Program-made: the position numbers and the translations under genes
Source of the DNA: Gemmatimonadota bacterium
GTDB lineage: Bacteria; Gemmatimonadota; Gemmatimonadetes; Palauibacterales; Palauibacteraceae
Direction of reading: 5' to 3'
NCBI GenBank assembly: GCA_046757885.1
Contig: JBHHZD010000002.1
Location: 37,494-101,493, forward strand
Length of the DNA stretch: 64,000 nt
Shown here: positions 1 through 64,000 of the stretch, in pieces
Layout of the letters: the number at the start of each line of letters is the position of its first letter
Numbering within the stretch: the stretch's first letter is position 1
Notes under the pieces: model-generated
The model's input: only the letters and a program-made list of their open reading frames with translations
Told to the model about the DNA's origin: nothing
The model's database searches: none

Positions 1-2
1 GG

Positions 3-617
3 CATCGGGCAACCTACAGCCTCGCTCTCGTCCTGCTGCCGATCTTCGTGATCTGCGAGGTGTTCGCGAGCGACCTCATCACCGTGCTGTTCGGGCCATC
101 CTACGCGGGCGCGGCGCCGATCTTCCGCGTCTACATCCTCATCGTGCCTCTCTCGATTCTCCTCGCGTCGCCGATGCTGCGGGCGACGGCGGATCTGAAG
201 GTGATGTTCGCGGCCGACTCCACCGCCCTGCTCATCACGATCCTCACGCTCGTTCTCCTCGTCGGCACCCTGGGGCCGCTGGGGGCGGTGACGAGCCTTG
301 TGGCGGGCAAGGCCGCTTTCATGCTCTTCGCCTCCCGGCGCACCGCCGCGCGCCTCGAGCTCGGGGCGCGCGAGTTCCTCCCGTGGAAGGGGCTCTTTCT
401 CGTCCTGGCGCTGGCGGCGGGGGCCGCCTTCGGAGGGCTCGCTCTGACCTCGCGCCTCGGTCCGGCGGCGAGACTCCTCGTCGGAGGCGGACTCGCCGGT
501 GCCGCCTACCTTTCCGTCGCCCTGGCGACGGGGCTCGTGCCGGAGCCCGAGCGGGCGCTCCTGCGCCGCGCGCTCAGAGGAAGGCGGGGTCACGCGGGCC
601 CGCGAGACGACGCGTGA
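3..617 (+). CDS. Wzx-like polysaccharide flippase (MOP superfamily), C-terminal part; gene begins upstream of the window
   Basis: Frame 3 is open from position 3 and reads as hydrophobic TM helices (YSLALVLLPIFVICEVF... LFLVLALAAGAAFGGLAL) typical of a flippase C-terminus. Stop TGA at 615-617. Confidence 0.55.
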   Translation, partial: HRATYSLALVLLPIFVICEVFASDLITVLFGPSYAGAAPIFRVYILIVPLSILLASPMLRATADLKVMFAADSTALLITILTLVLLVGTLGPLGAVTSLVAGKAAFMLFASRRTAARLELGAREFLPWKGLFLVLALAAGAAFGGLALTSRLGPAARLLVGGGLAGAAYLSVALATGLVPEPERALLRRALRGRRGHAGPRDDA

Positions 618-1756
618 GCGAGCGTCCCCGCCTGCTCGCGGTTGCGGCCGCGCCTCCGTGGCCGATCCGGCACGGGTACTCGCTTCGCGTCCATCACCTG
701 GTCCGCGAGCTCGCGACGCGCTGGAACCTCCGCCTGGTGGCGCCGCCCGTCGATTCCGGCCACGGGGCGTGGCCGTGCGACGGCGTGCGGCATGTCGAGG
801 TCGGCCTCCGGGCCCGTTGGGCCGGGGTCGCGTTCACGGCCTCCGACCACCCGGCTCTGCGATCCGCGGTTCGACGGCAGGTGGCGGAGTTCGGGCCGCA
901 GGCCGTGCTCCTGTGGAGCGGAACCGAGTGGATGGCTTTCGACCCGCAGTTTCCCGCCGCGGTCGGCGACCGAATCGACTCGGGGACGTTGATCGCCTGG
1001 CGCGACATCCGGGCCGCCGGGACGATGCGTGCCCGCCTCCGCATCGCGCGCCGCGTCCTGCGCTTCGCCCGCTACGAGCGGGACATGGTTCGAGTCCTGG
1101 GGGCCACGATCGCCGTGGCCGAGGACGATGCGCGCGTGCTGGCCCGCCTCGGCGGCCGCCCCGTGGAGGTCGTCGCGAACGGCGTGGCCGTGCCCGAGCA
1201 CAAGCCCGAAGCCGCGGAGGCGGAGACTCCGACCGTCGTGTTCTCGGGCGTGATGAACTACGGGCCGAACGTGGAGGCGGTCCGTCATTTCGTCCGCGAC
1301 GTCTGGCCCCGGGTCCTTGCAGAGCTCCCGGCCGCGACCTTCATCATCGCGGGCCGGGCTCCCACCCGGTCCGTGGGCGCGCTCGCGGACGAGGCGGGTG
1401 TCCGCGTGACGGGAGAGGTCGAGGACATGGGGGTGGTCCTCCGGGAGGCCTGGCTCGCCGTGGCTCCCATGGTGAGCGGCGCCGGCATGAAGAACAAGGT
1501 GCTCGAGGCGTGGGCGGAGGGTCGGCCCGTCGTCCTCTCCCGCCTCGCGGCCCGGGGACTCGCGCTGGACGACGAGACGCGCAGCCTCGTCGCGGCCGAC
1601 GCCGGCCGGATGGCGGACCTCATCGTGCGACTGCTGCGGGATCGGACGGAAAGGATGCGGCGAGGCGAAGCCGGCCGGCGACTCGTCGTGCGCGAGCACG
1701 GATGGGGCGCCGCGGCCGACAGGGTCTCGGAGCTGCTGGAGCGCGTGTGCCTGTGA
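614..1756 (+). CDS. GT4 family glycosyltransferase
   Basis: GTG at 614 overlaps the upstream stop (GTGA). C-terminal GT-B motifs: FSGVMNYGPN, EGxxxxxLEAWAEGRPVV. About 381 aa. Confidence 0.75.
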   Translation: MSERPRLLAVAAAPPWPIRHGYSLRVHHLVRELATRWNLRLVAPPVDSGHGAWPCDGVRHVEVGLRARWAGVAFTASDHPALRSAVRRQVAEFGPQAVLLWSGTEWMAFDPQFPAAVGDRIDSGTLIAWRDIRAAGTMRARLRIARRVLRFARYERDMVRVLGATIAVAEDDARVLARLGGRPVEVVANGVAVPEHKPEAAEAETPTVVFSGVMNYGPNVEAVRHFVRDVWPRVLAELPAATFIIAGRAPTRSVGALADEAGVRVTGEVEDMGVVLREAWLAVAPMVSGAGMKNKVLEAWAEGRPVVLSRLAARGLALDDETRSLVAADAGRMADLIVRLLRDRTERMRRGEAGRRLVVREHGWGAAADRVSELLERVCL

Positions 1757-1791
1757 GCGGGGCGCGGCCCGGAGAGGAGCCGGTGGGGACG

Positions 1792-2769
1792 ATGTGCGGT
1801 CCCGTGTTCGTCGTCGGGGCGCCCCGATCCGGCACGACCCTCGTGTACTCCATCCTGCTGGCTTCCGGGGAGTTCCCCCTGTACCGGGCCGAATCGCGGA
1901 TCGTGGAGTGCTCCACGCGCTACGGGCCGCTGCGGCGGGACGCAAATTTCCGGCGATTCCTGCGGGATTACAGGTCGTCGAGACAGTTTGCCCGGTCGGG
2001 GCTCACGATCCGGGACCTGGAGGCCGCACCCCCCGATAGCCGATCCTCCTACGCCGCGTTCCTCGGCTACTTCATGGGCCTCATCGCGCAGCGCCAGGGC
2101 AGAGGCCGCTGGGCGGAGAAGACGCCGAATCATCTGTTCCACATGTCCGAGCTCGAGGCGGAGTTCCCGGCCGCGCGCTTCATCCACGTGGTCCGGGACG
2201 GCCGGGACGTGGCCCTCTCCCAGCGCCGGCTTCGCATGGACCGGAGCCCGAGCCGCGACCCGGTCATCCGGCTCCTGTGGGCGGGACGGATCTGGGAGCG
2301 GATCGCGCGCGCGGGGAGAAGATCGGGAGCCCGTCTCGGAAAGCGCTACTTGGAGATCCGCTACGAGGACGTCATCGAGGATCTGGACGGCGCCCTCGCC
2401 CGTCTGGCGGACTTCACCGGTCTGGAGCTTTCGCGCGCCGCCGTGGAAGCCAGCGAGGTCGCGGCGCTCGGCGAGGCGAACACCGCCTTCGGCGTGGGCA
2501 TGGGCGGGGTGTCCGCCCGGGCGCTCCAGCGCTGGCGCTCGGCCCTGTCGCCGGAGGAGATCGACGTCCTCCACTGGTCGATCGGCCGGACGCTGCGAGC
2601 GTTCGGGTACGAGGCGGAGGCGGGATCGCCCGGCCGGGGTCCCGTGGCCCTGCGCCGGAAGATCCACCATCACCTGAGCGCATCCGCGATCGGAGGAAAG
2701 CGGTTCCTGAACCGGCACACGCCCCTCGGCCGGCTCGCCAGGAAGCCTCTCGAGATCGGTCTCACCTGA
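1792..2769 (+). CDS. Sulfotransferase (PAPS-dependent)
   Basis: N-terminal 5'-PSB P-loop VVGAPRSGTTL and 3'-PB-like region (FIHVVRDGRDV). Alternative GTG start at 1753 overlaps the upstream stop. Confidence 0.7.
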   Translation: MCGPVFVVGAPRSGTTLVYSILLASGEFPLYRAESRIVECSTRYGPLRRDANFRRFLRDYRSSRQFARSGLTIRDLEAAPPDSRSSYAAFLGYFMGLIAQRQGRGRWAEKTPNHLFHMSELEAEFPAARFIHVVRDGRDVALSQRRLRMDRSPSRDPVIRLLWAGRIWERIARAGRRSGARLGKRYLEIRYEDVIEDLDGALARLADFTGLELSRAAVEASEVAALGEANTAFGVGMGGVSARALQRWRSALSPEEIDVLHWSIGRTLRAFGYEAEAGSPGRGPVALRRKIHHHLSASAIGGKRFLNRHTPLGRLARKPLEIGLT

Positions 2770-2793
2770 GCCCGTAGAGACTCGTGTCCCGGA

Positions 2794-3897
2794 TCAGCTC
2801 CGTCCCTTCCGGTAGAGCCGCTCGTAGGCGTCGGTCATGACCTCGACGTGGTAGTCGCGCTCCGCCCGCCGGCGCGCCGCCGCGGCGAGGCGGTCTCGAA
2901 GAGCCGGATCTCCGAGCAGCCGGGAGAGAGCGGCCGCGAGATCCCCCGGATCCTGCGGCTCCACGAGAAGGCCTTCGCGATCCGCGCCGACCGCCTCCGG
3001 GATCCCGCCCACACGGGTCGCCACGATCGGCAGGCCCGCGAACATCGCCTCCAGGACAGCCAGGGGCAGGCCTTCCGAGCGCGAGGACATCACGTACACG
3101 TCCGCAGCGGCCATCAGATCGGGGACGTCGTCGCGGTACCCGAGCCATCGCACCCGGGGCGCGAGGCCGAGCCGTCCGGCGAGATCCCGCAGGGCTGCCT
3201 CCTCCTCCCCACGTCCCACGACGGCCAATCGCCAGGGCGCGCTCACCGTCCCGGCGGCCATCGCCAGCGCCCGCAGGAGCACGTCGTATCCCTTCACCGG
3301 GTACAGGTTGCCGACGGCAATCGCGAGGACCTCGTCTTCCCCCAGGCCGAGTGCGGCGCGGGTCTCCATCCGGTCGCCAGGCGCCGGTCGGATCCCGTTC
3401 CGGATGACCTCGATGGCGTCCGCCGGCAGGCCGAGCGAGGTCCGGATCCTCTCCCCCGTCGCCCCGGAGACCGCGACGGCGGCCGCGCTGCGGCGGAACG
3501 CCCAGCGCAGCGCGATGCGGCGCCGGAGGCGGTCCGCGTAGTACGTGCTCCCGTGAAGCGTGATCACGTGCGGGATGCCGACGGCGCGGGCGGCCGACGC
3601 TCCGTACAGGGCCATCGCGAACTCGTGGCTGTGCATCACGTCGATGCCTCGGCGGCGGAGCACCTCGACGAGCCCGCGCCGACAGCCCGGATCGAGGGCG
3701 CGGCGAAGCGTAAACGTCTCCGGGACGAACCCCCGGGAGCGGAACTGCTCGGCGAGCCATCCGCAGCCGTCCGACGGCCCGATGGGACACACCTCGTGCC
3801 CGCGCCGCCGGAGCTCCTCGCCCAGCTCGAGCAGCACGCGCTCCGCGCCGCCCGGTCCGTCGGACTGCAGGGCGAGCGCGATCCCTAGTCCGCTCAT
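2794..3897 (-). CDS. GT4 family glycosyltransferase
   Basis: 367 aa with GT-B features: N-terminal HVITLHGS and C-terminal SRSEGLPLAVLEAMFAGLPIVAT. Confidence 0.8.
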   Translation of the reverse strand: MSGLGIALALQSDGPGGAERVLLELGEELRRRGHEVCPIGPSDGCGWLAEQFRSRGFVPETFTLRRALDPGCRRGLVEVLRRRGIDVMHSHEFAMALYGASAARAVGIPHVITLHGSTYYADRLRRRIALRWAFRRSAAAVAVSGATGERIRTSLGLPADAIEVIRNGIRPAPGDRMETRAALGLGEDEVLAIAVGNLYPVKGYDVLLRALAMAAGTVSAPWRLAVVGRGEEEAALRDLAGRLGLAPRVRWLGYRDDVPDLMAAADVYVMSSRSEGLPLAVLEAMFAGLPIVATRVGGIPEAVGADREGLLVEPQDPGDLAAALSRLLGDPALRDRLAAAARRRAERDYHVEVMTDAYERLYRKGRS

Positions 3898-4955
3898 CGG
3901 GACCGGCCGCGGACCGTTCGCTTCATCACGTGCAGTCCGCGCAGGAGACCCACCGGAAGAAGCGAAGCGAGGAAGATCCCGGCGGCACGGGGACTCCGCC
4001 CGACGCCCTCACGCCAGGCGCGCACGACCGCCCCCCGCGCTTCCAGGCGCTCGAGCTCCGTCAGATGCGCGTAGCCCAGGCGCAGGAGGAGCCGCTCGCG
4101 TCCCCGGCGGTGCGCCTCGGCCTCCCCTGGGGACAGCGGCCGGATGCGCGCGGCGCGATCCACGCTTCGGAGGGCGTTCCGGACGAGCTCGACCGTGCGG
4201 TGCGGCGCGATGAGCGAATCGTATTCCGCCACCCGCCGACCGATGAGCGGCGTCATCAGAACTCCGAGGGAGGCCCGCGCGGCCAGCCGGTGACAGAACT
4301 CCATCTCCTCGGCCACCCGGAAGCCTTCGTCGAACAGCTCGAGGCCGTGTAACGCCCCGGGGGAGATCATGAGGGACGACGGGTACGTGAAGTTGCCGTG
4401 GAAGTACGCCTCGAACGCATCTCCGACGAAAACGCGGTGCTCCCGGCCCGCCGCGCGGAGGATCTCCGCATCGAAGCGCTCCCCAAAGAAGTCGTCGGGA
4501 TCGAGATCGAGATCGCGAAAGATGGGGAACTCCCAACGAAAGCCCTGGCGTCCGCCCCGGACCCGCCCCTGGAGATCGATGACCTCGCAGTTCGTGATCG
4601 ACCAGCCGATCTCCGGATGGACCCGATGCAGGGCGAGCTGGACCTCGAGCTTTTCGGGTCTCCACTCATCGTCGGAGTCGAGAAACGCGAGGCAGACCCC
4701 GCTCGCCTCCCGGATGCCCCGATTCCGGGCGGCCGACACCCCCGCGTTCTCCTGGTGGATGTAGCGGACGACGGCCGGCAGGTCGCGGCACATCTCGCGC
4801 GTGCCGTCGGTCGAGCCGTCGTCCACGATGAGGATCTCATCGGCCGGCCGGGTCTGCGCCAGCACGGACTCGACGGCCCGCCGGAGAAGCTCGACCCGAT
4901 TGTACGTGGGGATGATGACGCTGACTCGCTCGGTTCCCCTCATCGGCCGCGCCAC
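3894..4955 (-). CDS. GT2 family glycosyltransferase
   Basis: VSVIIPTYNR... ILIVDDGSTDGT... LDSDDEW. Its stop overlaps the downstream gene start (ATGA). Confidence 0.8.
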   Translation of the reverse strand: MARPMRGTERVSVIIPTYNRVELLRRAVESVLAQTRPADEILIVDDGSTDGTREMCRDLPAVVRYIHQENAGVSAARNRGIREASGVCLAFLDSDDEWRPEKLEVQLALHRVHPEIGWSITNCEVIDLQGRVRGGRQGFRWEFPIFRDLDLDPDDFFGERFDAEILRAAGREHRVFVGDAFEAYFHGNFTYPSSLMISPGALHGLELFDEGFRVAEEMEFCHRLAARASLGVLMTPLIGRRVAEYDSLIAPHRTVELVRNALRSVDRAARIRPLSPGEAEAHRRGRERLLLRLGYAHLTELERLEARGAVVRAWREGVGRSPRAAGIFLASLLPVGLLRGLHVMKRTVRGRSR

Positions 4956-6136
4956 CAGTCGAGCGTCTCCCGCAAGAAAGGGCGCGGATCCGACATGCGC
5001 AGGATCTCGGCGCGGTCCCGGCCCGGACGGGCCGCCAGAAAGGCGGCCACCGCCCCCAACCTCCCATCCTTCGCCTGCGTCGGCCCGCCGCCCGCGGTGG
5101 TGCCTCGCGTCCTGAGCCTCGCGATCAAGTGGTCGACCTCACCCCAGAACCAGCGGCTGCGGATGCCTGTGCGGTACTCCATGACCGGAGCCGGACGTCC
5201 CCCGGTCGCCGCCTCCACCAGCAGGCGCGGAAAATCCACCCCGGCGTCGATCGCGAGCTGTAGGGATCCCCAGAATCGGCCGTTCACTTCCATGAGCACG
5301 GGAACGCCCGTCGCCCCGTCGACCTTGTACTCGACCATGGCCACGCCCTGCCAGTCGTGGTGTCGCAGGAGCTCCAGGGATTTCTCGAACAGCGCTGGTT
5401 CCAGGGGGATGCTCTCCCGGTTCACGCTCACGCCGCCCGACGGGGGCTTCTCGCGGATTCGCCGGTGCGCGAAGCGGGCCAAGCACGTGTCCTTCCACAG
5501 AAGAAGGAACACCCCGATCCCGGGCCCGGAGATCCTCCGCTGAAGCATCACAGGATAGGCCTCCCGGGGGAGTCGATCGAGCGCCTCGCAAAGGTCGCCT
5601 GGATCCGTCACATGCCGCACGGACAGCTTCCGGGCCCGACCCGAGTCCGTCCGGTGCACGGAGCGGGCCGGCTTGACGACCGCGGGAAACTCGAGTCCCT
5701 CGACCTCGGCCTCATCGGGCTCCGGACCGGTCAGGAGCACCCGCTCCGGCGTCGCGATTCCGATCGCATCGGCCCGGTCGAGCAGCGCGACCTTGTCCGA
5801 GACTCTTCGGAACGCGTCCGGTTCGGGCCCGGGAACGACGACCCCGGAACCGCACGTCCGGCCTTCCTGGATGCTGAGCCAGGCGGCGTCCGTGACCGGA
5901 ACCAGGACGTCCACGCCCCACGCTTTCACGCGCCGCGCGAGCGTTTCGTCGTGCCCCACCGGATCGTCCAGCGGATCCGGCGTGACGGCCACGTCCGACG
6001 CCCACCGGGACGAGCCGGCCAGGCAAGGCGTCCGGCGAGCCGCCACGTACACGCGATGGCCGGCCGCCCCGAGGGACCGGACGATCGCGAGGCTCGCCCG
6101 TTGCTCTCCGTCGGTCACGAGGACGGTGGGCTTCAC
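4940..6136 (-). CDS. ATP-grasp domain protein (carboxylate-amine ligase-like)
   Basis: 398 aa. ATP-grasp-type central region (PAVVKPARS..., MVEYKVD... EVNGRFWGS) and a pre-ATP-grasp N-terminus. Confidence 0.7.
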   Translation of the reverse strand: MKPTVLVTDGEQRASLAIVRSLGAAGHRVYVAARRTPCLAGSSRWASDVAVTPDPLDDPVGHDETLARRVKAWGVDVLVPVTDAAWLSIQEGRTCGSGVVVPGPEPDAFRRVSDKVALLDRADAIGIATPERVLLTGPEPDEAEVEGLEFPAVVKPARSVHRTDSGRARKLSVRHVTDPGDLCEALDRLPREAYPVMLQRRISGPGIGVFLLLWKDTCLARFAHRRIREKPPSGGVSVNRESIPLEPALFEKSLELLRHHDWQGVAMVEYKVDGATGVPVLMEVNGRFWGSLQLAIDAGVDFPRLLVEAATGGRPAPVMEYRTGIRSRWFWGEVDHLIARLRTRGTTAGGGPTQAKDGRLGAVAAFLAARPGRDRAEILRMSDPRPFLRETLDWWRGR

Positions 6137-7059
6137 GCGAGCAGTCCCGCGAGCCTGAGCTCGAGCCCGCGCGGCGAGAGGCCCGCGGGGACGTTCAGGC
6201 GCGGAAGGTCGAGCTCCGCATCACGACGCCGCACGCGCCCTCCGTCGATCCGGAATCCGGCCCGGTAGCCGGCATCTCGCGCCGCCCGGCGGACGGACGG
6301 CGACGACAGGCCGTACGGATAGGAGATCCAGGGCTCCACCTGCGAGTAACGCTCGGCGAGCCAGGCCAGAGGCCGTGCGAGCTCGTCGCCGAGCTCACGG
6401 GGCCCCAGGCGGGTCAGGTTCGGGTGGCTCCAGGTGTGCGAGGCGAGCCGAACCAGGGAACACGAAGCGGCCGCCCGCAGCTCTTCCTCCGTCGCCGACC
6501 TCGCGTGCGATGGGATGGCCGGCTCTCCCTCCGCCGACGTCGGCTCCGTGGTCCCCGGTCCCACGGCGGCCCGGATCTCCGCCTCCCGTCCCCGCCACTG
6601 CCCCAGCGCCCGATCCCTCAGGGACGGCTCCAGGCCGCCCCCCCCCGGCCGGGCGAGCACATCCCACCAGAACGCATGTCGACCGAGGAGGCCCGGAGAC
6701 ACGAACACGGTGACGGGAAGGCCGCGCCGCGCGAGCTCCGCCAGGCCCAGGGTGAGAGCGCCGGAATAGGCGTCGTCGAACGTGAGCGCGACCCGCACCG
6801 GGCCCGCAGCGGCACCCGGATCCTGGATGATCTGCCCGAGATCGACGATGTCCGCTCGATGCTGGAGCACATCGATCAGGGCACGGAAGCGACCGAGCGG
6901 GAGGTGGAGAGAAGCGTCGCCGACGGACGGAACGTCGTCCGGCACGACGTCGTGGAATGCGAGAACGAGCGGCCGCGGCCGGGAGAGGGAGCGGGCGACG
7001 GTCGCGACGCCGAGGCGCACGAGCGCCGCTTCCCCGAGAGCTTTCGGCGTCGTCCTCAT
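6133..7059 (-). CDS. Polysaccharide deacetylase (CE4 family)
   Basis: NodB-like motifs: LTFDDAY..., TVFVSPG..., HTWSHPNL. Confidence 0.7.
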   Translation of the reverse strand: MRTTPKALGEAALVRLGVATVARSLSRPRPLVLAFHDVVPDDVPSVGDASLHLPLGRFRALIDVLQHRADIVDLGQIIQDPGAAAGPVRVALTFDDAYSGALTLGLAELARRGLPVTVFVSPGLLGRHAFWWDVLARPGGGGLEPSLRDRALGQWRGREAEIRAAVGPGTTEPTSAEGEPAIPSHARSATEEELRAAASCSLVRLASHTWSHPNLTRLGPRELGDELARPLAWLAERYSQVEPWISYPYGLSSPSVRRAARDAGYRAGFRIDGGRVRRRDAELDLPRLNVPAGLSPRGLELRLAGLLA

Positions 7060-7069
7060 GCCGGGTGGG

Positions 7070-8452
7070 CTAGCCGCGGGTGCCGGATCTCGCGTTCAGC
7101 TGCCGCCGCCACGCGGGCACCAGCTGAGGGCGGGGCCGGGGGCCCGCAACGCCCCGCCGCCCGCCGACGCCGGGCACCACGAAGGCGGCGGCGTCTTCCC
7201 TCATCCGTCGCTCGACGGACACGTACATCCCGGTCACGAAGGCGGCGAGCATGTAGATCGGGTCGAGATACGCAAAGGACAGAAAGACGCTCGTCGAGAT
7301 GAACCCGATGATGGCGACCGGAAAGTACGTCGTCGCGTGATACAGAAAGCGCTGCTCGGGGTCCCCACGCGCCCAGGTGGTGGGCAATCTCCGTCTCATG
7401 CGCAGCATGCTGAACAGCGAGCCGAACACGAGCGAGGACCAGAGGATCAGGCCGGGGAAGCCGAGCTCTGCCCCGACCTGGAGAAACGAGTTGTGGGCGG
7501 CGCTCCACTTGATGTGCCAGCCCGTTCGATCCTGGAAATCTCTTACCACGGAGGACATCTGGCTCCCCTCCGCGCGAGGGAAGTTGTCGATGCCGATCCC
7601 GAAGAACGGGTGACCCATCATGTACCCGAACCCGCGCTTCGTCACCTCACGCCGGCCGTACTTGGACGTCCAGTTGTAGTCCTCCTTCGGCTTCGTGATC
7701 GTCATCATCTGGTCCCAGTAACCGACGGGCGCCGTCGCGACGAGCGTGATCCCGACGACGAGAAGGAACGCCACCCGCTTCACGACCGAGACGTTCGTGG
7801 CCAGGAACAGGAGCGCCAGGCCGACGGCCACGGCACCGACGAACGCGCCCCGAGAGCCCGTTCGGGCCACGGTCGCCCCGATCGCCCCGAGGACGATCGC
7901 GCAGAAGATCTTGCCCTTCGTCCTCGCGACCTGGAACGCCAGCAGCGTGAGCGGCAGGGCGATCATCAGGATGAGCCCGAGGTCGTTCGCGTCGTACGTG
8001 TAGAGGTGGCTCAGTCGGGCCGCGGCGCCCCCGCGCGGCTTGCTGATCCCGAACACGAAGAGCGCCATCCAGCACAGGATGGCGGCGCTGATGACGTAGG
8101 CCCAGACGAAGCGATACAGGTCCCTTCCGCTGCGGATGGCCGCGATGAGCAGGAAGGCGAGGATGAGCACCTTCGAGTACTCGGTCAGGATGTACATGGC
8201 CGAGCCCCCGATCGAGATCCCGAATGCCGTGGACAGGCAGGCCATCACGGCCAGGGCCACGATGACGCGGGGCGGCCAGAAGCGAAGCAGCTTCCCCGTG
8301 TTCAGCTGTTTCGGGTGCGTCATCGCGTACAGAAGCGTGAGGAGCGCGAGCAGCAGCGCGGGACGCAGGGGGGCCAGAAAGCGAAAGTGCTGATGGATGC
8401 GGCTCACCGTCACGAGAATGAGGAGGAACAGCAGTGCCCGGAGACCATCCAT
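7070..8452 (-). CDS. O-antigen ligase / Wzy-like polytopic membrane protein
   Basis: About 12 predicted TM helices plus a periplasmic loop region (NSFLQVGAELGFPGLILW) typical of the O-antigen ligase (Wzy_C) family. ATG at 8452 (MDGLRALLFLLIL); the ORF is open to an alternative start at 8584. Confidence 0.6.
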   Translation of the reverse strand: MDGLRALLFLLILVTVSRIHQHFRFLAPLRPALLLALLTLLYAMTHPKQLNTGKLLRFWPPRVIVALAVMACLSTAFGISIGGSAMYILTEYSKVLILAFLLIAAIRSGRDLYRFVWAYVISAAILCWMALFVFGISKPRGGAAARLSHLYTYDANDLGLILMIALPLTLLAFQVARTKGKIFCAIVLGAIGATVARTGSRGAFVGAVAVGLALLFLATNVSVVKRVAFLLVVGITLVATAPVGYWDQMMTITKPKEDYNWTSKYGRREVTKRGFGYMMGHPFFGIGIDNFPRAEGSQMSSVVRDFQDRTGWHIKWSAAHNSFLQVGAELGFPGLILWSSLVFGSLFSMLRMRRRLPTTWARGDPEQRFLYHATTYFPVAIIGFISTSVFLSFAYLDPIYMLAAFVTGMYVSVERRMREDAAAFVVPGVGGRRGVAGPRPRPQLVPAWRRQLNARSGTRG

Positions 8453-8632
8453 GCCGAACCAGCTCCGGGTCGCCTCTCGAGCCCGCGCGCGAGCCGCAAA
8501 CGGCCCACCTGGCTCGCCCGTGCGGAACGACGAAGGCCTCGGACTACCTGCTGCCCTCATCGGTGCCAAGGAATCCTCCCTCATTCCCGCCGGATTCGCG
8601 GCGCTCGATCCGAAACCGCTCGGGCCTCACGT

Positions 8633-8646
8633 GCAAGATCGAGGCC
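8633..8646 (-). promoter_or_regulatory. Sigma-54-like -24/-12 element (minus strand: aGGCct-N5-TTGCA) upstream of the Wzy-like operon
   Basis: Reverse complement of top 8633-8646 reads AGGCCTcgatcTTGCA, with GG and GC spaced 12 nt apart. Lies about 50 nt upstream of the alternative start at 8584. Confidence 0.35.
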
Positions 8647-8837
8647 TGCAGCCGCTCACCGCGACGGCGCTGCCGCCGCAGGGCATCCGCGGGTCCGGAG
8701 CCCCTCCAGGGGGCGCGACGGGCACCGACTGTTGCCTCGCCGCATCAGGTCCGCGATGATGCCTTTCAACCTAGGGGACCGCACGCTCCGTGTCACGATG
8801 GCGCGGTCTTCGGGAGCGCCGACGACGCCGTCCCAAC

Positions 8838-8853
8838 TGGCTTGCATGTTGCA
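8838..8853 (+). promoter_or_regulatory. Sigma-54-type -24/-12 promoter element TGGCttgcatgTTGCA
   Basis: Exact TGGC-N7-TTGCA spacing (GG at 8839-8840, GC at 8851-8852), about 105 nt upstream of the ATG at 8958. Confidence 0.5.
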
Positions 8854-8957
8854 GGGCCGGGAGACGTTCGGGTCCGGTGAAGAGGAACGGCTCACGAAGC
8901 GTGGGCGCCGGCGCGGTTGCGTCGGAGTCATCCAATCTGCACTTGCGAGCACGCCAC

Positions 8958-10976
8958 ATGGGTGAGAGGGAAACCGAGGACGGAGTCGAGGCCGGGCGCC
9001 CGGTGGTGGCGGAGCGTACGCTCACGACGGCGGTCGTGGGCGCCGGTCCGATGGCGCAGCACCACCTGAGGGCGATCCTCCGGATTCCACAACGCCCTCG
9101 GGTGCTCGGAGTCGTGGATCCGACGCCGGCGGCCCGCGAGCGTCTGAGGCAGGCGTTTCCCGACCTCGATACGTTCGAGAGCCTGGAGGATCTCCTAGCC
9201 GTGTCCGTCCCGGACGTGCTCCATGTGTGCACGCCGCCCGAGGCCCACGAACGGGCGGCCGAGATGGCCCTGCGGTCGGGCTGCCATGCCTACGTCGAGA
9301 AGCCCGTGTGCGAAACGGCGGCGGGCGCCCGCCGGCTCGTGGACCTCGCCCGGGAGAGAGGCCGGATCCTATGCCCGGGCCACCAGCTCCTGTTCGAGCC
9401 GGCCGCACGTCGTCTCACGGCCCTCGCCGGCACCATCGGCCACCTGCAGCACGTCGAGAGCTACTTCTCGTTCCGAACCGTGCGAACGGCTGCGGGCGGT
9501 CGGACGCCCATCCGGGACGACATGCAGTTGCTCGACGTCCTCCCGCACCCGGTGTACCTGCTCCTTCACTGGCTGGGTGGAGAGTACGGTGAGCCCGCCA
9601 GGATCTCGTCCATCGAGCGCGGGCCCGGCGGGACGATTCACGCCCTGGTCAGCAGGGGGCAGACGACGGGTGTGCTCGTCGTCACCCTGGACGGCAGGCC
9701 TGTCGAAAGCTACGTGCGCCTGGTCGGAACCAACGGGACCCTGCACGCCGACTTCGTGCGCGGGACGGTGCAGCGCCTAGTGGGCCCGGGCGTCTCGACG
9801 ATCGACAAGCTGTTGAATCCCTATCGGCTGGCGCGCCAGCTCGGCTTCGGAACGACGGCGAGCCTGGGGCGGCGGCTCGCGAGGCGACAGCGCAGCTACC
9901 CGGGCCTCGTGGAGATCTTCACGGCCTTCTATCGGGCGGTGCTGGGAAACGGAAGTGCCCCCATCGAGGACGACGAGATCGTCGAGACGGTGGCCCTGTG
10001 TGAGGAGGTGGCGGCCGTGCTCCGGTCTCCGGGGGCCGCGCCATCTCAGGGATTCGCCGGCCGGAAAGATCGCATCCTCGTCACCGGCGGGACGGGCTTC
10101 TTCGGCCGCTCGGTCGTCCAGGCCCTGACGTCGCGCGGTCGCGCGGTGAGGGTCGTGGCCCGCCGATCCCCCCCTCCCTGGGAGCGACTCGCCGGCGTCG
10201 AGTACGTGGAGGCGGATCTCGCGGAAGGAGTTTCGGGCAGGATCCTCGAGGGGTGCGCGCAGGTGATCCACTGCGCCGCGGCGACGAGCGGAGGTTGGGC
10301 GGAGCACCAGCGCAATTCCCTGGACGCGACGGAGAATCTCGTTCGCGCGGCGGCAGCCGCGGGGGTCGGCGACTTCGTCCACGTGAGCAGTCTCGCCGTC
10401 GTCGAGGCCGAGCCGGGTCGTCCTGTCCGGGAGGACTCCCCGTTGCTGTCGGAGGCCCGCGGAAGCGGCCCGTATGCCTGGGGTAAACTGGCGTCGGAGG
10501 AGATCGTGACCCGACTCGGCGCGGAGACGGGGATCCGGACCATCATCTTGAGGCCCGGCGCCATCATCGACTTCGACGATCTCGATCCCCCCGGCCGGCT
10601 GGGCCGGCGGATGGGCAACCTCTTCGTGGCCGTCGGCTCGCGGTCGGAGCCGCTGGGCGTCGTCGATCGGCGCTTCGCGGCCGCGGTCGTGGCGACGGTC
10701 GTCGAGAACCCGGACCGGGCCCCGGCCGTGTTGCACGTTCTGGCTCCCCGTCTCCCCACGAAGCGGGAGCTCGTGGGCCGTCTTCGAGAGCGCAATCCGG
10801 ACCTGAGGGTGGTGTGGCTTCCATGGCTCCTTCTCGGTCCACTCTCCCTCACGGCGTCTCTCCTGCAGCGGATTCTCCGGCCCGGGAGCCCACCCGTGAG
10901 CCTGGTCAGGGTCTTCAGGCGCGAGACCTTCGATACGGAGGCTGTGCGTCGCCTCACCTCCCCGACGACCGGCTAG
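8958..10976 (+). CDS. Fusion protein: Gfo/Idh/MocA-family NAD(P) oxidoreductase (N-terminal) + NAD-dependent epimerase/dehydratase SDR (C-terminal)
   Basis: N-terminal half: Rossmann TAVVGAGPMAQHHL and EKP motif (HAYVEKPVC). C-terminal half: ILVTGGTGFFGRS... YAWGKLASE (YxxxK). 672 aa. Confidence 0.7.
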   Translation: MGERETEDGVEAGRPVVAERTLTTAVVGAGPMAQHHLRAILRIPQRPRVLGVVDPTPAARERLRQAFPDLDTFESLEDLLAVSVPDVLHVCTPPEAHERAAEMALRSGCHAYVEKPVCETAAGARRLVDLARERGRILCPGHQLLFEPAARRLTALAGTIGHLQHVESYFSFRTVRTAAGGRTPIRDDMQLLDVLPHPVYLLLHWLGGEYGEPARISSIERGPGGTIHALVSRGQTTGVLVVTLDGRPVESYVRLVGTNGTLHADFVRGTVQRLVGPGVSTIDKLLNPYRLARQLGFGTTASLGRRLARRQRSYPGLVEIFTAFYRAVLGNGSAPIEDDEIVETVALCEEVAAVLRSPGAAPSQGFAGRKDRILVTGGTGFFGRSVVQALTSRGRAVRVVARRSPPPWERLAGVEYVEADLAEGVSGRILEGCAQVIHCAAATSGGWAEHQRNSLDATENLVRAAAAAGVGDFVHVSSLAVVEAEPGRPVREDSPLLSEARGSGPYAWGKLASEEIVTRLGAETGIRTIILRPGAIIDFDDLDPPGRLGRRMGNLFVAVGSRSEPLGVVDRRFAAAVVATVVENPDRAPAVLHVLAPRLPTKRELVGRLRERNPDLRVVWLPWLLLGPLSLTASLLQRILRPGSPPVSLVRVFRRETFDTEAVRRLTSPTTG

Positions 10977-10996
10977 GCCGGAGGCGAACGGCGTCC

Positions 10997-12190
10997 GTGG
11001 ATCTCCTGCTCGCCGGCATCGTCGGAGTCTTCGCGCTGCTCCTGCTCGCCCCGTGCGTCGTCGACCTCGGAGCCCTCGTGCGGCGGACCCGGCAACGAAG
11101 GAGGAAGGAGGAAGGCGCTCGCTTCACGGGCCTCGAGCGACTCCTGTTCCTCGTCCCCGCCCGAAACGAAGCCGACGTTCTGGACTCGTGCCTGCAGAGC
11201 CTTCTCGAGCTGCGCTACCCCGAGGAACGGAGAGGCATCCTTGTGGTGGCCGACGGGTGTGACGACGACACCGCTGCCGTCGCCCGGAGGTTGGGGGTCC
11301 GCGTCCAAGAGCGCGCGGCGGTGGGAGACGCTGGGAAGGGGGCGGCGATCGGGTGGGCCCTGCGTCACATCGCGCTTCAGGACTGGGATGCCATCGTCGT
11401 CGTCGATGCGGACTCCATCGTCGATCCCGAGTTCGGAATTCGGCTGTCCGCCTGCGGTCCACTCCGCGACAAGGCCCTGCAGGCGACTTTCCTGCCCCGG
11501 AACCCCGCGGATAGCCCGCTCACTCGCATGGCTGAGCTCCTTTCCGTCGTCTACTACGGGCTCCTCTATCCGCTGAAGCGGGCGGGCGGCCTGAACGTGC
11601 CGCTTACGGGGAACGGCATGAGCCTGGGAACGAGTGTACTCGACCGGTTGGGGTGGAAGACCTCCACGCTCTGTGAGGATACGGAGATGTACGTGATCCT
11701 CACTCTGGGCGGCGTCCGGATCTTAACCGCGCCCGGGGCCGTCGTGAGGGCCTACGAGGCGCGAACTCTGCGTGAGAGCGGTGATCAGCGAAGGCGATGG
11801 CGATCGGGACGAATTCGAGTTCTCTCCCGGTATGGCAGGAACGTCCTGCTGCACCGCGACCTGGGACTGCTGCAGAAGGCGGATGTTCTCGCCGAGCTCC
11901 TCCTTCCGGGTCCGGTCGTGCAGGCGTGTTCCGCAGCGGCGCTGGGGTTGCTCGCCGTGCTCGCCGGCCTCCCGGGGAACGGGATCCTGGTCGGTGCGCT
12001 CGCCCTGTCCCCCGCTCGCTTCGCGTTGCTCTGCCTGCTCGCGCTTCGCCGGGTGCCCGAGCCCGCCAGGACGGCTGCTGCGTTACTCCACCTCCCGGCG
12101 TACGCCGCCTGGCGAGTGGGTGCGGAATGGCGGTCCATAGCCCGTCCCGGCGACATCGGGTGGGGTTCTCGGCGGGGCGGCGCGGACTGA
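10997..12190 (+). CDS. Processive GT2 (synthase-like) membrane glycosyltransferase
   Basis: DxD (VVDADS), TED (LCEDTEMYV) and QxxRW (QRRRWRSGR) motifs, flanked by N- and C-terminal TM helices. GTG start at 10997. Confidence 0.7.
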   Translation: MDLLLAGIVGVFALLLLAPCVVDLGALVRRTRQRRRKEEGARFTGLERLLFLVPARNEADVLDSCLQSLLELRYPEERRGILVVADGCDDDTAAVARRLGVRVQERAAVGDAGKGAAIGWALRHIALQDWDAIVVVDADSIVDPEFGIRLSACGPLRDKALQATFLPRNPADSPLTRMAELLSVVYYGLLYPLKRAGGLNVPLTGNGMSLGTSVLDRLGWKTSTLCEDTEMYVILTLGGVRILTAPGAVVRAYEARTLRESGDQRRRWRSGRIRVLSRYGRNVLLHRDLGLLQKADVLAELLLPGPVVQACSAAALGLLAVLAGLPGNGILVGALALSPARFALLCLLALRRVPEPARTAAALLHLPAYAAWRVGAEWRSIARPGDIGWGSRRGGAD

Positions 12191-12217
12191 GCCGGGCCCT
12201 GTAGACCAGGCCCGGCC
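12191..12217. terminator. GC-rich inverted repeat between convergent genes (likely bidirectional terminator hairpin)
   Basis: gccgggccctg-tag-accaggcccggc, a stem of about 10 bp, sitting exactly between the stop codons at 12190 (+) and 12218 (-). Confidence 0.5.
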
Positions 12218-13432
12218 TCACCTCGGGCCCGGCGAGCGCTCGCGGGAGGTCTTCCGCCATTCTCGTTCTCCGCGCCCCAGCAGGGTCCCCCCTGCGACGA
12301 GGACCCGCCAGAGTGCGTAGCCCGGGAGGCGGAGAAAGGCGAGCATGGCGGAACCCGGGCGCGGGTGCCGAAGGAGCACGACGACCACGGCGACGACCTC
12401 GGGCGCCAGGCTGACAAGGGCCAGCACCGCGAGAAGAACCGATAGGCCTCCGTCGAGGAGCCACAACGAAAGCACGCCGGCGATCGTCGCGAGGACCAGG
12501 TGCAGTACGGGACTCGCCCCGCCGAGCTCCGCGAGGCCGTCGATCTTCTGCCGGAAACTCACGTGCGAGCCTAGGAGACGGGGTGTCCAGATCCTGAAGA
12601 CCCGTGAGCGGCCCGCGAGCCAGCGCCTCCGCTGGGTCCTGCCCTGAGCGGGCGTCGCCGCTTCCTCCGACAGCAGACGGGCGCCCGGGACGTAGTCAAT
12701 CTCGATGCCGGCGACGGTGTACTCGGCGTACAGTTCCCAGTTCTCGGTCAGCGAGAACGAGCTCCAGCCCCTCCCGGCGAGCAGGTCGGCCCCGATGCAC
12801 ATTCCGTTTCCCGTCAGGGGACAATTCAGGCCCGCCGCTCGCTTGAGGGGATACCCGACCTCGTATCGCATGCGGGTCAGCAGGCCCGCCAGTCGAGTGA
12901 GCCAGGACTCCCATTCGTTGCGGATGCCGAAGTAGGCCTGGCAGGCCTTGCTCCGAAGTGGAGCCGCCGCGGCGAGAGCGCGTCCGAAGTCGGGTGCGAC
13001 GACAGAGTCGGCATCGAGGATGATGCACGCGTCCCACTCGGAGAGAGGAACCCGCTCGAGCGCCCATGCCAGGGCCCATGGCTTGCCCCGGCGGGAAGGG
13101 TCGTGACGCTCCAGCACCGTCGCTCCGGCCCGTCGGGCCATCTCCGGCGTCCCATCCTCACAGTTGTCCGCCACGACGACGACGCCGACCGCGTCGGACG
13201 GATAATCCAGATCCGTGACGGAGCGGACGCAAGAGTCTATGAGAAGCTCCTCGTCATGCGCCGGAATCAGGAAGAGGAGCCGTGGTGGGGAAGCCGAAGC
13301 TCGTACCTCCGCAGGCTCGGCACGCACGCCACGTCGGAAAGAGAGGACGGACAGGATGACCGAAAGGAGGGGGAGGGACAGATACAGAAGACCGACGGAG
13401 AGAATCAGGGCGACGGGCAGGCTTCCGTTCAC
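12218..13432 (-). CDS. Processive GT2 (synthase-like) membrane glycosyltransferase, paralog of 10997..12190
   Basis: Same architecture as 10997..12190: FLIPAHDEE..., VVADNCEDGT, ILDADS, TENWELY, QRRRWLAGR, with N- and C-terminal TM helices. Confidence 0.75.
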   Translation of the reverse strand: MNGSLPVALILSVGLLYLSLPLLSVILSVLSFRRGVRAEPAEVRASASPPRLLFLIPAHDEELLIDSCVRSVTDLDYPSDAVGVVVVADNCEDGTPEMARRAGATVLERHDPSRRGKPWALAWALERVPLSEWDACIILDADSVVAPDFGRALAAAAPLRSKACQAYFGIRNEWESWLTRLAGLLTRMRYEVGYPLKRAAGLNCPLTGNGMCIGADLLAGRGWSSFSLTENWELYAEYTVAGIEIDYVPGARLLSEEAATPAQGRTQRRRWLAGRSRVFRIWTPRLLGSHVSFRQKIDGLAELGGASPVLHLVLATIAGVLSLWLLDGGLSVLLAVLALVSLAPEVVAVVVVLLRHPRPGSAMLAFLRLPGYALWRVLVAGGTLLGRGEREWRKTSRERSPGPR

Positions 13433-13475
13433 CGGCGGGCCGGCGCAGTCTGTCGCGGCGGCCCGTCCCCGGTGG

Positions 13476-14624
13476 TCAGCGACCGCTCACGTAGGCGTGG
13501 TCGATGCGCAGGTACTGATCCTGAGGCACCGTCTGGCCGGTTCCACCCCATACCGCGTCGAACTTCACCACGCTCCATACCTTCGAATCGTTTCCCGTCG
13601 AGAGCTGAACGTTCGAATAGTCGCCGGCCGGGGACCCATCGAGCCAGAAGCGGACGACTCCGTCGCTGTTCGATCCGCTGTTGAATCTGGCGTACACCTC
13701 GATCTGGTGCCAGCTACCTCGGCGGATTCGGCCCGTTCCCCGATTCACGCTGAGGTTCCGGTTGCGGAAGCGCGGGTCCTGGGTCCGTACCTGGAGGGTG
13801 AGCGGCCCGGATTTCGTTCCCTCGGCGATCACGTACAGAGGATTCGACGCGAACCCGGCCTGAGGGATGTAGACCATCTTGTTGACGCCGCTCTTCGGGT
13901 GCCCGTACCAGTTGGACGAAAACTGGATCCAGTAGGAGACGTAGATCTCCTTCCACCGATGACCCCGCACGCTCTTCCCGAAGTGTCTGTAGGGCGACTT
14001 CCCCCCGCCGAAGCCGGCCGGATAGCGGATCTGCAGAACGCTCGGGGCACTGACCGGGGCCGTCGGATCGGAGAGAATCTTCAGGTTGCCGCTCGGATTC
14101 CCGTTGGATCCGTTCCACCACCACCCGTCCTCGATCATGGCATCGAAGGACCGCTCCGTCGCCGGCGTCATCCCCGCCGGCTCGTTCGGGTGCCCCGTAC
14201 TCTGCGACGGCGGCGGGGGCGCGGATGGCGGCGGAGGTTGTGCCGGACTGCTCGCGCTCGAGACCCGGACCGTCGCCTCGTCCCGCAGCACGAGTCCGCT
14301 GCCCTCACCCTGCGCTTCGACCGTCACCTCGGCCGAGCCGGCTCTCCGCCCCTCCGCGAGTCCTCCGGCCGAGACGGTGACGATCTCGGGATCCGTGCTG
14401 CTCCAGGCGAACGTGTAGCCGCTGACGGGTCGACCGCGTTCGTCGCGGACGGATGCCGTGAGCTGGCTGCGCGATCCGGGGGCGAGCACGATGTCCGACG
14501 GCGAGACGACGATGACGGCCGCTGTCGGAGCGCCGGTGGGGGCAGGGGACGGATCCGGCCCCGTGACGCCGGACGCGCCGGACTGACAGGCGAGAAGGGG
14601 AAGCAGCAGGCTGCCGAGACTCAT
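13476..14624 (-). CDS. Secreted lipoprotein with Big_2 (bacterial Ig-like) domain and C-terminal jelly-roll-like domain (possible polysaccharide lyase/hydrolase)
   Basis: ATG at 14624 gives signal peptide plus lipobox MSLGSLLLPLLAC. A Big_2-like segment (VIVVSPSDIVLAPGSRSQLTASVRD... YTFAWSSTDPEIVTV), a Pro-rich linker (PAQPPPPSAPPPPSQS), then a W/Y-rich beta domain of about 220 aa. Confidence 0.6.
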   Translation of the reverse strand: MSLGSLLLPLLACQSGASGVTGPDPSPAPTGAPTAAVIVVSPSDIVLAPGSRSQLTASVRDERGRPVSGYTFAWSSTDPEIVTVSAGGLAEGRRAGSAEVTVEAQGEGSGLVLRDEATVRVSSASSPAQPPPPSAPPPPSQSTGHPNEPAGMTPATERSFDAMIEDGWWWNGSNGNPSGNLKILSDPTAPVSAPSVLQIRYPAGFGGGKSPYRHFGKSVRGHRWKEIYVSYWIQFSSNWYGHPKSGVNKMVYIPQAGFASNPLYVIAEGTKSGPLTLQVRTQDPRFRNRNLSVNRGTGRIRRGSWHQIEVYARFNSGSNSDGVVRFWLDGSPAGDYSNVQLSTGNDSKVWSVVKFDAVWGGTGQTVPQDQYLRIDHAYVSGR

Positions 14625-14884
14625 GAGTCGCCACCCTGTCGGGCTTCTTCGTGGCCGGTGCGGAGCCCGAGACTCCGCGACTCCGGTTCGTACACCGCAA
14701 GGTCGGACCGGGTTCGGCCGGACCGCAAGGCCGGCCGGATCTCGACGTGCTGGATTCCTGTTGCGTCTGGACGCATCCATCTCGCGGTGTCTCGCTCCCT
14801 CGTCGACTCGCATCCGGGCGACGGTTCGTCGCGGCTCGGGCGAATCCGGGATCGAGATGCGTGCCTCGATGGCAAGGCACGGTT

Positions 14885-14950
14885 TGACAACATGTTATGG
14901 ATTTTCATATCGGGGTCTTGGGGAGATTTTCTAGCCAGGTCCGCTACTTA
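14885..14950 (-). promoter_or_regulatory. AT-rich island in the intergenic region upstream of the lipoprotein gene (candidate promoter/operator)
   Basis: The only markedly AT-rich stretch (ttgacaacatgttatggattttcatatcgggg... ttttctag) in an intergenic region of about 375 nt (14625-14999); includes a TTGACA hexamer. Confidence 0.3.
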
Positions 14951-14999
14951 TTGCGCCTTCCGGCGAGGCCCCCGGCCTCTCGCGCCCGGTGGGAGGAGA

Positions 15000-16205
15000 T
15001 CAGAAAGCGGGCGCCCGCTCGCGCAGCCACGCCTCGAGCCGCCGGCAGTCCCCCTCCGTCAACCGCCCGTGCGTCGGCAGGGTGAGGAGACGCTCGGCCA
15101 GCGCCCGGGCGCCGGGGACGTCGCCGTGCGACGAGGGGGTCAGGGCGTCCCGGAGCGGCGGCAGCCGGCTCAGGGGCATCGGGTACCCGGGCATCACCCC
15201 GAGATCCCGACCCGCATCACGGGCGAGGTCGCGGACCCCGGACTCACGGCTCAGGAGGGGGAGACGGAGGTAGCCCGGGGTGGCCCCGGTCGGGACGGGA
15301 AACGGCCGCAACGGGGCCTCCGCGGCCGAGAGCGCGGCGAGCAGCCGGCCCGCGTGTCGCCGGCGGGTCTCCGCTTCCGCCTCCACGCTCATCGTCGTCC
15401 TCGACAGGACGCCGTGCATCGCGGCCGTCCCGAGCCGCGGTACGTGCGGTCGCCGGTACACGGTGTCTCCCAGGCGCAGCAGCGGGATCGCCGTCGGCAC
15501 CCGGTAGAGCTCGGGCCGACCCAGGATCCAGGTCGCGGTCGCCCGCGCGAGATCCGCCCAGCCCCGGCGGCCGGCCCCCGGAACCGGCCTCGCGCGCTCC
15601 AGAAGGCGTCGCCCGAGCTCGTTGTTCGCGAGCAGGAGACCACCCGCCCCTCCGGTCAGCCCCTTGCCCCGCCCGAAGCTCAGCACTCCGACATCTCCCA
15701 GCGTGCCCAGGGGACGACCCCGGAACGCGCCGCCGATGCCCTGCGCCGCGTCCTCGATGACGGCCGCGTCCGACTCGCGGGCCAGCTCGCGTACCGGGGA
15801 GAGGTCCACGGGAAGGCCGTACAGGTGGGCCACCACGATCGCGATCGCCCCGTCCCGGATCACCGACCGCAGGGAGTCGAGGTCCGGCCCGAGGGTCTCC
15901 GGGCTCACGTCGTACAGCGCGACCCGCGCCCCTGCGCCGATGGCCGCGGTCGCCACGTCGTAGCACGAGTACGCGGGGAGCGCGACGGGGCCGTCGCGCT
16001 CCTCCAGCGCCGTCCGAATGGCGAGCGAGAGGGCCGTCGTGCCCGAGTCGGCGGCCAGGTGGTCCAGAGGGCCGAAGCGGGTCCGGACCCAGGCCGACAG
16101 CCGGTGCTCGTAGGGACCCGGCCCCACGGCCGCGGCCCGGACGCCAGCCAGAATCGCCCGGGCACCAAGGGGCGAAGAGGCCGGAAGCTGGCGGCGCACG
16201 CTCAC
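15000..16205 (-). CDS. DegT/DnrJ/EryC1/StrS-family PLP-dependent sugar aminotransferase
   Basis: 401 aa with the family lysine region (VLSFGRGKGLTGG), an N-terminal PAYSCYDVATA segment and AxxIVVAHLYG. Confidence 0.75.
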   Translation of the reverse strand: MSVRRQLPASSPLGARAILAGVRAAAVGPGPYEHRLSAWVRTRFGPLDHLAADSGTTALSLAIRTALEERDGPVALPAYSCYDVATAAIGAGARVALYDVSPETLGPDLDSLRSVIRDGAIAIVVAHLYGLPVDLSPVRELARESDAAVIEDAAQGIGGAFRGRPLGTLGDVGVLSFGRGKGLTGGAGGLLLANNELGRRLLERARPVPGAGRRGWADLARATATWILGRPELYRVPTAIPLLRLGDTVYRRPHVPRLGTAAMHGVLSRTTMSVEAEAETRRRHAGRLLAALSAAEAPLRPFPVPTGATPGYLRLPLLSRESGVRDLARDAGRDLGVMPGYPMPLSRLPPLRDALTPSSHGDVPGARALAERLLTLPTHGRLTEGDCRRLEAWLRERAPAF

Positions 16206-16208
16206 CGG

Positions 16209-17192
16209 CTACCCGTTCCGTCCGGTCTCGGCCCCGTACCCGAGGCGGCTCGCCACGGGCTCGACGGCGCGTCGGAGGATCCTCCGCTCCGAGCGGGGGA
16301 TCGGGTCCAGAGCTCCCCGCGCCCGGCCGGGTACGCGGCGGTCGAGCACGCCGCGGTCCAGCTCCAGCTCCAGGAAATTCTCCAGCGTCTCGACCGGGAG
16401 ACGGCCGGAGCACAGGTCCTCGTAGGGCACCAGGAGTCCGCCCACCGCCTCCGCGCCGGAGAGGAACCCCTCGACCAGGGCCCGCCAGTGTCTCCCGAAG
16501 TGACCCGGTGTCAGGACGGGCTGCGCGGGCCATCGGTCGTACCAGTTCCGGAAGACCCGGTAGGACCGATAGGCACGGTACGGGTTCCGGTACAGGAACA
16601 GGAACCGGGCCTCGGGGAAGAGCCACCGGAGCCAGGCGGCGTGATCGATGTCGAGCCGCACCTCCTTCAGGCCCCAGCGCGGATACCCTTCCCTCTCGGC
16701 GGGCGTGGCGAACAGACTCATCATGAAGGCCCGGTGCGCCCTCAGCACGTGGACCGGATGCGGATACAGGTTCGCGATCCACTCCCGGCTCGCCTCGGTC
16801 GCCTCGCGTGCCTTGAGGTCCTCCAGGAAGAAGTGATCCGGGGGATCGCCGGGACGGAACGCTCTCAGGGATTCGGCGAGGCGGCGTATGAAGTCGGAAT
16901 GGGCGAACGGCTCGCCCCAGATCATCACGCCCTCCGCCGAGGTGATGAGCCGCTGGAGGAGGGTGGAGCCGGACCTCCAGCCCGCGGACAGGATGAAGAT
17001 CGGACGGTCCGGCGGGGCGTCTGCCGGCATCTCCCAGCGGCTCTCGATGATCTCTATGGCCTCCGGGATGCTGGGCACCGACCTCAGCAGCTTCCGGTGG
17101 CGGCGCCGGTGCACGATCGCCCCGGTCCGCGCCTCGATGGGCACCTTCACGGGCCTGCCCAGCCGCTTGAGCCGTTCCTTCCAGTTCCTCAT
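16209..17192 (-). CDS. Sulfotransferase (second copy)
   Basis: PAPS-binding P-loop ILSAGWRSGSTLL. ATG at 17192 (MRNWKERLKRL); an alternative upstream ATG at 17285. Confidence 0.65.
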   Translation of the reverse strand: MRNWKERLKRLGRPVKVPIEARTGAIVHRRRHRKLLRSVPSIPEAIEIIESRWEMPADAPPDRPIFILSAGWRSGSTLLQRLITSAEGVMIWGEPFAHSDFIRRLAESLRAFRPGDPPDHFFLEDLKAREATEASREWIANLYPHPVHVLRAHRAFMMSLFATPAEREGYPRWGLKEVRLDIDHAAWLRWLFPEARFLFLYRNPYRAYRSYRVFRNWYDRWPAQPVLTPGHFGRHWRALVEGFLSGAEAVGGLLVPYEDLCSGRLPVETLENFLELELDRGVLDRRVPGRARGALDPIPRSERRILRRAVEPVASRLGYGAETGRNG

Positions 17193-17199
17193 GAACCCC

Positions 17200-18222
17200 T
17201 CATGGGATGAAGCGCACGAGTCGCGGACCGAGCCGATTCGCGAGAGGAAGCGGCAACCGTCGCCACAGCCGGGTCGCCAGCGCATACCGGGGCGACTCGG
17301 GCGAGGGCGTGCCGGCCTGACCGGCGTTCGATCGCTGGTACCACCAGAGAGTCTCGTCCTCGCCGCCCCACTGTCGCTTGAAACGGTGCGTCCCGCCGCC
17401 CGGCGTGCAGCGGCCGAAGTTGAACAGCGTCGCTCCCTCCCGCGTCATCTCCTCCATGAACCGCCAGTAGAGGAGCATGTTCGGGGCGATGCGATTGTAG
17501 GGGCGGAGGGACGAGGCCCAGGTCAGCTCGAACTCGTGGGCCCAGCGGAAGCCGCAGCCCCCCGCGACGGGCCGACCTCCCAGCCACGCGCACCCGACCC
17601 GAAACTCGGTCGGAAACGCCCGTGCGATGGAGGCGAACAGCTCGCGGGGCAGGACGGGCGTTCCCAGGTCGCGCATGTGCCGCGCGAACACCCGATAGAA
17701 GGGCCCGATCTGATCCTCTCCGAACCGGACCTCGACGCCTTCCTTCCGGGGTCGCCGCACCTGGCTCCGTACCTTCGCCGCGAGTCCGTCCCAGAGGACC
17801 TCGGGCGCCTCCGCGGGCAGCGGCATCGTGACCGTGACCTTCCGGTGCGAGACCGGCAGGTCGATGGGCAGTGGCCGTCGCGAGCGAAGCTCCAGCAGAT
17901 CGGCGCCGCTTTCCTCGGACAGCCGGACCGCGGCCCCGGCGAGTCGTCGCACCGCCTTCTCCTCACCCAGCGGCCCCCCGTAGTTCAGGAACGGCATGGA
18001 GACGAGGTAGTGCCCGAACAGCGCGCTCCGGACGCGCACGAGCGGAAGCACGCCCACCAGCGATCCCGACTCGTCGCGACAGGCCAGGTACGGGCATTCG
18101 TGCCCAAATCCGTCCTCGAGGATCGCCTTCCACCCGTACAGATGGAAGGGCGTCCAGAAGGGCCGGTCGCGGACGAACGCGTCCCACTCGGGCCCTGCAC
18201 CGTCGTAGGGACCGAGCGTCAA
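17200..18222 (-). CDS. FemAB-family / GNAT-fold acyl(aminoacyl)transferase-like protein
   Basis: 340 aa with FemAB-like architecture (FHLYGWKAILEDGFGHE... FNFGRCTPGGGTHRFKRQWGGE). ATGA overlap with the upstream deacetylase gene. Confidence 0.6.
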   Translation of the reverse strand: MTLGPYDGAGPEWDAFVRDRPFWTPFHLYGWKAILEDGFGHECPYLACRDESGSLVGVLPLVRVRSALFGHYLVSMPFLNYGGPLGEEKAVRRLAGAAVRLSEESGADLLELRSRRPLPIDLPVSHRKVTVTMPLPAEAPEVLWDGLAAKVRSQVRRPRKEGVEVRFGEDQIGPFYRVFARHMRDLGTPVLPRELFASIARAFPTEFRVGCAWLGGRPVAGGCGFRWAHEFELTWASSLRPYNRIAPNMLLYWRFMEEMTREGATLFNFGRCTPGGGTHRFKRQWGGEDETLWWYQRSNAGQAGTPSPESPRYALATRLWRRLPLPLANRLGPRLVRFIP

Positions 18223-19106
18223 GAGTCCGGCCCGCCGTTCTCGGGAGGGGTGCCGTCACGAACCTTGAAGCAGCGGTCCACCGAGGTGAACCGGAATTCC
18301 GACAGAAGCCGCTCGAGCCGCTCGCCCACGGTGGCGAGTCCGCCGTAGTGGCGCCGGCGCGTGAGCCAGGGAGCCCGGACGCGAGGCTGGTCGGGATCCA
18401 GCTCCCACGGGTGCACGTAGAACACGGCCGGCGTCCCGTTCTCGGCTCTCTGGCGAAAGGCGTGGCGTGAGATCCGGTACGGGAGCTGGCGGAAGTACCC
18501 GCCGCCCGAGGCCGGAATCCGAATCCCGCGCCACGTCGCCAGCGTCATCGGGAGCTCCAGGATCACGCCCGCCTCGCGGGCGATGAGATGCGGCTCCGGC
18601 AGGGCCCCGGGATAGCCGTAATTCGCCCGGCGGATCGGAAACAGGCTCGAGTCATACCGGTAGCCCTCCTCGAGGAGGACGTCGAAGGCCCACTCGCAGC
18701 CGGGGAGCAGCGAGAAGCTCGGCGCCCGGTACCCGATCACCGCCCGTCCCGCGAGATCTCCCAGCAGGGCCCGGGAGTCCCGCACTTCCTCCCGGAACGC
18801 CTCCCGACGGAGCTCGCTGACCCGCCGATGGCTCCACCCGTGCGAAGCGATCTCGTGCCCCTCGGCCGCGATGCGCCGCACGAGATCGGGGTGGCGGCGA
18901 CCGATCCAGCCGAGAACGAAGAACGTGGCTCTCGCATCGTGCCGGTCCAGCAGCCCGAGGAGGGCGTCCACGCCCCTCTCCACCCGGCTCGGCATCGACT
19001 CCCACTCGTCCCTCGCGATGCGGGACTCGAACGCGTGCACCTGGAAGTACTCCTCGACGTCCACCGAGAAGACGTGCGTGCCCGAGGCCACGCCGCTCGC
19101 GATCAC
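18219..19106 (-). CDS. Polysaccharide deacetylase (CE4)
   Basis: HVFSVDVEEYFQ... FFVLGW... SHGWSHRR, typical of the deacetylase subfamily that begins with DVEDYF. Confidence 0.75.
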   Translation of the reverse strand: MIASGVASGTHVFSVDVEEYFQVHAFESRIARDEWESMPSRVERGVDALLGLLDRHDARATFFVLGWIGRRHPDLVRRIAAEGHEIASHGWSHRRVSELRREAFREEVRDSRALLGDLAGRAVIGYRAPSFSLLPGCEWAFDVLLEEGYRYDSSLFPIRRANYGYPGALPEPHLIAREAGVILELPMTLATWRGIRIPASGGGYFRQLPYRISRHAFRQRAENGTPAVFYVHPWELDPDQPRVRAPWLTRRRHYGGLATVGERLERLLSEFRFTSVDRCFKVRDGTPPENGGPDS

Positions 19107-20089
19107 GGCGCTTCCGTCCGTTCCGGCTCCAGGACGCGGTAGGTCTTCCGGTACGGAGCCTGGAGGTGGACGATGATCTCACCCACCAGACCCAGCCCGA
19201 ACATCTGGAGCCCCAGCGTGACGAGAAGGATGCCCACGAGGAGCAGGGGTCGGTTCGCGATGCCCTGGCCGCCGATCCGCTGGACGAACATGATGGCCAG
19301 GATCACGCCTCCGGCGATCCCCAGTCCGCTCCCCATGAGACCGAAGAAGCGGAGCGGCTTGAACGTGAACCGCAGGAGGAAGAAGAGGTTGAGCAGATCG
19401 AGCATGCGTCGCAGGTAGACCCCGGGCGCGTACAACCGTGTCGCCGTATCGTCCGGGTGCTGGGGGCAGGCAAGCTCCTCCACCCGAAACCCCTCCCGCA
19501 TCGCCAGCAGGGGGAGGAAACGCACGAAGTCTCCGTACAGCGGCAGGTCTTCGAGGACGGGTCGTCGGAGGGCCCTCACGCCGCAAGCGATGTCGTTCAC
19601 CCGCCCGCCCGCGAGCTTTCCGAGAAGATAGTGGAAGACGCGTGTCTGCATCCGGTTGATCCACGAGTCGGCGCGGGGCCAGCGCCGGGCGACGACGAAG
19701 TCCTTGCCCTCTCTCACCCGTCCCACGAGCTGCGGCAGGGCGGAGGCGGCCACGCGCCGGTAGGCTGGAAGCGTGACGAGAACGTCGCCCGTGCTCTGGT
19801 CCAGGCCCAGCCGGAGCAGCGACGCCTCGTCCGTCCCGTGCGCGGCCTCGATGACCCGCACCGGCTCGCCCCGCGCCGCGACATCCAGCAGCTCCGAGGT
19901 GAGCGGGATCCGCCACGGCTCGGTCACGAACAGGAACTCGAAGGCGAGGCCCGTCTCCCGGAGGGGAGCCGCGTACTCCTCGTACAGCGCCCCCAGGGGC
20001 TGCGGTCGCTCCGTGACGGGGACGAGGACGCTGACGTCCACCGTGCCCCGGCCTCCGGTCTCCTTCATCGGGCGAGCCTCGCCCGCCAC
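19103..20089 (-). CDS. GT2 glycosyltransferase with C-terminal TM helices (polyprenyl-phosphate glycosyltransferase-like)
   Basis: VSVLVPV..., a DPM1-like catalytic region, and two C-terminal TM helices (FFGLMGSGLGIAGGVILAIMFV; LLLVGILLVTLGLQMFGLGLVGEII). Alternative ATG at 20068. Confidence 0.7.
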   Translation of the reverse strand: MAGEARPMKETGGRGTVDVSVLVPVTERPQPLGALYEEYAAPLRETGLAFEFLFVTEPWRIPLTSELLDVAARGEPVRVIEAAHGTDEASLLRLGLDQSTGDVLVTLPAYRRVAASALPQLVGRVREGKDFVVARRWPRADSWINRMQTRVFHYLLGKLAGGRVNDIACGVRALRRPVLEDLPLYGDFVRFLPLLAMREGFRVEELACPQHPDDTATRLYAPGVYLRRMLDLLNLFFLLRFTFKPLRFFGLMGSGLGIAGGVILAIMFVQRIGGQGIANRPLLLVGILLVTLGLQMFGLGLVGEIIVHLQAPYRKTYRVLEPERTEAP

Positions 20090-20997
20090 CGCACTCCGTC
20101 AACGGCGACCTCGGCGATGAGCCCTAGCATGAGCAGATAGAAGGCGAGTCCGAGCCACAGAAGGGCGGCGCCCGAGAAGACGACGGCGCTCCCGTGCGCC
20201 GTATGGAGAGCGAGTGGCAGATCGACGAACATCGCGATGAAGAACGCGGCCCCGAGCACCGCGGCCCCCAACGCCCCGATCCCGAACAGGCCGAGGGGTC
20301 GCTCACGAAACGAGCGGATCATCGAGAGCACGACGAGGTCCAGGAGGACCCGCCAGATCCGGGAGAGCCCGTACTTGCTCTCGCCGTGCAGCCGCGGCGC
20401 GTGCCGGACGGGCACCTCCGAGATCCGCGCGCCCGCGGTCGCGACCGCGACGGCGGGGATGAACCGGTGCATGTCGGAGTACAGGTGGACGCGACGTAGC
20501 ACGGACGTCCGGTAGGCCTTCAGGGAGCATCCGTTGTCACGCACGGCCACCCCGGTGATCCACCCGATGAGGCGGTTCGCCACCCAGGAGGGCACGCGCC
20601 GGGTCATGAGACGATCCCGGCGGTGCACCCGGAAGCCCGCCACGAGATCGAAGCCCTCCTCCAGCCGCGCGACCAGCGCCGGAATGTCGTTCGGATCGTT
20701 CTGCAGATCGCCATCCATCGAGATCACGATGTCCCCACGCACGTGGTCGAATCCGGCTTGCATCGCGGTCGTTTGCCCGTAGTTTCGTGCGAGCCGCAGC
20801 ACGCGCACGCGTGGATCCGTCGCGGCCAGCTCGAGCCCGATTCGCGCGGTCCCGTCCGTGCTGCCATCGTCCACGAGCAGAAGCTCCCACTCGCCGCTGT
20901 CGGCCAGCGCGCGGCGGACGGCGTCCACGAGCGGACGGACGTTCTCCTCTTCGTTGAAGACGGGAACGACGATCGAGAGAGGTGAGTTTTCGCCCAT
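20065..20997 (-). CDS. GT2 DPM1/ArnC-like polyprenyl-phosphate sugar transferase
   Basis: ATG at 20997 (MGENSPLSIVVPVFNEEEN). LLLVDDGSTDGT, ISMDGDLQNDP, C-terminal TM helices. Confidence 0.75.
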   Translation of the reverse strand: MGENSPLSIVVPVFNEEENVRPLVDAVRRALADSGEWELLLVDDGSTDGTARIGLELAATDPRVRVLRLARNYGQTTAMQAGFDHVRGDIVISMDGDLQNDPNDIPALVARLEEGFDLVAGFRVHRRDRLMTRRVPSWVANRLIGWITGVAVRDNGCSLKAYRTSVLRRVHLYSDMHRFIPAVAVATAGARISEVPVRHAPRLHGESKYGLSRIWRVLLDLVVLSMIRSFRERPLGLFGIGALGAAVLGAAFFIAMFVDLPLALHTAHGSAVVFSGAALLWLGLAFYLLMLGLIAEVAVDGVRWRARLAR

Positions 20998-21012
20998 ATC
21001 ACGCTTGATCTG

Positions 21013-21029
21013 CGCAACGTCTGTGCCGG
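21013..21029 (-). promoter_or_regulatory. Sigma-54-like -24/-12 element (minus strand CGGCACagacgTTGCG)
   Basis: Reverse complement of top 21013-21029. GG-N10-GC spacing, about 20 nt upstream of the ATG at 20997, which heads the long minus-strand operon 20997 to 15000. Confidence 0.4.
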
Positions 21030-21119
21030 CCGGCGACGTCGGGGAGCGCGTCCGGAAGCCGGCGGCCGCGGCGGCCGTACCGCCCCTCGGCCACGGGACC
21101 GGGGCCCGAACGGCACCGG

Positions 21120-22808
21120 GTGTCGCGCGCGCGCGACACTCACAATGGACCATTTCCCCGCTCGGAACTCAAGAGGCGCGTGAAACGGGACCCGGCCGCT
21201 CTCGTGAACGGACCCTTCGACGTCGTCGTCGTGGGAGGAGGCTTCGTGGGCGCCTGCGTCGCGTGGGATGCCGCCTTGCGCGGCTGGCGCGTCGCCCTGC
21301 TGGAGCGAACCGACTTCGGCGCCGGGGTGTCGGCGAACAGCCTGAAGATCCTACACGGGGGCCTGCGCTACCTGCAGCGCCTCGACGTCCGGAGGATGCG
21401 CGAATCGATCGCCGAGCGGGCCACCTGGCTCCGCATCGCGCCCCACCTCGTCGAGCCGCTGCCCGTCCTCGTCCCGACCCGCGCGCGCGGCCTGCAGCGC
21501 AAGGCCACTCTGGGAGCCGCCGTGCGCGTGGCCGACGGCTTCTTCCCGGGCCGCAATCGAGGGCTTCACCCGGATCGACGTCTCCCGGCCGGCCGGCTTC
21601 TGAGCCGGGCGGAGGCCCTGGAGACCGTCCCGGAGCTCGCGCACGGGCTCCCGGATCTCGACGGCGCCGTGCTGTTCCACGACGCCCAGCTCTACAGCGC
21701 CGAGCGACTCGTGCTCGAGATCGTCCGGGCGGCCGCGGAGGGCGGGGCGACCGTCGTGAATCACCTCGCGGTTCGGGACGCCCTGATGGAGCCCGGCCGC
21801 ATCGCGGGCGTCCGCGCGCGAGACGAGCTCACGGGCGACGAGCTCTCGATCCGCGGCCGCGCGGTGGTCGTGGCCGCCGGCGACAGCTCGGCGGAGCTGT
21901 CGGCTCGCCTCACGGGGGCGGCGACGGTCACGAGTCCCGCCTGCGTCGGCGTGAACCTCGTGCTGAATCGGGATCCGCCGCCGTGCGCGGTCGGGGTCTC
22001 GTCGGGCGTGCCGGACCCTTCGCGGCGGCTCGGCCTGCCGGGGCGTCAGCTCTTCGTCGTCCCGTGGCGCGGCCGCACGATGGTCGGCACGGGCTACTAC
22101 CCCGTCGAAAGGCCGATCCGGCCCGGACCCGCTGACGCGGACGAGCTCGCGGCACGCTTCCTCGGCGAGGTGAGGCGGGCCTGGCCCGCGCTGTCGGACG
22201 CGCGACTCCGTGACGTCGTGCGCGTCCACCGCGGGCGGCTGCCCGCGCGCAGGGCCCGACGGGCCGGAGAGTGCCGCCTCGAGCAGGCCGCGAGGATCAC
22301 GGATCACGGGAGAGACGGGGCGGCGGGCCTGTTCAGCGTCACGGCCGTGAAGCTGACGACGGCCCGGGCCCTGGCCGAGCGCGTGGTGGACCTCGTGGGG
22401 CGGGCGTTGGGTCGCCCGGGGACCCCGTGCCGCACCCCCTCGACGCTCCTGCCGGGGTCGTCCCGGACGAGCACGGACGAGCTGAGGCGGGAGGCCGGCC
22501 GGCGGCTCGAGAGGATCCTGCCCCCGGAGGTCGTGGACCACCTCGTCCGGTGCTACGGCCGGGACTACGCGGCCGTGGCCGCGGCGGCGGAAGCCGACGC
22601 GCGGATGCGGGAGCGCGTGCAGGACGATTCGCCCGTCATCCGGGCCCAGCTTCGGCACGCGGTCTCCGAGGAGATGGCCTGCACGCCGGACGACCTCTTG
22701 CTGCGCCGCACGGAGATCGGGGCGAGAGGCCGGGTCTCGGAGACGAGCCGGCGGGCCGCGGCCGAAGCTCTCGCGGGGCCACGGCCGGCCGGGGGGGGCC
22801 ATGCGTGA
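21120..22808 (+). CDS. FAD-dependent oxidoreductase, glycerol-3-phosphate dehydrogenase (GlpD)-like
   Basis: N-terminus FDVVVVGGGFVGACVAWDAALRGWRVALLE... SANSLKILHGGLRYL closely matches the GlpD-family FAD-binding region. The true start is probably the GTG at 21180 or 21204. Confidence 0.7.
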   Translation: MSRARDTHNGPFPRSELKRRVKRDPAALVNGPFDVVVVGGGFVGACVAWDAALRGWRVALLERTDFGAGVSANSLKILHGGLRYLQRLDVRRMRESIAERATWLRIAPHLVEPLPVLVPTRARGLQRKATLGAAVRVADGFFPGRNRGLHPDRRLPAGRLLSRAEALETVPELAHGLPDLDGAVLFHDAQLYSAERLVLEIVRAAAEGGATVVNHLAVRDALMEPGRIAGVRARDELTGDELSIRGRAVVVAAGDSSAELSARLTGAATVTSPACVGVNLVLNRDPPPCAVGVSSGVPDPSRRLGLPGRQLFVVPWRGRTMVGTGYYPVERPIRPGPADADELAARFLGEVRRAWPALSDARLRDVVRVHRGRLPARRARRAGECRLEQAARITDHGRDGAAGLFSVTAVKLTTARALAERVVDLVGRALGRPGTPCRTPSTLLPGSSRTSTDELRREAGRRLERILPPEVVDHLVRCYGRDYAAVAAAAEADARMRERVQDDSPVIRAQLRHAVSEEMACTPDDLLLRRTEIGARGRVSETSRRAAAEALAGPRPAGGGHA

Positions 22809-23775
22809 CGTCCGGCGGGTGGCGTCCGTCGGCGGCCGCGCCGGTGTCTCGCTCGTCCTCATCGGATGGATCCTGGGACGCTCCAACCTTCACGGCGTGT
22901 GGGACGCCCTGAGCTCCGCGGACCCCTTCCCGCTTCTCTTCGCCTGGGGGCTCCTGGCGCTCGGCTATCTCCTGCGGATCACGAGGTGGCGCTACCTTCT
23001 GCGCGCTCTGGAGGTCCGGGCGTCGCTCGGCTACCTCTTCCGGTCGTTCATGGTGGGGGTGTTCTTCAACCAGCTGCTCCCCTCGACGATAGGGGGCGAC
23101 ACCGTGCGCGGCTACGACTCCTGGAGGGCGGGCACCTCGAAGCCCGGAGCCGTGGCCGTCATCTTCGTGGATCGGTTCCTGGGCCTGTTCGCCCTCGTGG
23201 GCTTCGCGGTAGCGGCCGTCTTCGTCGCGGACACCGAGCTCGCCGGACGGCTCGGACGGTTCCCGACGATCGTGGCGGGCCTGGCCATCCTCATGCTGCT
23301 CGTCGCGTGGGTCGCGTTCCTGTCTCCCGCCTCTCTTCTCCCGCGGAGCGGCGTCAAGCGCCTCCTCCCAGGCCCCCGCCTGCGCCGGTGGCTGAAGGGA
23401 GGGAAGGAGGCGTTCGCGATGTTCCGGCGCGAGAAGCGCATCCTGCTCGGGGGGCTCCTGGTCTCGATCTGCGTGCAGGGCCTCGTCATCGCGTTTCACA
23501 TGACCATCGCGCGATCCCTGGGCCTCGCGATCCCGGCGCGCGAGTTCTTCCTCATCATCCCGGTCGCCACGCTCGTGATGATGCTCCCCATCTCCATCAA
23601 CGCCATCGGAATCCGGGAAAACGTGTACGCCTTCCTCTTCGGCTTCTACGGCCTCGGCGAGGAGCAGGCCCTCGCGTTCGCCTGGCTCGTCCTGGGCATC
23701 GTGCTCCTGAACGCGGTTCTCGGAGGCCTGTTCTTCCTGGCAAGGCGGAGGGCGGGCGAGGGAGTCACGGCATGA
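22801..23775 (+). CDS. Lysylphosphatidylglycerol-synthase TM-region-like (flippase-like) membrane protein
   Basis: 324 aa, about 8 TM helices, with the conserved LLPSTIGGDTVRG motif of the family often paired with GT2 enzymes. ATG overlaps the upstream stop. Confidence 0.6.
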   Translation: MRDVRRVASVGGRAGVSLVLIGWILGRSNLHGVWDALSSADPFPLLFAWGLLALGYLLRITRWRYLLRALEVRASLGYLFRSFMVGVFFNQLLPSTIGGDTVRGYDSWRAGTSKPGAVAVIFVDRFLGLFALVGFAVAAVFVADTELAGRLGRFPTIVAGLAILMLLVAWVAFLSPASLLPRSGVKRLLPGPRLRRWLKGGKEAFAMFRREKRILLGGLLVSICVQGLVIAFHMTIARSLGLAIPAREFFLIIPVATLVMMLPISINAIGIRENVYAFLFGFYGLGEEQALAFAWLVLGIVLLNAVLGGLFFLARRRAGEGVTA

Positions 23776-24944
23776 GGATCCTCTTCCTCGCCCCGCATCC
23801 GTTCTTTCAGCCCCGCGGCACGCCGCTCTCCGACCTCCACCTCGTGGAGGAGATGTGCGAGGCCGGACACGAGGTGGACGTGCTCACGTTCCACGAGGGC
23901 GACGACGTGTCCATTCCGGGTTGTCGGATCCTTCGCATTCGTCCCGTCCCCGGCGTTCACGACGTGCGGCCCGGGTTCTCGCTCAAGAAGGTCATCTGCG
24001 ACACTCGCCTCCACGCACTCGCCCGGGAGAGGCTCCGCGCGGGGGGATACGACTACGTGCATGCCGTCGAGGAGTCGGCGTTCATCGCCCGGAGCCTGGG
24101 ACGTCGCTTCGGTCTGCCCTACGTGTTCGACATGGATTCCTCGATGCCGGAGCAGATCTGCGATCGGCGACCGTTCCTCGCACCGCTGCGTCCTCTGCTT
24201 CGCCGATTCGAGCAGGGCGCGATGAGGGACGCCGTCGCCGTGGTCGCCGTGTGCCGGGACCTCGAGGAGAAGGCGACGGCCGTGCTGCCGCCGGGCCGCG
24301 TCTTCCGGATCGAGGACACGACCCTGCTATCGAGTGGCCCGACGGGCAGAGGGACGACGGTGAGGCTCGACCGCGGAGAGGGGCTCGCCATGTACGTGGG
24401 AAACCTCGAGAGCTACCAGGGCATCGACCTTCTTCTCGACGCGTTCGCCGTCGCGACGAAGACGCACCCGGGCCTGCGGCTCGCCATCGTCGGCGGCATC
24501 CCGGAGCACATCGAAGCCCACCGGGCCCGGGCCGCTGGCCTCGGCATCCAGGACGCCGTCCGTTTCGTGGGACCGCGACCCGTGGAAGAGCTCCGATCCC
24601 TTCTGGAGCAGGCGGATGTCCTCGTCTCCCCCCGCACGCAGGGGACGAACACCCCGATGAAGATCTTCTCCTATCTCGATTCGGGCGTGCCGGTCCTCGC
24701 GACGCGGCGGCTCACGCACACGCAGGTCCTGGACGACGAGATCGCCTGCCTCGTGGAGACCCGCCCGGACGCCCTGGCGGCAGGCCTGCTGCGGCTGCTC
24801 GAGGATCCGGACTACGCGGCGGACATCGGACGGCGGGCCAGGGAGCGGGCGCGCCGCGAGTTCAGCCGCGAGGCGTACGGGCGGAAGGTGCGCCGGTTCC
24901 TCCAGTCGGTCGAGGCGGAGATCGGCCGGGATCGGAACCCGTGA
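23772..24944 (+). CDS. GT4 family glycosyltransferase
   Basis: ATG at 23772 (ATGA overlap). MRILFLAPHPFFQPRGTP... EGxxM... FSYLDSGVPVLAT. Confidence 0.8.
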   Translation: MRILFLAPHPFFQPRGTPLSDLHLVEEMCEAGHEVDVLTFHEGDDVSIPGCRILRIRPVPGVHDVRPGFSLKKVICDTRLHALARERLRAGGYDYVHAVEESAFIARSLGRRFGLPYVFDMDSSMPEQICDRRPFLAPLRPLLRRFEQGAMRDAVAVVAVCRDLEEKATAVLPPGRVFRIEDTTLLSSGPTGRGTTVRLDRGEGLAMYVGNLESYQGIDLLLDAFAVATKTHPGLRLAIVGGIPEHIEAHRARAAGLGIQDAVRFVGPRPVEELRSLLEQADVLVSPRTQGTNTPMKIFSYLDSGVPVLATRRLTHTQVLDDEIACLVETRPDALAAGLLRLLEDPDYAADIGRRARERARREFSREAYGRKVRRFLQSVEAEIGRDRNP

Positions 24945-25834
24945 CCCCGGGCGCGCCGGACGATCGACCGCGGGCGTGGGCACACGCGCTGTTTCGCCGA
25001 TCTCTCATCAAGCAGGCGAAGCTGCGCGAGATCCTGCGCCTCGCGGGCGCGACCGAGGGAAAGGCGTGCCTCGACATCGGGGGCGACAACGGCGTCATCA
25101 GCCTCCTCCTCCGGGAGCGCGGCGGAACCTGGACCAGCGCGGAGATGGACGGGGTCGCGGTGGAAGCCATCCGCCGGCTCGTCGGGGAGCGCGTGGTTCT
25201 CATCGATGGCCGGAGGACGGGGTTCGAGCCCCGGAGCTTCGATCTCGTCGTCATCGTGGATTTCCTCGAGCACACGGAGACGGACCGCGCGTTCGTCCGG
25301 GACGTGCGGCGGATTCTGAAGCCGGACGGCCGCCTCATCGTGAACGTCCCGCACCTGCGCCCGGGCTCGCCGCTCCCGTGGCTGCGGCGGCGGCTCGGCC
25401 TCACGGACGAGGCGCACGGGCACGTGCGCCCCGGATACGACGTCCAGGGCCTCGCCGCGGTGCTCGGCGACGGCTTCCGGATCGAGGTGGCTCGGACCTA
25501 CTCCCGCTTCTTCTCCGAGCTCCTGGACATCCTGATCAACGCGGTGGTGGCGTCCCGATCCGGTCGGGCGGGCGCGCGGCCCGGAAGAAAGGGCCGTCTC
25601 GTGACCGAGGCCGACGTCGGCCGGCGGACGCCCGGGTTTCGGGCCCTCGGGATCGCGTATCCCCTGCTGTGGCTGTGGACGAAGCTCGATCTGCTCTGCC
25701 TCGGTACGGCCGGGCACCGGCTGATCGTGAGAGCCGCGCCCCGCGAGGCCTCACCCCCGGGCGCCGGCGAGAACCCGGTCCGCCCGGACGATGACCGGCG
25801 AGCCGAAGGCGGCGGTGAGGCGCGTGGCCCGTAG
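24941..25834 (+). CDS. Class I SAM-dependent methyltransferase
   Basis: GTG at 24941 (GTGA overlap). Motif I CLDIGGDNG and motif post-I/II LVVIVDFLEH... LKPDGRLIV. Confidence 0.6.
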   Translation: MTPGAPDDRPRAWAHALFRRSLIKQAKLREILRLAGATEGKACLDIGGDNGVISLLLRERGGTWTSAEMDGVAVEAIRRLVGERVVLIDGRRTGFEPRSFDLVVIVDFLEHTETDRAFVRDVRRILKPDGRLIVNVPHLRPGSPLPWLRRRLGLTDEAHGHVRPGYDVQGLAAVLGDGFRIEVARTYSRFFSELLDILINAVVASRSGRAGARPGRKGRLVTEADVGRRTPGFRALGIAYPLLWLWTKLDLLCLGTAGHRLIVRAAPREASPPGAGENPVRPDDDRRAEGGGEARGP

Positions 25835-26485
25835 CGGCGCCTCCAGCGCCCGGGCGAGCGTCGCGGAGCGAAGCGCCCGGTGCAGGGCCATCGGAAGGGC
25901 GAACTGGCCCCGGCTGCCCACGACGGCGAACCCCTCCCCCTCGAACAGCGCCCGGACGCTCGCAGGCCGGAAGACGCGAAACCGCCGGGTGTTCGTCTCG
26001 ACCCCGCTCTTGAGACCATAGAGCAGGCCCGCCATCAGGTTCACGCTCCGCAGGGACGGATAGTCCACGATGACGGCGCGGCGGGCGACCCGGCAGAGCT
26101 CGGAGACGAGCCGGGCGGGGTCCTCCACGTGGGCGAGGAGCCGGAAACTCAGGGCGACGTCGAACGCGCGATCCGGATAGGGCAGATCGTACAGATCCGC
26201 CACGTCGAACCGGCACCGGCCCTGCCCGACATCGTCGGCCACGCGCGCTCCGCAGATCGGTGCGCTGCCGACGACCGTGAGGTCGAAACCGGCGGCATGA
26301 AGCGGCCGGACGAGCTGCCCGTGGCCTCCCCCCACGTCCACGACCCGGCCGCCGGCCGGCATGCCCGCGAGGAGCTCCAGGGTGAGTTCGGACTGGATCT
26401 CGAGAAACCAGGCGCCGACCTCGCCGGCGAACCGCTCGGCGTACCGGTCCGAGGAGCTCGCGACATCGGCGTCCTCGCGGCTCAC
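25751..26485 (-). CDS. Class I SAM-dependent methyltransferase
   Basis: VVDVGGGHGQL... DVALSFRLLAHVEDP... ARRAVIV. Its 3' end overlaps the convergent methyltransferase gene by about 84 nt. Confidence 0.65.
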   Translation of the reverse strand: MSREDADVASSSDRYAERFAGEVGAWFLEIQSELTLELLAGMPAGGRVVDVGGGHGQLVRPLHAAGFDLTVVGSAPICGARVADDVGQGRCRFDVADLYDLPYPDRAFDVALSFRLLAHVEDPARLVSELCRVARRAVIVDYPSLRSVNLMAGLLYGLKSGVETNTRRFRVFRPASVRALFEGEGFAVVGSRGQFALPMALHRALRSATLARALEAPLRATRLTAAFGSPVIVRADRVLAGARG

Positions 26486-26488
26486 GCG

Positions 26489-27484
26489 TCAGCCCCTCGC
26501 CGGCAGGCGTCCCGTCTCGCGGTACCAGGCCGCGGTGCGGGCGAGCCCGGTCGGGAGATCCACGGACGGCGCGTAGCCGATCTCCGACCTCGCCCGCGAG
26601 ATGTCGAACGCGCGGTTCTGGCGGAACCAGTCCACCCGCCTCGGGAAGATGGGCGGCGCGATCCGGAACGGGCGGCACGCCTTCTCGACCACGTGGCCGG
26701 CGATGACGAGCGGCGTGATCGGATAGTGCCGGATCCGGACGTCGACCCCCAGGGCGACCCCGACCTGCCGGACGATCTCCTCGATGGTGTGGTACCGCGC
26801 GTCCGCGATCAGGTAGGTGCGGCCGTCGCCGACGCCCGGCTCCGCGCACGCGACAAACGCGTCCACCAGGTTGTCGATGTAGAGCGGGTGGTAGAGCGTA
26901 CGGCCGCTGCCGAACATGGGAAAGCTCCCGCGCGCGACCCGCCGGTAGATCATGAAGAAGCGCTCCGGATCGCCGGGGCCGTAGATCGCGGCCGGTCGAA
27001 TCACGACACAGGCCATCCCGTCGCCGGCTCCTTCCCACGCGGCGAGCTCTGACTCGTACTTCGTCAGCTGGTAGACGTCGGCCGGCGCGATCGGCGCATC
27101 CTCGTTCGCGGGCGGCGCCTCGACGTTCCCGTGCACCCCGCAGGTGCTGCAGTGGACGAGCTTCCGTACCCCGGCGCGCCGGGCGGCCTCCGCGACCGTG
27201 CGGGTGCCGTCCACGTTCACCGTCCGGTAGTGCTTCGGCGTCACCTGGAGCTCGCGAAAGGCGGCGGCCAGGTGGAACACGACCTCGACATCCTCCACAC
27301 AGCGCTCGACCGTCTCCGGATCCGTCACGGAGCCGAGGACGACGGTGGCCCCCGCGGCTTCCAGCGACCCGGCCTCGAGCCCGGGTGAGACGTCGAGCGC
27401 CACGACGTCGTGGCCGTCCGCCAGCAGACGCTTCACGAGGGCGGTGCCGCTGAAGCCGAGGCCTCCCGTGACCAGGGTCTTCAT
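26489..27484 (-). CDS. NAD-dependent epimerase/dehydratase (SDR family)
   Basis: MKTLVTGGLGFSGTALV... YQLTKYESE (YxxxK). Confidence 0.8.
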   Translation of the reverse strand: MKTLVTGGLGFSGTALVKRLLADGHDVVALDVSPGLEAGSLEAAGATVVLGSVTDPETVERCVEDVEVVFHLAAAFRELQVTPKHYRTVNVDGTRTVAEAARRAGVRKLVHCSTCGVHGNVEAPPANEDAPIAPADVYQLTKYESELAAWEGAGDGMACVVIRPAAIYGPGDPERFFMIYRRVARGSFPMFGSGRTLYHPLYIDNLVDAFVACAEPGVGDGRTYLIADARYHTIEEIVRQVGVALGVDVRIRHYPITPLVIAGHVVEKACRPFRIAPPIFPRRVDWFRQNRAFDISRARSEIGYAPSVDLPTGLARTAAWYRETGRLPARG

Positions 27485-27509
27485 TCACCCTCCCCGAAGT
27501 TGATCCCAG

Positions 27510-27526
27510 GGCACGCGATCCGTGCC
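27510..27526. promoter_or_regulatory. Perfect palindrome GGCACG-N5-CGTGCC in a divergent intergenic region (candidate operator)
   Basis: 17-bp dyad between the divergent genes starting at 27484 (-) and 27631 (+). Confidence 0.3.
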
Positions 27527-27630
27527 GGCGGCGGGTGCCGCATCCTGACCGCCCGGTCTCCTTCGTGCAAGTCCGGAGCCGCCGGACCGGGCCCCTTTCG
27601 AGGGCCGATCGAGTCGACTACCCTGTGTGC

Positions 27631-28884
27631 ATGAGGCCGACCTCCCGTCGTGTCGGAATCTGGCTCCTCATCGCCAGCGTTCTTCTCATCGCCGTAGCCA
27701 CGCTCACCCCCGCGAACTCGAACACGCTCGACTTCTGGAGCTTCTGCCTCGTGTGCGGCGAGCAGGGCGTGGCCGACGTGATCTCGAACCTCATCCTGTT
27801 TCTTCCACTCGGCGTCGCGCTCGGACTCCTCGGCCGAAGTCGGCTCAAGCCCTATGCGCTCGGGCTTCTCCTCTCGACCGCGATCGAGCTGATTCAGGTC
27901 TTCATCCCAGGCCGCGACGCGAACCTCGCGGATGTGGTGTGGAACGGGGCCGGGACGCTCCTGGGCGTGTTCCTGGCCCATTCCGCGGGCCGGTTCCTCG
28001 ACGTGCGGGAGCGGACAGCCGCCCGCCTGTCGCTGGCCTCGGCGGTCGCCGCGATCGGGGCGTGGACGGCCACGGCGGTTCTCCTGGCACCGGCGTTTCC
28101 GTCGGACATGCCCTACTGGGGAGAGCATCAACCCGTGCTCGACCACCTCGGGCGCTATCGAGGCGTCCTGCTCGAGGCGTCGCTCGGAGGACAGATCGTG
28201 CCGGAGGCGCAGCTCCCGGACGCCGAGCGGATCCGCGGGCTGCTCCACGAGAGCGCCCCCATTACGGTGCGCGCGATCGCCGGGCCGCCGCCCGGGAAGC
28301 TCGCCCCCGTCTTCTCGATCGACGGGTATCAGACGGGGCTCGTGCGCGTGGCGATCGACAGGCAGGACGTCGTGTATCATCACCGGATGCGGGCGGAGGC
28401 CCTGCGGCTCGACCGGCCCGTGTTCCGACTGCCGGACGGGATGCGAGACGTGGCCGAGGGGGACACCTTCCGCATCGAGGTGCTCGGGCGAGGGGGACGG
28501 ACGTGCATCGCCGTGAACGGGACGGGCTCGTGTCGATTCGGCTTCACGGTCGCCGACGGCTGGCGTCTGCTCAGCGACTTCGATCCCTTCCCGCTCTGGG
28601 CGGCGCTCCTCATCGGGGCGATCTGGATGGCGGCGCTGATGTTCCCGAGCGGCTACTGGGCCCGGCCGGGCTGGGAGACGCCCCTCGGACTCGTCCTCGC
28701 CGTCGCGGCGCTGGCAGCCATCCCCGCCGCCTCTCCCCTCCTCGCGACGCCGCCGTTCGCCGTGACCGGGGCTGCGAGCGGCTTCGTCGCCGGCACGCTC
28801 GCGGGCCGCCTCCGCCGCCGGGCGATGGCACCCCGCCCGGATCAGGCGAGCACCACCTTCCGCCCGGAGCGAGCGGACTCGTAG
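27631..28884 (+). CDS. VanZ-like family membrane protein with C-terminal extension
   Basis: ATG at 27631. VanZ signature ADVISNLILFLPLGVALG inside an N-terminal domain of about 4 TM helices, followed by a soluble middle region and further TM helices. Confidence 0.55.
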   Translation: MRPTSRRVGIWLLIASVLLIAVATLTPANSNTLDFWSFCLVCGEQGVADVISNLILFLPLGVALGLLGRSRLKPYALGLLLSTAIELIQVFIPGRDANLADVVWNGAGTLLGVFLAHSAGRFLDVRERTAARLSLASAVAAIGAWTATAVLLAPAFPSDMPYWGEHQPVLDHLGRYRGVLLEASLGGQIVPEAQLPDAERIRGLLHESAPITVRAIAGPPPGKLAPVFSIDGYQTGLVRVAIDRQDVVYHHRMRAEALRLDRPVFRLPDGMRDVAEGDTFRIEVLGRGGRTCIAVNGTGSCRFGFTVADGWRLLSDFDPFPLWAALLIGAIWMAALMFPSGYWARPGWETPLGLVLAVAALAAIPAASPLLATPPFAVTGAASGFVAGTLAGRLRRRAMAPRPDQASTTFRPERADS

Positions 28885-29900
28885 CAGGCGGCCACGACGG
28901 CGAGGGCCGCCCGGCCGGCCTCGCCGTCGGCCGGCGCGGGGCCTCCGGTCCGGAACGCCTCGAGCGTCCGGCCGATGAGGTCACGCGTGGCCCGCATGGC
29001 CGGATTCGACGGATTCCGGGCCAGGGCGACCCGCCGATCGGCGACCTCCCGCCACGCGACGCCGGCCCTTCCGTTCTCGAGCCGCACGTGGGGCCGCACG
29101 CTCCGCAGCAGGCCGAGGCTCAGGCGCACCCGTCCCCCGAACGAAGCGCGCAGCGAGGCCCGCTCGGCGTCCGCCCGCACGTCGAAGTACTGCGTGTCGC
29201 CCTTGCACAGGCGGTTCTGGACGATGTGGGCGAGCCGTCCGCGCGAGAACTCCAGCGTGACGAGGGCGACCGAATCGGAGTCCGTGTCGCGCACGCCGCA
29301 CGTGGACGTGGTCGCGGAGACCGTGACCGGGCTCTCGCCGAACAGGAACAGCGCATAGTCGACGAGGTGGATGCCCGCCTCGAAGAGCGTTCCGTTCAGG
29401 AGCTCTCCCCGCCAGCCGGGCTCGGCCCACGGGGGAAGATCCATGCTCTGCCACGCCTGGAGGAACACGAGCTCGCCCGTCTCCGCGGCGCCCAGCTCGT
29501 CCGCCAGGGCCTCGAAGATCGGCATGACCCTGAACTCGTGATTCACGGCGAGCCGCCGGCCGTTCCGTGCGGCGCTCGCGAGCATGCGATCCGCCGCCTC
29601 GACCGTCGGCGCGATCGGCTTCTCGCAGATCACGTCGGCGCCCGCCTCCAGAGCCTGAAGAGCCGCGTCCTCGTGCGTCGCCGGCGGCGTGCCCACGATG
29701 ACGGCGTCGGGCGCCGCGGACGACAGGAGCGCTCCGAAATCCTCGTGGACGGGGATCCCGAACTTCCTGCCCGCTCTTTCCCGGTGCTGCGGATCCGTGT
29801 CGCACCCGCCCACGATCTCGACGCCCGGCAGGGCGCGGAGCGCCGGAAGGTGCAGGGTCGTCCCCGCGTTGCCCAGTCCCAGGACCGCGATTCTCTTCAT
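28842..29900 (-). CDS. Gfo/Idh/MocA-family oxidoreductase
   Basis: MKRIAVLGLGNAGTTLHLPAL... CEKP motif (VICEKPIAP). Confidence 0.8.
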   Translation of the reverse strand: MKRIAVLGLGNAGTTLHLPALRALPGVEIVGGCDTDPQHRERAGRKFGIPVHEDFGALLSSAAPDAVIVGTPPATHEDAALQALEAGADVICEKPIAPTVEAADRMLASAARNGRRLAVNHEFRVMPIFEALADELGAAETGELVFLQAWQSMDLPPWAEPGWRGELLNGTLFEAGIHLVDYALFLFGESPVTVSATTSTCGVRDTDSDSVALVTLEFSRGRLAHIVQNRLCKGDTQYFDVRADAERASLRASFGGRVRLSLGLLRSVRPHVRLENGRAGVAWREVADRRVALARNPSNPAMRATRDLIGRTLEAFRTGGPAPADGEAGRAALAVVAACYESARSGRKVVLA

Positions 29901-29930
29901 CGATGGCCTCTATCCGTTGCTCAACGCCGG

Positions 29931-30830
29931 TCAGCGGACGCGTCGAAGGGCGTCGCCGGCCCCGGCCCAGTATCCGACGACCTCCCCGGCGGCCCAGGAC
30001 GTCACGAACAGCCCGATGAGGGGCAGGGAGCGCGCGAGCTCCGCACGATGCCGGCCGGCTTCCAGAACCTTGCGCACGGTGCGGCCGAACAGAAGGGGGG
30101 GAAGCGGGAAGGCGGCGAAGCCCCAGGCGAGGCGGCGGATTCTTCCCTGCCCCCGGACCCGCATCCCCGCGTAGGAGCGCGCGTAGAGGTACCTCTGCGA
30201 CAGGTACTCGCGGACCGTGTAGTGCTTCTTGTGACCCACGCGGATGTCCGGGCGGCTCAGGAGCTCCACGCCGTCGGCGCGGAGGGCGTCGTGGAGGCGG
30301 TTCTCCCACCGGCCCTCGTCGATGACCCCCGCGTACGCCTCCAGAATCCGCCGTCGGTAGGTCACGTTGTTGCCGGTGAGCCAGTCCGAGACCCCGACCG
30401 GGGGAGACAGGCAGTGGCTGTACTCACACAGGAAGGCCGCCCAGTCCACGAGACGCTCCCGGGCGGCGTTCTCCACGCTTCCACCGACGACGACCGCCCC
30501 GCGGCCGTGGGCTTCCAGCATGCGCTCCGCCCAGTCGGGTGGCACGATGACGTGATCCTCGATCACGCCGACGATCTCCGCGTCCGCCGCCTTGAACGCC
30601 CGAGCCCGCATGCGTGGAATCGTCTCCGTCGGCGGCGCCTCGAGCAGGACGACGCCCGGGTGCGCGGTCCGCAGCGGACCGCGGACGGAGGACCCCACGC
30701 GATCGACCACGATGACCTGGACCCGGACTCCGCCCGTCTGGCCGGCCAGGGCGTCGAGGACGCCTTCCAGGTCCGACCAGCCGTTGACGGACGGCACGAC
30801 CACGGAAAGCTCCGGCGCCCTCCCCGTCAC
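29931..30830 (-). CDS. GT2-like glycosyltransferase
   Basis: LSVVVPSVNG... VIVVDRVGS... IEDHVIV. 299 aa. Overlaps the next gene by ATGA-type coupling. Confidence 0.6.
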   Translation of the reverse strand: MTGRAPELSVVVPSVNGWSDLEGVLDALAGQTGGVRVQVIVVDRVGSSVRGPLRTAHPGVVLLEAPPTETIPRMRARAFKAADAEIVGVIEDHVIVPPDWAERMLEAHGRGAVVVGGSVENAARERLVDWAAFLCEYSHCLSPPVGVSDWLTGNNVTYRRRILEAYAGVIDEGRWENRLHDALRADGVELLSRPDIRVGHKKHYTVREYLSQRYLYARSYAGMRVRGQGRIRRLAWGFAAFPLPPLLFGRTVRKVLEAGRHRAELARSLPLIGLFVTSWAAGEVVGYWAGAGDALRRVR

Positions 30831-31771
30831 GATCCCCCCCCCGACAGGGCGGGCCCGGCGAGGTAGCCGGCCGCCTCACCCAGCGCCCACGCGGACAGGA
30901 AGGCGAGCGTGAGCGGGCCGGCCCTCAGGAACGGGCCGCGATGGCTCCGCCTCGCCCGGCGCGCCACGCGACTCAGCAGGAGAAACGGCAGCACGGGCGT
31001 CCCGGCCGCGAGCAGCCATCGCGAGACCGTCGAGCCCTCTGCGAGACGCCTGCGGGCGTAGGCCCGTCCGTGCGTGAAGCGATCCCGGCAGAAGGCCCCG
31101 AAGCGATAGGTGTGGTTCTGGAGCACGATCGCGTCGGCCCGGAAGGCGAAGCCGACCCCGCGCGCCCGCAGCCGGTCGTGCACGACGTTCTCCCACAGGC
31201 CCGAGCGCGTCCAGGCCGCGATGGCCGGTACGATGGCCCCCGCGTAGGCGACGTTCGCCTCGGTCGGCGACGGCGGCGTTCCGGAGTCGTCGCACCCCGC
31301 GAAGAGCCCGTATTCCGCGAAATAGGCGGCCCAGTCCACGAGGCGCTCGGTGCGCGCGTTCCCCATCGCGCCGCCGACAACGGGAGCCCCCGCCCGCACG
31401 GTCTCCGCCAGGCGCTCCAGCCACCCGGAGGCCGCCACGCAATGGTCCTCGGTGAGCGCCACGACGGCGCCGCTCGCCGCGGCCAGCGCGACCCCCCGCA
31501 GGACCGGGATCGAGCTTCCGGGGGGAGCCGCGAGGAAGCGCACGGTCGGGAACTCCTCCCGCCAGGCCTCCAGGTCCCCGGGATCGCCGGCGCGCGCGAC
31601 GACGAGCTCCGCGCCGACGCTCTCGCACTGTGGGAGCACGGAGCCGATGCAGGCGCGGAGAAGCCGCGCCTCCCGGAAGGAGGCGATGGCCGCGGAAAGA
31701 CCCCCGTCCGGCACCTCGCGCGCCGAAGCCGCTGCCCCGCGCGATCCGTCCCTGTCGTCGCTGTCTCTCAC
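30827..31771 (-). CDS. GT2-like glycosyltransferase, tandem paralog of 29931..30830
   Basis: Collinear similarity to the downstream gene (LSAAIASFREARLLRACIGSVLPQ... TEDHCVA... WAAYFAEYG). I chose the GTG at 31771; the ORF is open to 31942, but that N-terminal extension is Arg-rich and not protein-like. Confidence 0.5.
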   Translation of the reverse strand: MRDSDDRDGSRGAAASAREVPDGGLSAAIASFREARLLRACIGSVLPQCESVGAELVVARAGDPGDLEAWREEFPTVRFLAAPPGSSIPVLRGVALAAASGAVVALTEDHCVAASGWLERLAETVRAGAPVVGGAMGNARTERLVDWAAYFAEYGLFAGCDDSGTPPSPTEANVAYAGAIVPAIAAWTRSGLWENVVHDRLRARGVGFAFRADAIVLQNHTYRFGAFCRDRFTHGRAYARRRLAEGSTVSRWLLAAGTPVLPFLLLSRVARRARRSHRGPFLRAGPLTLAFLSAWALGEAAGYLAGPALSGGGS

Positions 31772-32003
31772 CCGTCTTCCTTCGCTCGATGCCGCTGTGC
31801 CGGGAATGGCCGGCCTGCCCGTTCGCGCACGGGAGTGGTCGTCGCACCGCACGGACCCTGCCACGTGCGGGAGAGCCGCGCGCCGCGGCTTTTTCGCCCG
31901 CCCCCGGAGGCGATTGCAGAATGTGTGGCGTACGCTCAACATACAGGGGTCCGGACCCGTGGCTCAAGCGCCGAATCGCCCCGCGAGCGCGTACCGGGAG
32001 CCC

Positions 32004-32015
32004 TTGTCATAGAAT
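32004..32015 (+). promoter_or_regulatory. AT-rich TTGTCA / TAGAAT hexamers in a divergent intergenic region (possible sigma-70-type elements)
   Basis: Low-GC patch at 31990-32040 within the intergenic region of about 310 nt (31772-32079) between divergent operons. Confidence 0.2.
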
Positions 32016-32079
32016 AACTTACGCCTTCCAACCCCACGCGCGGCGGGCGCTAGCGCACACCTTGCTCCGATGCGGCGAC

Positions 32080-33735
32080 ATGCGGCCACCGACGACGAAC
32101 AGGAACGGCGGACTCTGGGACCTGCCCCTGGACCCACGCGTCGCCTGGACCGTGGCGATCTCCCTCATCCTCGCTCACATCGCGCTGGCGTGGATCGGCC
32201 GGCCCGTGGGGATCACGACGATTCAGGATGACGCGCACTACGTCCTCCTGGGCCAGAGCCTCCGATCGTTTCACTACCGGGATCTCTTCCTGCCGGGCGC
32301 TCCGCCCCACGCGAAGTATCCCCCGGGCTACCCGGCGGTGCTGGCGGCGTGGGGAGGGGTGGGAGGCGACGGCTACGGCTGGCTCGTGCTGCCGAGCCTG
32401 GCCGCCATGGGCGGCGCGCTCGCTCTCGTCTTCGCGGGCCTGAAGAGGACCGTGTCGCCCGCGTTCGCCCTCCTCGTGCTGGCCCCGCTGTCCATGAATC
32501 CGTGGCTCGTGCACCGGTCGGCCACGCTGTTCTCCGAGCCGGTCTTCATGCTGCTGGTCTTTCTCGGCCTCTGGATGGCGAGCGGATCCCGCGGATCCCT
32601 CCGGGCGGCCGCGGTGGCCGGGGCCGCCATCGTGGCCGCCTCGCTCACGCGCGCGATCGGCCTCACGCTCGTGCTCGCGGTGGCCGTCCACTGGGCGCTC
32701 GATGGAAGGGTGCGCCGGGCCGTCGTCCTCGCCGGCGCCGCCGCCCTCGTCGTCGGACTCTGGCTCGCATGGACGAGCCTCGCTCCCACGGCAGCCGTGG
32801 GCAGCTCCTACCTCGCCGACGCCGTCGCCGGCCGCGGCCGGCCGTCGGACCTGCCGTACGTTCTGGCGCTCGCCCAGCGCGTGGCGATCCGCATCTGGCA
32901 GTACCTGACGACGAACCTTCCGCTGCGGCTCGCCATTCCCACGATTCCGGGCACGCCCATCGACAACGGATTGGCGGCCGGGCTCATGGTCGTGGGTCTC
33001 GGACCCGGGTTCGTGCTGCTGACTCGCCGGTGGCGGGCCGGGGCCCTCTACCTCTTCCTCTACCTGGGGCTCCTGCTTCTCTGGCCGTGGCAGCGGGGAC
33101 GCTTCGTGGAGCCGATCCTGCCGCTTCTCGCGGCGGCCCTCCTGCTCGGCGTCGGCCGGGTGGCCGGCCTCCTCGGACGCCGATGGGGGCTCGCGACCGC
33201 CGCCGTCCTTTCCGTCGCCCTGACGGTCGCCGGCGGCGTGAAGAGCGTGCGGGCGGCCGCGCGGGAGGCGGGTTGTGAGCGCCTGGAGCTCGAGGGATCC
33301 CGGGACTGCCTGTCCAAGGACCACGCGAGCTTCTTCGACGCGCTCGCGTTCGCCCGCCGCGGGCTCGGGCCGGGGACGAGGCTGCTCACAGTCGTGCCGG
33401 AGCCCGTGTATCTGTACACGGGCCTGCCCAGCGTCGTCGCGAAGCCGGCCCTGCGCGCGGACCCCGGCGCGTTCCTCGACTACCTGCGGAGCGCCGGGGC
33501 CACCCATATTCTCCTCGGACGGCTGCGGAGCAGCGAGGTCCACGACCTCGAGGTCCGGATCGAGGCGAACTGCCGGGAGTTGGACGTCGCCTACGCGGAC
33601 GCGCCGCGCACGTTCATCTTCTCGATCCCGGACTCCGGGACGGCCGCGGGAGATGGCGGCGCCTGCCGGGCGATCGAGAGCTATCGGGCCTTCAACGAGG
33701 GCGGTCCTCTGCCCGTGTGGTTGAGGGAGCCGTGA
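32080..33735 (+). CDS. GT-C fold polytopic membrane glycosyltransferase (ArnT/PMT-like, GT39/GT83-type)
   Basis: ATG at 32080. First periplasmic loop carries a DDAHY motif (cf. the DE-x-x-Y of ArnT/PMT), followed by about 11 TM helices and a C-terminal soluble domain. Confidence 0.6.
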   Translation: MRPPTTNRNGGLWDLPLDPRVAWTVAISLILAHIALAWIGRPVGITTIQDDAHYVLLGQSLRSFHYRDLFLPGAPPHAKYPPGYPAVLAAWGGVGGDGYGWLVLPSLAAMGGALALVFAGLKRTVSPAFALLVLAPLSMNPWLVHRSATLFSEPVFMLLVFLGLWMASGSRGSLRAAAVAGAAIVAASLTRAIGLTLVLAVAVHWALDGRVRRAVVLAGAAALVVGLWLAWTSLAPTAAVGSSYLADAVAGRGRPSDLPYVLALAQRVAIRIWQYLTTNLPLRLAIPTIPGTPIDNGLAAGLMVVGLGPGFVLLTRRWRAGALYLFLYLGLLLLWPWQRGRFVEPILPLLAAALLLGVGRVAGLLGRRWGLATAAVLSVALTVAGGVKSVRAAAREAGCERLELEGSRDCLSKDHASFFDALAFARRGLGPGTRLLTVVPEPVYLYTGLPSVVAKPALRADPGAFLDYLRSAGATHILLGRLRSSEVHDLEVRIEANCRELDVAYADAPRTFIFSIPDSGTAAGDGGACRAIESYRAFNEGGPLPVWLREP

Positions 33736-34160
33736 CCGGCGCCAGGCGGGAGAGGGGCGCCACGCCCCCCGGCCGGGAGAGCGTTCGGTTCCGAAGGGGG
33801 CCGGCCATCTCCGTCGTGGTCGTCTCGACCGGAGACGCGACGCGCCTCCGGTCGTGCATCGGGGGACTGCGGCCCCAGTGCGAGGAGCACGACGCCGAGC
33901 TCATCGTCGTGACGACCGCCCCGGGGAGCGAGGTCGAGGCGCTCGTCCGCTCGCATCCGTGGGTCCGGTTCGTCAGCGCGGAGGCGGGAAGGACGCTGGA
34001 GGACCTGAAGTCGGACGGGATGGCGGCCACGACGGGCGACGTCGTCGGCATCCGGACGGACGAAACGGACGTGCCGGACAACTACGTGCTCTGCCTCACC
34101 GGGGCCCCGAGGGCGGCCCGGCGGGCCGACGCGGAAACGCTGCATCAGGAAGGCGGGTGA
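33732..34160 (+). CDS. Short GT2-like N-terminal-domain protein (truncated third paralog of 29931..31771; possible gene remnant)
   Basis: ISVVVVSTGDATRLRSCIGGLRPQCEEHDAELIVVTT aligns with the N-termini of the two tandem GT2-like genes but stops after about 142 aa. GTG at 33732 with GTGA overlap. Confidence 0.35.
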   Translation: MTGARRERGATPPGRESVRFRRGPAISVVVVSTGDATRLRSCIGGLRPQCEEHDAELIVVTTAPGSEVEALVRSHPWVRFVSAEAGRTLEDLKSDGMAATTGDVVGIRTDETDVPDNYVLCLTGAPRAARRADAETLHQEGG

Positions 34161-34180
34161 CGCGTGGAGGCTCGAGACCT

Positions 34181-35662
34181 GTGAGGAGCATACGGCACCT
34201 TGAGAAGGGCGACCGCGTCGTCGTCATCGGGGGCGGGCCGGCCGGGCTCACGGCCGCCTACCTCCTGGCCGAGCGGGGCATCGACGTCACCGTCCTCGAG
34301 GGCGACGACGTCGTGGGCGGCATCTCGCGGACGGCGGAGTACAAAGGGTTCCGGTTCGACATCGGCGGACACCGGTTCTTCACGAAGATCGAGCCCGTGG
34401 AGCGGATGTGGCACGAGGTTCTCGGAGACCAGATGATCCGCGTACCCCGCCTGTCGCGCATCTACTACGATGGAAAGTTCTTCGACTATCCCCTCAAGCC
34501 GCTGAACGCGCTGCGCGGCCTCGGGCCCTGGAACGCGATCCGGATCGGGCTCAGCTACCTGTACGCCCACTTCCGACCGTCCCCGGTCGAGGAGAACTTC
34601 GAGCAGTGGGTGTCGAACCGGTTCGGGAAGCGGCTGTACGAGATCTTCTTCAAGACGTACACGGAAAAGGTGTGGGGGATTCCCTGCACGGAGATTCGCG
34701 CCGAGTGGGCCGCGCAGCGGATCAAGGGCCTGTCGCTGGCCCGTGCAATTCTCTCGGCCGCATCTCTGAACAAGCGCTCGACCACGATCAAGACGCTGAT
34801 CAACGAGTTCCAGTATCCCCGCCTCGGCCCGGGGCAGATGTGGGAGATGTGCCGGGACCGGATCGTGGAGCGGGGCGGACGGGTCCTGATGCGGCACCGC
34901 GTGGTCGGCCTCGAGACCCGGGGCGAGGAGGTCTCGGCGGCCATCGTGCAGACGCCCGACGGTGACAGGCGCTTCGAGGCCGAGCACTTCATCTCGTCGA
35001 TGCCGGTCCGATCGCTCGTCCGGTCGCTGCGGCCGTCGCCCCCGGTGGAGGTGCGGGGAGCGGGCGAGGGACTGAACTACCGCGACTTCTTCGTCGTGAC
35101 CCTCATCGTGGACCAACCCGACCTGTTCCCGGACAACTGGATCTACATTCACAGCCCCGGGGTGAGGGTCGGGCGCATCCAGAACTTCGGGAACTGGAGC
35201 GCGGATCTCGTCCCCGATCCGACGAAGTCCTCCCTCGGGATGGAGTACTTCTGCTTCGAGGGCGACGGGATGTGGACCAGCGCGGATGAAGACCTGATCG
35301 CCCTCGCGACGCGCGAGCTCGGCGAGCTCGGCCTCGCGGATCCCGACCTCGTGTCCGACGGATCCGTCGTCCGGATGCCGAAGGCCTACCCCATCTACGA
35401 CTTCGCATACCGGGCCCATCTGGAGAATGTCCGCGCGCACCTCGATCCGATCCGGAACCTTCACCTCGTGGGCCGGAACGGGCTGCACAAGTACAACAAC
35501 CAGGACCACTCCATGCTCACGGCCATGATGACCGTGTGGAACATGGAGGGCGCCGAGCACGACATCTGGGCCGTGAACACCGACTTCGAGTACCACGAAG
35601 AGCAGAAGCTCGATTCCGGACGGGACGCCGAGGACCCCGTCGCCGTCCGGTCCGCGGTCTGA
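34181..35662 (+). CDS. NAD(P)/FAD-dependent oxidoreductase (amine-oxidase / UDP-galactopyranose-mutase-like Rossmann family)
   Basis: GTG at 34181. VVVIGGGPAGLTAAYLLAERGIDVTVLEGDDVVGG dinucleotide-binding motif. 493 aa. Confidence 0.7.
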   Translation: MRSIRHLEKGDRVVVIGGGPAGLTAAYLLAERGIDVTVLEGDDVVGGISRTAEYKGFRFDIGGHRFFTKIEPVERMWHEVLGDQMIRVPRLSRIYYDGKFFDYPLKPLNALRGLGPWNAIRIGLSYLYAHFRPSPVEENFEQWVSNRFGKRLYEIFFKTYTEKVWGIPCTEIRAEWAAQRIKGLSLARAILSAASLNKRSTTIKTLINEFQYPRLGPGQMWEMCRDRIVERGGRVLMRHRVVGLETRGEEVSAAIVQTPDGDRRFEAEHFISSMPVRSLVRSLRPSPPVEVRGAGEGLNYRDFFVVTLIVDQPDLFPDNWIYIHSPGVRVGRIQNFGNWSADLVPDPTKSSLGMEYFCFEGDGMWTSADEDLIALATRELGELGLADPDLVSDGSVVRMPKAYPIYDFAYRAHLENVRAHLDPIRNLHLVGRNGLHKYNNQDHSMLTAMMTVWNMEGAEHDIWAVNTDFEYHEEQKLDSGRDAEDPVAVRSAV

Positions 35663-35672
35663 GGCTCGACGG

Positions 35673-36851
35673 ATGCGGATCGGAGTCGACGCGACCTGCT
35701 GGGCCAATCGGAGAGGGTACGGCCGGTTCACGCGCGAGCTCCTGCGCGCGTGCGTCGAGCTCGCCCCCGACGATCGGTTCGTCTGCCTCCTCGATCCGGC
35801 GTCGGCCGGGAGCTTCGACCTGGAGGGCGAGAACGTGGAAGTCGTGTCCGTCCACCAGCGGGTGTCGCCGACGGAGGCCGCCGCCGCCGACGGGAACCGG
35901 TCGCCGCGCGACATGCTTCGCCTCGCGTCGGCCGCGGCACGCACGCGGGTGGACGTGTTCTTCTGCCCTTCCGTGTACACGTTCTTTCCTCTTCCGCGCC
36001 GCATGGCCGCCGTGGTGACGATCCACGACACCATCGCGGAGAGGTTTCCGGAGCTCACGCTCCCGTCCCGGCGGGCCCGACTGTTCTGGACGCTGAAGGT
36101 GCGGCTCGCCATTCGGCAGGCGCGGCTCATCCTCACCGTGTCCGAGTACTCGGCGCGGGAGATCGCGCGGCGCCTGCGCGTGCCCGGGTCGCGGATCCGG
36201 GTCGCCGGGGAAGCCCCGGCCCCCGCCTTCCATCCGAGCGAGTCCGCGGAGCGGGTGGCGGCCGAGGCGGCGACCCTCGGCCTGCCGGTCGGCGCCCGCT
36301 GGTTCACCTACGTGGGCGGATTCAACCCGCACAAGAACGTGCAGGACATCGTCCGGGCGCACGCGGAGCTCGTGGCCGAGCATCCGCGGAATCCTCCGCA
36401 CCTCCTCCTCGTGGGAGCGACCCGGGGCGACGTGTTCCACGGAAACCAGGGGGAGATCCGGCGGCTCATCGAGAGCCTCGGCACCGCGCCGTACGTGGTC
36501 TGGACCGGCTTTCTGCCCGACGATCGGCTCCGCCATCTCCATTCCGGAGCGCTGGCGCTCCTGTTGCCGTCCGAGGCGGAGGGGTTCGGCCTCCCTGCCG
36601 TCGAGGCCGCGGCGTGCGGCGCTCCCGTCGTCGCGACGACCGAGAGCCCGCTTCCCGAGATTCTGGCGGGGGGAGGCATCTTCGTGCGGCCTTCGGACGC
36701 GGACGCCCTCAAGACGGCGATGCGGCGGCTTCTCGAGGATCGCGCGCTTCGAGAGGAGCTGGGGAGCGGCGCACGGGCCCGGGCCGGCGCCCTGAGCTGG
36801 GAGCGGGCCGCCGGGCGGGCCATGGCCGCGCTCCGGGAGGCGGCCGCGTGA
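35673..36851 (+). CDS. GT4 family glycosyltransferase
   Basis: MRIGVDATC... C-terminal EGFGLPAVEAAACGAPVVAT. Confidence 0.8.
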   Translation: MRIGVDATCWANRRGYGRFTRELLRACVELAPDDRFVCLLDPASAGSFDLEGENVEVVSVHQRVSPTEAAAADGNRSPRDMLRLASAAARTRVDVFFCPSVYTFFPLPRRMAAVVTIHDTIAERFPELTLPSRRARLFWTLKVRLAIRQARLILTVSEYSAREIARRLRVPGSRIRVAGEAPAPAFHPSESAERVAAEAATLGLPVGARWFTYVGGFNPHKNVQDIVRAHAELVAEHPRNPPHLLLVGATRGDVFHGNQGEIRRLIESLGTAPYVVWTGFLPDDRLRHLHSGALALLLPSEAEGFGLPAVEAAACGAPVVATTESPLPEILAGGGIFVRPSDADALKTAMRRLLEDRALREELGSGARARAGALSWERAAGRAMAALREAAA

Positions 36852-38113
36852 CGAAGCCGCGCCGATTCTGCATGCTCACGACTTTCTACCCGCCCTGCAA
36901 CTTCGGCGGCGACGGGATGGGCGTCCGTCGGCTCGCGCGCGCTCTCGTGCGGGCCGGGCACGAGGTGTCCGTTGTGCACGACGTGAACGCCTATCGTGTC
37001 CTGGGGGGACGGGAGACTCCGTCTCCGGGCATCGGGGAGGACGGCGTGGAGATCCTCCCGCTCGAGAGCGGCCTCGGCTTCCTGTCGCCACTCCTCACGC
37101 AGCAGACGGGCCGGCCGATCGTGCAGAGGCGGCGCCTCCGCGCCATCCTGGACCGGGGATTCGACGTCATCAACTACCACAACGTCTCCCTCGTGGGCGG
37201 GCCGGGCATCCTGTCGCTGGGGGAGGGCGTGAAGATCTACACGGCCCACGAGCACTGGCTCGTGTGTCCCACGCACGTGCTGTGGAGGCACGGCCGCGAG
37301 CCGTGCGATGCCCGCGAATGCCTGCGCTGCGTGCTCCGGCACCGCCGCCCGCCCCAGGCCTGGCGGTACACGGGCTTCCTCCGCCGCCAGCTGGCGCACG
37401 TGGACGCCTTCATCGCGAAGAGCGAGTTCAGTCGCGCCAAGCACCGGGAGTTCGGATTCCCGCGAGACATGGAGGTCATGCCCTACTTCCTGCCGGACCG
37501 GGAGCCCGTGGACGCAGCGCCGGAGGCGGAGGCGCCGCACGACAGACCGTACTTCCTGTTCGTGGGCCGGCTCGAGAAGATCAAGGGTCTGCAGGACGTG
37601 ATCCCCGCCTTCCGGGGCGTTCCCGGGGCCGACCTGCTCGTGGCGGGCGCGGGCGAGCACGGCGAGGCGCTGCGCCGCCAGGCGAGCGACGCGGAGGGCG
37701 TGCGCTTCCTCGGTCGCGTGGACCCGGCGCGCCTCCGGGCCTATTACCGCCACGCCCTGGCCCTCATCGTCCCTTCGGTGTGCTACGAGACGTTCGGCAT
37801 CATCCTCATCGAAGCGCTCCGCGAGGGAACGCCGGTCATCGCGCGCCGGATCGGCCCGTTTCCGGAGATCGTGGCCCGTTGCGGCGAGGCGGGGCGCCTG
37901 TTCGACGACACCGCCGAGCTCGTCCGGGCGCTGCGGTCCGTGCCGACGGAGGGCGCCGAGCGGGAGCGGGTGCGGACGGTCGCACGGCGGGCGTTCGACG
38001 TGAACTGGTCGGAAGGAGCGGTCCTGCCGCAGTATCTGGACATCGTGAGGCGAGCGGGAGGCCGGGCGCGGCCCCGCGCCGTCACGGACCTCAACGTGGA
38101 GCGCATGGCATGA
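36848..38113 (+). CDS. GT4 family glycosyltransferase
   Basis: GTG at 36848 (GTGA overlap); alternative ATG at 36872. CYETFGIILIEALREGTPVIA. Confidence 0.75.
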   Translation: MTKPRRFCMLTTFYPPCNFGGDGMGVRRLARALVRAGHEVSVVHDVNAYRVLGGRETPSPGIGEDGVEILPLESGLGFLSPLLTQQTGRPIVQRRRLRAILDRGFDVINYHNVSLVGGPGILSLGEGVKIYTAHEHWLVCPTHVLWRHGREPCDARECLRCVLRHRRPPQAWRYTGFLRRQLAHVDAFIAKSEFSRAKHREFGFPRDMEVMPYFLPDREPVDAAPEAEAPHDRPYFLFVGRLEKIKGLQDVIPAFRGVPGADLLVAGAGEHGEALRRQASDAEGVRFLGRVDPARLRAYYRHALALIVPSVCYETFGIILIEALREGTPVIARRIGPFPEIVARCGEAGRLFDDTAELVRALRSVPTEGAERERVRTVARRAFDVNWSEGAVLPQYLDIVRRAGGRARPRAVTDLNVERMA

Positions 38114-39087
38114 AGGTGTTCATCACCGGCGGGGCCGGCTTCATCGGCTCCCATCTCGCGGAGCGCCTGCTGACGGACGGTCACGAGGTCATGATCCTCG
38201 ACGATCTGTCGACCGGAGCCATGGACAATCTGGATCCGATCATCGAGCACCCAGGCTTCCGCTACCACATCGGCTCGGTGCTCGACGCACCTCTCGTCGC
38301 GGAGCTCGTGGACCGGTGCGACGTGACCGTGCACCTGGCCGCGGCCGTCGGCGTGCGCCTCATCGTCGAGCGGCCCGTCCACACGATCGAGACGAACGTG
38401 CAGGGAACCGAGGTCGTCCTCCAGGCGGCGGCGCGGAAGAACAAGCTCGCCGTCGTCGCGTCCACGTCCGAGGTCTACGGCAAGGCGTCGAAGATCCCGT
38501 TCTCCGAGGCGGACGACCTCGTGCTCGGGCCGACCGTGAACTCGCGCTGGGCCTACGCGTGCTCCAAGGCCCTGGACGAGTGGCTCGCGCTGGCCTACGC
38601 CCGGCAGAAGGACGTGCCGATCATCATCACCCGACTGTTCAACACCGTCGGACCTCGCCAGACCGGGCGCTACGGGATGGTCGTTCCCACCTTCGTCTCG
38701 CAGGCGCTGGCCGGCGAGCCGATCACCGTGTTCGGGTCCGGGGACCAGTCCCGCTGCTTCTCGCACGTGGCCGACGTCGTCGAGTCGCTCGTGCGGCTCA
38801 TCGGCGAGCCGTCGGCCGTCGGAGAGGTCTTCAACATCGGATCCGACCGGGAGATCTCGATCAACGATCTCGCCGAGCTCGTGCGCGAGGCCGCGGGCTC
38901 GGAGTCGCCGATCGTTCACATCCCGTATTCCGAGGCGTACGCCGAGGGCTTCGAGGACACGCAGCGGCGGGTGCCGGACGTGACGAAGCTGGCGCGAACG
39001 ATCGGCTATCGTCCCGAGACTCCCCTCGAGCGGATCATCGCCGACGTGATCGAGGAGAGGCGAGCCGCGCTGGCGCGGACGGGGTGA
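38110..39087 (+). CDS. NAD-dependent epimerase/dehydratase (UDP-glucuronate decarboxylase / UDP-sugar 4-epimerase-like SDR)
   Basis: ATGA overlap. MKVFITGGAGFIGSHL... YACSKALDE (YxxxK). Confidence 0.8.
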   Translation: MKVFITGGAGFIGSHLAERLLTDGHEVMILDDLSTGAMDNLDPIIEHPGFRYHIGSVLDAPLVAELVDRCDVTVHLAAAVGVRLIVERPVHTIETNVQGTEVVLQAAARKNKLAVVASTSEVYGKASKIPFSEADDLVLGPTVNSRWAYACSKALDEWLALAYARQKDVPIIITRLFNTVGPRQTGRYGMVVPTFVSQALAGEPITVFGSGDQSRCFSHVADVVESLVRLIGEPSAVGEVFNIGSDREISINDLAELVREAAGSESPIVHIPYSEAYAEGFEDTQRRVPDVTKLARTIGYRPETPLERIIADVIEERRAALARTG

Positions 39088-39097
39088 GGCGGACACC

Positions 39098-39841
39098 GTG
39101 CGCGCGATCCTCATGTATCATTCGATCGACTCCTCCGGCTCGCCCATCTCCGTGGACGTGGCCGCTCTGCGGCGCCACGCGGAGTGGCTCGCCGCCGCGC
39201 CCGTACGCGTGACCGGCCTGGCGGACCTGGTGGAGGGCCCGGCCGAGGAGGACGCCATCGCCATCACGTTCGATGACGGTTTCGAGAACTTCCGGAGCGT
39301 CGCGTGGCCGATCCTGCGCGGCCACGGGATCCCGGTCACCCTGTTCATCGTCACGGACCACGTGGGGAGCGACAATCGGTGGGGAGGCCGGCGTCAGCAC
39401 GGGATCCCCACGCTGCCCCTCCTGGGCTGGGACGCGCTCGGCGAACTGGCCGAGGAGGGCGTCCGCCTCGGGTCGCACACCCGCTCGCACCCGCATCTGC
39501 CGGCCCTCCCCCCCGAGGCTCTCCAGGAAGAGCTGGCGGGCTCGGCCGACCGGCTGGCCATGGAGACCGGCCGGCGGCCGGAGGCGTTCGCCTATCCGTA
39601 CGGATCCGTGGACGGTCGGTCGGCGCGGGCCGTGCGCACCCTCTACCGGTACGGATGCACGACGGAGCTGCGCTGCGTCGAGCGATCGGAGTCCGCGGAG
39701 CGGCTCCCGCGCCTCGACATGATCTACTTCCGGTACCCGGGCCGGCTCGAGACCTGGGGCGGGAAGGCGTTCGCTCGCCGGCTGCGGTTTCGCCGCGCGG
39801 CCAGGCGAGTGCGACGCGCCGTGCTCGGAGGCGGAACGTGA
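39098..39841 (+). CDS. Polysaccharide deacetylase (CE4)
   Basis: GTG start. ITFDDGFEN... TLFIVTDH... HTRSHPHL. Confidence 0.7.
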   Translation: MRAILMYHSIDSSGSPISVDVAALRRHAEWLAAAPVRVTGLADLVEGPAEEDAIAITFDDGFENFRSVAWPILRGHGIPVTLFIVTDHVGSDNRWGGRRQHGIPTLPLLGWDALGELAEEGVRLGSHTRSHPHLPALPPEALQEELAGSADRLAMETGRRPEAFAYPYGSVDGRSARAVRTLYRYGCTTELRCVERSESAERLPRLDMIYFRYPGRLETWGGKAFARRLRFRRAARRVRRAVLGGGT

Positions 39842-40953
39842 GCCCGGCGCCCCTGCTGTCCGTCGTGGTACCGAGCCATCAGGGAGCCGACATCCTCCCG
39901 GATACGCTCGCGGCCCTCCGCCGGAGCGATCTGGACGTGCATCGATGGGAACTCATCGTCGTGGACGACGCGAGCACGGACGACACGTCCCTCGTCGCGG
40001 CCCGCTACGCGGACACGGTCCTCCGCCTGCCCGGACGGCCCCACGGCCCGGCCTACGCCCGCAACCGGGGCTTCGAGGTCTCGCGAGGCGATGCCGTCGT
40101 GTTCATCGACGCCGACGTGCGGGTCCACCCGGACACCCTCCGTCGGTTCGCCACCGTCCTCGAACGGGAGCCCGAGATCAGCGCCGTGTTCGGCTCGTAC
40201 GACGCCGAACCCGCGGCGCCCGGGCTCGTATCGCAGTATCGCAACCTGCTCCACCACTACGTTCACCAGCAGAGCGCCGGCGAGGCCGAGACGTTCTGGG
40301 CGGGCTGCGGGGCCATCCGCGCCGATGTCTTCCGAAGCGTCGGCATGTACGACGAGTGGCACTTCCCCGCCCCGCAGATCGAGGACATCGAGCTGGGTCG
40401 GAGACTCCGGCTTCAGGGCCACCGCATCGTCCTGCGGCCGGAGATCCAGGCGACACACCTGAAGAAGTGGTCTCTGCGGAACGTGCTCACGACGGACTTC
40501 GTGAGCCGCGGCGTGCCGTGGACGCGGCTCATCATCCAGGAAGGGCCGTCCGCGGCCGGCAACACGCTGAACGTGCAAAGCGCGCAGAAGTGGTGCACGG
40601 CGCTCGTGGGCCTCGGGGCCATCGGACTCATCGTCTCGGCGCTCGGACGTTCCTGGTGGCCCCTTCTCGCGACCGCCGCCTCGGCGGGAGCCGTCCTCGG
40701 AATCAACTTCGGCTTCTATCAGCTCCTCCGCCGGCAGAAGGGCGCGTGGTTCGCGCTCGCCTCGCTGCCGCTGCATCTCATCTATTACGTGAGCGCCGGC
40801 CTGTCCGCGGTCATCGGCTGGCTCGCCCACACCCTGTTCGGGGCGCCCACGCCGCCCCCGGACGTCGCGGCCTTCTCGGAGGTCGGCATCGAGACCTGGC
40901 CGCCCATCCCGTCGCGGCCGAGACAGAGCATTTGGAACACGCATGAGGGATGA
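39838..40953 (+). CDS. GT2 family glycosyltransferase with C-terminal TM helices
   Basis: GTGA overlap. LSVVVPSHQG... LIVVDDASTDDT... FIDADV, with three or four C-terminal TM helices. Confidence 0.75.
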   Translation: MSPAPLLSVVVPSHQGADILPDTLAALRRSDLDVHRWELIVVDDASTDDTSLVAARYADTVLRLPGRPHGPAYARNRGFEVSRGDAVVFIDADVRVHPDTLRRFATVLEREPEISAVFGSYDAEPAAPGLVSQYRNLLHHYVHQQSAGEAETFWAGCGAIRADVFRSVGMYDEWHFPAPQIEDIELGRRLRLQGHRIVLRPEIQATHLKKWSLRNVLTTDFVSRGVPWTRLIIQEGPSAAGNTLNVQSAQKWCTALVGLGAIGLIVSALGRSWWPLLATAASAGAVLGINFGFYQLLRRQKGAWFALASLPLHLIYYVSAGLSAVIGWLAHTLFGAPTPPPDVAAFSEVGIETWPPIPSRPRQSIWNTHEG

Positions 40954-41332
40954 AGCCATGAACGGCATCGATCGAGAGACGGAGGAGGCCCTGTCGGGGC
41001 AGCTCGCGCTCGCATTCGGCCCTCTTCACAAGCGGGCCCTCGGACTCGCGGTGGGCACGGCGAGCGGTGCGATCGTCTTCCTCCTGACCGTCTTCCACGT
41101 GGTCGTGCGGCCCGACCCGGCGCCGCAGATCGGCCTGTTGCGGGAGTACTTCACGGGCTACACCGTGTCCTGGCCCGGCGCCGTCGTCGGAGGCCTGTGG
41201 GCGTTCACGGTCGGGTTCTTCGTGGGCTGGTTCATCGCCTTCGCGCGGAACCTCGTCATCGCGACCTCGATCTTCATCACCCGAACCCGTCAGGAGCTCG
41301 CCGCCACCCGCGACTTTCTGGACCACATCTGA
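40943..41332 (+). CDS. Small 2-TM membrane protein, tandem paralog A (unknown family)
   Basis: 129 aa; alternative ATG at 40958. Shares the motif LLxEYFTGYTVSWPG with the next ORF, and has two hydrophobic helices. Confidence 0.4.
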   Translation: MRDEAMNGIDRETEEALSGQLALAFGPLHKRALGLAVGTASGAIVFLLTVFHVVVRPDPAPQIGLLREYFTGYTVSWPGAVVGGLWAFTVGFFVGWFIAFARNLVIATSIFITRTRQELAATRDFLDHI

Positions 41333-41352
41333 CCGACCTGGAGGCCGAACCG

Positions 41353-41637
41353 ATGAGAGAGCGAGAAGAGGAGCTCCAGACCGCGATCCGGAGGCTGAAC
41401 GCGCGGGCCTGGGGCATCGCGATGGGATGCCTCCTGGGAGGGGGGCTGTTCGTCGCGACGAACGTGCTCGTGTTGAAGGGCGGGCCGCGGGTCGGGGCGC
41501 ATCTCGGACTCCTGGCCGCCTACTTCCCGGGCTATCGGGTGAGCTTCGTCGGGAGCCTGATCGGCTTCGTCTACCTGTTCGTCATCGGGTACGCGATCGG
41601 CAGGCTCATCGGCACGGTCTACAACCGGCTCGTGTGA
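41353..41637 (+). CDS. Small 2-TM membrane protein, tandem paralog B
   Basis: 94 aa. LLAAYFPGYRVSFVG plus two TM helices. Its stop overlaps the GTG of the UbiA-family gene. Confidence 0.4.
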   Translation: MREREEELQTAIRRLNARAWGIAMGCLLGGGLFVATNVLVLKGGPRVGAHLGLLAAYFPGYRVSFVGSLIGFVYLFVIGYAIGRLIGTVYNRLV

Positions 41638-42515
41638 GCGAAACCGTGGCAGACTGGCTGAGGCTCCTCCGCCCGCGGCAGTGGGTGAAGAACTTCTTCG
41701 TCCTCGCGCCGCTCCTGTTCTCGGGCCGCGCGACCCGGGCGGAGGCCGTCGTTCCGGCCCTTCTCGCGTTCGCCGCGTTCTGTCTCCTGGCGAGCGGCGT
41801 GTACGCCCTCAACGACGTCGCCGATCGGGAGGCGGATCGGCTTCACCCCACGAAGCGTCTGCGGCCCGTCGCCTCCGGGCGCATCTCCCCGCGGGCCGCG
41901 GCCTCGGCCGGCATCCTCCTGCTCCTGATCGCCCTCGGCATCGCCTGGAGCGTGCACGCCACCGTGGCTCTCATCGCGGCCGCCTACGTGGTCCTGAACG
42001 CCGCGTACACGATGAAGCTCAAGGATCTCGTCATCCTGGACGTGTTCTCCATCGCCGCCTTCTTCCTCCTCCGGCTGCTCGCGGGGGCCGCGAGCGTGGA
42101 CGTGCGGCCGTCGATCTGGCTTCTCCTCTGCGGCGGACTCCTGGCCCTCTATCTCGGGTTCGCGAAGCGAAGGCACGAGATCGTCCTGCTCGGCGATGAG
42201 TCGGCGGACCACCGGAGCGTGCTCGTCCACTACAGCCCCGTCTTTCTCGATCAGATGTCCGTGGTCCTGCTGTCGGTCACGATCGTCTCCTACATCATGT
42301 ATTCCATCTCCTCGGAGACCGCGGCCGCCGTGGGTTCCGAGGCGCTCGCCTACAGCACGGTCTTCGTCCTGTACGGCGTCTTCCGGTACCTGTTTCTCGT
42401 CCATCAGCACGACGCGGGCAGCCCCACCGAGACCCTGCTCACGGATCGGGCCCTGATCGCGAACGTGCTCCTGTGGCTCCTCTACTGCGGCTGGGTGCTC
42501 TATCGGCCGTTCTGA
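41634..42515 (+). CDS. UbiA-family prenyltransferase, decaprenyl-phosphate phosphoribosyltransferase (DPPR synthase)-like
   Basis: NDVADREADRLHPTK (the UbiA NDxxDxxxD motif) early in TM2, then about 8 TM helices. 293 aa, the size and layout of Rv3806c-type enzymes. Confidence 0.7.
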   Translation: MSETVADWLRLLRPRQWVKNFFVLAPLLFSGRATRAEAVVPALLAFAAFCLLASGVYALNDVADREADRLHPTKRLRPVASGRISPRAAASAGILLLLIALGIAWSVHATVALIAAAYVVLNAAYTMKLKDLVILDVFSIAAFFLLRLLAGAASVDVRPSIWLLLCGGLLALYLGFAKRRHEIVLLGDESADHRSVLVHYSPVFLDQMSVVLLSVTIVSYIMYSISSETAAAVGSEALAYSTVFVLYGVFRYLFLVHQHDAGSPTETLLTDRALIANVLLWLLYCGWVLYRPF

Positions 42516-42522
42516 CCGCCTC

Positions 42523-43914
42523 GTGACGCGGAACTTCCTCGCCCTCGGATCGGGCGAGGCGGCGGCGCGAATCGTCGCCTTCGCGGCGACCGTGTACATC
42601 GCGCGCGTGCTCGGAAGCGAGGCGTTCGGCATCATCGGGTTCGCCCTGGCCGTCATCCTGTACCTGAACCGGATCGCGGACGCGGGACTGGAGCTCGGGC
42701 TCGGCGTCCAGCTCATCGCGGAAGATCCGGACCGCATCGAGTCGATCGCCCCGTCCCTCCTCACGGCCCGCGTGCTTCTGGCCGCCCTGCTCGCGGCCGG
42801 CCTCGCGGTCCTCGGGCTCGTGGTGTTCCCCGGCGCGGAGGGGAGCGTGCTCGCGCTGTACGGGCTCACCCTGCTCGCCGTGGGCGCGGGGTCCCGATGG
42901 ATCCTGTTCGGGCTCGAGCGGACGCGATTCGTCGCGGGGGCCCGGACGGCCGGCGAGCTCGTCATGGTCGGGCTCGTGTTCTGGCTCGTCCGGACCCCCG
43001 AGGACCTGAAGGCGGTTCCCCTGGCCCAGTTCGCGGGCGACGCGCTGGCGGCGCTCGCCTTCCTGTGGTGGCTCGGCCGGCTCGGGCATCGACTGCGTCC
43101 GCGGCTGGATGCGGCGGCGATCCGTCCGCTCCTCCGGCGGGCGGCGCCCCTCGTGGGGTCCGCGCTCCTGGGCCTGATGATCTACAACTCGGACCTCATC
43201 TTCCTGCGGGCATTCCGCGGGCTGAGAGCGGTCGGACTCTACGCGGCCGCCTACGCGCTCATCAGCTTCCTGAGCAACCTGGGGACCGCCTACAGCATGA
43301 GCCTCCTGCCCACCCTGACGCGGCTCGGCGGCGAGCCCCGGGACCGGCTCGATCTGTACCGGACCGCCACCGTCCACGTCTTCGCGGCCGGTTTCCCGAT
43401 CGCGGTGGGCACCACGGTCCTCGCGCCGGGGATCATCCGCCTCGTGTTCGGGGACGGCTACGCGGGCTCGGCCCTGCCCCTCCAGATCCTCATCTGGTCC
43501 GTGACCCTGGCCCTCCTGCGGGACGTCCCGGTCGTGGCGCTCATGTCCGAGGGTCGGGAGGACAGGGTGCTGCGGCTCACGGCCTGGGCCACGGCCGCGA
43601 ACCTCACCCTGAACGTGGCCGTGATCCCCGCCTTCGGCCTCGTCGGAGCCGCGGCGGCCACCGTGGCCACGGAAGGGACCCGGATGGCCCTGGCGCGCCG
43701 CGACGCGACCCGTCTCGGATTCACGGCGCCGGGGGCGGGCCGCCTGGCGCCTCCGGCGATCGCGGGGCTCGTGATGGGAGGCGCGCTGGTGCTCGGGCCG
43801 GCGGCGCCCGTGTGGCTCGCGGTACCCGCGGGCGTCGTCGTCTACGCGCTGGGCCTCCTGGCCCTGGGGGGTGTGCGTGTCCGGCGGGGCGGGCGCCCGA
43901 GCCTCGAGTTGTGA
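42523..43914 (+). CDS. Wzx-like flippase (polysaccharide biosynthesis protein, MOP superfamily)
   Basis: 463 aa with about 12 TM helices. N-terminus LALGSGEAAARIVAFAATVYIARVLG typical of Wzx/RfbX. Confidence 0.7.
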   Translation: MTRNFLALGSGEAAARIVAFAATVYIARVLGSEAFGIIGFALAVILYLNRIADAGLELGLGVQLIAEDPDRIESIAPSLLTARVLLAALLAAGLAVLGLVVFPGAEGSVLALYGLTLLAVGAGSRWILFGLERTRFVAGARTAGELVMVGLVFWLVRTPEDLKAVPLAQFAGDALAALAFLWWLGRLGHRLRPRLDAAAIRPLLRRAAPLVGSALLGLMIYNSDLIFLRAFRGLRAVGLYAAAYALISFLSNLGTAYSMSLLPTLTRLGGEPRDRLDLYRTATVHVFAAGFPIAVGTTVLAPGIIRLVFGDGYAGSALPLQILIWSVTLALLRDVPVVALMSEGREDRVLRLTAWATAANLTLNVAVIPAFGLVGAAAATVATEGTRMALARRDATRLGFTAPGAGRLAPPAIAGLVMGGALVLGPAAPVWLAVPAGVVVYALGLLALGGVRVRRGGRPSLEL

Positions 43915-44030
43915 GACCGGAGGTGTGGCACCGGCGCCACGCCGCGACGGGCGGGGGCGGGCCGCGGCGCAACGGGGACCGGATGGGCCGCATTCTGGCG
44001 CGGTCCGGCACGGGCCGTCAGATTGTCCGG

Positions 44031-44046
44031 CGGCACCGCACTTGCG
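44031..44046 (+). promoter_or_regulatory. Sigma-54-like -24/-12 element CGGCACcgcacTTGCG
   Basis: GG (44032-33) and GC (44044-45) 12 nt apart, about 52 nt upstream of the VTC-domain gene ATG at 44098. Confidence 0.45.
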
Positions 44047-44097
44047 CAGCCGGTTTCCGTCCGGACGCTGTGACAGGACTCGGGAAAGGTTCCGGCC

Positions 44098-44826
44098 GTG
44101 CCGGCTAGCTACCAGCGGACGTTCAATCGCTTCGAGGTGAAGTATCTCCTGCCCCAGGCGGAGATCCGGAGTCTCCTGTCCGAGCTGGACGGGTACCTGC
44201 TGCCCGACCCGCACGGCGACGGGGTCTGGGGATATCCCGTGCACTCGGTGTACTGGGACTCGGCGGACCTCACGATGTTCTGGGAGAAGATCGAAGGGAT
44301 CAAGTTCCGCCGGAAGCTGCGATTCCGCTCGTACGGCGACGGAGAGCCCTTCGTCGAGATCAAGCAGCGCCTGGATCGGACGATCCAGAAGCGGCGGGCG
44401 CGCCTGCCCCTGGACCGGATGCGATCCGTGTTCGGCTGGGGCCGGGACCCGGAGCCGGCCGCGGACGCGGACATCGACGACCCGATCGTCGCGGAGGCCG
44501 TCCTTCTGCGGCATTCCTACCGGCTGGAGCCCCGGGTCGCGATCCGATACCGGCGACGGGCCTTCTTCGGCGCGTACGAGCCGGATCTCCGGCTCACGTT
44601 CGACACGCGCGTCCAGTACTCCACGACGCGGCTCGAGCCGGCTCCGCCCCTCGAGACGGGAAAGTATCTCGTGGACCCGCGGCTGGCCGTGATGGAGATC
44701 AAGTTCAACGAGCGCGTGCCGCTGTGGCTCCTTCGGCTCGTCGCGAGGCGCGGCCTGTCGCTCGTCCGGCTCTCGAAGTACTGCGGCGCGGTGGATCGGG
44801 AATTCTTCGGATCCGAGCTCACCTGA
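44098..44826 (+). CDS. VTC-domain protein (polyphosphate-polymerase/CYTH-like triphosphate-tunnel domain)
   Basis: N-terminal FNRFEVKYLL and overall about 240 aa, typical of bacterial VTC-domain proteins (PF09359-like). Confidence 0.65.
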   Translation: MPASYQRTFNRFEVKYLLPQAEIRSLLSELDGYLLPDPHGDGVWGYPVHSVYWDSADLTMFWEKIEGIKFRRKLRFRSYGDGEPFVEIKQRLDRTIQKRRARLPLDRMRSVFGWGRDPEPAADADIDDPIVAEAVLLRHSYRLEPRVAIRYRRRAFFGAYEPDLRLTFDTRVQYSTTRLEPAPPLETGKYLVDPRLAVMEIKFNERVPLWLLRLVARRGLSLVRLSKYCGAVDREFFGSELT

Positions 44827-44859
44827 GGCAGCCGGGTAACCCCCAACCGTGAGGGCAAG

Positions 44860-45555
44860 GTGGACGAACTGATTCGCGAGATGATGCAGACCTCTTCGAT
44901 CGGCGGGGGGTTCGAGCTGTGGGAGGCCATCGTGGCCCTGTCGCTCAGCTTCTTTCTCTGCCTCCTCGTCGCCTATTTCTACCGCGAGACCCATCGTGGG
45001 CTTTCGTACTCGGTCGCCTTCGTGCACACGATGATCCTGATGGGCGTGACGGTGTCGATCATCATGCTCATCATCGGGAGCAACATCGCCCGCGCCTTCG
45101 CGCTGGTCGGAGCCCTGTCGATCATCCGCTTCCGGAACGCCGTCAAGGAATCCCGGGACGTCGCCTTCATCTTCCTCACGATGGCCATCGGCATGGCGAC
45201 GGGAACCGGCTTCTATCTGTCCGCGATCGTGTTCACCCTCTTCATGTGCGCCATCATCTACTTCCTCCACCGGTTCGACATCGGGGCCATGAAGACGCGG
45301 GAGATCCTCCTCAAGCTCCACCTGGCGGGGTCGGAGGACTACCACGCGGTGTACAACGACGTGTTCTTCCGCTACCTGCGCGAACAGTCCCTGCTGAGCG
45401 TGGAGACGCTCGGAGCCGACGACCGGACCGAGCTCGTATACTCGATCCAGTTCAAGCGCGGGGCGGACGAGAAGGCCTTCCTCGACGAGGTGCGGGGCGT
45501 GAGCGGGACGAGCAAGGTCGCGCTCCTGCCCGGACAGGAGAACATCAACGTCTGA
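44860..45555 (+). CDS. DUF4956-like membrane protein (usual partner of bacterial VTC-domain proteins)
   Basis: 231 aa. Three or four TM helices, then a C-terminal soluble region (KLHLAGSEDYHAVYNDVF... IQFKRGAD). Confidence 0.6.
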   Translation: MDELIREMMQTSSIGGGFELWEAIVALSLSFFLCLLVAYFYRETHRGLSYSVAFVHTMILMGVTVSIIMLIIGSNIARAFALVGALSIIRFRNAVKESRDVAFIFLTMAIGMATGTGFYLSAIVFTLFMCAIIYFLHRFDIGAMKTREILLKLHLAGSEDYHAVYNDVFFRYLREQSLLSVETLGADDRTELVYSIQFKRGADEKAFLDEVRGVSGTSKVALLPGQENINV

Positions 45556-45571
45556 TCCGGAGGGCCCCGAC

Positions 45572-46690
45572 GTGCTCGGACGGCTGCGCCGATTCGTGAT
45601 GCTGCGGGAGAGGGGGCTCACCCTGTCCCTCGGGGCCGCCCTCGCCGTGGCGGTCGGGATCCTCGCGGTCCCGCCGGCCCGGGCGGCCGTCCTGCGAGCC
45701 GCCGAGCGGGCCGCCGACGCGTGGGAGGCCCGCTGGACCCGCCGGCTCGAGGCGGGCGAGCGGCTCGTGGCACGGGGCGAGTACGAGCGCGCCGCGAGGT
45801 ACCTCGCGGCCCTCGACCGGCGCTTTCCCGCGGTCACGGTCAAGCACGCGAGGGACCGCGAGCGCGAGCGCCTGCTCGCGGCGCTCGGCCGCAGCTACAC
45901 GGAGCTCGGCCGGAAGCGGCTCGCGCTGGACGCCTTCCGTCGTCTCGTCGACTTCGATCCGCGCAACGTGGCGAACCACGCCGCGCTCGCCCGGGCGAGC
46001 CTTCGCTTCGACGAGCCCGAGGCGGCGCGCGACGAGTTCGCCGCGATCCTGCGCGTGGACCCGATGCATTTCGAGGCGCTCACGGGCTACATCGGATACT
46101 TCTTCGATCGCGGGGAGTACGGGCGGGCCGTGGAGGCCTTCCGGACGTATCTGGACGCGCTCGTCCCCACCCGGATCCTGGCCGGGTTCGGAGGGACGGA
46201 GACCGCGGTCTACGTGCCCGCGGACGGCCGGGTCCGGCCCGTGTCGCTGGCCCTGCTCGCTCCCGGCGGACGGGGCCGCCTCTCGCTGGGGACGGACGGC
46301 TTCTCGGTGGAGATCGGGAGCCTCGAGGCGATCGGGCCTCTGCTGGGCGGGCGGCCCGGCAGAACCGACGCGTCCGCGGCCCTGCCCCGGGTGGCGTGGA
46401 ACGCCGTGGGCTTCCGCCCCGTCTCGGACCGGAGGTTCCTCGCCCGGGACGCGGACCCCGTGCTGCGGGGGCCGGAGGTCCGGCTCCCCCACGGGATCGA
46501 GCGTGTGGAGCTCAGGATCCGGGTGCTCAAGCCCGTCCCGCCGCGGCTCTGGGAGTCGGTGCGCGCCAGCTATCGCAACACGCTGGACTTCGAGGGACTC
46601 GCGGACGCGCGGGCCCGCTCCGCCCTCTGTCCGGCCGCGGCGGGAGAGGATCCTCCCTGCTCGAGCGTGAGGTGGCCCGGTGACCTCTAG
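45572..46690 (+). CDS. TPR-repeat protein with N-terminal signal/anchor
   Basis: Repeated helical A/R/L-rich TPR-like units (YERAARYLAALD..., YTELGRKRLALDAFRRLVDFDPRNV...). Confidence 0.5.
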   Translation: MLGRLRRFVMLRERGLTLSLGAALAVAVGILAVPPARAAVLRAAERAADAWEARWTRRLEAGERLVARGEYERAARYLAALDRRFPAVTVKHARDRERERLLAALGRSYTELGRKRLALDAFRRLVDFDPRNVANHAALARASLRFDEPEAARDEFAAILRVDPMHFEALTGYIGYFFDRGEYGRAVEAFRTYLDALVPTRILAGFGGTETAVYVPADGRVRPVSLALLAPGGRGRLSLGTDGFSVEIGSLEAIGPLLGGRPGRTDASAALPRVAWNAVGFRPVSDRRFLARDADPVLRGPEVRLPHGIERVELRIRVLKPVPPRLWESVRASYRNTLDFEGLADARARSALCPAAAGEDPPCSSVRWPGDL

Positions 46691-49600
46691 GACCGGGGCG
46701 CGGCGCCGGCGGCGCGTGCGGCTGCGGGACGTCGTCCTGCTGTCCCTGCCCCTGGACTTCCTCCTCGGGTTGCTCCTCGCGGGATCCGTGCTCGACTACG
46801 TCCGCGCCCGCCAGTTCGACGACTGGTGGTCCCGCGGGTTCAGCGTGCCGGAGCTGTTCGCCGACCGGATCTGGGCCGCCGCCACGCTGCCGCGCGCGCT
46901 CAGCCTCGAGCGCCGGACGGATCCGGAGGGGGCGGACCCCGGCATCGTGCGCCTGCGCGTGACCGGGGAGGGATGGCAGGGCCTCACCGGAGACGCTCTG
47001 GCCCGCTGGAGCGAGTGGACCGACGCCGTCCTCCTGGAGCCGGGAGACGCCCGGGCCGTCGAGCTCCGCAAGAGGGGGGACACGAGCGTGCACTGGCTCA
47101 CGCCGAAGAAGTCCTTCACGCTGAAGACGTCGAGAACGGGTCTGTTCAAGGGCTACCGGCGACTCGCCTTCTCCGTGAAGGACGTCCTGCCGCTGTACGT
47201 GTCGAATCGGCTCGCCGCGGAGTTCGGCCTCCTGGCCCCGAGCACCGGGGTCGCCCCCGTCTTCCTCAACGATCGATTCTACGGGATGTTCCGCTGGGTC
47301 GAGCCCGTGGACGAGTCCTTCCTCCGACGCCACGGCCGGATGCCGGGGAACCTCTGGGAGGGCGAGGTCGCCGAGCGGGGCGAGAACTTCAAGGGGCTCC
47401 CGCGGGGCCTGTTCCACTACCCGTACATCTGGGAGCGGACGGCCATCAACGACCGTCCGGGCGCGGACACGACGGATGCCCTGCGGGGGCTCATCGAGGA
47501 CCTTCAGGGCGGCTCCTTCGCGTCGCACCTCGCGCTCATGGGACGGCTGGATCGCGAGGAGATCGCCCGCTTCGTCGCCTACCTGCTCGCGGTCGGCGAC
47601 CCGTACCACATGGACAACCTGCACAACCAGGTCTGGTACGAGGATCCGTCGACGGGCCTCCTTCACCCGATTCCCTGGGACGTGCGTTTGCTCGACCTCC
47701 GGGATCCGCCGATCTGGGTGAACCATTTCCTGCAGTCCGTCCTCCGCGATCCGTTCGTCGTGGACCGGGCGCTGGAGATTCTGCGCGACGAGCTCGCCGA
47801 CGAAGCCCTCGCGCGGAAGGCGGAGGACCTCACCCGTTCGGCCTGGGACCGGTACCGCTCGCACTTCGCGTACGACAGGGCCCGTCGGCGGATCGTCCCC
47901 GACGTCGGAACCCCGGCGCAGGTCATCGGGCGTCTGCGGACGAATCTGGACGTGCTCCGGACCTGGATGGAGGATTCGCGCGTGGCCGTGGCCGTGGGCG
48001 CCGGGGTCCGGCCCGACGGCACGACCATCGTGGATCTGGAGACCCGGGGATACGCGGGAGCCGATCTCGTCGGGCTCGACGTGGCAGGGGGCGGGAGCAT
48101 CCGGCCCCGCGTCGTCGCGGATCGAAACGGAAACGGGCTGCCGGACGCGGGGGACCGGACCGTGGACGGGGCGTGGACCCGGGCGGCCGACACCCTTCGG
48201 TTCGTGCCGGTGGAGCCGGTGGCGCTCCTCCCGGGCTGGGACACCCGCGAGCGCGGCATCCGCCCGGGGGCCGTGCACTACCGGCTCTTTCTCGTGCCTC
48301 CGCGTCGCTCGGGCCGGCTTTCTGCGCCGGCGGCCGTCGTCCCCCGGCTGCGGAACCGGATCGGCGCCTCTCCGACGCGCATCGAGCGATGGAGCGATGG
48401 GGATCCGCCGACCCCGACCCGCTCCTTCAGCCCGTGGTCCTTCCCCGCGCCGCGGGGCGCCAGCCGGATCTGGCGCGGCGGCGTGCGCGTCGGACACACG
48501 CTGCGGGTGGGTCGGGCCGACACCCTCATCATCGAGGCCGGCACGACCGTGGTGCTGGATCCGGAAGTCTCCCTCGTGGTGCGCGGCCATCTCGAGGTGC
48601 GCGGCGCACCGGATCGGCCCGTCCGCTTCCAGGCCTCCGATGCGCGGCATCCATGGGGAGCCCTCGCGCTCCAGGGACCGGGCGCGGGCGGGAGCGTGAT
48701 CCGCCACGCCCGCTTCTCCGGCGGCGGCGGTGCCACGATCGACCGGATCGAGTACACCGGGATGGTGAACGTGCACGGGGCCGACGACGTGCGGCTCGAG
48801 CACGTCGAGCTCCTCGACAACCTCCGCAGCGACGATGCGCTGCACGTCCTTCACGCCCGCGTCTTCCTCAGCGACTGCCGGTTCCGGAACGCGAACGGGG
48901 ACGCCGTGGATCTGGACTATGCCACGGGACGGATCGAGCGCTGCCGCTTCGAGGGATCCCGGAACGACGCGGTCGACCTGATGACGTCGAGCCCGGCCAT
49001 CATCGCCAGCGTGATGACCGGGTCCGGTGACAAGGGGATCTCGATCGGCGAGCGGAGCCGCCCGCTGCTCGTGGCGGACACGATCACCGGATCGACGCGC
49101 GGCATCGAGGTGAAGGACGGATCGGAGCCGGTCGCGCTCGGCGGACTCGTGACCGGCAACGGAGTCGGTCTCCTCGAGAACGTGAAGAACTGGCGGTACG
49201 GAGCCGGCGGCCGGGCCCGCCTCGTGGGGCTCGCCATCCGGGAGAACGCCGTCGATACGGCGCGGGATCAAGCGTCACGCGTCACGCTGCCCGCAGATTC
49301 CTCGCGGCTCGCGGACGAGGAGACGAGGCGCCTCCTCGCGATCCACGGCGTGGCGGATGACCCCGAGCTCGCGGCCACGGCGGCGGCCGGCCGCGCGGTC
49401 CGCCTCGTCGCGCGGGAGGCCTTCGTCGACGACTTCGCGCCCATCGCCGGGTGGCGGGGAACGGCGGGCGTGCGCCGACTCGTCCGTCGCTCGGACGATC
49501 TCGTCGTCACGTTGGATCGACGGGGCGGGATGGCGGAGCGCGAGGTGGACTGGGACCTCACCGACACCGGTCGCTCGTACTGGATCGTGCTCGAGCTCAC

Positions 49601-49862
49601 CACCCGGGCCGTGGCCGACGGGCGCATCACGATCCGCGGCGAGCGGGACACGGTCCAGGTGCCGACACCGCCGGAAGAGGTTCCGGGGGTGTACCGGTCC
49701 GTGGTCGTCGAACTGCCGCCGGACCGGTACACGGCCCTCGTGCTTTCCGGGCTTCCCGGAGCCGGGGCACGGCGGGTGGACCCGCGGACGGGCCTCGTGG
49801 AGCTGGACGGCGCCCGCATCCGGCTGCATTCCTGGGGGGTGTATGCGATCCCGAGGACCTGA
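46680..49862 (+). CDS. Large CotH-kinase-family-like protein with C-terminal right-handed beta-helix repeats; N-terminal TM anchor
   Basis: CotH-like block FLNDRFYGMFRWVEPVDESFLRRHG... YHMDNLHNQVWYEDP... HPIPWDVRLLDL. Later, parallel beta-helix-like repeats (NANGDAVDLDYATGRIERCRFEGSRNDAVDL; GSTRGIEVKDGS...). 1060 aa. Confidence 0.55.
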   Translation: MTSRTGARRRRRVRLRDVVLLSLPLDFLLGLLLAGSVLDYVRARQFDDWWSRGFSVPELFADRIWAAATLPRALSLERRTDPEGADPGIVRLRVTGEGWQGLTGDALARWSEWTDAVLLEPGDARAVELRKRGDTSVHWLTPKKSFTLKTSRTGLFKGYRRLAFSVKDVLPLYVSNRLAAEFGLLAPSTGVAPVFLNDRFYGMFRWVEPVDESFLRRHGRMPGNLWEGEVAERGENFKGLPRGLFHYPYIWERTAINDRPGADTTDALRGLIEDLQGGSFASHLALMGRLDREEIARFVAYLLAVGDPYHMDNLHNQVWYEDPSTGLLHPIPWDVRLLDLRDPPIWVNHFLQSVLRDPFVVDRALEILRDELADEALARKAEDLTRSAWDRYRSHFAYDRARRRIVPDVGTPAQVIGRLRTNLDVLRTWMEDSRVAVAVGAGVRPDGTTIVDLETRGYAGADLVGLDVAGGGSIRPRVVADRNGNGLPDAGDRTVDGAWTRAADTLRFVPVEPVALLPGWDTRERGIRPGAVHYRLFLVPPRRSGRLSAPAAVVPRLRNRIGASPTRIERWSDGDPPTPTRSFSPWSFPAPRGASRIWRGGVRVGHTLRVGRADTLIIEAGTTVVLDPEVSLVVRGHLEVRGAPDRPVRFQASDARHPWGALALQGPGAGGSVIRHARFSGGGGATIDRIEYTGMVNVHGADDVRLEHVELLDNLRSDDALHVLHARVFLSDCRFRNANGDAVDLDYATGRIERCRFEGSRNDAVDLMTSSPAIIASVMTGSGDKGISIGERSRPLLVADTITGSTRGIEVKDGSEPVALGGLVTGNGVGLLENVKNWRYGAGGRARLVGLAIRENAVDTARDQASRVTLPADSSRLADEETRRLLAIHGVADDPELAATAAAGRAVRLVAREAFVDDFAPIAGWRGTAGVRRLVRRSDDLVVTLDRRGGMAEREVDWDLTDTGRSYWIVLELTTRAVADGRITIRGERDTVQVPTPPEEVPGVYRSVVVELPPDRYTALVLSGLPGAGARRVDPRTGLVELDGARIRLHSWGVYAIPRT

Positions 49863-50955
49863 CGCGCGGCGCGCGATCGCGGGGGCGCTCCTCCTCGCGA
49901 CGCTCCCTCCCGGTCCGTACCGGCCGGTCCGGGCGCAGGAACCGGCGAGTCCGGCGGCGGACGAGTTCACGTTCGTGGTCCTCGGCCACGTGCGCGGGAA
50001 CGAGTCGGGCCCTCACTATCTTCTCGGCTCGCTCGTGGCGGAAGTGCGGGCCCTTCATCCGGACCTCGTCTTCCTGACCGGAGACATCATCTGGGGCGAC
50101 GTGCGGACGAATCCGGCCGATTCCGCCTCCGTCGAGCGCGAGTGGGACGTCGTCGATTCCGCCTTCGCGGCGATCGGGGCCCCCGTCTACCGCGTTCCCG
50201 GGAACCATGACATCAACGATCTCGTGACGCGGGACATCTACGCCCGCCGGTACGGCCTCCCGCCCGCCTTCGTGGACTACGGGGGCTACCGGTTCCTTCT
50301 CCTGAGCAGCAGCTGGATCCCGGCGGACGGAGATACCCGCAAGCGCCTGTTCATCCGGGGCAAGGACCTGGACGAGGCTCAGATCGCATTCCTGCGCCGG
50401 GCGCTCGCGCCGGACGAGGCCCGGCGGGGCGCCTTCGTCCTCATGCATCACCTCCTGTGGTGGGAGGAGGACGCGCCGTGGTGGCGGGATGTCCACCCCC
50501 TTCTGCGGGAGGGCGGAGTGCGGGCCGTGTTCGGCGGCGACTACGGTCCGATGAAGTTCTCGCACATGCGCCGTGACGGGATCGACTACTTCCAGAGCTC
50601 GATCGAGGGAGATGTCCGCATCCCGATCCTGCGCGCCCGCGAGGAGAGCCGACTCCTCTCGGCCCAGTTCGACAACTACCTCGTCGTCCGGGTCCGGGGG
50701 GCCGACGTGAGCGTGGACGTGCGCCCGTTCGCGGCCGTCGAATCCGGGCACTTCACCCCGCAGCGGTGGAGAGAGATCCACGCGGACGAACTCGCGGACG
50801 CGGGGGCGGCCGCCCGGCTGCGCCGGCGCCTGGCGTCGGTGTGGGGGACGATCAACAGCCCGAAGCGGCTGCTGGCTCTCGGGGTCGTGGTCGCCCTGAT
50901 CTTCGGCGCCGGATTCGCGGCCGCCTCGCTGTGGAGCCGGCGCCTGGGCCGATAG
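49843..50955 (+). CDS. Metallophosphoesterase (calcineurin-like) with signal peptide and C-terminal TM anchor
   Basis: FTFVVLGHVRGN..., LTGDIIWGD, VPGNHD metal-binding motifs; C-terminal helix LLALGVVVALIFGAGFAAASLW. Confidence 0.6.
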   Translation: MRSRGPDARRAIAGALLLATLPPGPYRPVRAQEPASPAADEFTFVVLGHVRGNESGPHYLLGSLVAEVRALHPDLVFLTGDIIWGDVRTNPADSASVEREWDVVDSAFAAIGAPVYRVPGNHDINDLVTRDIYARRYGLPPAFVDYGGYRFLLLSSSWIPADGDTRKRLFIRGKDLDEAQIAFLRRALAPDEARRGAFVLMHHLLWWEEDAPWWRDVHPLLREGGVRAVFGGDYGPMKFSHMRRDGIDYFQSSIEGDVRIPILRAREESRLLSAQFDNYLVVRVRGADVSVDVRPFAAVESGHFTPQRWREIHADELADAGAAARLRRRLASVWGTINSPKRLLALGVVVALIFGAGFAAASLWSRRLGR

Positions 50956-50964
50956 AGGCCGCCC

Positions 50965-52131
50965 TCACGCCTCGGGCGGCGCCGCGGACGCGCCGTCCTC
51001 GATCGGAAGGCCCTCGCCGTCGATGCGAATCGGGACGTGGTCGGCGGGATCCAGCGGACGCGGCCGCCTCCAGACCCTTCCCCCGACCATGGCGCGCGCC
51101 GCCCAGCCCGGATTGTAGGCGATGCTCGACCACAGGAAGACCTCGGTCGTGCAGTGGCATCGCCTCGCGGCCACGTGGGCCCGCAGCTCGTCGGTCCGGG
51201 GGGAGTTCCAGATCTCGGGGAAGGTCTGCTCGCGCAGGTTGCCGAGCGGCGTGTGCATCTCGCACAGCGACACGTCTCCGTTCGCGTACACCACGCCCGT
51301 GAGCCGACCCGCCCGGCAGGGAACGACCTGGCGGTTCTCCTTCATCGTCCTGACCTTCGCCCACTGGAGCATCGGCTCCACGGCCGCGCCGTAGCGACCC
51401 TCCTCGCGAGGGGCCCACAGACGGCGGATGTACGCGTACAGCTCCTCGTAGCGGTGCTGGAGGGGGGCCTCGAGCCCGGGATTCTTCCGGTCGCCCCGGA
51501 TCACGGCCAGGTTGTGGTGGTCCATCTTCGGACACCGCTCGTACAGGTAGGTCGTGAGGCGGCGGATCTCGTCCATGTTCACGTCGGTGGCGGTCGAGAT
51601 CGCGTGGATCCGGAGCCGGGCATCGCTCTCCTGAAGCGTCGCCAGCGCATCGTAGGACTCCATGGCGCGTCGGAACGAGTTCCGCGCGACCCGGAACGTG
51701 TCGTGAAACTCGGGCATGCCGTCCAGCGAGAGCTCGACGACGAACAGGTCGAGACCCGGTTCCTCCAGCGTCTCGCCCACCTGCTTCACGATGCGGTCCG
51801 GAAAGTACCCGTTCGTCGGCACGTAGATCTGGCCGACCCCGTTGTGGCGGATGAACTGGCGGCAGATCTCCGAGAACTCCTTGCGCAGGAACGGCTCGCC
51901 GCCCGAGAGGTTCAGGTTCTCGACCGGCCCGAGAGAGCGGGAGAGCTCGAAGATCTCGTCCTTCGTCAGGTCGTCCTTGCCGTTCAGGCTTCGCCAGTAG
52001 AAGCAGTGCTCGCACTTCATGTTGCAGAGCGAGTTGATGAACAGGATGAGGAAGGGCGGCGTCGGAGGCGTCTGATAGCCCTTCCGAAGGATCCGGAGCC
52101 TGCGGCGGGTGCTCTCCAGCCTGTTCGGCAT
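50965..52131 (-). CDS. Radical SAM enzyme with C-terminal Cys-rich (SPASM/twitch-like) auxiliary-cluster domain
   Basis: CNMKCEHC (CxxxCxxC) and the GGEP motif (LSGGEPFL); C-terminal Cys at VVPCRAG... SLCEMH... RRCHCT. I placed the start at the ATG at 52131, which has a GAGG Shine-Dalgarno 9 nt upstream; an alternative ATG lies at 52146. Confidence 0.7.
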
Positions 52132-52203
52132 GCGGCGAAACCTCATCCCCGCGCACGCGGGGGGACGTCGGGTGCTCCGATACCAGCCTACATCAACGTC
52201 GTA

Positions 52204-53700
52204 TCAACCTGCAACTGTCGTGCCGGGCGTGTCCCCGTCGGCCGATGCGGGCCAGCCGCGCCACAGGAGCCACAGGAGGACGCCCACGACGGCGAACACG
52301 GGGAGCGGGGAGGCCCCGTCCGCCAGGTACGGCGCGTAGGCGCCGGCCGTCTTCCGCAGGACGGTGAGCCAGGGAAGCTCGAACCCGCCGAGCAGCACGT
52401 GCGCGAGGGAGGTGGGCACGGATTCCCGCGCCATCGCGACGCTCCACGAGATGACGACGGTCGGCAGGACGACGAGGACCCTGAGAACCCCGGGCGTCCG
52501 AAGAAGGACGGGCACGAGCGCCAGGTACAGCAGGGGGACGGCCGGGACCAGGTAGCGCACACCCGTGTTGAACTGGAGCCGGGCGAACTGGATCGAGCTC
52601 GCGAACACGAGGAGCGCGCCCGTCGCCACGAGGGCGAAAGCCACCCCCGCCGGGCCGGGATCGCCGGGACGGCGCCGCAGCCACGGCGCCGCGACGGCCA
52701 GCGCGAGCATCGGACAGAACGCGAGGAGCCCGAACCGGGGATCCAGGAGATTCCGCCACAGGAGGTCGGGTGCCGGCGCCGTGATCCCGTGCCAGCCACG
52801 GACGCTGAACGGCGTCGCGGGCATGTAGCTCTGCGCGGGCAGCCACGGATTCCCGAACGCCCGCCACTGGTATCCGAACAGGAGGAGAAGGGGGCCCGCC
52901 GCTCCCAGCGCGAACCAGGCAGCCGAGCGCAGGGCCCGGCGCGGGCCGCCGGCCCGCCAGCCGTCGGCCATCGTCCACACGCCGAATGCTGCCGCGAGCG
53001 GCGCGGCGCTGTAGTCCGTCAGCAGGGCCAGGCCCAGGAGCGCCCCGACGCCCGCGAGCCTCCGCGGTCCCCGGGCACCCGCCCGCCTCTCCGGATCGAC
53101 GCCCAGCATCGCCACGAAGGCGAACAGCACGAGGTGCGCCACGATCGCATTCTGGTTCAGGAACGCGGACCGGAAGAAGATCGGCGTGCCGAAGGCGTAC
53201 AGAAGCGCCAGCCAGAGGGCACGCCTCTCCCCGACACGGGCGCGCAGGAACAGGAAGACGAGAACGGCCGCCAGGCCTCCGAGGGGCGCCATGAGCCCGA
53301 CCTGCATGCTCGCCGCCGCGAGCCCGAGCTTCACGTCCAGCCCCCGCGCTCGCGCCTCGTTGAAGAAGCGCGTCCGGTTGGGGCGCGGATCGTCGTAGGT
53401 GCCGGGCGGCTTCGGCCGCGCGAGCTCCGGCCGGGCCGCGAACAGGATCGCGACGAACGGCCGCGAGAGGGCGTACGGGACCGCGCCGAGCAGCGAGGCG
53501 CCCGGATTGTTGTTGACGTAGACGCCGCGCCCCGGGACGCGGAACAGGTCCGGGTGGAGGCCCTCGTAGGCGTCCACGCGCAGGGACGGCCCGTCACCGA
53601 GCGCCACGGCGAGATACGTCTCGCGCACGACGTTGGACGCGAAGTGCGCCCCGTACACGAGCCACACGGTCAGGAACAGGCGTCTCGCGGTTCCCGTCAC
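52204..53700 (-). CDS. Polytopic membrane protein, possible GT-C-fold glycosyltransferase
   Basis: GTG at 53700, directly after the upstream stop. About 12 TM helices with a periplasmic-type loop YVNNNPGASLLGAVPY. The ORF is open further upstream but overlaps the FAD-oxidoreductase gene. Confidence 0.5.
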   Translation of the reverse strand: MTGTARRLFLTVWLVYGAHFASNVVRETYLAVALGDGPSLRVDAYEGLHPDLFRVPGRGVYVNNNPGASLLGAVPYALSRPFVAILFAARPELARPKPPGTYDDPRPNRTRFFNEARARGLDVKLGLAAASMQVGLMAPLGGLAAVLVFLFLRARVGERRALWLALLYAFGTPIFFRSAFLNQNAIVAHLVLFAFVAMLGVDPERRAGARGPRRLAGVGALLGLALLTDYSAAPLAAAFGVWTMADGWRAGGPRRALRSAAWFALGAAGPLLLLFGYQWRAFGNPWLPAQSYMPATPFSVRGWHGITAPAPDLLWRNLLDPRFGLLAFCPMLALAVAAPWLRRRPGDPGPAGVAFALVATGALLVFASSIQFARLQFNTGVRYLVPAVPLLYLALVPVLLRTPGVLRVLVVLPTVVISWSVAMARESVPTSLAHVLLGGFELPWLTVLRKTAGAYAPYLADGASPLPVFAVVGVLLWLLWRGWPASADGDTPGTTVAG

Positions 53701-53702
53701 GC

Positions 53703-55124
53703 TCAGTCCTCCACCACGTGGGTGTCGAAGATCGCACGGCGTGCCGCCCACAGCGCCGGATCCACGCGGCCATCGCGCAGGCACTCGACCGCGCTGTAGG
53801 CCATGAACAGCGCGTGGTGCGTGTTGTCGTGTGCGAACAGCCCCTGCCGCCCGAAGGTGAGGAGGCCGGGGAGGTCCGTGGCCCACGCGTCGAGGCGCGC
53901 GAAGGAAGCCTCGTATCCCCTCCCGTAGATCGGGTAGGCGTGGCGGAGGCGCCGGACCGTGACGCCGATGGGTGGATCCGGCGGCCCGATCCCTGCCCGC
54001 TCCAGGTCCGCCATCACCCGGTCTCCGAGGGCCTCGTCCTCGAGGCTCCACACGTCGTCGTCCGGGGCGCACGGGAGCTCCGCGCACAGGGTCGTCCGGC
54101 CCCGCGGCTCGTCGAGATTCGCGTAGTTCTTCGTCTCGGAGAGCCGGGTGACCGTCACGTCGGGGCCCGGGAAATAGTGGGCGTCGTATTCCGTGAACCG
54201 GTCCACGGGGAGCGTCAGATAGACGAGGAGCATCGCCCGGTAGTCGATGCTCGCGGCCGCCTGCCGGACCTCCTCGGGGGGCTCCGGCCGGGTGATCCCC
54301 GCCAGGGCGGTGATCGGAATCGTGGACCACACGGCGTCGGCCTCGATCTCCCGCGGACCGCCCTCCCCCTCGGCGCGAACCCGCCACACGCCCCCGCCGT
54401 CGGGCCGCTCGAGCGCCGTGACCCGCTCGCCGAGCCGGATCTCCGCCCCCACCTGCCTCGCCGCCTCCGCATAGGCCTCGCAGATCGCCCCGAAGCCGCG
54501 CCTCGGATAGAAGAAATGGCTGAATCCCACGGCCGGGACGCCCGGAATCCGGCCCAGGACCTTGCGGGCGAGCTTGCCGGGGGAGTTCGCCGCGACGCGC
54601 CGGTGCGCCTGCGTGGCGGAGAGCTCCTCGGGCGCCCTGCCCCAGATCTTCCGCGCGTACGGGAAGTAGAAGCGCTCGCAGATCGTCGGCCCGAGGCGCG
54701 CCAGGAGCACCGAGGCGAAGGACTCCTCGGGTCCGCGTCCCTGACCCACCAGGCGCCCGACCGCGTCCCGCGCCGCCCCGAGGGCGAACGAGGGATCCAG
54801 CCGGAGGAGGAGGTCCAGGGGGCGGAGGGGAAACCGGATCCACCGCCCGTCGAGCCGGATCCGGCCGTGTCGGGGCCGCGTCAGCAGCTCCCCGCCCAGC
54901 AGCTCGCGGATGTCCGCCATGATCCCCGGCTCGCAGGCCGGGTGGAGCCGGTGGCTCCCGAAGTCCACTCGCTGGCCGGCCACGTCGAACGAGCCGGCGT
55001 TCCCGCCGACCACGGTCTTCTGCTCCAGGACCGTCACGGCCGCGCGGTTTCCGGTCCTCAGCCGGAAGGCCGCGCCCAGTCCGGCCGGCCCCGCGCCGAG
55101 GATGACGATGCGGGGCTCAGACAT
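53703..55124 (-). CDS. NAD(P)/FAD-dependent oxidoreductase (amine-oxidase/protoporphyrinogen-oxidase-like), paralog of 34181..35662
   Basis: RIVILGAGPAGLGAAFRL... VLEQKTVVGGNAGS dinucleotide-binding motif. 473 aa. Confidence 0.7.
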   Translation of the reverse strand: MSEPRIVILGAGPAGLGAAFRLRTGNRAAVTVLEQKTVVGGNAGSFDVAGQRVDFGSHRLHPACEPGIMADIRELLGGELLTRPRHGRIRLDGRWIRFPLRPLDLLLRLDPSFALGAARDAVGRLVGQGRGPEESFASVLLARLGPTICERFYFPYARKIWGRAPEELSATQAHRRVAANSPGKLARKVLGRIPGVPAVGFSHFFYPRRGFGAICEAYAEAARQVGAEIRLGERVTALERPDGGGVWRVRAEGEGGPREIEADAVWSTIPITALAGITRPEPPEEVRQAAASIDYRAMLLVYLTLPVDRFTEYDAHYFPGPDVTVTRLSETKNYANLDEPRGRTTLCAELPCAPDDDVWSLEDEALGDRVMADLERAGIGPPDPPIGVTVRRLRHAYPIYGRGYEASFARLDAWATDLPGLLTFGRQGLFAHDNTHHALFMAYSAVECLRDGRVDPALWAARRAIFDTHVVED

Positions 55125-56103
55125 AGCGGCGTCGGGCCCGACCGAGCGCCCGGAGGGACGTCGGCTCCCCGGCGCGATCAGCGGCTCCGCTCCACCGTCC
55201 GAGCGCGAGCCACAGCCCTCCCGCGATCAGGCCCCCGGCGATGAGAATCGACTGCCAGACGAGGGAAGCGACGACACCGGTGGCCATCGGCACGCCGAGC
55301 GGCACGAGGATCGCTCCGAGCGTCGCGTCCCGCACCCCGAGGCCTCCGAGGCTCACCGGGAGGAGTCCGGCGGCCTTGGCGAGCGGCCAGGCGAGGAACC
55401 AGGCCCCCAGCGGCACGTCGATCCCGAGAGAGCGGCCGATCCACGCGTTCAGGAGGACGAAGCCCGACTGCATGGTCAGCGAGATCGCGAGCGCGGCGAG
55501 CGCCGTGGACGGGCTCCGGGCGAGACGTCTTGCGCCGACGAGCGCCCGGCCGATCGGCCGGCGCAGGCGGGCGGGCCATCGGCGCAGCGGCCTGCGGGCC
55601 GCGAGGATCAGCGTGAGCGACGCCGCGGCGACGCCGGCCAGGAGGGCGAGGGTGACCGCGCTCGCTACCTTGGCCGGCAGGGCGCCCCTGGCGAGGATCC
55701 CGCCCGACGCGATGAGCAGGGCGAGGACGGCGACATCGACGAGCCGGTCCCCGATCCCCCCCAGCACGGCGGCCTCCGCCCGGCGGGTCTCTCGGGCCGC
55801 GAGCGCCGCCCTCAGGACGTCGCCGCCCACGATGCTCGGGAGGCAGAGATTCGCGAACAGGCCCGCGGCGTAGAAGCGGATCGCCTGCACCGGGGTGAGG
55901 AGGCAGCGGCCGGCGCGAAGGAGCATGCGCCACTTCGCGGCCCCGAGCCTGTGACCGGCCAGGAAGGCCGCCAGCGCCCCGAGCCACACCCAGGGCCGCA
56001 TCCGTCCGGCCGCGTCCCGCACGTCGCTCCAGGGCAGGAGGAGGACGAGGGCGGCCAGCACCGCGAGGGTCACGAGGACCCGGACGATCACGCGGACCCT
56101 CAT
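55117..56103 (-). CDS. Lysylphosphatidylglycerol-synthase TM-region-like (flippase-like) membrane protein, paralog of 22801..23775
   Basis: About 8 TM helices with the conserved LPSIVGGDVLRA motif (cf. LPSTIGGDTVRG in the paralog). Confidence 0.55.
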   Translation of the reverse strand: MRVRVIVRVLVTLAVLAALVLLLPWSDVRDAAGRMRPWVWLGALAAFLAGHRLGAAKWRMLLRAGRCLLTPVQAIRFYAAGLFANLCLPSIVGGDVLRAALAARETRRAEAAVLGGIGDRLVDVAVLALLIASGGILARGALPAKVASAVTLALLAGVAAASLTLILAARRPLRRWPARLRRPIGRALVGARRLARSPSTALAALAISLTMQSGFVLLNAWIGRSLGIDVPLGAWFLAWPLAKAAGLLPVSLGGLGVRDATLGAILVPLGVPMATGVVASLVWQSILIAGGLIAGGLWLALGRWSGAADRAGEPTSLRALGRARRRYV

Positions 56104-57017
56104 CGGTGCATCGCGATCCTGGCGTTCTGGTCCGCGAGCAGGCCCACGGCCCAGATGATGAGAGCCCCGAGGAACGCGAGGACCGCGCTCTCGGACAGGT
56201 TGTCCCGGGTCACGTCGTAGACGAACTTCGCCGCCCCGGCCACGGCCAGGACCCCTCCGATCGGGATGAACACCTTGAGGGGATTGAAGAACACGATCGT
56301 GCGCAGGATGAGCAGCGTGAACTCATACGCGTGCCACGGCCGGATCTTCGAGGCCCCCAGGCGGGCGTGGTAGTCGATGGGCACATACGCGACGGGGTGG
56401 CCGTTGCACGCGGCCGAGAGCGTGATCGTCGTCGTGAACGAGAAGCCGGACGGCAGGAGGTGCACGTAGCGCTCGATGAGATCGCGGCGCATGAGACGCA
56501 GGCCGGAATTCAGGTCGGGCAGCGCCTGCCCGGCCAGGTAGCTCGCGAGCCAGCGCAGGAAGCTCTTGGCCGGACGTCGGAGCAACGGGATCTTCACGGA
56601 CTCCCCCGTGCGGGCCCCCACAACCATGTCGTGGTCTGCGGCGCGCTCGAGGAGGGCGGGGATCGACTCGGCGGGATAGGTTCCGTCCGCGTCGGTGATG
56701 AGGATCCAGTCGTACCGGGCAGCCTCGATCCCCCGCTTCAGGGCGGCCCCGTACCCCAGGTTCCTTCGGTGGCGAAGGACGCGCACGCCCGCCGCGGCGG
56801 CGGCCTCTCCCGTTCCGTCGGACGAGCCGTCGTCCACGACGATGACCTCGTACCGCCACGGGCAACCGTCCAGCACGTTCCGGACCGCCTCGATCCCGGC
56901 CGCGACGTGCGTCGCCTCGTCGTACGCCGGGATCACGACGGAAACGGCTCGCTCGTATCGCGGACCCTCCGTCTCCGCCACGAGCTCCACATCCGGCTTC
57001 GCGACCTCTCTCTCCAT
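56100..57017 (-). CDS. GT2 DPM1-like polyprenyl-phosphate sugar transferase
   Basis: VSVVIPAYDE... VIVVDDGSSDGT... ITDADGTYP, with a C-terminal TM region. ATG at 57017; an alternative GTG at 57041 has a GTGA overlap with the upstream gene. Confidence 0.7.
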   Translation of the reverse strand: MEREVAKPDVELVAETEGPRYERAVSVVIPAYDEATHVAAGIEAVRNVLDGCPWRYEVIVVDDGSSDGTGEAAAAAGVRVLRHRRNLGYGAALKRGIEAARYDWILITDADGTYPAESIPALLERAADHDMVVGARTGESVKIPLLRRPAKSFLRWLASYLAGQALPDLNSGLRLMRRDLIERYVHLLPSGFSFTTTITLSAACNGHPVAYVPIDYHARLGASKIRPWHAYEFTLLILRTIVFFNPLKVFIPIGGVLAVAGAAKFVYDVTRDNLSESAVLAFLGALIIWAVGLLADQNARIAMHR

Positions 57018-57037
57018 GGGCTCCGCCTCGGTTCCGG

Positions 57038-58798
57038 TCACGTGCGCTCCTTCAGGAGTACGACGATCGAGCCCCCCCGGACAGTCCCCGGGAATTCCGC
57101 CGCCGGACGATACTCGCCCTCCAGACGCCTCCAGAGGTCGGGGTGGACGGCGGCGAGCCGTGTGGGGAACGTGTACAGGACCCACGTCCGGGCATGGGCT
57201 GCCTCGAGACGATCGAGGTCGGCGGCGTCCCGAATCGACGCCCAGCCCGCGCGCAGGTAGGCCCGGTAGGGCAGATCGGTCATGTCGACGGTGGCGACCG
57301 CGTCTTCGGGCCTGCGCCTGGCCTCCACCCAGGCCCGGGCTCCGTCGTAGTCCTGCTTCGGCCGCCAGGCCCCGGGAAGCGCGGGGAGGCTCGCGGCGAT
57401 CAGGGCCACGCCCGCCCACGTGACGATCGTCGCCCGGCGGCGGTCGCCGGCTCGGCCCGGGACCAGGGCGCCGAGGACGAACAGGCCCCGCATCACGATG
57501 AGCGCCGCGGCGCCCGCCGAGAAGAAGAAGAAGCGGGGCCACAGATTGTGGCCCGTCGCCAGGATGGCGGCCGCCGTCGCGACCGCCGGGAGGACGAGGA
57601 CCGCCGTCACGGCGCGTCCGCGGCGCCAGAATCCGGCCAGTCCGGCCGCGCCGACGATCCCCGCGGCGGCCAGGCCCACGAGCCCTCCCGGAAGCGCCGC
57701 CGCGAGGCCGCGCGCCGTCTCCGCCAGGAGCCAGGCCGGATTCTGCCAGACCACGTTCACGTCCGCCATCGTGGGCTCGGTCAGCGTCCCGACGAGCTGA
57801 GGCAGCACGAGGGCGTACAGCTGAAGCGACAGCGTGGCGGCGAGACCCAGGCCGACGCCGGTGCGGACGAAGGCACGACGGGCCGGCGGATCCGCCCCCC
57901 GCCCGGCCGCCGTTCCGAGCCAGATGAGGCCGTGCGCGAGCACGACGAGCACGGCCGTGAGGTGCGTGTAGACCGCGAGGGCCATCGTGACGGCGTACCC
58001 GACCGCCGGTCCCCAGCCGCTCGGCTCACGCGCCTCCAGCAGGCGAACGAACAGCCCGGAGCCGACGAGGGTGAAGAACAGCAGGCCGGTGTATCCGCGG
58101 GCGTTCTGGGAGAACCACACGTGGTGGTACGAGAACGTGAGGAACGCGGCTGCGAGTAGCGCCTCGCGCCGTCCGGCCACGATCCGGCCGAACCACCAGA
58201 CCGCCCAGATGCTCGCCACCCCGAACGCGGCGGCCGGCAGGCGCAGCGAGGACGCCCCCTCCCCCAGCGCCGAGACCGAGCCCCGGGCGAGAAGCGAGAA
58301 CAGGACGTGCTGGTTCTGGCTGTCCAGGGTGGAGATCAGGCGTCCGAGCGGAAGCCGCACGTGTTGCGCGAGGGTCGCGATCTCGTCGAACCACAACCCG
58401 TCCCCGAGGTCGTGGAGTCGGAGGGCCGCCGCGGCCACGAGCAGCGCCGCGACCAGCAGTCGCTCGGCCACGTGGCCGACCTCCGGCACGGCTACGGGGC
58501 GGCGGAGTCGAGGGCCTTCCTCTCCGAGCTGCACCCGGCCCAGCACGGCGAGGATCCCGGCGTGCACGAGAAGGAGGGCCTTGAACAGCCACAGCCCCGT
58601 GACGAGGTTGGGTGGGGCCCCCGGATCCGACCCGGCGAGGAGGTCCGCCGTTCCCCGGACGGGGAGCAGGAGCGCGAGCGCCGCGACGGCGACCGCCGCG
58701 TACGATGTCCTTCGGGTCACGCGGGATTCCCTCGTCTCTCCGGCCTTCGCGCGGCCGGGTTGCTCTCTGGAACAACGATCGGAGTGACGGGAGGTCAT
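57038..58798 (-). CDS. GT-C fold membrane glycosyltransferase (PMT_2/ArnT-like)
   Basis: ATG at 58798. First loop LHDLGDGLWFDEIATL (DE motif), at least 11 TM helices, C-terminal soluble domain. Confidence 0.6.
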   Translation of the reverse strand: MTSRHSDRCSREQPGRAKAGETRESRVTRRTSYAAVAVAALALLLPVRGTADLLAGSDPGAPPNLVTGLWLFKALLLVHAGILAVLGRVQLGEEGPRLRRPVAVPEVGHVAERLLVAALLVAAAALRLHDLGDGLWFDEIATLAQHVRLPLGRLISTLDSQNQHVLFSLLARGSVSALGEGASSLRLPAAAFGVASIWAVWWFGRIVAGRREALLAAAFLTFSYHHVWFSQNARGYTGLLFFTLVGSGLFVRLLEAREPSGWGPAVGYAVTMALAVYTHLTAVLVVLAHGLIWLGTAAGRGADPPARRAFVRTGVGLGLAATLSLQLYALVLPQLVGTLTEPTMADVNVVWQNPAWLLAETARGLAAALPGGLVGLAAAGIVGAAGLAGFWRRGRAVTAVLVLPAVATAAAILATGHNLWPRFFFFSAGAAALIVMRGLFVLGALVPGRAGDRRRATIVTWAGVALIAASLPALPGAWRPKQDYDGARAWVEARRRPEDAVATVDMTDLPYRAYLRAGWASIRDAADLDRLEAAHARTWVLYTFPTRLAAVHPDLWRRLEGEYRPAAEFPGTVRGGSIVVLLKERT

Positions 58799-58911
58799 CA
58801 GGCAATGTCCGTTCCAGAACTCTCCGCCGGGCGGGGCGCCCTTCGATGGCGCGGAATCCGGGTGACGCCGGGCGGGCGAGCCGTCTGGAGGGCCCGCGCG
58901 CCGGGGCCGCG

Positions 58912-58925
58912 GGCCCACGTGTTGC
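58912..58925 (+). promoter_or_regulatory. Sigma-54-like -24/-12 element GGGCCCacgtgTTGCG
   Basis: GG (58912-13) and GC (58924-25) 12 nt apart, about 56 nt upstream of the GTG at 58981. Confidence 0.35.
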
Positions 58926-58980
58926 GTCCGCGCCACAAGGTGCGCACCCGGCGCTCGAGCCGGCAACACGCGGCCCGCTC

Positions 58981-60870
58981 GTGAGCACCCTCGTCGGACT
59001 GCTCGCGGGCAGCGTGTCCATCCTCCTGACGTGGATCGCGATCGGAGCGCTCCTGGCCGGGATCGGCGTTCCGGTGCTCGCCCGCTTCGGCGCGCGCAGA
59101 CCCGGGGTCGAAGGATGGCTGGACGGGGCCTGGATGGGCCTCGTGATCGTCGTCCTCGTCCTCCAGGTCTGGCACACTTTCCTCCCGATCGGTGCGATCC
59201 CGACGCTCGCGCTGGGCCTCGCGGGCGTCATCGGGCTCGCGGGGCACGCCCGGGGCCTCGGAGCGTCGCTGCGCCGCGGGTGGAGCGACCGGGGACGGCG
59301 CTGGGCGGGCGTGGCCTTCCTCATCGCGGCTCTCTGGGCGGCGAACCAGCTGACGGGCCCGCCCACGCAGTATGACACGGGGATGTACCACGCGCCCATG
59401 GTCCGCTGGATCCGCAGCTTCCCGCTCGTGCCCGGCCTGGGCAACCTGCACGGACGGCTCGCCTTCAACAACGCGAACCTGCTGTTCGCCGCCCTCATCG
59501 ACGGAACGGTGTGGCGCGGTGGGGCCACGCACGTCGTGAACGGCGTGCTCATCTTCCTGCTCCTCGCGCAGGTCTCCGCCGCCCTGGCGGGGCTGGTCTC
59601 CGCTCGGGCCGGTGGGCCCAGGGGACGCCTCGTGTTCGACGGGCTCCTGCTGGCCCCGGTGCTCGCGAAGGTCATCCACGAAGATGCCCGCAGTCATTCG
59701 CCTGATCTCGCGGTCGCCGTCGTCCTGCTGGCCGCCGCCTCCCGCCTCTACGCCCTGCTCGTGGAGCGCGACGGGCGGTCGCGAGGAGGCGAGGTGGCCC
59801 TCGTCGTCGCCCTGTTCGCGCTCGCGGTGTGCTTCAAGCTGAGCGCCGCCGCCTTCGCGGGGATCGGGACCGTGATCGCGCTCTCCCTGGGTTCCGCCCC
59901 CGGGAGAGACGGGCCGGGGCGGCTTCGCTTCGCGGCGTCCACTCTCGTCCTGCCGGCGCTCCTGGTCGGGCCGTGGCTCGCGCGGGGCGCCGTGCTGAGC
60001 GGCTATCCCCTGTATCCGATCCGGGCGGTCGCCGTGGCCGCCGACTGGCGGGTGCCCGGTGAGCAGGCCGACGCGGAGCTGGCGTACATCCGGCACAGCG
60101 CCCGGTGGGTGGACAACGAGCCGGGAGAGGGATGGGACTGGGTGGGCCCCTGGCTGCGAACGATGACGAACCCCTACCGCCGGGTCCGCATCCTGCTTCC
60201 GCTCGTTCTCGCGGCGGCGGGTTCGCTCCTGTGGCTCCTCCGGGCGGGGGCCGGTCGCGGCGCCGCCCGGCCGCCGACGGGCGGGCTCCTGCTGGTGCCC
60301 ACCGCGGCGGGTATGGCGTTCTGGTTCGTGACGGCGCCGCATCCGCGGTTCGGCTACTTCCTGTTCTGGGTGGCCGCGGCCACCGTCGTCGCCGAGCTCG
60401 TCGGGCGAGCTCCCCGGACGGTCCCCCGGCCCGGGCGCCGGATCGCCCTGGCGCTCCTGTTCCTGGGGAGCCTCCCGCTTCTGGACGACCCGCTCATGCA
60501 ATTCGTCCGGCACGGCAGGAACCCCGCGAGGACGCTCGTGGACCGGATGATCCGGGCGCCCGGGCCGGACCGGGGCCTGCACCCGATGCCGGAGGCGGAG
60601 CTCACGACCTTCCGCACGGAGTCCGGCCTCCGTCTCTGGACGCCCGTCTCCAGCAATCACTGCTGGGACACGCCGGCGCTGCCGTGCACGCCGCATCCCG
60701 CCCGCAACCTGGAGCTGCGACGCGCCGGCGACCTGCGGCACGGGTTCAGGATCGACGGATCCTGGCGTCCCGAGAGCTGGCCGAACCGGCACTCGGCCTT
60801 TCTCGAAGAATGGCGTCAGGGACGGAGCCGCTCGACGACGACGCCCTCCTCGGACTCGCCGACCCGGTAG
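58981..60870 (+). CDS. Polytopic membrane protein with central and C-terminal soluble domains (GT-C / polymerase-like, unknown family)
   Basis: GTG at 58981. About 10 TM helices in two blocks separated by a soluble region. 629 aa. Confidence 0.45.
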   Translation: MSTLVGLLAGSVSILLTWIAIGALLAGIGVPVLARFGARRPGVEGWLDGAWMGLVIVVLVLQVWHTFLPIGAIPTLALGLAGVIGLAGHARGLGASLRRGWSDRGRRWAGVAFLIAALWAANQLTGPPTQYDTGMYHAPMVRWIRSFPLVPGLGNLHGRLAFNNANLLFAALIDGTVWRGGATHVVNGVLIFLLLAQVSAALAGLVSARAGGPRGRLVFDGLLLAPVLAKVIHEDARSHSPDLAVAVVLLAAASRLYALLVERDGRSRGGEVALVVALFALAVCFKLSAAAFAGIGTVIALSLGSAPGRDGPGRLRFAASTLVLPALLVGPWLARGAVLSGYPLYPIRAVAVAADWRVPGEQADAELAYIRHSARWVDNEPGEGWDWVGPWLRTMTNPYRRVRILLPLVLAAAGSLLWLLRAGAGRGAARPPTGGLLLVPTAAGMAFWFVTAPHPRFGYFLFWVAAATVVAELVGRAPRTVPRPGRRIALALLFLGSLPLLDDPLMQFVRHGRNPARTLVDRMIRAPGPDRGLHPMPEAELTTFRTESGLRLWTPVSSNHCWDTPALPCTPHPARNLELRRAGDLRHGFRIDGSWRPESWPNRHSAFLEEWRQGRSRSTTTPSSDSPTR

Positions 60871-62594
60871 GCCGACCGCTCCGGAAAAGCCGCCATCAGC
60901 ACGGCGTTCCTCTCTCCGAGATCCCTGGCGAAGATCACGTCTCCCGTCCCGATCGGAAGCGAGTTCAGCGGGAAGGCGGACTTCCATGACCAGTTCCCGG
61001 GCTCGACGAAGACGAGCGCGTCGTGGATCCCCCGCTCCCGCACGGCATCCCGCACCCAGCCCGACGCCCCCCGGTACCGGTGGCCGTACTCACGCAGAAG
61101 GGGCGGATAGGCGATGAGCGCCGACGTGAGGACGAGCGCCGCGAGTGCGGAGCGGCCCATCGCCCGCTCGGCGTCCGGCCGGCCGTCCATGAGGCGGGAG
61201 ATGGGACCGGAGAGAGCGAGAACGGCGGCCGGCAGAGCCAGGTAGTAGTGGCGCGAGCCGTACGCGATCCCGTGGTAGAAGTGAAAGACGTACACGCCGA
61301 CGAGCGCGAGGGCCGACGCGGCCACGAGTCGCTTCCAGCGCGACCGTTCGCGCGGCAGACGGGCCAGGCCGAGCGCCAGCGCCGCGAGCATCACGAGGGG
61401 AACCCCGTGCACGTCGCGCAGGAACTGGATGAATCGGTGAGCCGTGACCTTCACCGCATCCAGCGGATAGAAGCCGGGCCACTCGCTGCCGTGAATCGAG
61501 GTGCCCATGTCGGCCCCGAATCCGAGGCCGAACCGCTCGGCTGGATTCCGGAGCTGGAAGTACTTCGTCACCGGAAACAGCAACGGATCGCCCGTCAGGC
61601 GCTGATTGTAGACGAGCGTGAGCGCGATGCCCGCGACCGCGAACAGCCCCACGACGACGAGGGGGACCGCGTACTTCCGGTCGCGGATCGCGCGGTAGGC
61701 CAGGTGCAGTCCGAGCGGGGCCGCGACGGCCGCCGCGTCCACGGGCCGGATGAGCATCCCGGCCACGAGTGCCAGGCCCGCTCCGATGGACGCCGCCGCG
61801 CCCGCGCCGTCCAGCACGCGAGCCCAGAAGAGCAGGAGGAGGACGAACGCCAGCAACGAGGCGGCGTGCGACATGTACGACGCGGAGAGGAAGAGCGCGA
61901 ACGGCGAGATGGCCAGCAGCACGACGGCGACCCGGCCATCCGTCTCGCCGAATCCGGCACGCCGGAGAAATGCGTGGAGCGCCAGCAGGGTCAGGCCGCC
62001 CAGCACGGGGTTCACGAGCCAGGGGGCTCCGACGAGGTACCCGATCGCCAGGATCGCGGGCCAGCCGGGATTCATGATCCCATACCAGCGCGTCCCGTCC
62101 AGGAGGGTGTGCGTGAAGCCGAAGAACTCCGGATGGTCGGGCGCCGCGATGGACAGCGACCCTCCGGCCATCGCCTTCGCCTGGAGCTGGTAGGCCACCG
62201 CGTCGCTGATGTGGGGGACGCCGTCGAGCACGAGCCATCCGGCCGCGACGGCCGCCGCGACGAACAGGGCGGCGAGCAGCATCACCGGCATCCGCACCAG
62301 GCCGCGGCAGATCCCGTCGGCCACCCGCCGGAACCGGAGGAGCAGCAGGTAGAGCGATGCGAACGCCACGGCGCTCGCGCCGAGGTCGAGCGCGTAGTCC
62401 GTCGCGTCGACGTACCGGTACGCCGCCACCGGCAGGAGCACCGCCACGAGACCGACCGCGGCCAGGAGTCGGCGGCGCCCTCGCAGGAGCGCGACCGTCC
62501 GACGCGCGCCGTCGTCCCGGTCCCGGCGCCAGAGCGAGGCGGCCGCGAGAAGGGCCAGGACCAGCGCCGCGGTCGGCACCCAGCCGGGCCTCAC
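60816..62594 (-). CDS. GT-C fold membrane glycosyltransferase (ArnT/PMT-like)
   Basis: Periplasmic-loop motif ISDAVAYQLQAKAM (D-x-x-Y type), about 13 TM helices, and a C-terminal soluble domain of about 90 aa. Confidence 0.6.
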   Translation of the reverse strand: MRPGWVPTAALVLALLAAASLWRRDRDDGARRTVALLRGRRRLLAAVGLVAVLLPVAAYRYVDATDYALDLGASAVAFASLYLLLLRFRRVADGICRGLVRMPVMLLAALFVAAAVAAGWLVLDGVPHISDAVAYQLQAKAMAGGSLSIAAPDHPEFFGFTHTLLDGTRWYGIMNPGWPAILAIGYLVGAPWLVNPVLGGLTLLALHAFLRRAGFGETDGRVAVVLLAISPFALFLSASYMSHAASLLAFVLLLLFWARVLDGAGAAASIGAGLALVAGMLIRPVDAAAVAAPLGLHLAYRAIRDRKYAVPLVVVGLFAVAGIALTLVYNQRLTGDPLLFPVTKYFQLRNPAERFGLGFGADMGTSIHGSEWPGFYPLDAVKVTAHRFIQFLRDVHGVPLVMLAALALGLARLPRERSRWKRLVAASALALVGVYVFHFYHGIAYGSRHYYLALPAAVLALSGPISRLMDGRPDAERAMGRSALAALVLTSALIAYPPLLREYGHRYRGASGWVRDAVRERGIHDALVFVEPGNWSWKSAFPLNSLPIGTGDVIFARDLGERNAVLMAAFPERSAYRVGESEEGVVVERLRP

Positions 62595-64000
62595 GGGATG
62601 GTCTCCGGGGCTTCCAGGGCGGCCTCCGTCTCCATGTGGAAGCGATGGGCGGAGCCCCCGTGGAGAACCATGTCACCGAGCAGCGGAAGGTCCCTCGCCC
62701 ACGCCACGGCGACGAACCCGAGCGACGCCGCGAGGAGCACCCGCCGGGAGACCGGCCGACCTGACCACCCGAGCCGCAGCCTGGCCCGCGGACTCGCCAG
62801 CAGCCACGCGGCCGGAAGGGCCAGCACGGCGTGCAGCGGCACCGCGTAGCGCGAGAGCGCGTACGTGAGCCCGAACAGGACGGTGGAGTGCGCCGCGAGC
62901 AGGAGCGCGAGGCCTCGCAGGCCGGAGCGGGGCATGCCGGCGAGGCCCGCGAAGCCCGCGACGACGAGCCCGACCCAGAATCCCGCGCTAGCGAGCGTGA
63001 TCAGCGCCACGCCCCAGCCCGGCGGAGACCGCCGCGTCCAGCCGTTCCGGAGGTGTCGCAGGGCGAACGAGTCGAGCGTCCACAGGTGGCCCGCTTCCCA
63101 GAGCGTCTTTCGCACGAAGAGCCCGGGAGCGTGCCGGATGTTCGCGAGGGCCGCGTCCACGGCGGCCCTCTGGGCCCCCTTCGCGTCCTCGAGGACCCGA
63201 TCCTTGTACGCCACCCCATCCACCCGCCCGTACCGGGCACTCCAGAAGTCATCCTTGTCCACGAACGCCGCCGCCGGCTGGGTGCCGACGAGGAAGTTGA
63301 ACGGCCCGTTGCTGTCCACGAGCACGAACCCGCCCGTGACCCGGGCGTTCCGCGCCGTCCACGGCAGGACGACGGCCGCGCAGGCGACGGCGAGCAGGAC
63401 GAAGCGACCGGGCCAGCCCGAGTCGCGCGTGTCCTTGCGCGCCTGCCACCAGGCCCACGGAAGCAGAAGAGGGGCGAACGTGAGGATCATAGGGCGCGTG
63501 AGGCCGGCGAGGCCCAGCGAGAGCCCGGCCGCGGCCCACGCGAGCCCGCGGCGGCGCGGGCGCGCCGTCAGCAGGTCCAGGACGGCGAGCAGGAAGAAGA
63601 GGAAGACCGTCTCCGACCAGAGACGGTGCGTGAAGCTCACGAGGACGGGATCGAAGGCGAAGATCAGGGCCGCGATCCGCCCCGTGCGGGGGGCGTCGAG
63701 CCGGGCCCCGATCCGATAGATGAAGACGGTCGAGACCGTGCTCAGAATCGCCTGCCCGGCCCACACCCCGGCCGTCCCGAGGCCGGCCGCGAGCATGGCG
63801 GCGAGAAACGCCGGGTACAGCGGCGGCCGGAACGTGTCCAAATACGGTCGTCCCTCCGCGAGCCCCCGGGCCAGCGCCAGGTAGGCGCGCTCGTCGAGGA
63901 CGGCCGCGGCGCCGTGCTCGATCGCCGCCAGGACCAGCTTCAGGACGAGCGAGCCGCCGAGGATGAGCCACAGGGCCCGGTCCCGGTGCCACGGACCCGG
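62591..64000 (-). CDS. GT-C fold membrane glycosyltransferase (ArnT/PMT-like), N-terminus beyond the window end
   Basis: The reading frame stays open past the TTG at 63841 to the window edge. The upstream translation reads ...ALWLILGGSLVLKLVLAAIEHGAAAVLDERAYLALARGLAEGRPYLDTFRPPLYPAFLAAM (DE-x-x-Y loop then RPPLYP), typical of GT83/GT39 N-termini. Confidence 0.55.
   Translation of the reverse strand, partial: PGPWHRDRALWLILGGSLVLKLVLAAIEHGAAAVLDERAYLALARGLAEGRPYLDTFRPPLYPAFLAAMLAAGLGTAGVWAGQAILSTVSTVFIYRIGARLDAPRTGRIAALIFAFDPVLVSFTHRLWSETVFLFFLLAVLDLLTARPRRRGLAWAAAGLSLGLAGLTRPMILTFAPLLLPWAWWQARKDTRDSGWPGRFVLLAVACAAVVLPWTARNARVTGGFVLVDSNGPFNFLVGTQPAAAFVDKDDFWSARYGRVDGVAYKDRVLEDAKGAQRAAVDAALANIRHAPGLFVRKTLWEAGHLWTLDSFALRHLRNGWTRRSPPGWGVALITLASAGFWVGLVVAGFAGLAGMPRSGLRGLALLLAAHSTVLFGLTYALSRYAVPLHAVLALPAAWLLASPRARLRLGWSGRPVSRRVLLAASLGFVAVAWARDLPLLGDMVLHGGSAHRFHMETEAALEAPETIP

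Follow-up and report, generated by a model that had tools for sequence, protein, structure and literature searches.

The question posed by this locus is whether a UbiA-family gene lying among the glycan genes of a Gemmatimonadota bacterium encodes the synthase of a lipid-linked pentose donor, and which of its neighbours would serve the same pathway. The window (the whole 64-kb stretch of DNA analysed here, with 53 called genes) comes from a Gemmatimonadota MAG of ~71% GC and encodes a Wzy_C protein, many GT2 and GT4 enzymes, sulfotransferases and six GT-C-like proteins, bearing out the original prediction of a glycan locus with many GT-C enzymes around the UbiA gene. The four ORFs at its core, the UbiA-family gene, two small membrane genes and a Wzx, are likewise all present on the + strand as foreseen, with a GC3 bias of the coding type. 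Their packing is tight, from a 4-nt overlap to 21-nt gaps if the UbiA gene starts at GTG 41634 (293 aa); with the public gene calls (40958 and, for UbiA, GTG 41646, giving 289 aa) the gaps are 5-21 nt. The features are as follows:

34181..40953, + strand: module A, conserved and upstream, with its gene order kept in relatives
40943..41332, + strand: small 2-TM protein A (124-129 aa; likely start 40958)
41353..41637, + strand: small 2-TM protein B (94 aa), a paralogue of A
41634..42515, + strand: PPPRS/DPPRS-type polyprenyl-phosphate 5-phosphoribosyltransferase of the UbiA superfamily (293 aa), as judged by NCBIfam, PDB 8j8j and PRPP contacts
41811..41837, + strand: NDVADREAD in translation, the NDxxDxxxD Mg2+/PRPP motif (N60, D61, D64, D68)
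42523..43914, + strand: MOP-superfamily (Wzx-like) flippase by Pfam (463 aa)
49975..50955, + strand: metallophosphoesterase (Pfam Metallophos, E 1.2e-9)
52204..58720, - strand: module C, conserved and co-located with UbiA in relatives

Judged from its sequence, the product of 41634-42515 is a true relative of the DPPRS/PPPRS phosphoribosyltransferases. It scores above the cut-offs of two NCBIfam DPPRS models (NF008977, 256.3 bits against 234; NF008978, 219.8 bits against 207) and below that of the DPPRS-related, HAD-fused UbiA model NF006088 (177.6 bits against 351). Its best solved relative is Rv3806c of M. tuberculosis (cryo-EM structures 8j8j and 8j8k; E 2.9e-33 to 8j8j over residues 4-286), a protein of similar size to which it aligns over the full length with 32.5% identity in 280 columns. 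Nine of the eleven PRPP-contact residues of Rv3806c are identical (R22, K28, Y70, N73, D77, K87, R90, Y138 and K143), and the remaining two are conservative changes, Q135 to N and Y157 to F, a Phe at position 157 being found in some mycobacteria as well (PMC10994848). The predicted NDxxDxxxD motif is real, its N60, D61, D64 and D68 aligning with N73, D74, D77 and D81 of Rv3806c, whose motif residues have described functions (PMC10994848; PMC11127046); conservation extends to the K/R pyrophosphate cluster and to the residues contacting the 5'-phosphate and ribose. The identical protein at NCBI carries the name decaprenyl-phosphate phosphoribosyltransferase. With two model cut-offs exceeded, Rv3806c as the best structure and its contacts conserved, the assignment to a DPPR-synthase-like UbiA family has held.

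The enzyme's product is very probably a lipid-linked ribose donor used to decorate a surface polysaccharide. Embedded in the membrane, it would transfer ribose-5-phosphate from PRPP at the cytoplasmic face to polyprenyl phosphate, presumably undecaprenyl phosphate rather than the decaprenyl phosphate used by Rv3806c, giving polyprenyl-P-beta-D-ribofuranose-5-P. The 5'-phosphate would then be removed by a phosphatase, a step to which no gene in the window is assigned; the lipid-linked ribofuranose would be flipped to the periplasmic face, again with no gene assigned; and a GT-C of the same locus would add the pentofuranose from the lipid donor to a surface polysaccharide, which is possibly sulfated because the locus encodes sulfotransferases. 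We consider this explanation as a whole, a PPPRS-type enzyme, a flippase and a GT-C acting in a pentofuranose pathway that delivers ribofuranose, to be a reasonably probable one. For the dephosphorylation, the metallophosphoesterase at 49975..50955, the sole phosphatase-type gene of the window and one that recurs in a single related locus (L005), is a weak candidate. No PAP2, HAD or GtrA/EamA homologue was found in the window, and in Gemmatimonadota UbiA adjoins neither a conserved phosphatase (HAD, PAP2 or other) nor an EamA, SMR or GtrA flippase.

For the transfer step, the six GT-C membrane enzymes originally predicted are present as six polytopic proteins of 469-629 aa (32062-33735, 52204-53700, 57038-58720, 58981-60870, 60816-62594 and 62591-64000, the last of which runs past the window end, making 469 aa a minimum), only partly recognisable as GT-C: four have PMT_2 similarity, two of these above the Pfam cut-off, one belongs to the LIC_10190 family of membrane proteins and one matches no family. 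Module C, which holds a GT-C, a polyprenyl-P-hexose-synthase-like GT2, a flippase-like LPG_synthase_TM protein, a UGM-like flavoprotein and a further GT-C, is where the GT-C consuming the lipid-linked pentose would most plausibly be found. In related loci, whose ORFs were called with a simple in-house caller and which were mostly found via UbiA itself, so that all co-location counts are biased, at least one module-C gene lies within 10 kb of UbiA in 11 of 25 distinct Gemmatimonadota loci, and three or more do so in 7. The block mostly abuts UbiA or UbiA-MOP in those 11 loci, and module C shares the UbiA locus, for the most part adjoining UbiA or UbiA-MOP, in L002, L006, L008, L009, L023, L024, L025 and L026.

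Which protein would flip the lipid-linked pentose is a more delicate matter. The product of 42523-43914 matches Pfam Polysacc_synt (99.4 bits) and Polysacc_synt_3 (60.1 bits), and it is conceivable, if unlikely, that such a MOP/Wzx-like protein has replaced the EamA/SMR-type flippase in Gemmatimonadota as a dedicated polyprenyl-P-pentose transporter. Indeed, a MOP gene lies directly 3' of UbiA in 10 of the 25 distinct Gemmatimonadota loci (10 of the 23 whose downstream sequence is long enough) and no more than 10 kb away in 16 of the 25, and Polysacc_synt is among the commonest families beside UbiA in this phylum (12 of 136 neighbouring ORFs) while lying outside the top 25 in other phyla, where EamA is most frequent. 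Furthermore, all three candidate polyprenyl-P-sugar synthases of the window have a flippase candidate adjoining or one gene off (20065-20997 with 22801-23775, 56100-57041 with 55117-56103, and 41634-42515 with 42523-43914), the other two synthases thus each having a flippase-like gene of their own. Against a dedicated transporter, this is the only MOP flippase of the window and stands alongside a Wzy_C protein, which calls for a general Wzx; the three informative metagenome loci retrieved via the flippase (L088, L089 and L092) have no UbiA near the MOP gene; and the usual cargo of MOP flippases is polyprenyl-diphosphate oligosaccharides. The Wzx-like gene would encode the locus's general repeat-unit flippase or one that carries the lipid-pentose opportunistically, not a dedicated partner.

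The two small proteins upstream of UbiA had been put forward as a GtrA/Rv3789-like partner of the enzyme. Their paralogy, predicted from a shared LL-x-YF-x-GY-x-VS, is confirmed: A and B are 34% identical (BLASTP, E 4e-13), an HMM of either family retrieves its counterpart in 13 of 13 loci, and both have two hydrophobic segments and the common motif LL..YF.GY.VS. Protein A more likely starts at ATG 40958, preceded by a GAGGGA Shine-Dalgarno-like sequence and publicly called at 124 aa, than at 40943; its C-terminus (...TRDFLDHI) is invariant, and it falls into no Pfam or PHROG family and has only a sub-threshold match to the NCBIfam model 'holin_4' (39.9 bits, cut-off 70). Protein B has a GGAGG 8 nt 5' of its start and is 68-84% identical to its 119 closest database homologues (self-match excluded), the named ones all from Gemmatimonadota; AlphaFold predicts for it a helical hairpin (pLDDT 80), to which no solved structure gave a significant match. 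The partnership with UbiA did not survive, as the pair has no GtrA, EamA or SMR similarity in Pfam, is absent from all 56 non-Gemmatimonadota UbiA loci and travels with module A; highly conserved, it occurs in this survey in Gemmatimonadota loci only. In module A, a UGM-like flavoprotein and two GT4s are joined by an NDP-sugar SDR, a polysaccharide deacetylase and a GT2 whose C-terminal part carries TM helices, and the pair closes the module in an order kept in L001, L005, L011, L013-L015, L018, L019, L022 and L085-L087. By sequence and gene order, then, these proteins are not a dedicated partner of the UbiA enzyme.

It is possible, though doubtful, that the pair instead serves, as flippase or accessory subunit, an upstream Arn-like branch in which the decarboxylase-like SDR, the deacetylase, the GT2 and the two small membrane proteins would parallel ArnA-C, ArnD, ArnC and ArnE-ArnF with no role for UbiA. 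The pair is invariably last in module A, following the GT2 or the SDR, even where it and module A lie ~9 kb from UbiA on the opposite strand (L014, L015) or with no UbiA within 10 kb (L085); the module A SDR is partly similar to UDP-4-keto-pentose/UDP-xylose synthase and ArnA, and in L086 a formyltransferase and a deacetylase adjoin the pair. However, each protein has 2 TM helices rather than 4 and no sequence similarity to the ArnE/F, EamA or SMR families, the GT2 at 39838-40953 reaches only 25.5 bits on the ArnC model, and the pair is immediately 5' of UbiA in 5 of the 25 loci.

Far less probable is a mycobacterial-type DPA branch, in which an FAD oxidoreductase and an SDR of the window would 2'-epimerise lipid-linked ribose to Araf, with the small pair as a GtrA/Rv3789-like flippase. 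The predicted parts list of FAD oxidoreductases, SDRs and a phosphoesterase (the metallophosphoesterase) is indeed encoded in the window, PRK07208-type FAD proteins share the locus with UbiA in 7 of the 25 Gemmatimonadota cases, and some of these (L015, L025) have an SDR gene immediately 5' of the one for the FAD protein. Nevertheless, the proposed 2'-epimerisation is not supported, and none of the three FAD proteins has a DprE1-like (VAO) fold. The two FAD proteins co-located with UbiA (34181-35662 and 53703-55124) are Rossmann-type (Amino_oxidase/NAD_binding_8) and closest to UDP-galactopyranose mutases, one matching PDB 4dsg almost full length (E 3.4e-18), and the third (21180-22808) is of the DAO/glycerol-3-phosphate-oxidase type. 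The SDRs are all of the extended NDP-sugar type, similar to UXS, ArnA-C, LegB and HpnA; the 53 called genes include neither an FAD_binding_4 (VAO-fold) protein nor a classical adh_short SDR. Genuine DprE1/DprE2 probes from a related locus had no match at E 1e-3 in the window and none in any Gemmatimonadota locus, while in seven other loci, from Methylomirabilota, Verrucomicrobiia, Bacteroidota and other phyla, true homologues come directly 3' of the UbiA homologue. The small pair, for its part, lacks similarity to known small flippases and is not linked to UbiA outside Gemmatimonadota. Compared with the mycobacterial pathway, the window also has no Rv3807c PAP2 phosphatase, Rv3789 GtrA-type protein or Emb/Aft arabinosyltransferases. 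Since DprE1 and DprE2 are missing from the window, lipid-linked ribofuranose appears more likely than arabinofuranose as the delivered sugar; DprE1/E2 or phosphatase genes could sit elsewhere in the genome, outside the 64 kb.

That the protein is instead an ordinary ubiquinone, menaquinone, haem O or chlorophyll-type prenyltransferase is hardly credible: Pfam does give only the generic UbiA family, and JGI pipelines call homologues '4-hydroxybenzoate polyprenyltransferase', but in the HMM comparison suggested at the outset the best NCBIfam model apart from DPPRS and NF006088 reaches 55.8 bits against 256.3 (~200 below), all non-DPPRS prenyltransferase models fall far under their own cut-offs, the phosphoribose-specific contacts conserved here are not conserved in other UbiA enzymes (PMC10994848), and the neighbourhood is one of glycan synthesis.

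The pathway favoured here, PRPP-dependent synthesis of a lipid-linked ribofuranose used by a GT-C, has published counterparts. Such a gene had been expected to be unusual outside Actinobacteria; rather, the family is widespread, with close and distant UbiA homologues in more than 12 bacterial lineages (Gemmatimonadota, Acidobacteriota, Chloroflexia, Bacteroidota, Clostridia and others), and functional non-actinobacterial systems have been published (PMC11127046; bioRxiv 10.1101/2020.04.19.049825), including, in 2024, PPPRS, flippase and GT-C pentofuranose systems of Gram-negative bacteria in which epimerases are optional (PMC11127046). The Citrobacter youngae O1/O2 system has three components, PPPRS-PRP (ORF15), a small 4-TM flippase (ORF14) and a GT-C of family GT136 (ORF12), with an SDR epimerase (ORF13) as an optional addition (Kelly et al. 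2024, PMC11127046). Both loci hold a same-family PPPRS within a polysaccharide locus with GT-C enzymes, and both PPPRS enzymes are expected to yield polyprenyl-P-ribofuranose for use outside the cytoplasm; the window PPPRS, however, lacks the fused HAD phosphoribose-phosphatase domain (its NF006088 score being below cut-off), there is no EmrE/ArnE-like flippase, and the genes around it encode a MOP flippase, UGM-like flavoproteins and flippase-like proteins of the LPG_synthase_TM family instead. The D-arabinofuranose pilin cluster of Pseudomonas aeruginosa Pa5196/PA7 (PPPRS, DprE1/DprE2 homologues and the GT-C TfpW) similarly pairs a non-actinobacterial Rv3806c homologue with a GT-C, but it has DprE1/DprE2 and makes Araf (bioRxiv 10.1101/2020.04.19.049825; PMC11127046); loci of this type are among the retrieved homologues (L044, L076, L053 and others), none of them in Gemmatimonadota. 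The logic of a polyprenyl-monophosphate sugar, a flippase and a GT-C is also that of GtrA/GtrB/GtrC and ArnC/ArnE-F/ArnT, for which the window has two GT2-based candidates (20065-20997, full length on the ArnC model at 179.9 bits, and 56100-57041), whereas the donor synthase considered here is a PRPP-dependent UbiA-fold enzyme rather than a GT2. The enzyme type is thus already known outside Actinobacteria, and this is a member of it with unusual partner genes; if the proposed pathway is correct, the locus would carry the Gemmatimonadota form of the pentofuranose pathway already published for PPPRS, flippase and GT-C.

The UbiA-family gene at 41634-42515 lies near the end of a + strand operon (32062-43914), within a window of about 71% GC for which GC3-based calling gave 53 genes. 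The operon closes with four genes:

40943-41332, + strand: small protein A; the likelier start is 40958, preceded by a GAGGGA Shine-Dalgarno-like sequence
41353-41637, + strand: small protein B, which matches exactly a 'hypothetical protein' entry from the same MAG
41634-42515, + strand: UbiA-family gene, alternative start 41646
42523-43914, + strand: MOP (Wzx-like) gene, carrying the Polysacc_synt profile

This arrangement is as the original prediction described it: the ORFs are confirmed, lie on the + strand and are tightly packed (a 4-nt overlap to 21-nt gaps; gaps of 5-21 nt with public gene calls). A promoter and terminator scan of 31500-45000, uninformative at 71% GC, found neither. Elsewhere in the gene map, a SAM-methyltransferase-like ORF at 25751-26485 (-), with a VVDVGGGHG motif and high GC3, is missing from the calls owing to its overlap with the 3' end of the gene called at 24941-25834; one of these two boundaries is probably wrong.

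The likeness to decaprenyl-phosphate phosphoribosyltransferases proposed for the UbiA protein is borne out by comparison with family models. The protein passes the cut-offs of NCBIfam NF008977 (256.3 bits, cut-off 234) and NF008978 (219.8 bits, cut-off 207), and every other UbiA subfamily, including haem O synthase, UbiA, chlorophyll synthase and GGGP synthase, scores at most 56 bits (best 55.8); the DPPRS-related model of HAD-fused UbiA proteins, NF006088, gives 177.6 bits, below its cut-off of 351, and Pfam assigns the generic UbiA family alone. The best match among solved structures is Mycobacterium tuberculosis Rv3806c (8j8j, E 2.9e-33), aligned end to end (residues 4-286 against 13-296), and a crude hydropathy scan resolves seven strong segments, against the nine transmembrane (TM) helices of the UbiA fold. 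The NDxxDxxxD motif noted earlier is present as NDVADREAD (residues 60-68, nt 41811-41837), the Mg2+/PRPP motif of cytoplasmic loop 1, and aligns with Rv3806c N73, D74, D77 and D81.

A cryo-EM study of Rv3806c has identified the residues that bind PRPP, Mg2+ and the 5'-phosphate (PMC10994848), and we mapped these contacts onto our alignment. Since the phosphoribose contacts (K28, Y70, Q135, Y157) and the pyrophosphate cluster (R22, K87, R90, K143, Y138) are not conserved in UbiA enzymes that transfer prenyl groups (PMC10994848), this mapping is a specific test, and the protein passes it: nine of eleven contacts are identical (R22, K28, Y70, N73, D77, K87, R90, Y138, K143), and the two changes are Q135 to Asn and Y157 to Phe, the latter also occurring in some mycobacteria (PMC10994848). 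Membership in the DPPRS/PPPRS (decaprenyl/polyprenyl-phosphate 5-phosphoribosyltransferase) family is thus established at the sequence level, with PRPP-dependent activity as the predicted function; the NCBIfam scores and the conserved phosphoribose contacts together lead us to reject a quinone or haem prenyltransferase. The NCBI pipeline name of the identical protein encoded by 41646-42515, 'decaprenyl-phosphate phosphoribosyltransferase [Gemmatimonadota bacterium]', is correct.

Such an enzyme had been expected to be unusual outside Actinobacteria, a view that does not survive a search across species, each represented by one genome. The search returned 172 relatives, and the best 80 include Gemmatimonadota proteins at 61-77% identity to the window protein as well as proteins at 39-52% from Fibrobacteraceae, Acidobacteriota, Latescibacterota, Methylomirabilota, Chloroflexia, Bacteroidota, Myxococcota, Clostridia, Verrucomicrobiia and others. 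Two non-actinobacterial uses have moreover been published: a Citrobacter youngae homologue was shown biochemically to make polyprenyl-P-ribofuranose from PRPP (Kelly et al. 2024, PMC11127046), and pilin arabinosylation in Pseudomonas aeruginosa relies on the same entry enzyme (bioRxiv 10.1101/2020.04.19.049825). The former study describes a widespread 'three-component' system, in which a PPPRS with a HAD phosphatase domain is combined with a small 4-TM flippase and a GT-C, and variants of it in which an SDR epimerase leads to xylofuranose or DprE1/DprE2 to arabinofuranose (PMC11127046). A literature search on pentose glycans or DPPRS in Gemmatimonadota found nothing relevant. Separately, a human-gut phage contig (MT837543.1, 4874-5734) carries a homologue at 36% identity and 96% coverage, in keeping with the phage-borne example that Kelly et al. 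2024 (PMC11127046) mention.

The original prediction further read the window as holding the parts of an arabinose donor branch, with 2'-epimerisation by an FAD oxidase and an SDR; here the evidence goes the other way. Pfam finds no FAD_binding_4 (VAO fold), adh_short, PAP2, HAD, GtrA or EamA domain among the 53 genes. Two of the FAD proteins, encoded at 34181-35662 (+) and 53703-55124 (-), are paralogues of the PRK07208 family, closest among solved structures to eukaryote-type UDP-galactopyranose mutases (UGM; E 3.4e-18 to 4dsg over residues 12-452 for the former, about 1e-9 to UGM structures for the latter), and a third, at 21180-22808, is of the DAO/glycerol-3-phosphate-oxidase type, so that a DprE1-like role is rejected from their folds and families. 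The SDRs of the window are extended NDP-sugar enzymes; a 672-aa fusion at 8958-10976 (+) joins a GFO/IDH/MocA oxidoreductase domain to an NAD-dependent epimerase/dehydratase domain.

As a positive control we took L044, a related locus in which the two genes after the UbiA homologue encode true DprE1 (E 1.9e-76 to the M. tuberculosis enzyme) and DprE2 (E 3.5e-34), both validated against the PDB. Used as tblastn probes, these proteins found DprE1 beside UbiA homologues in seven loci of other phyla, four of which also gave DprE2, and had no match either in the window or elsewhere among the Gemmatimonadota loci. The Gemmatimonadota enzymes group as a single clade, free of DprE-linked members, in a neighbour-joining tree. 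The lack of DprE1 and DprE2 favours, for the 64 kb of genome seen, lipid-linked ribofuranose, or what an unrecognised epimerase would make of it, over arabinofuranose. The two UGM-like flavoproteins suggest furanose-sugar chemistry in the locus that is separate from the PRPP route. The seven DprE1-bearing loci (L044, at 10858-12974, L076, L045, L053, L082, L038 and L065), where these genes directly follow the UbiA/DPPRS homologue, come from MAGs of Deferrimicrobiaceae, Verrucomicrobiia, Methylomirabilota, Cytophagaceae, Bacteroidia and Fimbriimonadaceae and are themselves probable arabinofuranose donor pathways outside Actinobacteria.

To describe the setting of the gene in relatives, all window proteins were compared by tblastn with 84 related loci, 25 of them distinct Gemmatimonadota loci, and adjacencies were counted on ORFs called by a simple in-house method. 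The Gemmatimonadota UbiA gene sits among three recurring blocks:

34181-41637, + strand: module A, with a UGM-like flavoprotein, two GT4s, an SDR, a polysaccharide deacetylase, a GT2 with C-terminal TM helices and the small pair
42523-43914, + strand: MOP flippase block, the Wzx-like gene
57038-58720, - strand: module C, GT-C
56100-57041, - strand: module C, GT2 resembling polyprenyl-P-hexose synthases
55117-56103, - strand: module C, LPG_synthase_TM 'flippase-like' protein
53703-55124, - strand: module C, UGM-like flavoprotein
52204-53700, - strand: module C, GT-C

In counts biased by retrieval of most loci through UbiA itself, the MOP gene lies directly downstream of UbiA in 10 of the 25 Gemmatimonadota loci (anywhere in the locus in 16), the small pair directly upstream in 5 (anywhere in 9), and module C genes anywhere in 11. 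The exact order small-small-UbiA-MOP occurs, among the loci compared, only in the window's own genome, and it looks like a place where modules meet, not like a unit of fixed composition. Among the ORFs nearest to UbiA, Pfam families differ between this phylum and others: GT2 (16), methyltransferases (12), Polysacc_synt (12), Amino_oxidase (7), Epimerase (6), Phosphodiest (5) and PMT_2 (5) are commonest in the 25 Gemmatimonadota loci, and EamA (5), HAD (4), FAD_binding_4 (4), adh_short (3) and polyprenyl synthase (3) in 37 loci from elsewhere. None of the canonical partner families is among the top 25 neighbour families listed for Gemmatimonadota.

Several features of these blocks are worth recording in their own right. 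Module C is conserved in the phylum, sharing a locus with UbiA in at least eight related loci and mostly adjoining UbiA or UbiA-MOP, and in the window a radical SAM/SPASM gene (50965-52146) adjoins it. A 147-aa soluble protein (33717-34160, +) without a family match resembles the N-terminal part of a GT2 and heads module A in several relatives. Finally, a cassette at 44098-50955 (+), encoding VTC-domain, DUF4956/MgtC-like membrane, TPR and 1048-aa CotH-kinase/beta-helix proteins and a metallophosphoesterase, also follows the UbiA gene in locus L005.

The two small proteins are, as first proposed, tandem 2-TM paralogues: they share 34% identity (E 4e-13), an HMM of either family detects the other in 13 of 13 loci, and each has two hydrophobic segments. 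Small B is 68-84% identical among its 119 closest database homologues after the self-match, more than UbiA itself, and all named hits are Gemmatimonadota; the C-terminus of small A is invariant (TRDFLDHI). Neither protein matches a Pfam family (E at most 0.1, apart from noise) or a PHROG, and the AlphaFold model of small B, a helical hairpin, has no Foldseek match in the PDB with E below 3. The pair always ends module A, after a GT2 or SDR: in L014 and L015 module A and the pair lie some 9 kb away from UbiA, which is on the other strand, in L085, a locus retrieved through the small protein, it does so with no UbiA within 10 kb, and in L086 a deacetylase and a formyltransferase separate it from UbiA. 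Because the pair closes module A even away from UbiA, and is absent from 56 of 56 non-Gemmatimonadota UbiA loci, we conclude that it is not a dedicated partner of the phosphoribosyltransferase. One idea is that it acts on what the upstream GT2 and deacetylase make, as an ArnE/F-like flippase or accessory subunit; the gene order fits this, albeit with no support from sequence similarity. The kinship with GtrA/Rv3789 that had been put forward, like an SMR-type flippase, finds no support: no family profile matches, and each protein has two TM helices instead of four. A holin or phage origin is rejected (the holin_4 model NF037947 gives 39.9 and 32.3 bits where its cut-off is 70, no PHROG, and no tblastn match in 50,697 phage records).

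The Wzx flippase named next to UbiA is sound as an annotation, with a Polysacc_synt score of 99.4 bits (cut-off 28.2) in a polytopic membrane protein of at least nine hydrophobic segments. Being the sole MOP flippase in a window that also encodes a Wzy_C protein (7070-8452) and many cytoplasmic glycosyltransferases, it has a general Wzx role as its default. A special link to UbiA, as flippase of the lipid-linked pentose, is unlikely without being negligible: the gene often adjoins UbiA in this phylum, and both other candidate polyprenyl-P-sugar synthases have, next to them or with one gene between, a flippase-like gene of their own:

20065-20997: candidate synthase, with flippase-like gene 22801-23775
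56100-57041: candidate synthase, with flippase-like gene 55117-56103

However, a metagenome scan with the MOP protein, a weak test of linkage with three informative loci among five, found no UbiA beside MOP in those three (L088, L089, L092). Around the first of these synthases, 20065-23775 forms a third candidate periplasmic glycosylation set, with an ArnC-like GT2 (179.9 bits, full length), the glycerol-3-phosphate-oxidase-like FAD protein and a flippase-like TIGR00374 protein.

By its sequence, the UbiA enzyme belongs to the PRPP-dependent polyprenyl-phosphate phosphoribosyltransferases, and its gene lies in a large, GT-C-rich glycan locus. Its product would lose the phosphate to a phosphatase and be flipped, and a GT-C, most plausibly from the module C pair, would then add pentofuranose from it to a surface polysaccharide. 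GT-C enzymes are indeed encoded in the locus: two proteins exceed the PMT_2 cut-off of 26.1 (57038-58720 at 30.7, 62591-64000 at 44.5), and two more match weakly. A PDB sequence search returned no matches for the MOP flippase or two GT-C candidates. For the 5'-phosphoribose phosphatase, no HAD or PAP2 domain occurs in the window's 53 genes, and the sole candidate is the metallophosphoesterase at 49975-50955, which lacks conservation; five related loci have genes of the alkaline phosphatase superfamily close to UbiA. The glycan is possibly sulfated, given the window's sulfotransferases (1747-2769, +; 16209-17192, -) and the APS kinase, CysN-like and PAPS-related genes right after UbiA-MOP in L001 (14717-19004). 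We think it quite improbable that all non-canonical partners of a polyprenyl-P-ribofuranose pathway hold jointly, that is, MOP replacing an EamA/SMR flippase, the 2-TM heteromeric pair, found so far in this phylum alone, as a new accessory or translocation component, and a non-HAD, non-PAP2 phosphatase, the pathway supplying, along with the two UGM-like flavoenzymes and the GT-C cassette, an envelope glycan that is conserved, rich in furanoses, possibly sulfated and characteristic of the phylum.

Compared with the three-component system (PMC11127046), the window shares a PPPRS and a GT-C in one locus, whereas the HAD or separate phosphatase has no counterpart in the window other than the non-conserved metallophosphoesterase, and the small 4-TM EmrE/ArnE-like flippase is absent, the small neighbours being 2-TM proteins with no EamA, SMR or GtrA match. 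From the mycobacterial arabinose branch it differs in that neither DprE1 nor DprE2 was found, by domains or tblastn. The UbiA gene instead keeps company with a MOP flippase, UGM-like flavoproteins, LPG_synthase_TM proteins and a small pair seen only in this phylum, with no HAD, EamA or DprE neighbours. It is a new PPPRS family member and falls under the pentofuranose-donor concept already published; Gemmatimonadota had so far not been discussed in that connection. It leaves the picture of the enzyme family unchanged. The usual companion genes are not beside the synthase, and the phosphatase and flippase steps have testable candidates. Two small, highly conserved membrane proteins are flagged as the end of a conserved glycan module. 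More broadly, the gene would bring Gemmatimonadota, a common soil phylum that has been little studied, into the PRPP-dependent pathway of lipid-linked pentofuranose, and predicts ribofuranose, or an epimer of it, in their surface glycan.

Follow-up and report, generated by a model that had tools for sequence, protein, structure and literature searches.

A five-gene VTC, DUF4956 and CotH module in a Gemmatimonadota glycan locus is a variant of a three-gene core found across phyla

The window, by which we mean the whole 64-kb stretch of DNA analysed here, encodes GT2, GT4, PMT_2, Wzx, Wzy_C and UbiA proteins together with epimerases, deacetylases, one sulfotransferase and one lyase. This gene content confirms that the module described here lies inside a glycosylation locus. 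The module occupies positions 44031-50955 and consists of the following features:

44031-44045, + strand: sigma-54-type -24/-12-like element (CGGCAC-N5-TTGC) in the gap between the Wzx and VTC genes
44098-44826, + strand: VTC gene, 242 aa, GTG start at 44098
44860-45555, + strand: DUF4956 gene, 231 aa
45572-46690, + strand: TPR gene, 372 aa
46680-49862, + strand: CotH/beta-helix gene, 1060 aa
49843-50955, + strand: metallophosphoesterase gene, 370 aa, likely ATG start at 49843

In an ORF check all five co-directional genes were recovered at the coordinates that an earlier note on this DNA had given, with the same intergenic distances of 33, 16, -11 and -20 nt (gaps or overlaps). The reading frame of the metallophosphoesterase is open from 49357 to 50955, and ATG 49843 was chosen as its start because nine homologues start there with a signal-peptide-like N-terminus. 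The codon-position composition of the module genes (GC3 0.90-0.93, GC2 0.37-0.55) and the hundreds of full-length homologues of each of them indicate that these ORFs are real genes and did not arise by chance. The lower GC content reported for the VTC and DUF4956 genes is real (0.669 for 44001-45000 compared to about 0.71), but it has a trivial explanation: the deficit is restricted to codon positions 1 and 2 and is therefore due to amino-acid composition, not to foreign origin.

The element upstream of the module, CGGCACcgcacTTGC, has one mismatch to TGGCAC-N5-TTGC, lies 53 nt upstream of the VTC start codon, in a Wzx-VTC gap of 183 nt. Within the window, sigma-54-like matches occur at chance rate (34 observed, 34.9 expected), but in relatives they are enriched upstream of VTC, where 8 of the 24 full-module loci have a site with no more than one mismatch in the 250 nt before the gene, compared to 0.19 expected. 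The spacers of these sites differ among related loci. Transcription of the module would probably start at a sigma-54-type promoter.

Pfam assignments were judged by the Pfam curated cut-offs, in bits, and the VTC, DUF4956, TPR, CotH plus beta-helix and Metallophos domains all score above them, including CotH and VTC, on which the earlier reading of the module depended. The VTC model (PF09359) matches with 131 bits (E 5.9e-38, cut-off 23). A profile built from 24 orthologues matches the catalytic domain of yeast Vtc4 (3g3q) with an E-value of 9.3e-10 and Vtc2 much more weakly (E 1.7e-3). In the profile alignment K15, R75, R77, E87, K89, R153 and R165 of the window protein correspond to K200, R264, R266, E279, K281, R361 and R373 of Vtc4, and all seven, including the six basic tunnel residues, are invariant among the 24 orthologues. 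By hydropathy, no hydrophobic or transmembrane segment was found in the VTC protein. It is a candidate stand-alone, cytoplasmic, Vtc4-like triphosphate-tunnel polyphosphate polymerase. Our literature search returned no prokaryotic VTC-domain protein shown to make polyphosphate.

DUF4956 (PF16316) was found in the second protein with 60.9 bits (E 1.6e-16, cut-off 30.6), and the MgtC model scores 29.9 bits, slightly below its Pfam cut-off. No other gene of the module is as well conserved; most of the 120 homologues listed share 62-77% identity and the same length of 231 aa. The architecture comprises four to five transmembrane helices followed by a C-terminal beta-alpha-beta-beta-alpha-beta (ACT/ferredoxin-like) domain, and R78, R90, R92, K96 and R99 form an invariant basic stretch. 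Modelling with AF2 (pLDDT 75) suggests an MgtC-like membrane protein; a Foldseek search with the model gave no informative PDB match.

In the TPR protein, TPR_14 is the only model above its Pfam cut-off (27.9 compared to 23.5), other TPR models scoring slightly below theirs. A hydrophobic segment at residues 15-33 forms an N-terminal signal or anchor, and a TPR homologue occupies the same position in all full-module loci. The last protein matches Metallophos (PF00149) with 39.1 bits (E 1.4e-9, cut-off 21.5), and its profile matches the mammalian purple acid phosphatase (PAP) 1qhw with an E-value of 1.1e-5. It keeps the GD, GNHD and HH motifs and lacks two canonical metal-ligand motifs, with H49 at the position of the first PAP Asp (DxH) and GD233YGP in place of GHxH. 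The N-terminus is signal-peptide-like, and a transmembrane segment at residues 343-361 would be a C-terminal anchor. In agreement with its description as secreted or anchored, the phosphoesterase is predicted to be exported and membrane-tethered, with purple acid phosphatases as its nearest relatives.

The 1060-aa protein is 100% identical to an NCBI protein from a Gemmatimonadota MAG labelled 'CotH kinase family protein', and 820 clusters match it at E<=1e-30 in a search of 50%-identity cluster representatives. CotH (PF08757) is annotated at residues 129-335 with 45.9 bits (E 7.2e-12, cut-off 23.8) and Beta_helix (PF13229) with 31.5 bits (cut-off 25.9). In the AF2 model (pLDDT 88.7, pTM 0.89) the following parts are distinguished:

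46722-46811, + strand: signal-anchor helix, residues 15-44, after an Arg-rich tail (hydropathy and a long helix in the model)
46947-47972, + strand: CotH kinase-fold domain, residues ~90-431 (Pfam CotH and Foldseek)
47982-48389, + strand: beta-sandwich linker domain, residues ~435-570 (secondary structure of the model)
48462-49292, + strand: right-handed parallel beta-helix, residues ~595-871 (Pfam Beta_helix, NosD in homologues)
49392-49853, + strand: C-terminal CBM-like beta-sandwich, residues ~905-1058 (Foldseek)

The Arg-rich tail before the anchor helix predicts an N-in orientation with the bulk of the protein outside, and most of the checked CotH proteins of related three-gene loci have the same basic tail and single N-terminal anchor. 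The best Foldseek matches of the CotH domain are Bacillus cereus CotH structures 5jd9 and 5jda (E 1e-13, target TM-score 0.68). K143, N316 and D334, the last aligned with D251 of B. subtilis CotH, are invariant in 43 orthologues of 40-76% identity, as are D307 and H310. D312, which aligns with the catalytic Asp D228, is Asp in 29 of the 43 orthologues and Ser in the other 14. The metal-binding Asp is replaced by Asn in beta-helix variants of Myxococcota, Planctomycetota and Aminicenantes, so some members of the family may be pseudokinases. The beta-helix is the domain richest in invariant residues (27, many of them Asp) and similar folds occur in phage capsule-depolymerase tailspikes, the K1 capsule lyase, GH87 enzymes and PL6 alginate lyases. 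Foldseek matches of the C-terminal domain, the least conserved folded domain of the protein, include CBM16, CBM29 and hyaluronan- and porphyran-binding modules. The high-confidence model describes a membrane-anchored ectoprotein that combines a CotH kinase fold with a depolymerase-like beta-helix and a CBM-like domain.

The order of the five genes is kept in at least 23 loci of Gemmatimonadota, Planctomycetota and others, with short gaps or overlaps and differing flanks, usually amid glycan-synthesis genes. We further surveyed 82 loci spread over many bacterial phyla, among them Gemmatimonadota, Planctomycetota, Myxococcota, Chloroflexota, CPR phyla and Actinomycetota (Glycomyces), and one archaeon, Methanofastidiosum. 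VTC adjoins DUF4956 in 79 of them, and a CotH gene lies within 5 kb in 72; contig ends explain most of the missing neighbours. The VTC-DUF4956-CotH core is nearly obligate across phyla, and its co-occurrence outside this genome, which the earlier note had mentioned, is real and much stronger than stated there. VTC is predicted to be cytoplasmic, DUF4956 polytopic, and the CotH, TPR and phosphoesterase proteins exported or anchored. Together with the linkage, this makes a cytoplasmic and an extracytoplasmic enzyme genetically inseparable, with a membrane protein between them.

Variants of the core differ in their additional partners. CotH proteins without a beta-helix stand beside VTC-DUF4956 in CPR, Chloroflexota, Glycomyces and one archaeon, and in Glycomyces a Metallophos gene lies directly upstream of VTC. 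In the Myxococcota-type variant a homologous porin gene is located next to the three-gene core in 12 loci; all five porins scanned pass the Porin_O_P threshold, which places them in the family of the phosphate- and pyrophosphate-selective porins OprP and OprO. Porin_O_P has no Pfam match among the window ORFs, and this porin is missing from the variant described here. Association with glycan loci is seen for the five-gene variant and for the Pel loci of Gram-positive bacteria, but is not general for the three-gene core, which is present in CPR genomes without nearby glycan genes, one CPR locus being placed between DinB and MutS. The acceptor is therefore not necessarily a glycan in every lineage.

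These results directly support the identity of the domains, their folds, the conservation of catalytic residues, the predicted topology and the synteny across phyla. A phosphate- or polyphosphate-dependent modification at the envelope, as suggested in the earlier note, is consistent with the predicted topology, the CotH and polysaccharide-type folds and the Myxococcota porin. As the main reading, with a probability of about 0.4, we propose that the module makes polyphosphate in the cytoplasm, exports it and feeds an extracytoplasmic CotH-type glycan phosphotransferase. VTC would polymerise the gamma-phosphate of a nucleotide triphosphate into polyphosphate. DUF4956, with its cytoplasmic ACT-like domain and invariant basic stretch, would dock VTC at the inner membrane and pass the growing chain to the outer face, aided by the inside-negative membrane potential. 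The pair would be analogous in function to the yeast VTC complex, but not homologous to its channel. In the periplasm of the host, which is probably diderm, the 1060-aa protein would hold the polysaccharide made by the locus via its beta-helix and CBM-like domains, and the CotH domain would draw on the exported polymer to attach phosphate, or a polyphosphate chain, to this polysaccharide. Exported polyphosphate as the donor would overcome the absence of ATP outside the cell. The tethered phosphoesterase may trim or recycle the polymer or the phospho-glycan, and the TPR protein may be the scaffold of the complex. If true, extracytoplasmic, polyphosphate-driven polysaccharide modification would be a chemistry not yet shown in bacteria.

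We know of no kinase-fold enzyme that uses polyphosphate as a donor. Some observations count against the proposed model: DUF4956 has no relationship to the yeast VTC channel, and its closest family, MgtC, is described as regulatory and not as a channel (PMC12345266); further, there are the variable D228 position, the Asn variants of CotH and the motif losses of the phosphoesterase.

The same VTC, DUF4956, topology and porin evidence would also fit exported polyphosphate as the product itself, a periplasmic or surface reservoir of phosphate and metal or a matrix polyanion, which the CotH protein captures or tethers and the phosphoesterase mobilises. The core in CPR genomes without glycan genes nearby and the Asn at the metal-binding position, suggesting binding rather than catalysis, speak for this, and the yeast vacuole pairs VTC with lumenal polyphosphatases as a phosphate buffer (PMC12668673). 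We regard it as unlikely, however, as the invariance of K143, N316 and D334 argues for catalysis and the near-universal retention of CotH beside the pair is hard to explain by tethering alone. It is improbable that CotH is an ATP-using Ser/Thr kinase of secreted or envelope proteins, with VTC and DUF4956 as MgtC-like regulators of phosphate homeostasis. The CotH domain is predicted outside the inner membrane, where ATP is unavailable, and is fused to polysaccharide-type domains, and a Vtc4-like polymerase with an intact tunnel in 79 of the 82 loci would be left unexplained; this stands against the strong fold match to 5jd9 and 5jda and the facts that the one CotH characterised so far phosphorylates proteins (PMC7821199) and that MgtC proteins have regulatory roles (PMC12345266).

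The density of invariant residues in the beta-helix, mostly Asp on successive rungs, and its resemblance to depolymerases and lyases would suit a lyase, hydrolase or epimerase acting on the exopolysaccharide, with CotH, given its variable catalytic-loop Asp and the Asn substitutions, as a non-catalytic binder and VTC as a tri- or polyphosphatase. This too is quite unlikely: the beta-helix-free CotH proteins beside VTC-DUF4956 imply that the conserved partner is the kinase fold and not the beta-helix, and VTC is a closer match to Vtc4, which is catalytically active, than to Vtc2. Inward acquisition, in which a porin and a phosphatase together set phosphate free and let it in, for VTC to store at the membrane as cytoplasmic polyphosphate, could draw on the known phosphate or pyrophosphate uptake of OprP/OprO-family porins (family description), the kinship of the phosphoesterase with purple acid phosphatases and the influence of MgtC on phosphate uptake (PMC12345266). 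But Vtc4-type enzymes use nucleotide triphosphate and not imported phosphate (PMC12668673), we saw no genes for Pst- or Pit-type transporters next to the module in the window and related loci, and there would be no role for the kinase fold or the polysaccharide-binding domains, which makes this idea doubtful as well. That five unrelated genes became neighbours by accident, in a window crowded with glycan genes of many families, is extremely improbable; it is contradicted by the synteny, with the five-gene order kept between differing flanks and the three-gene core kept across phyla.

Compared with known systems, the CotH domain shares with Bacillus CotH (5jd9, 5jda) the Pfam family, the fold, the Lys, the catalytic-loop Asn and the metal-binding Asp (D251 equivalent). 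Bacillus CotH is a soluble 360-aa protein which uses ATP to phosphorylate the coat proteins CotB and CotG (PMC7821199), whereas the window protein has a membrane anchor, a predicted location outside the cytoplasm and additional domains of carbohydrate type. Compared with Bacillus CotH, its catalytic loop lacks one residue, and the D228 position is variable. The Fam20B xylose kinase and POMK, secretory-pathway glycan kinases with a protein-kinase-like fold, are a precedent for extracytoplasmic sugar phosphorylation; both use lumenal ATP.

In the yeast VTC complex, polyphosphate synthesis is coupled to passage of the chain, possibly by electrophoresis, through the complex's own transmembrane channel, and the chain that emerges is acted on by polyphosphatases in the lumen (PMC12668673). 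Like the yeast complex, the window module combines a triphosphate-tunnel catalytic domain, in which the conserved basic tunnel residues are the same, with an obligate membrane partner and a phosphatase across the membrane. Ppn2 is an enzyme of the metallophosphatase superfamily. Unlike yeast VTC, the window module has neither an SPX domain nor a VTC-type transmembrane domain, its candidate polymerase is a separate soluble protein and its membrane partner belongs to the unrelated DUF4956/MgtC-like family.

The three-gene core itself is already on record as an accessory gene set in the pel clusters of Gram-positive bacteria (Whitfield et al., bioRxiv 10.1101/768473). In Streptococcus intermedius, where the set is SIR_1592-1594, mutants of the DUF4956-like and CotH-like genes have altered Pel levels and reduced Pel-dependent aggregation (PMC12345266). 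The earlier statement that these genes have no assigned function therefore needs updating, as the core is genetically implicated beside Gram-positive Pel loci. Both sets have mutually adjacent cotH, polyphosphate-polymerase and DUF4956 families beside exopolysaccharide genes, with a secreted or anchored CotH and an MgtC-like transmembrane protein with an ACT domain. No Pel-specific Pfam families were found among the window genes scanned. The window module differs from the pel set by adding a TPR protein and a PAP-like phosphoesterase, by being without DUF4832 and by a CotH protein of 1060 aa in which a beta-helix and a CBM-like domain take the place of FN3. In the S. intermedius study the three-gene arrangement was found at Pel loci only (PMC12345266), whereas we find it in many phyla and contexts, and the five-gene module is a variant of this known core.

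The five genes of the module all lie on the forward strand. ORF calls and Pfam matches agree with the earlier note on the reading frames, on their spacing of 33, 16, -11 and -20 nt and on their domain content. The genes are:

44098-44826, + strand: VTC-domain protein, 242 aa
44860-45555, + strand: DUF4956 membrane protein, 231 aa
45572-46690, + strand: TPR protein, 372 aa
46680-49862, + strand: CotH/beta-helix protein, 1060 aa
49843-50955, + strand: metallophosphoesterase, 370 aa

Codon-position GC is of the coding type in all five. The phosphoesterase frame is open from 49357, and the ATG at 49843 was chosen as the start because nine homologues have theirs at this point, with a segment resembling a signal peptide. 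An NCBI protein of a Gemmatimonadota MAG (contig of 109,819 bp) shares 100% identity with the 1060-aa protein. The mean GC of the window is about 71%. The VTC and DUF4956 genes had been described as lower in GC than their neighbours, and they are, with a compositional signal at codon positions 1 and 2 only (GC3 0.90-0.93). Since only these two positions are lower and GC3 is the same as in the neighbours, the drop reflects amino-acid composition, and a foreign origin of the two genes is ruled out. In NCBIfam, none of the five proteins had an informative equivalog.

The module is real and conserved. The 1060-aa protein has at least 120 full-length homologues with 40-76% identity, and 820 clusters (50% identity) match it at E<=1e-30. 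Annotated neighbourhoods of six homologues were compared. In four of them all five genes are co-oriented in the order of the window, separated by short gaps or overlapping; of the others, one is truncated by the contig end on the VTC side, and in one the phosphoesterase has moved about 4 kb upstream. A scan with a DUF4956 alignment, using one genome per species, found at least 591 relatives, of which the best 80 were kept. Among these best 80, an HMM search found the five genes in order in 21 distinct loci, and together with the related loci L084 and L085 there are at least 23. Most full-order loci belong to Gemmatimonadota and five to Planctomycetota, while others are labelled Deltaproteobacteria, Alphaproteobacteria or unclassified. 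The flanks vary by locus and repeatedly contain glycan genes: GT4 in 15 of 25 loci, amine-oxidase-like FAD enzymes in 11 and Wzx in 9, with PMT_2, epimerases, GT2 and radical-SAM/SPASM as further recurring neighbours.

The earlier note had stated that VTC and DUF4956 genes, often with a CotH gene, recur together in diverse bacteria, and the neighbourhood survey bears this out. VTC adjoins DUF4956 in 79 of 82 loci, and a CotH gene lies within 5 kb in 72 of the 82. The ten misses are mostly due to a contig edge on the relevant side, and a real absence is apparent only in loci L039 and L060. Six loci seemed to carry the VTC-DUF4956 pair alone (Glycomyces, Peregrinibacteria, Peribacteria, Thermoflexus, Aminicenantes and the archaeon Methanofastidiosum). 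Such pair-only loci proved to be an artefact of an HMM built from the 1060-aa clade, which misses divergent short CotH proteins. Pfam and jackhmmer searches corrected this, with CotH found 3' of DUF4956 in all six and directly so in four (Pfam, E 1e-27 to 1e-46). The gene orders are:

Gemmatimonadota type: VTC–DUF4956–TPR–CotH–phosphoesterase
some Planctomycetota: DUF4956–TPR–CotH–VTC
Myxococcota type: CotH/beta-helix, small ORF without Pfam match, VTC–DUF4956
Chloroflexota, candidate phyla (CPR), Actinomycetota and the archaeon: VTC–DUF4956–CotH

Genes for a cytoplasmic tunnel enzyme, a polytopic membrane protein and a kinase-fold protein predicted to lie outside the membrane almost always stay together. 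In the Myxococcota type, a homologous porin gene stands beside the core in 12 loci (L034, L037, L038, L047, L049, L051, L054, L059, L062, L065, L071 and L074; e.g. L038:5046-6164), and all five of the porins scanned passed the Porin_O_P threshold. Between their CotH and VTC genes, 16 loci have a conserved ORF of about 200 aa without Pfam match (e.g. L033:8651-9265). Glycomyces encodes a different Metallophos protein directly upstream of VTC. From their gene content, diderm lineages appear to add phosphate-themed periplasmic or outer-membrane parts, namely a phosphatase resembling purple acid phosphatases (PAP) or a putative phosphate-selective porin. One CPR locus lies between DinB and MutS, with no glycan genes in its vicinity, so the core is self-contained and its attachment to glycan loci is lineage-specific.

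Two of these loci deserve a separate description. In the cultured actinomycete Glycomyces algeriensis DSM 44727 (L082, 7405-13738), the gene after Metallophos–VTC–DUF4956–CotH lies on the other strand and encodes an MgtE magnesium transporter. In the Methanofastidiosum MAG (L041, 2701-5634), VTC–DUF4956 is followed by a TM-anchor ORF and a CotH ORF; these two probably belong to a single gene that a frameshift or the ORF calling has divided.

The window VTC protein matches Pfam PF09359 with 131.2 bits (cut-off 23, E 5.9e-38) over profile positions 1-231 of 235. A PDB search with the single sequence found no solved relative. A profile of 24 orthologues matches the catalytic domain of yeast Vtc4 with E 9.3e-10, and Vtc2 with just 1.7e-3. 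In the profile alignment to 3g3q and 8i6v, the Vtc4 residues K200, R264, R266, E279, K281, R361 and R373 correspond to K15, R75, R77, E87, K89, R153 and R165 of the window protein; this mapping covers all except the C-terminal third, where the equivalents of E426 and K458 are not confidently aligned. All seven, of which the six basic ones are conserved tunnel residues of catalytic Vtc4, are invariant in the 24 orthologues, which share 51-61% identity. The window protein is thus a candidate Vtc4-type polyphosphate polymerase with an apparently intact tunnel. In contrast to the yeast VTC proteins, it consists of the VTC domain alone, without SPX domain and TM segment, and where yeast has the TM subunits of the VTC complex, the neighbouring membrane protein of the window is DUF4956/MgtC-like.

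This neighbour matches Pfam PF16316 with 60.9 bits (cut-off 30.6), whereas MgtC proper stays below the cut-offs (PF02308 29.9 vs 31.4 bits; NCBIfam MgtC/SapB 23.3 vs 214). It is the most conserved member of the module; its best 120 homologues are 62-90% identical and mostly exactly 231 aa long. In the AF2 model (pLDDT 75), five helices within residues 20-138 precede a beta-alpha-beta-beta-alpha-beta domain at 144-223. The invariant core GSNIARAFALVGALSIIRFRN..K..RD contains five invariant basic residues. Searching the model against the PDB with Foldseek gave generic ferredoxin/ACT-like matches above E 1e-3 and left the membrane domain unmatched. The same architecture, TM helices with a C-terminal ACT-like domain, was described for SIR_1592 of S. 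intermedius by its authors.

The model of the 1060-aa protein has a pLDDT of 88.7 and a pTM of 0.89. Its predicted domains are:

N-terminus: Arg-rich tail
15-44: anchor helix
about 90-431: CotH fold
435-570: beta-sandwich
595-871: right-handed beta-helix
905-1058: C-terminal beta-sandwich

The CotH match to Pfam PF08757 (45.9 bits vs 23.8) is partial and covers profile positions 1-211 of 322. The best Foldseek matches are the Bacillus cereus CotH structures 5jd9 (E 1.1e-13) and 5jda (3.1e-13), with a target TM-score of 0.68 over about 390 columns. The next matches, to the beta-helix, are capsule-depolymerase tailspikes of phages, K1 capsule lyase, GH87 enzymes and PL6 alginate lyases, and those to the C-terminal domain are CBM16, CBM29 and modules that bind hyaluronan or porphyran. 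The CotH domain has 24 invariant positions and the beta-helix 27, so these two are equally constrained, and the CBM-like domain is the most variable. In most of the CotH proteins checked, a basic N-terminal tail precedes one hydrophobic anchor.

In B. subtilis CotH, the catalytic D228 and the metal-binding D251 are both essential (PMC7821199). D334 of the window protein aligns with D251 and is invariant in 43 orthologues, as are K143 and the catalytic-loop Asn N316. D312, aligned to D228, is Asp in 29 and Ser in 14 of the 43; the alignment of this loop, which is one residue shorter than in Bacillus CotH, is ambiguous, and the nearby D307 and H310 are invariant. The genomic setting also differs, as Bacillus CotH acts as a protein Ser/Thr kinase in the spore-coat context and the window CotH is encoded in a Gemmatimonadota polysaccharide locus.

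Some related CotH/beta-helix proteins have Asn in place of the metal-binding D334, with WN instead of WD (L038:6255-8999, L035:11802-14471 and L033:5737-8658). These are beta-helix types of Myxococcota, Planctomycetota and Aminicenantes, and judging by this substitution they may be pseudokinases. Two such loci have a second CotH gene. In L033 this is a canonical short CotH (10743-12641) that has LTD and chitobiase C-terminal domains; in L047, a second ORF (3045-4604) matches CotH.

The phosphoesterase matches Pfam PF00149 with 39.1 bits (cut-off 21.5), and among solved structures it is closest to mammalian purple acid phosphatases (E 1.1e-5). The metal-ligand motifs GD81, GN121H122D and H202/H203 are kept. 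The Asp of the first motif is absent, with H49 at the position of the first PAP Asp, and GHxH is replaced by G232-D233-Y-G-P; because of these two replacements, the motifs suggest a remodelled metal site. The N-terminus of the protein is signal-like, and residues 343-361 form a C-terminal TM segment. The TPR protein has weak TPR matches at residues 100-197 and one N-terminal hydrophobic segment.

Upstream of the VTC gene, CGGCACcgcacTTGC at 44031-44045 has one mismatch to TGGCAC-N5-TTGC and had been named in the earlier note as a sigma-54-like element. Within the window such one-mismatch matches occur at the chance rate, and the distant loci L001 and L002 are without the site, which suggested a chance match. 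A scan of 24 full-module loci reversed this: eight sites with at most one mismatch lie on the sense strand in the 250 nt before VTC, where the remainder of these loci would predict 0.19 (Poisson ~4e-11, uncorrected for relatedness). The spacers vary between sites but the GG and TTGC blocks do not, and at one site TGGCAC-N5-TTGC is matched perfectly. Because the sites are enriched upstream of VTC across these loci, the element is likely a sigma-54-type promoter in the Gemmatimonadota lineage. No gene for an enhancer-binding protein or other sigma-54 activator was seen in the window.

A second one-mismatch sigma-54-like site, CGGCACGACAGTTGC at 52211-52225 (-), lies about 65 nt upstream of the start of a radical-SAM/SPASM gene at 52146. 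In the Planctomycetota full-module loci L012, L014, L020 and L026, a shared TGGAACATGC-NN-GGC about 150 nt upstream of VTC stands in place of the Gemmatimonadota GGCAC-N5-TTGC, and it may be a lineage-specific promoter or operator. Terminator and sigma-70 scans gave nothing useful, and there were no Rfam matches in the window or in the 5' gap.

By its predicted gene content, the entire 64 kb is a single polysaccharide or glycoconjugate locus. Pfam scans of about 50 window genes found several GT2 and GT4 glycosyltransferases and three GT-C of the PMT_2 type, furthermore Wzx, Wzy_C, a UbiA prenyltransferase, epimerases, deacetylases (one with DUF3473), a DegT aminotransferase, a sulfotransferase, a PL14-like lyase, two LPG_synthase_TM proteins, FAD oxidoreductases and a radical-SAM/SPASM enzyme. 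PADLOC defence models had no matches. The module is the end of a co-directional run of about 17 kb, which starts near 33854 with an FAD oxidoreductase and continues with GT4, GT4-like, epimerase, deacetylase-like, GT2, small membrane protein, UbiA and Wzx genes. The 183 nt between Wzx and the module are the largest gap in the run. The following features of the locus stand out:

13476-14813, - strand: PL14-like lyase with Big_2 domains
16209-17285, - strand: sulfotransferase
18219-19106, - strand: DUF3473-type polysaccharide deacetylase
22801-23775, + strand: LPG_synthase_TM (PF03706) membrane protein beside an FAD-dependent oxidoreductase
55117-56103, - strand: paralogue of the preceding, also beside an FAD-dependent oxidoreductase
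31630-33735, + strand, 58612-60870, + strand, and 60816-62594, - strand: large ORFs of 592-752 aa with coding-type GC3 and no Pfam match
about 36860-38113, + strand: GT4-like protein
about 38130-39087, + strand: NAD-dependent epimerase
39098-39841, + strand: deacetylase-like protein
50965-52146, - strand: radical-SAM/SPASM enzyme, immediately 3' of the module and convergent with it

The LPG_synthase_TM pair, together with UbiA, a GT2, a small ORF (129 aa, no Pfam match) and the three PMT_2 GT-C, suggests periplasmic glycosylation from polyprenyl-phosphate sugars. Deacetylases of the DUF3473 type are associated with PEP-CTERM/exosortase loci; no exosortase was seen in the window. The locus product may be a heavily modified anionic polymer. 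A recurrent ORF at 37783-39114 (-) is the antisense of the epimerase gene, the three genes between 36860 and 39841 being the true ones, and the GT2 gene probably starts near 39850 and not at 39304. ORF 58612-60870 overlaps an opposite-strand PMT_2 call at 57038-58969, so one or the other must be wrong in part. A homologue of the radical-SAM/SPASM enzyme lies near the module in 4 of 25 full-module loci, e.g. L003 11920-13011.

The earlier note had proposed a phosphate- or polyphosphate-dependent modification at the envelope. In the model that we favour, VTC would make polyphosphate, DUF4956 would pass it over the membrane, the CotH domain would use the exported polymer as phosphoryl donor on a glycan, and the phosphoesterase would trim or recycle. 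VTC and DUF4956 are here likened to yeast VTC by functional analogy. There, the complex couples synthesis to translocation through a channel that it forms itself, and the chain is acted on by polyphosphatases in the lumen (PMC12668673). We put the probability of this model, whose catalytic steps we infer throughout, at roughly 0.4. It is the simplest account of three facts: the core is nearly inseparable, the diderm add-ons are phosphate-themed, and in the window's clade the kinase fold is encoded within a polysaccharide locus and fused to domains of polysaccharide type. Going further, VTC and DUF4956 might be the first prokaryotic VTC-type polyphosphate synthase/translocase and the ecto-CotH proteins of bacteria and archaea might be polyphosphate-dependent phosphotransferases, jointly powering the phosphorylation of glycans or surface proteins outside the cytoplasm; we regard this wider proposal as conceivable but less likely than not. 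It would amount to a general system of polyphosphate-driven phosphorylation beyond the cytoplasmic membrane, where ATP is absent, with a TPR scaffold and the PAP-like phosphatase (window) or a phosphate-selective porin (Myxococcota) as diderm accessories.

Several points speak against the model of polyphosphate export and CotH phosphotransfer. MgtC-type proteins are known to act as regulators (PMC12345266). This would suit a CotH that is an ATP-dependent protein kinase with VTC and DUF4956 in regulatory roles, a reading that we consider very unlikely beside the invariant tunnel of VTC. Moreover, the position aligned with D228 varies, and D334 is replaced by Asn in the beta-helix variants of Myxococcota, Planctomycetota and Aminicenantes. 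Both would be compatible with a catalytic beta-helix and a CotH fold that is a pseudokinase, as would the strong constraint on the beta-helix; we give this reading little credence. We also know of no kinase fold that uses polyphosphate. Exported polyphosphate could itself be the end product, with no phosphotransfer by CotH; with a CotH gene beside nearly every VTC-DUF4956 pair, we find this unlikely, though less so than the other alternatives. The porin and the phosphatase would fit inward phosphate acquisition, which seems quite improbable next to a kinase fold fused to polysaccharide-type domains.

If the export model is true, polyphosphate synthesis of the eukaryotic (VTC) type works in bacteria and archaea alongside PPK1 and PPK2, and the source of the phosphoryl donor for many secreted or surface CotH-family kinase-fold proteins is explained. 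It would also describe a new route of exopolysaccharide modification in the widespread soil and sediment phyla Gemmatimonadota, Planctomycetota, Myxococcota and Chloroflexota, and would extend to the Pel biofilms of streptococci and clostridia, for which a phenotype of these genes is already on record. Should the model be wrong, the module nonetheless remains among the most tightly conserved uncharacterised gene sets at polysaccharide loci.

The three-gene core has been sighted before and is not new. Gram-positive pel clusters have a contiguous accessory group of cotH, polyphosphate polymerase, DUF4956 and DUF4832 (Whitfield and colleagues, bioRxiv 10.1101/768473), and in the NELoc-2 island of Clostridium perfringens, VTC-domain genes lie beside a CotH gene and a chitin-synthase-like glycosyltransferase. 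Mutants of the DUF4956-like and CotH-like genes of S. intermedius have altered Pel levels and aggregation, by a mechanism that the authors state to be unknown (PMC12345266). The S. intermedius question becomes testable, with K15, R75 and R77 of VTC and K143, N316 and D334 of CotH named for mutation; cultured carriers of the core are S. intermedius and Glycomyces algeriensis DSM 44727. Literature searches turned up no biochemical work on a prokaryotic VTC protein, no functional work on a bacterial one and nothing on the five-gene diderm form. Judged by the literature that could be searched, four things appear to be new: the five-gene variant with TPR protein, beta-helix/CBM fusion and PAP-like phosphoesterase; the porin-bearing variant; the uniform predicted topology of inside–membrane–outside; and the near-obligate linkage of the core over bacterial phyla and an archaeon, well beyond Pel loci. 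Among the roughly 50 window genes scanned there were no Pfam matches to the Pel-specific families (pelDEADAFG) or DUF4832. VTC, DUF4956 and CotH are mutually adjacent in the Gram-positive Pel accessory set, and likewise in the window module.

What the first reader, a model, noticed from the sequence alone, without database searches (positions are those of the whole stretch)
50965..52164. Radical SAM / SPASM-like enzyme embedded in a glycosylation locus with no visible precursor peptide; structured GC hairpin abutting its start
The CxxxCxxC and GGEP motifs plus a C-terminal 4-Cys auxiliary domain indicate a SPASM/twitch-type radical SAM enzyme. No small peptide ORF lies nearby, so a sugar substrate (BtrN/DesII-like dehydrogenation, deamination or C-methylation of a nucleotide- or lipid-linked sugar) or maturation of a neighbouring protein (anSME-like) is more likely than RiPP chemistry. 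Its composition (Lys/Glu/Asn-rich, lower GC) differs from its neighbours, hinting at acquisition. A perfect hairpin ccccgcg-cac-gcgggg (52147-52164) lies between the upstream stop and the start region.
Basis: partly seen in the sequence, partly recalled or inferred. Interest (0 to 1): 0.6.

Follow-up and report, generated by a model that had tools for sequence, protein, structure and literature searches.

The report
Sugar-pathway radical SAM enzyme, uncharacterised family
This is a real iron-sulfur "radical SAM" enzyme gene at the end of a cell-surface sugar operon; it belongs to a very conserved, unnamed family that almost always travels with (and in relatives is fused to) glycosyltransferases, so it most likely modifies a sugar by a reaction not yet known, while the hairpin next to it is ordinary.

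Summary
The ORF is real. The CDS is 50965..52131 (-), 388 aa, probably starting at the second ATG. It has CX3CX2C, SGGEP and a C-terminal 4-Cys twitch domain (one auxiliary cluster, not a full 7-Cys SPASM).

No NCBIfam/TIGRFAM family is reached: best NirJ2, 70 bits against a cutoff of 500. It is therefore not HemW, QueE, MoaA or NirJ.

It is the last gene of a six-gene operon: GT-C, ArnC/DPMS-like GT2, flippase-like LPG_synthase_TM, UGM-like flavoprotein, GT-C, rSAM. The whole 64-kb window is glycan biosynthesis.

Orthologues are 62-75% identical across at least six phyla and collapse into one 50%-identity cluster. In 80 species loci the commonest neighbour is a GT2 (55/80 within 7 kb, 37 adjacent on the same strand). 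Six relatives at 33-37% identity are GT2-rSAM fusion proteins, one in a Wzm/Wzt O-antigen-type cluster. There is no RRE domain and no conserved small ORF.

Best reading: a glycan-pathway radical SAM enzyme acting on a nucleotide- or polyprenyl-phosphate-linked sugar. The chemistry is unresolved.

The hairpin is real but at chance frequency and not conserved. The lower GC comes from amino-acid composition (GC3 0.93), not recent acquisition. The DegT-partner idea is unsupported.

The parts
50965..52131 (-). Radical SAM / twitch enzyme CDS (388 aa; stop codon 50965-50967)
   Evidence: ORF. Pfam Radical_SAM and SPASM hits. 100% identical to P0001, 388 aa. Homologues align from this Met.
52144..52146 (-). 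Upstream in-frame ATG, an alternative start that would add 5 residues; probably not used
   Evidence: Sequence. Homologues and the NCBI gene call start at the second Met.
52141..52144 (-). Shine-Dalgarno-like GAGG, 9 nt before the 52131 ATG
   Evidence: Read directly from the sequence.
52003..52026 (-). CX3CX2C (C36, C40, C43): ligands of the radical SAM [4Fe-4S] cluster
   Evidence: Sequence. Invariant in A1 and at least 90% conserved in A2.
51892..51906 (-). SGGEP, the GGE-type SAM-binding motif on beta-strand 2
   Evidence: Sequence. Invariant in A1.
51151..51318 (-). Twitch auxiliary-cluster domain: C272-x12-G-x4-C290 ... C325-x-C327
   Evidence: Pfam SPASM hit at residues 277-332. The four Cys align with the SkfB twitch Cys. 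They are invariant across the broad family.
52147..52162 (.). GC hairpin CCCCGCG-CA-CGCGGGG in the 72-nt spacer; a chance-level feature
52204..53700 (-). GT-C-type membrane glycosyltransferase (weak PMT_2 hit), immediately upstream. Its GTG start follows GGAGG and abuts the flavoprotein stop.
   Evidence: Orthologues of 59-69% identity lie in the same cassette in other loci.
53703..55124 (-). FAD flavoprotein, PRK07208 / amine-oxidase fold. Its closest solved relatives are UDP-galactopyranose mutases.
55117..56103 (-). LPG_synthase_TM, a flippase-like membrane protein
56100..57041 (-). GT2 polyprenyl-phosphate-sugar synthase-like protein (ArnC / Dol-P-Man synthase / GtrB-like). Its GTG start overlaps the upstream stop (GTGA).
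57038..58969 (-). Second GT-C (PMT_2) membrane protein, first gene of the operon; start uncertain
28842..31942 (-). GFO/IDH/MocA oxidoreductase plus a tandem pair of MftF/EpsD-like GT2 genes. These are the window's members of the GT2 group that is normally adjacent to the rSAM elsewhere.
35673..43914 (+). Block GT4-GT4-epimerase/dehydratase-deacetylase-GT2-two small TM proteins-UbiA-MOP flippase. Apart from UbiA (within 10 kb in 3 of 80 loci), this block is syntenic with the rSAM in other phyla.

Best explanation
The gene encodes a soluble radical SAM enzyme. It carries one SAM-cleaving [4Fe-4S] cluster and one fully Cys-ligated auxiliary cluster in a twitch domain. It belongs to an unnamed family dedicated to glycan biosynthesis.

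Shown:
- It is the terminal gene of an operon. The upstream genes have overlapping or abutting stops and starts: GT-C, ArnC/DPMS/GtrB-like GT2, flippase-like protein, UGM-like flavoprotein, GT-C.
- Its orthologues are embedded in glycosyltransferase clusters in many phyla.
- More distant family members are fused to a GT2 domain.

Inferred:
- The 5'-deoxyadenosyl radical abstracts a hydrogen from a C-H of a sugar that the partner GT2 makes or transfers, either an NDP-sugar or a polyprenyl-phosphate-sugar on the cytoplasmic face.
- The modified sugar is then flipped and installed by the GT-C enzyme.
- The rSAM is far more conserved than its GT partners (62-75% against about 31%). I therefore favour a small invariant sugar donor as substrate, rather than the variable polymer.

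Among chemistries, I rank a BtrN/anSME-type two-electron oxidation to a keto-sugar first, at about 0.3. The reasons are that the auxiliary cluster has four invariant Cys, which fits an electron conduit rather than a substrate-binding site, and that the broad family has no invariant extra Cys to act as H-donor. Redox-neutral rearrangement or epimerisation and decarboxylation or dehydration come next.
For: Motifs and domains.

Fold: the AF2 model has pTM 0.79. Foldseek hits are all SPASM/twitch enzymes, including the sugar-acting BlsE, DesII, BtrN and SpeY.

No curated family is reached, for the query or for relatives.

Operon anatomy and partner identities.

Neighbourhoods:
- 80 species-level loci across Gemmatimonadota, Chloroflexota, Acidobacteriota, Cyanobacteria, Planctomycetota, Binatia and Deltaproteobacteria.
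- A GT2 lies within 7 kb in 55 of 80 loci and is adjacent on the same strand in 37. Of 51 loci with at least 3 kb on both sides, 39 have it and 28 have it adjacent.
- The cassette GT2-LPG_TM-flavoprotein-rSAM-GT-C recurs in about 17 loci.

Fusions: six independent GT2-rSAM proteins (P0149, P0155, P0173, P0184, P0186, P0225). P0273, a cluster-mate of P0225, lies beside Wzy_C, Wzm/Wzt and GT4 genes; P0186 lies beside GT4, GT2 and a second rSAM. A 30%-identical homologue in Parabacteroides distasonis sits next to a lipid-glycosylation GT.

No RRE domain (the core starts at about residue 28) and no conserved small ORF.

ArnD shows that cytoplasmic enzymes do modify Und-P-sugars before flipping (established knowledge of the Arn pathway).
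Against: - No member of this family has been characterised, so the substrate and reaction are inferred only from context.
- Structural and sequence similarity is equally strong to peptide-modifying enzymes: SkfB is the best hit, followed by anSME, CteB and SuiB.
- In this window the gene is separated from the GT2 pair that usually flanks it, and a 72-nt gap precedes it.
- Gene order differs from most cassettes: here it is GT-C then rSAM, elsewhere rSAM then GT2/GT-C.
- The AF2 model is only moderate (pLDDT 75), with low confidence around the cluster loops, so no active-site inference was possible.
Confidence: 0.62

Rival explanations
1. Carbocycle-forming or ring-contracting enzyme. The rSAM would convert a glycosylated, possibly de-N-acetylated, hexose on a lipid or glycan into a cyclitol-type unit. 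HpnJ is proposed to do this after HpnI/HpnK, PtmC after PtmJ/PtmG, and calditol synthase Cds on hexose-GDGT.
For: The triad GT + polysaccharide deacetylase + rSAM recurs: a deacetylase lies within 7 kb in 19 of 80 loci, and the window's copy is at 39098-39841. One GT4 in the block resembles MshA/BshA/GlcNAc-PG synthase-type enzymes. The precedents are described in PMC13459092 and PMC9092360.
Against: HpnJ and PtmC are, from my own knowledge, cobalamin-binding-domain rSAMs, and none is present here. No sequence comparison with Cds could be run. The deacetylase is absent from most loci, and in this window it is about 10 kb from the rSAM. No carbocyclic sugar is known from these phyla.
Confidence: 0.1
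2. Lipid-directed enzyme. The rSAM would modify the polyprenyl carrier or a membrane-lipid acceptor rather than the sugar.
For: It co-occurs with a polyprenyl-P-sugar synthase-like GT2, LPG_synthase_TM, GT-C proteins and a UbiA DPPR synthase. SPASM/twitch rSAMs such as Tes, Gms and Hbs act on lipids. Relatives give weak Tes hits, far below cutoff.
Against: The model shows no membrane segment. The fusions and the commonest neighbours are non-carrier GT2s of MftF/EpsD type. UbiA lies within 10 kb in only 3 of 80 loci. Tes scores are 44-62 bits against a cutoff of 450.
Confidence: 0.12
3. Peptide or protein maturase. The gene would be a RiPP enzyme (SkfB-like) or an anSME-like activator of a neighbouring enzyme such as a sulfatase-family protein, the metallophosphoesterase or CotH.
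For: The best sequence and fold matches are SkfB and anSME. A sulfatase-family protein is near the orthologue in 11 of 80 loci, and an FGE-sulfatase domain protein lies next to one fusion. Lasso-peptide-like genes sit about 5 kb upstream in one Anaerolineae locus.
Against: There is no RRE or N-terminal extension. No conserved small ORF occurs in 80 loci. Only one auxiliary cluster is present, where anSME has two. The sulfatase-family neighbour lacks C/S-x-P-x-R, and these neighbours are present in only a minority of loci. The GT2 fusions are hard to reconcile with a protein substrate.
Confidence: 0.07
4. Housekeeping cofactor enzyme (NirJ/AhbC/AhbD heme pathway, MoaA, HemW or QueE) that merely happens to lie in the island.
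For: The top NCBIfam rows are NirJ2, NirJ, AhbC and MoaA. JGI's automatic names include 'AdoMet-dependent heme synthase'.
Against: All scores are far below the curated cutoffs: 69.6 against 500 for NirJ2 and 53.8 against 284 for MoaA. The glycan context is conserved across phyla. The gene is patchy and accessory: 281 relatives were confirmed in a scan of 185,579 species genomes with patterns that find only close relatives.
Confidence: 0.02

Closest known systems
SkfB (sporulation killing factor maturase, PDB 6EFN), a twitch radical SAM
   Same: It is the best sequence match (E=3e-8) and the best fold match (E=6e-12). It shares the CX3CX2C motif, and the same four twitch Cys positions align.
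   Different: SkfB has an N-terminal peptide-recognition domain of about 100 residues and acts on a precursor peptide. Here the core starts at about residue 28 and no precursor exists. Identity is only 18%.
Sugar-acting twitch-type radical SAM enzymes: BtrN (2-DOIA dehydrogenase), DesII, BlsE (CGA decarboxylase), SpeY
   Same: They share a radical SAM core with a C-terminal auxiliary domain, act on a carbohydrate-type substrate in a biosynthetic cluster, and give Foldseek hits at E=1e-8 to 1e-5.
   Different: No specific sequence relationship was found: none appears in the phmmer/hmmsearch PDB hits. Those enzymes work on antibiotic intermediates. This family sits in envelope-glycan clusters and is coupled or fused to GT2.
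Gtr (GtrA/GtrB/GtrC) and Arn (ArnC/ArnD/ArnE-F/ArnT) lipid-linked sugar modification cassettes
   Same: The operon has an ArnC/GtrB-like GT2, a flippase-like membrane protein and a GT-C transferase. ArnD is a precedent for cytoplasmic tailoring of the Und-P-sugar.
   Different: No radical SAM enzyme and no UGM-like flavoprotein is part of Gtr or Arn. The flippase here is LPG_synthase_TM type, not GtrA or ArnE/F.
HpnI/HpnK/HpnJ, PtmJ/PtmG/PtmC and calditol synthase Cds
   Same: The logic is the same: a glycosyltransferase, optionally a deacetylase, then a radical SAM enzyme acting on the attached sugar.
   Different: HpnJ and PtmC carry a cobalamin-binding domain that is absent here. Comparison with Cds could not be run. 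The product here is unknown.
Mycofactocin MftC (rSAM/SPASM) with MftF (GT2)
   Same: A SPASM-group rSAM co-occurs with an MftF-like GT2. The GT2 domains of the fusions score best to MftF.
   Different: MftC scores 49.7 bits against a cutoff of 265. There is no MftA/MftB. MftF scores are also below cutoff.

Membership tests
Radical SAM superfamily (PF04055) | CX3CX2C motif providing three Cys ligands to a [4Fe-4S] cluster | tested here: met
   C36-x3-C40-x2-C43 lies at 52003-52026. It is invariant in 24 close homologues. Pfam gives 53.8 bits against a cutoff of 29.5.
Radical SAM superfamily (PF04055) | GGE-type SAM-binding motif and a partial (beta/alpha)6 TIM barrel | tested here: met
   SGGEP is invariant. 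The AF2 model shows six beta/alpha units, and its Foldseek top hits are radical SAM enzymes.
Radical SAM superfamily (PF04055) | Reductive cleavage of SAM to the 5'-deoxyadenosyl radical | not testable with these tools
   This needs an anaerobic biochemical assay.
SPASM/twitch subgroup | C-terminal CX9-15GX4C beta-hairpin motif and a PF13186 match | tested here: met
   C272-x12-G-x4-C290 is present. The SPASM hit is 41.7 bits against a cutoff of 21.5.
Full SPASM (two auxiliary clusters) | Seven-Cys motif including CX2CX5CX3C | tested here: not met
   Only C325-x-C327 follows the hairpin. There are four invariant Cys in all, which fits a twitch domain with a single auxiliary cluster.
RiPP maturases (SkfB/AlbA/CteB/SuiB type) | N-terminal RRE or peptide-binding domain, and an adjacent precursor peptide gene | tested here: not met
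   About 27 residues precede the core strand beta1 (E27-31), 35 before the first Cys. No conserved small ORF was found in 80 loci. SkfB HMM score is 36.6 bits against a cutoff of 300.
anSME (anaerobic sulfatase maturase) | Two auxiliary clusters, and a sulfatase partner with the C/S-x-P-x-R motif | tested here: not met
   Only one auxiliary site is present. No sulfatase lies in the operon. The sulfatase-family neighbour in other loci lacks the motif. The phmmer match to anSME is E=4e-3.
   NirJ2 scores 69.6 against 500, NirJ 59.7 against 515, AhbD 45.6 against 500 and MoaA 53.8 against 284. HemW and QueE are not among the 25 listed matches.
BtrN/DesII/BlsE-like sugar radical SAM enzymes | Specific sequence or fold relationship, and a nucleotide-sugar or aminocyclitol substrate | tested here: inconclusive
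   Fold hits exist (E=1e-8 to 3e-7, TM 0.4-0.6), but they are no better than those to peptide-acting members. The substrate cannot be tested here.
HpnJ/PtmC-type cyclitol-forming rSAMs | N-terminal cobalamin-binding domain (PF02310) with the rSAM core | tested here: not met
   The query has no B12-binding hit.
Calditol synthase (Cds) | Homology to Saci_1489 | not tested
   The sequence was not obtainable with these tools, and the paper (PMC6305003) is not held.
Unnamed GT2-associated twitch rSAM family (proposed here) | Signature LSLDG-x4-HD, R212-G, PCxAG...G-x4-CE, GNLR and CxCT(H/T)E, with a GT2 neighbour or fusion | tested here: met
   The signature is conserved in 23 diverse members at 31-64% identity. 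672 clusters at 50% identity score E<1e-30. GT2 adjacency or fusion is documented.

The most novel reading that the evidence does not exclude
The family catalyses a radical transformation of a lipid- or nucleotide-linked sugar that has not been described for envelope glycans. Candidates include carbocyclisation or ring contraction (HpnJ/Cds-like), or a one-step epimerisation or rearrangement of a polyprenyl-P-furanose made by the UGM-like flavoprotein and GT2. The result would be an unusual, conserved monosaccharide. Its pathway appears to have spread horizontally among soil Gemmatimonadota, Chloroflexota, Acidobacteriota and Cyanobacteria.
Probability: 0.25. Interest if true: 0.75.

Novelty: new variant of a known kind. 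Interest (0 to 1): 0.48.

Why it matters
Radical SAM enzymes that tailor sugars are known almost only from antibiotic pathways.

This is instead a large family: 672 clusters at 50% identity score E<1e-30. It has no curated family assignment, and I found no solved structure of a specific relative and no published characterisation. It is tied to glycosyltransferases by conserved adjacency across phyla and by six independent domain fusions.

Its tight orthologue group is 62-75% identical across at least six phyla. That level is unusual for polysaccharide genes and suggests an invariant small substrate.

Identifying the reaction would add a new step to bacterial envelope-glycan chemistry. It would also explain a module shared by abundant but poorly studied soil phyla.

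For this particular gene, the immediate result is more modest. The annotation 'radical SAM protein' can be sharpened to 'glycan-pathway twitch radical SAM enzyme, GT2-associated'. The hairpin and the acquisition hints can be dropped.

Tried and rejected
- Family assignment. NCBIfam/TIGRFAM on the query and on nine relatives, including fusions, reached no curated cutoff.
- PDB by sequence, single and profile: only SkfB, and weakly YydG/EpeE, MoaA, viperin and anSME.
- Extra catalytic Cys as an epimerase H-donor. C200 is invariant only in the tight subgroup and C90 is conserved in about 70% of members. Neither is invariant family-wide, so this was not used as evidence.
- Hairpin as a regulatory element: rejected on statistics, folding, Rfam, the terminator scan and lack of conservation.
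- Recent horizontal acquisition from GC content: rejected, because GC3 is native.
- DegT (15000-16205) as a DesI-like partner: it lies in a separate sub-cluster and is rarely syntenic.
- DPR-to-DPA epimerase replacement (UbiA DPPR synthase present, no DprE1/E2 seen). This was considered, but UbiA is within 10 kb in only 3 of 80 loci. It is kept only inside the novel case.
- Literature. Seven full-text searches found no characterised GT2-coupled twitch rSAM. The Brachyspira plasmid rSAM next to a glycosyltransferase (abstract listed) did not appear among the plasmid hits, so it is not a detectable relative.
- The calditol synthase paper was not held.
Full report
**1. The observation**

The minus strand carries an ORF at 50965..52146. 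Its translation contains:
- CNMKCEHC at 52003-52026;
- SGGEP at 51892-51906;
- near the C-terminus, C-x12-G-x4-C followed by CxC, at 51151-51318.

Pfam gives Radical_SAM (E=3.5e-14) and SPASM (E=1.5e-10), both above gathering scores. An identical 388-aa protein is on record from a Gemmatimonadota MAG.

The 388-aa form starts at the second ATG (52131). That ATG has a GAGG 9 nt upstream, and all homologues align from it. The real CDS is therefore 50965..52131.

The window is 71% GC.

**2. Hairpin and composition**

The hairpin exists: CCCCGCG-CA-CGCGGGG at 52147-52162, between the GT-C stop at 52204 and the start. It is not special, for these reasons:
- The window holds 107 perfect stems of at least 7 bp against 96+-13 in Markov simulations, and 22 all-GC stems against 22+-7.
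- The spacer folds no better than shuffles (z=+0.47).
- There is no terminator, promoter or Rfam match.
- Among 76 related loci only 4 have a stem of at least 6 bp upstream, fewer than at random positions.

The gene's GC is 0.673, below its operon neighbours (0.70-0.755). Its GC3 is 0.93, equal to theirs. Other conserved soluble enzymes in the window are equally low: epimerase 0.681, VTC 0.675, DUF4956 0.622. The dip reflects amino-acid composition, not foreign codon usage.

**3. What the protein is**

No NCBIfam/TIGRFAM family is reached. The best is NirJ2 at 69.6 bits against a cutoff of 500, and MoaA scores 53.8 against 284.

The closest solved protein is SkfB (E=3e-8). The four C-terminal Cys align with SkfB's twitch Cys.

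An AlphaFold model (pLDDT 75, pTM 0.79) matches SkfB, anSME, CteB, BlsE, SuiB, MoaA, DesII, PqqE, BtrN and EpeE with TM of about 0.4-0.6. That is the SPASM/twitch subgroup in general.

Only four auxiliary Cys are present, and they are invariant: C272, C290, C325 and C327. This is a twitch domain with one fully ligated auxiliary cluster, not a seven-Cys SPASM domain.

The core strand β1 starts at about residue 27 (first Cys at 36), so there is no RRE or peptide-binding domain.

**4. Surroundings in the window**

The gene is last in a minus-strand operon:

| Gene | Coordinates | Notes |
|---|---|---|
| GT-C / PMT_2 | 57038-58969 | start uncertain |
| GT2, closest to ArnC, Dol-P-Man synthase and GtrB | 56100-57041 | start overlaps the upstream stop as GTGA |
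| LPG_synthase_TM, flippase-like | 55117-56103 | |
| FAD protein of the PRK07208 group | 53703-55124 | best PDB matches are UDP-galactopyranose mutases |
| GT-C | 52204-53700 | GGAGG precedes its GTG start |
| rSAM | 50965-52131 | |

Downstream, convergent and 9 nt away, lies a metallophosphoesterase, preceded by CotH/beta-helix, TPR, DUF4956 and VTC genes.

The rest of the window is also glycan biosynthesis: GT2s, GT4s, epimerases, deacetylases, Wzy_C, MOP flippase, sulfotransferases, DegT, a polysaccharide lyase, a UbiA that passes the DPPR-synthase cutoff, and four PMT_2-like GT-Cs.

**5. Relatives elsewhere**

More than 3,000 homologues were found, and the best 120 all score above 600 bits. 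In 185,579 species genomes, 281 stretches encode a close relative. The 80 loci fetched come from Gemmatimonadota, Chloroflexota, Acidobacteriota, Cyanobacteria (including the cultured Pseudanabaena biceps O153), Planctomycetota, Rhodothermia, Binatia and Deltaproteobacteria, at 62-75% identity.

Identity to an Anaerolineae copy (71%) or a cyanobacterial copy (73%) equals that to other Gemmatimonadales. This implies horizontal spread plus strong constraint.

In the 50%-identity representative library the group collapses to one full-length representative. The next relatives are at most 41% identical, and 672 clusters score E<1e-30.

**6. Neighbourhood analysis**

ORFs within 7 kb in the 80 loci were clustered.
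- The commonest neighbour is a heterogeneous MftF/EpsD-like GT2 group. It occurs in 55 of 80 loci, is adjacent on the same strand in 37, and is often a tandem pair.
- The window's cassette (GT-C, GT2, LPG_TM, flavoprotein, rSAM, GT-C/GT2) recurs in about 17 loci. Usually the rSAM precedes the last transferase.
- A second recurrent block is GT4-GT4-epimerase-deacetylase-GT2-two small TM proteins-GT2-MOP flippase-rSAM, often followed by CysNC. In the window it is present at 35673-43914.
- The GT2 pair with a GFO/IDH/MocA oxidoreductase is at 28842-31942.

All the usual partners are thus in the window, but the rSAM sits with the lipid-linked-sugar cassette.

**7. Fusions**

Among relatives at 33-37% identity, six proteins carry an N-terminal GT2 domain fused to the rSAM/twitch module: P0149, P0155, P0173, P0184, P0186 and P0225. 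Most of these clusters have members on more than one contig.
- P0273, a cluster-mate of P0225, lies beside two Wzy_C genes, Wzm/Wzt (ABC2_membrane, ABC_tran, Wzt_C), GT4s and methyltransferases.
- P0186 lies beside GT4, a methyltransferase, GT2 and a second rSAM.
- A 37% relative lies among GT2, GT9, LPG_synthase_TM, PMT_2 and UDP-glucose dehydrogenase genes.
- A 30% relative in Parabacteroides distasonis is next to a lipid-glycosylation GT.

None of these relatives reaches an NCBIfam cutoff.

**8. Mechanism**

Shown: a radical SAM core, one 4-Cys auxiliary site, a soluble protein, operon membership, and conserved and fused association with GT2.

Inferred:
- The enzyme abstracts hydrogen from a sugar handled by the partner GT2.
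- The rSAM is much more conserved than the GT2s (about 31% among themselves). The substrate is therefore more likely an invariant donor (NDP-sugar or polyprenyl-P-sugar) than the variable polymer. ArnD is a precedent for tailoring a Und-P-sugar before flipping (established knowledge).
- A fully ligated auxiliary cluster, and the lack of any family-wide extra Cys, favour a BtrN/anSME-style oxidation. A redox-neutral reaction is next. A Cys-H-donor epimerase of the EpeE/NeoN type is less likely. I put dehydrogenation at about 0.3 and the general sugar-tailoring model at about 0.6.

**9. Rivals**

- RiPP or anSME-like maturation is unlikely. There is no RRE and no conserved small ORF (one search found only antisense shadow ORFs). 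Only one auxiliary cluster is present. The sulfatase-family neighbour seen in 11 of 80 loci lacks C/S-x-P-x-R.
- Lipid-carrier modification cannot be excluded, but it fits the fusions poorly.
- A cyclitol-forming role analogous to HpnI/K/J, PtmJ/G/C and Cds is an attractive minority reading, because GT + deacetylase + rSAM recurs. However, no B12 domain is present, and Cds could not be compared.

**10. Novelty**

The superfamily and the general idea of sugar-tailoring rSAMs are known. I found no curated family name, no solved structure of a specific relative and no paper for this GT2-coupled family in the searches run. I class it as a new variant of a known kind, of moderate interest.

Noticed in passing
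window 44098-50955 (+): A block VTC domain - DUF4956/MgtC-like - TPR - CotH kinase with right-handed beta-helix (1060 aa) - metallophosphoesterase lies convergent to the rSAM operon. Only 9 nt separate the two stop codons, and there is no terminator. CotH and the metallophosphoesterase are conserved beside the cassette in L008, L017, L042, L058 and L059.
   Followed up: partly
window 41427-42515 (+): A UbiA-family protein passes the curated cutoff for decaprenyl-phosphate phosphoribosyltransferase (255 bits against 234). It sits in a Gemmatimonadota locus that also has at least four PMT_2-like GT-C proteins (52204-53700, 57038-58969, 60816-62594, 62591-63841). No DprE1/DprE2-like gene was seen in the window. 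This suggests a polyprenyl-P-pentose donor pathway with an unknown epimerisation step.
   Followed up: partly
window 40958-41329 and 41248-41631 (+): Two paralogous small membrane proteins of about 100-125 aa and two TM helices have no Pfam match. They are conserved as a pair next to a GT2 in 16-17 of the 80 related loci. They might be a small flippase or synthase subunit pair, in the manner of ArnE/ArnF.
   Followed up: partly
P0149, P0155, P0173, P0184, P0186, P0225; loci L087, L088: Single polypeptides fuse an N-terminal GT2 domain to a C-terminal rSAM/twitch module. P0273, a cluster-mate of P0225, lies in a Wzm/Wzt (ABC-transporter) O-antigen-type cluster.
   Followed up: yes
loci L011, L028, L031, L038, L040, L043, L055, L082, L084, L086 (gene directly after the rSAM): A bifunctional CysN/CysC-like gene (sulfate adenylyltransferase plus APS kinase, i.e. 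PAPS supply) directly follows the rSAM in about 10 loci. The window itself has two sulfotransferases (C-terminal part of 499-2769, and 16209-17285). The glycan is probably sulfated.
   Followed up: no
window 12218-21153 (-): A separate EPS sub-cluster holds DegT aminotransferase, sulfotransferase, Acetyltransf_6 (FemAB-like), a DUF3473 polysaccharide deacetylase and GT2s. Nearby are a Wzy_C protein (7070-8584), an Ig-domain polysaccharide lyase (13476-14813) and a fused GFO/IDH/MocA-epimerase protein (8790-10976).
   Followed up: no
window 21120-23775 (+) and 33854-35662 (+): A glycerol-3-phosphate-oxidase-like flavoprotein (DAO + DAO_C) is followed by a second LPG_synthase_TM protein. Separately, a second PRK07208 flavoprotein passes its NCBIfam cutoff (697 bits against 389). 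It is a 29%-identical paralogue of the one in the rSAM operon.
   Followed up: no
L001/L014, 1-6343: In the Anaerolineae locus, lasso-peptide-like genes lie about 5 kb upstream of the rSAM, separated from it by three glycosyltransferases: Transglut_core3, Asn_synthase, an HPr-kinase-like/ScmC protein, an ABC transporter and NTP_transf_5. This was not seen in other loci.
   Followed up: partly
L090, 6063-12132: A 37%-identical relative sits divergently next to a PNP_UDP_1 nucleoside phosphorylase and near a B12-binding rSAM. The pairing recalls HpnG/HpnH or MqnB/MqnE, where adenosyl-radical addition is followed by nucleoside cleavage. This is a single observation.
   Followed up: no
window 31630-33735 (+) and 58612-60870 (+): Two long ORFs (701 and 752 aa) with coding-type GC3 have no Pfam match inside the glycan locus.
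   Followed up: no
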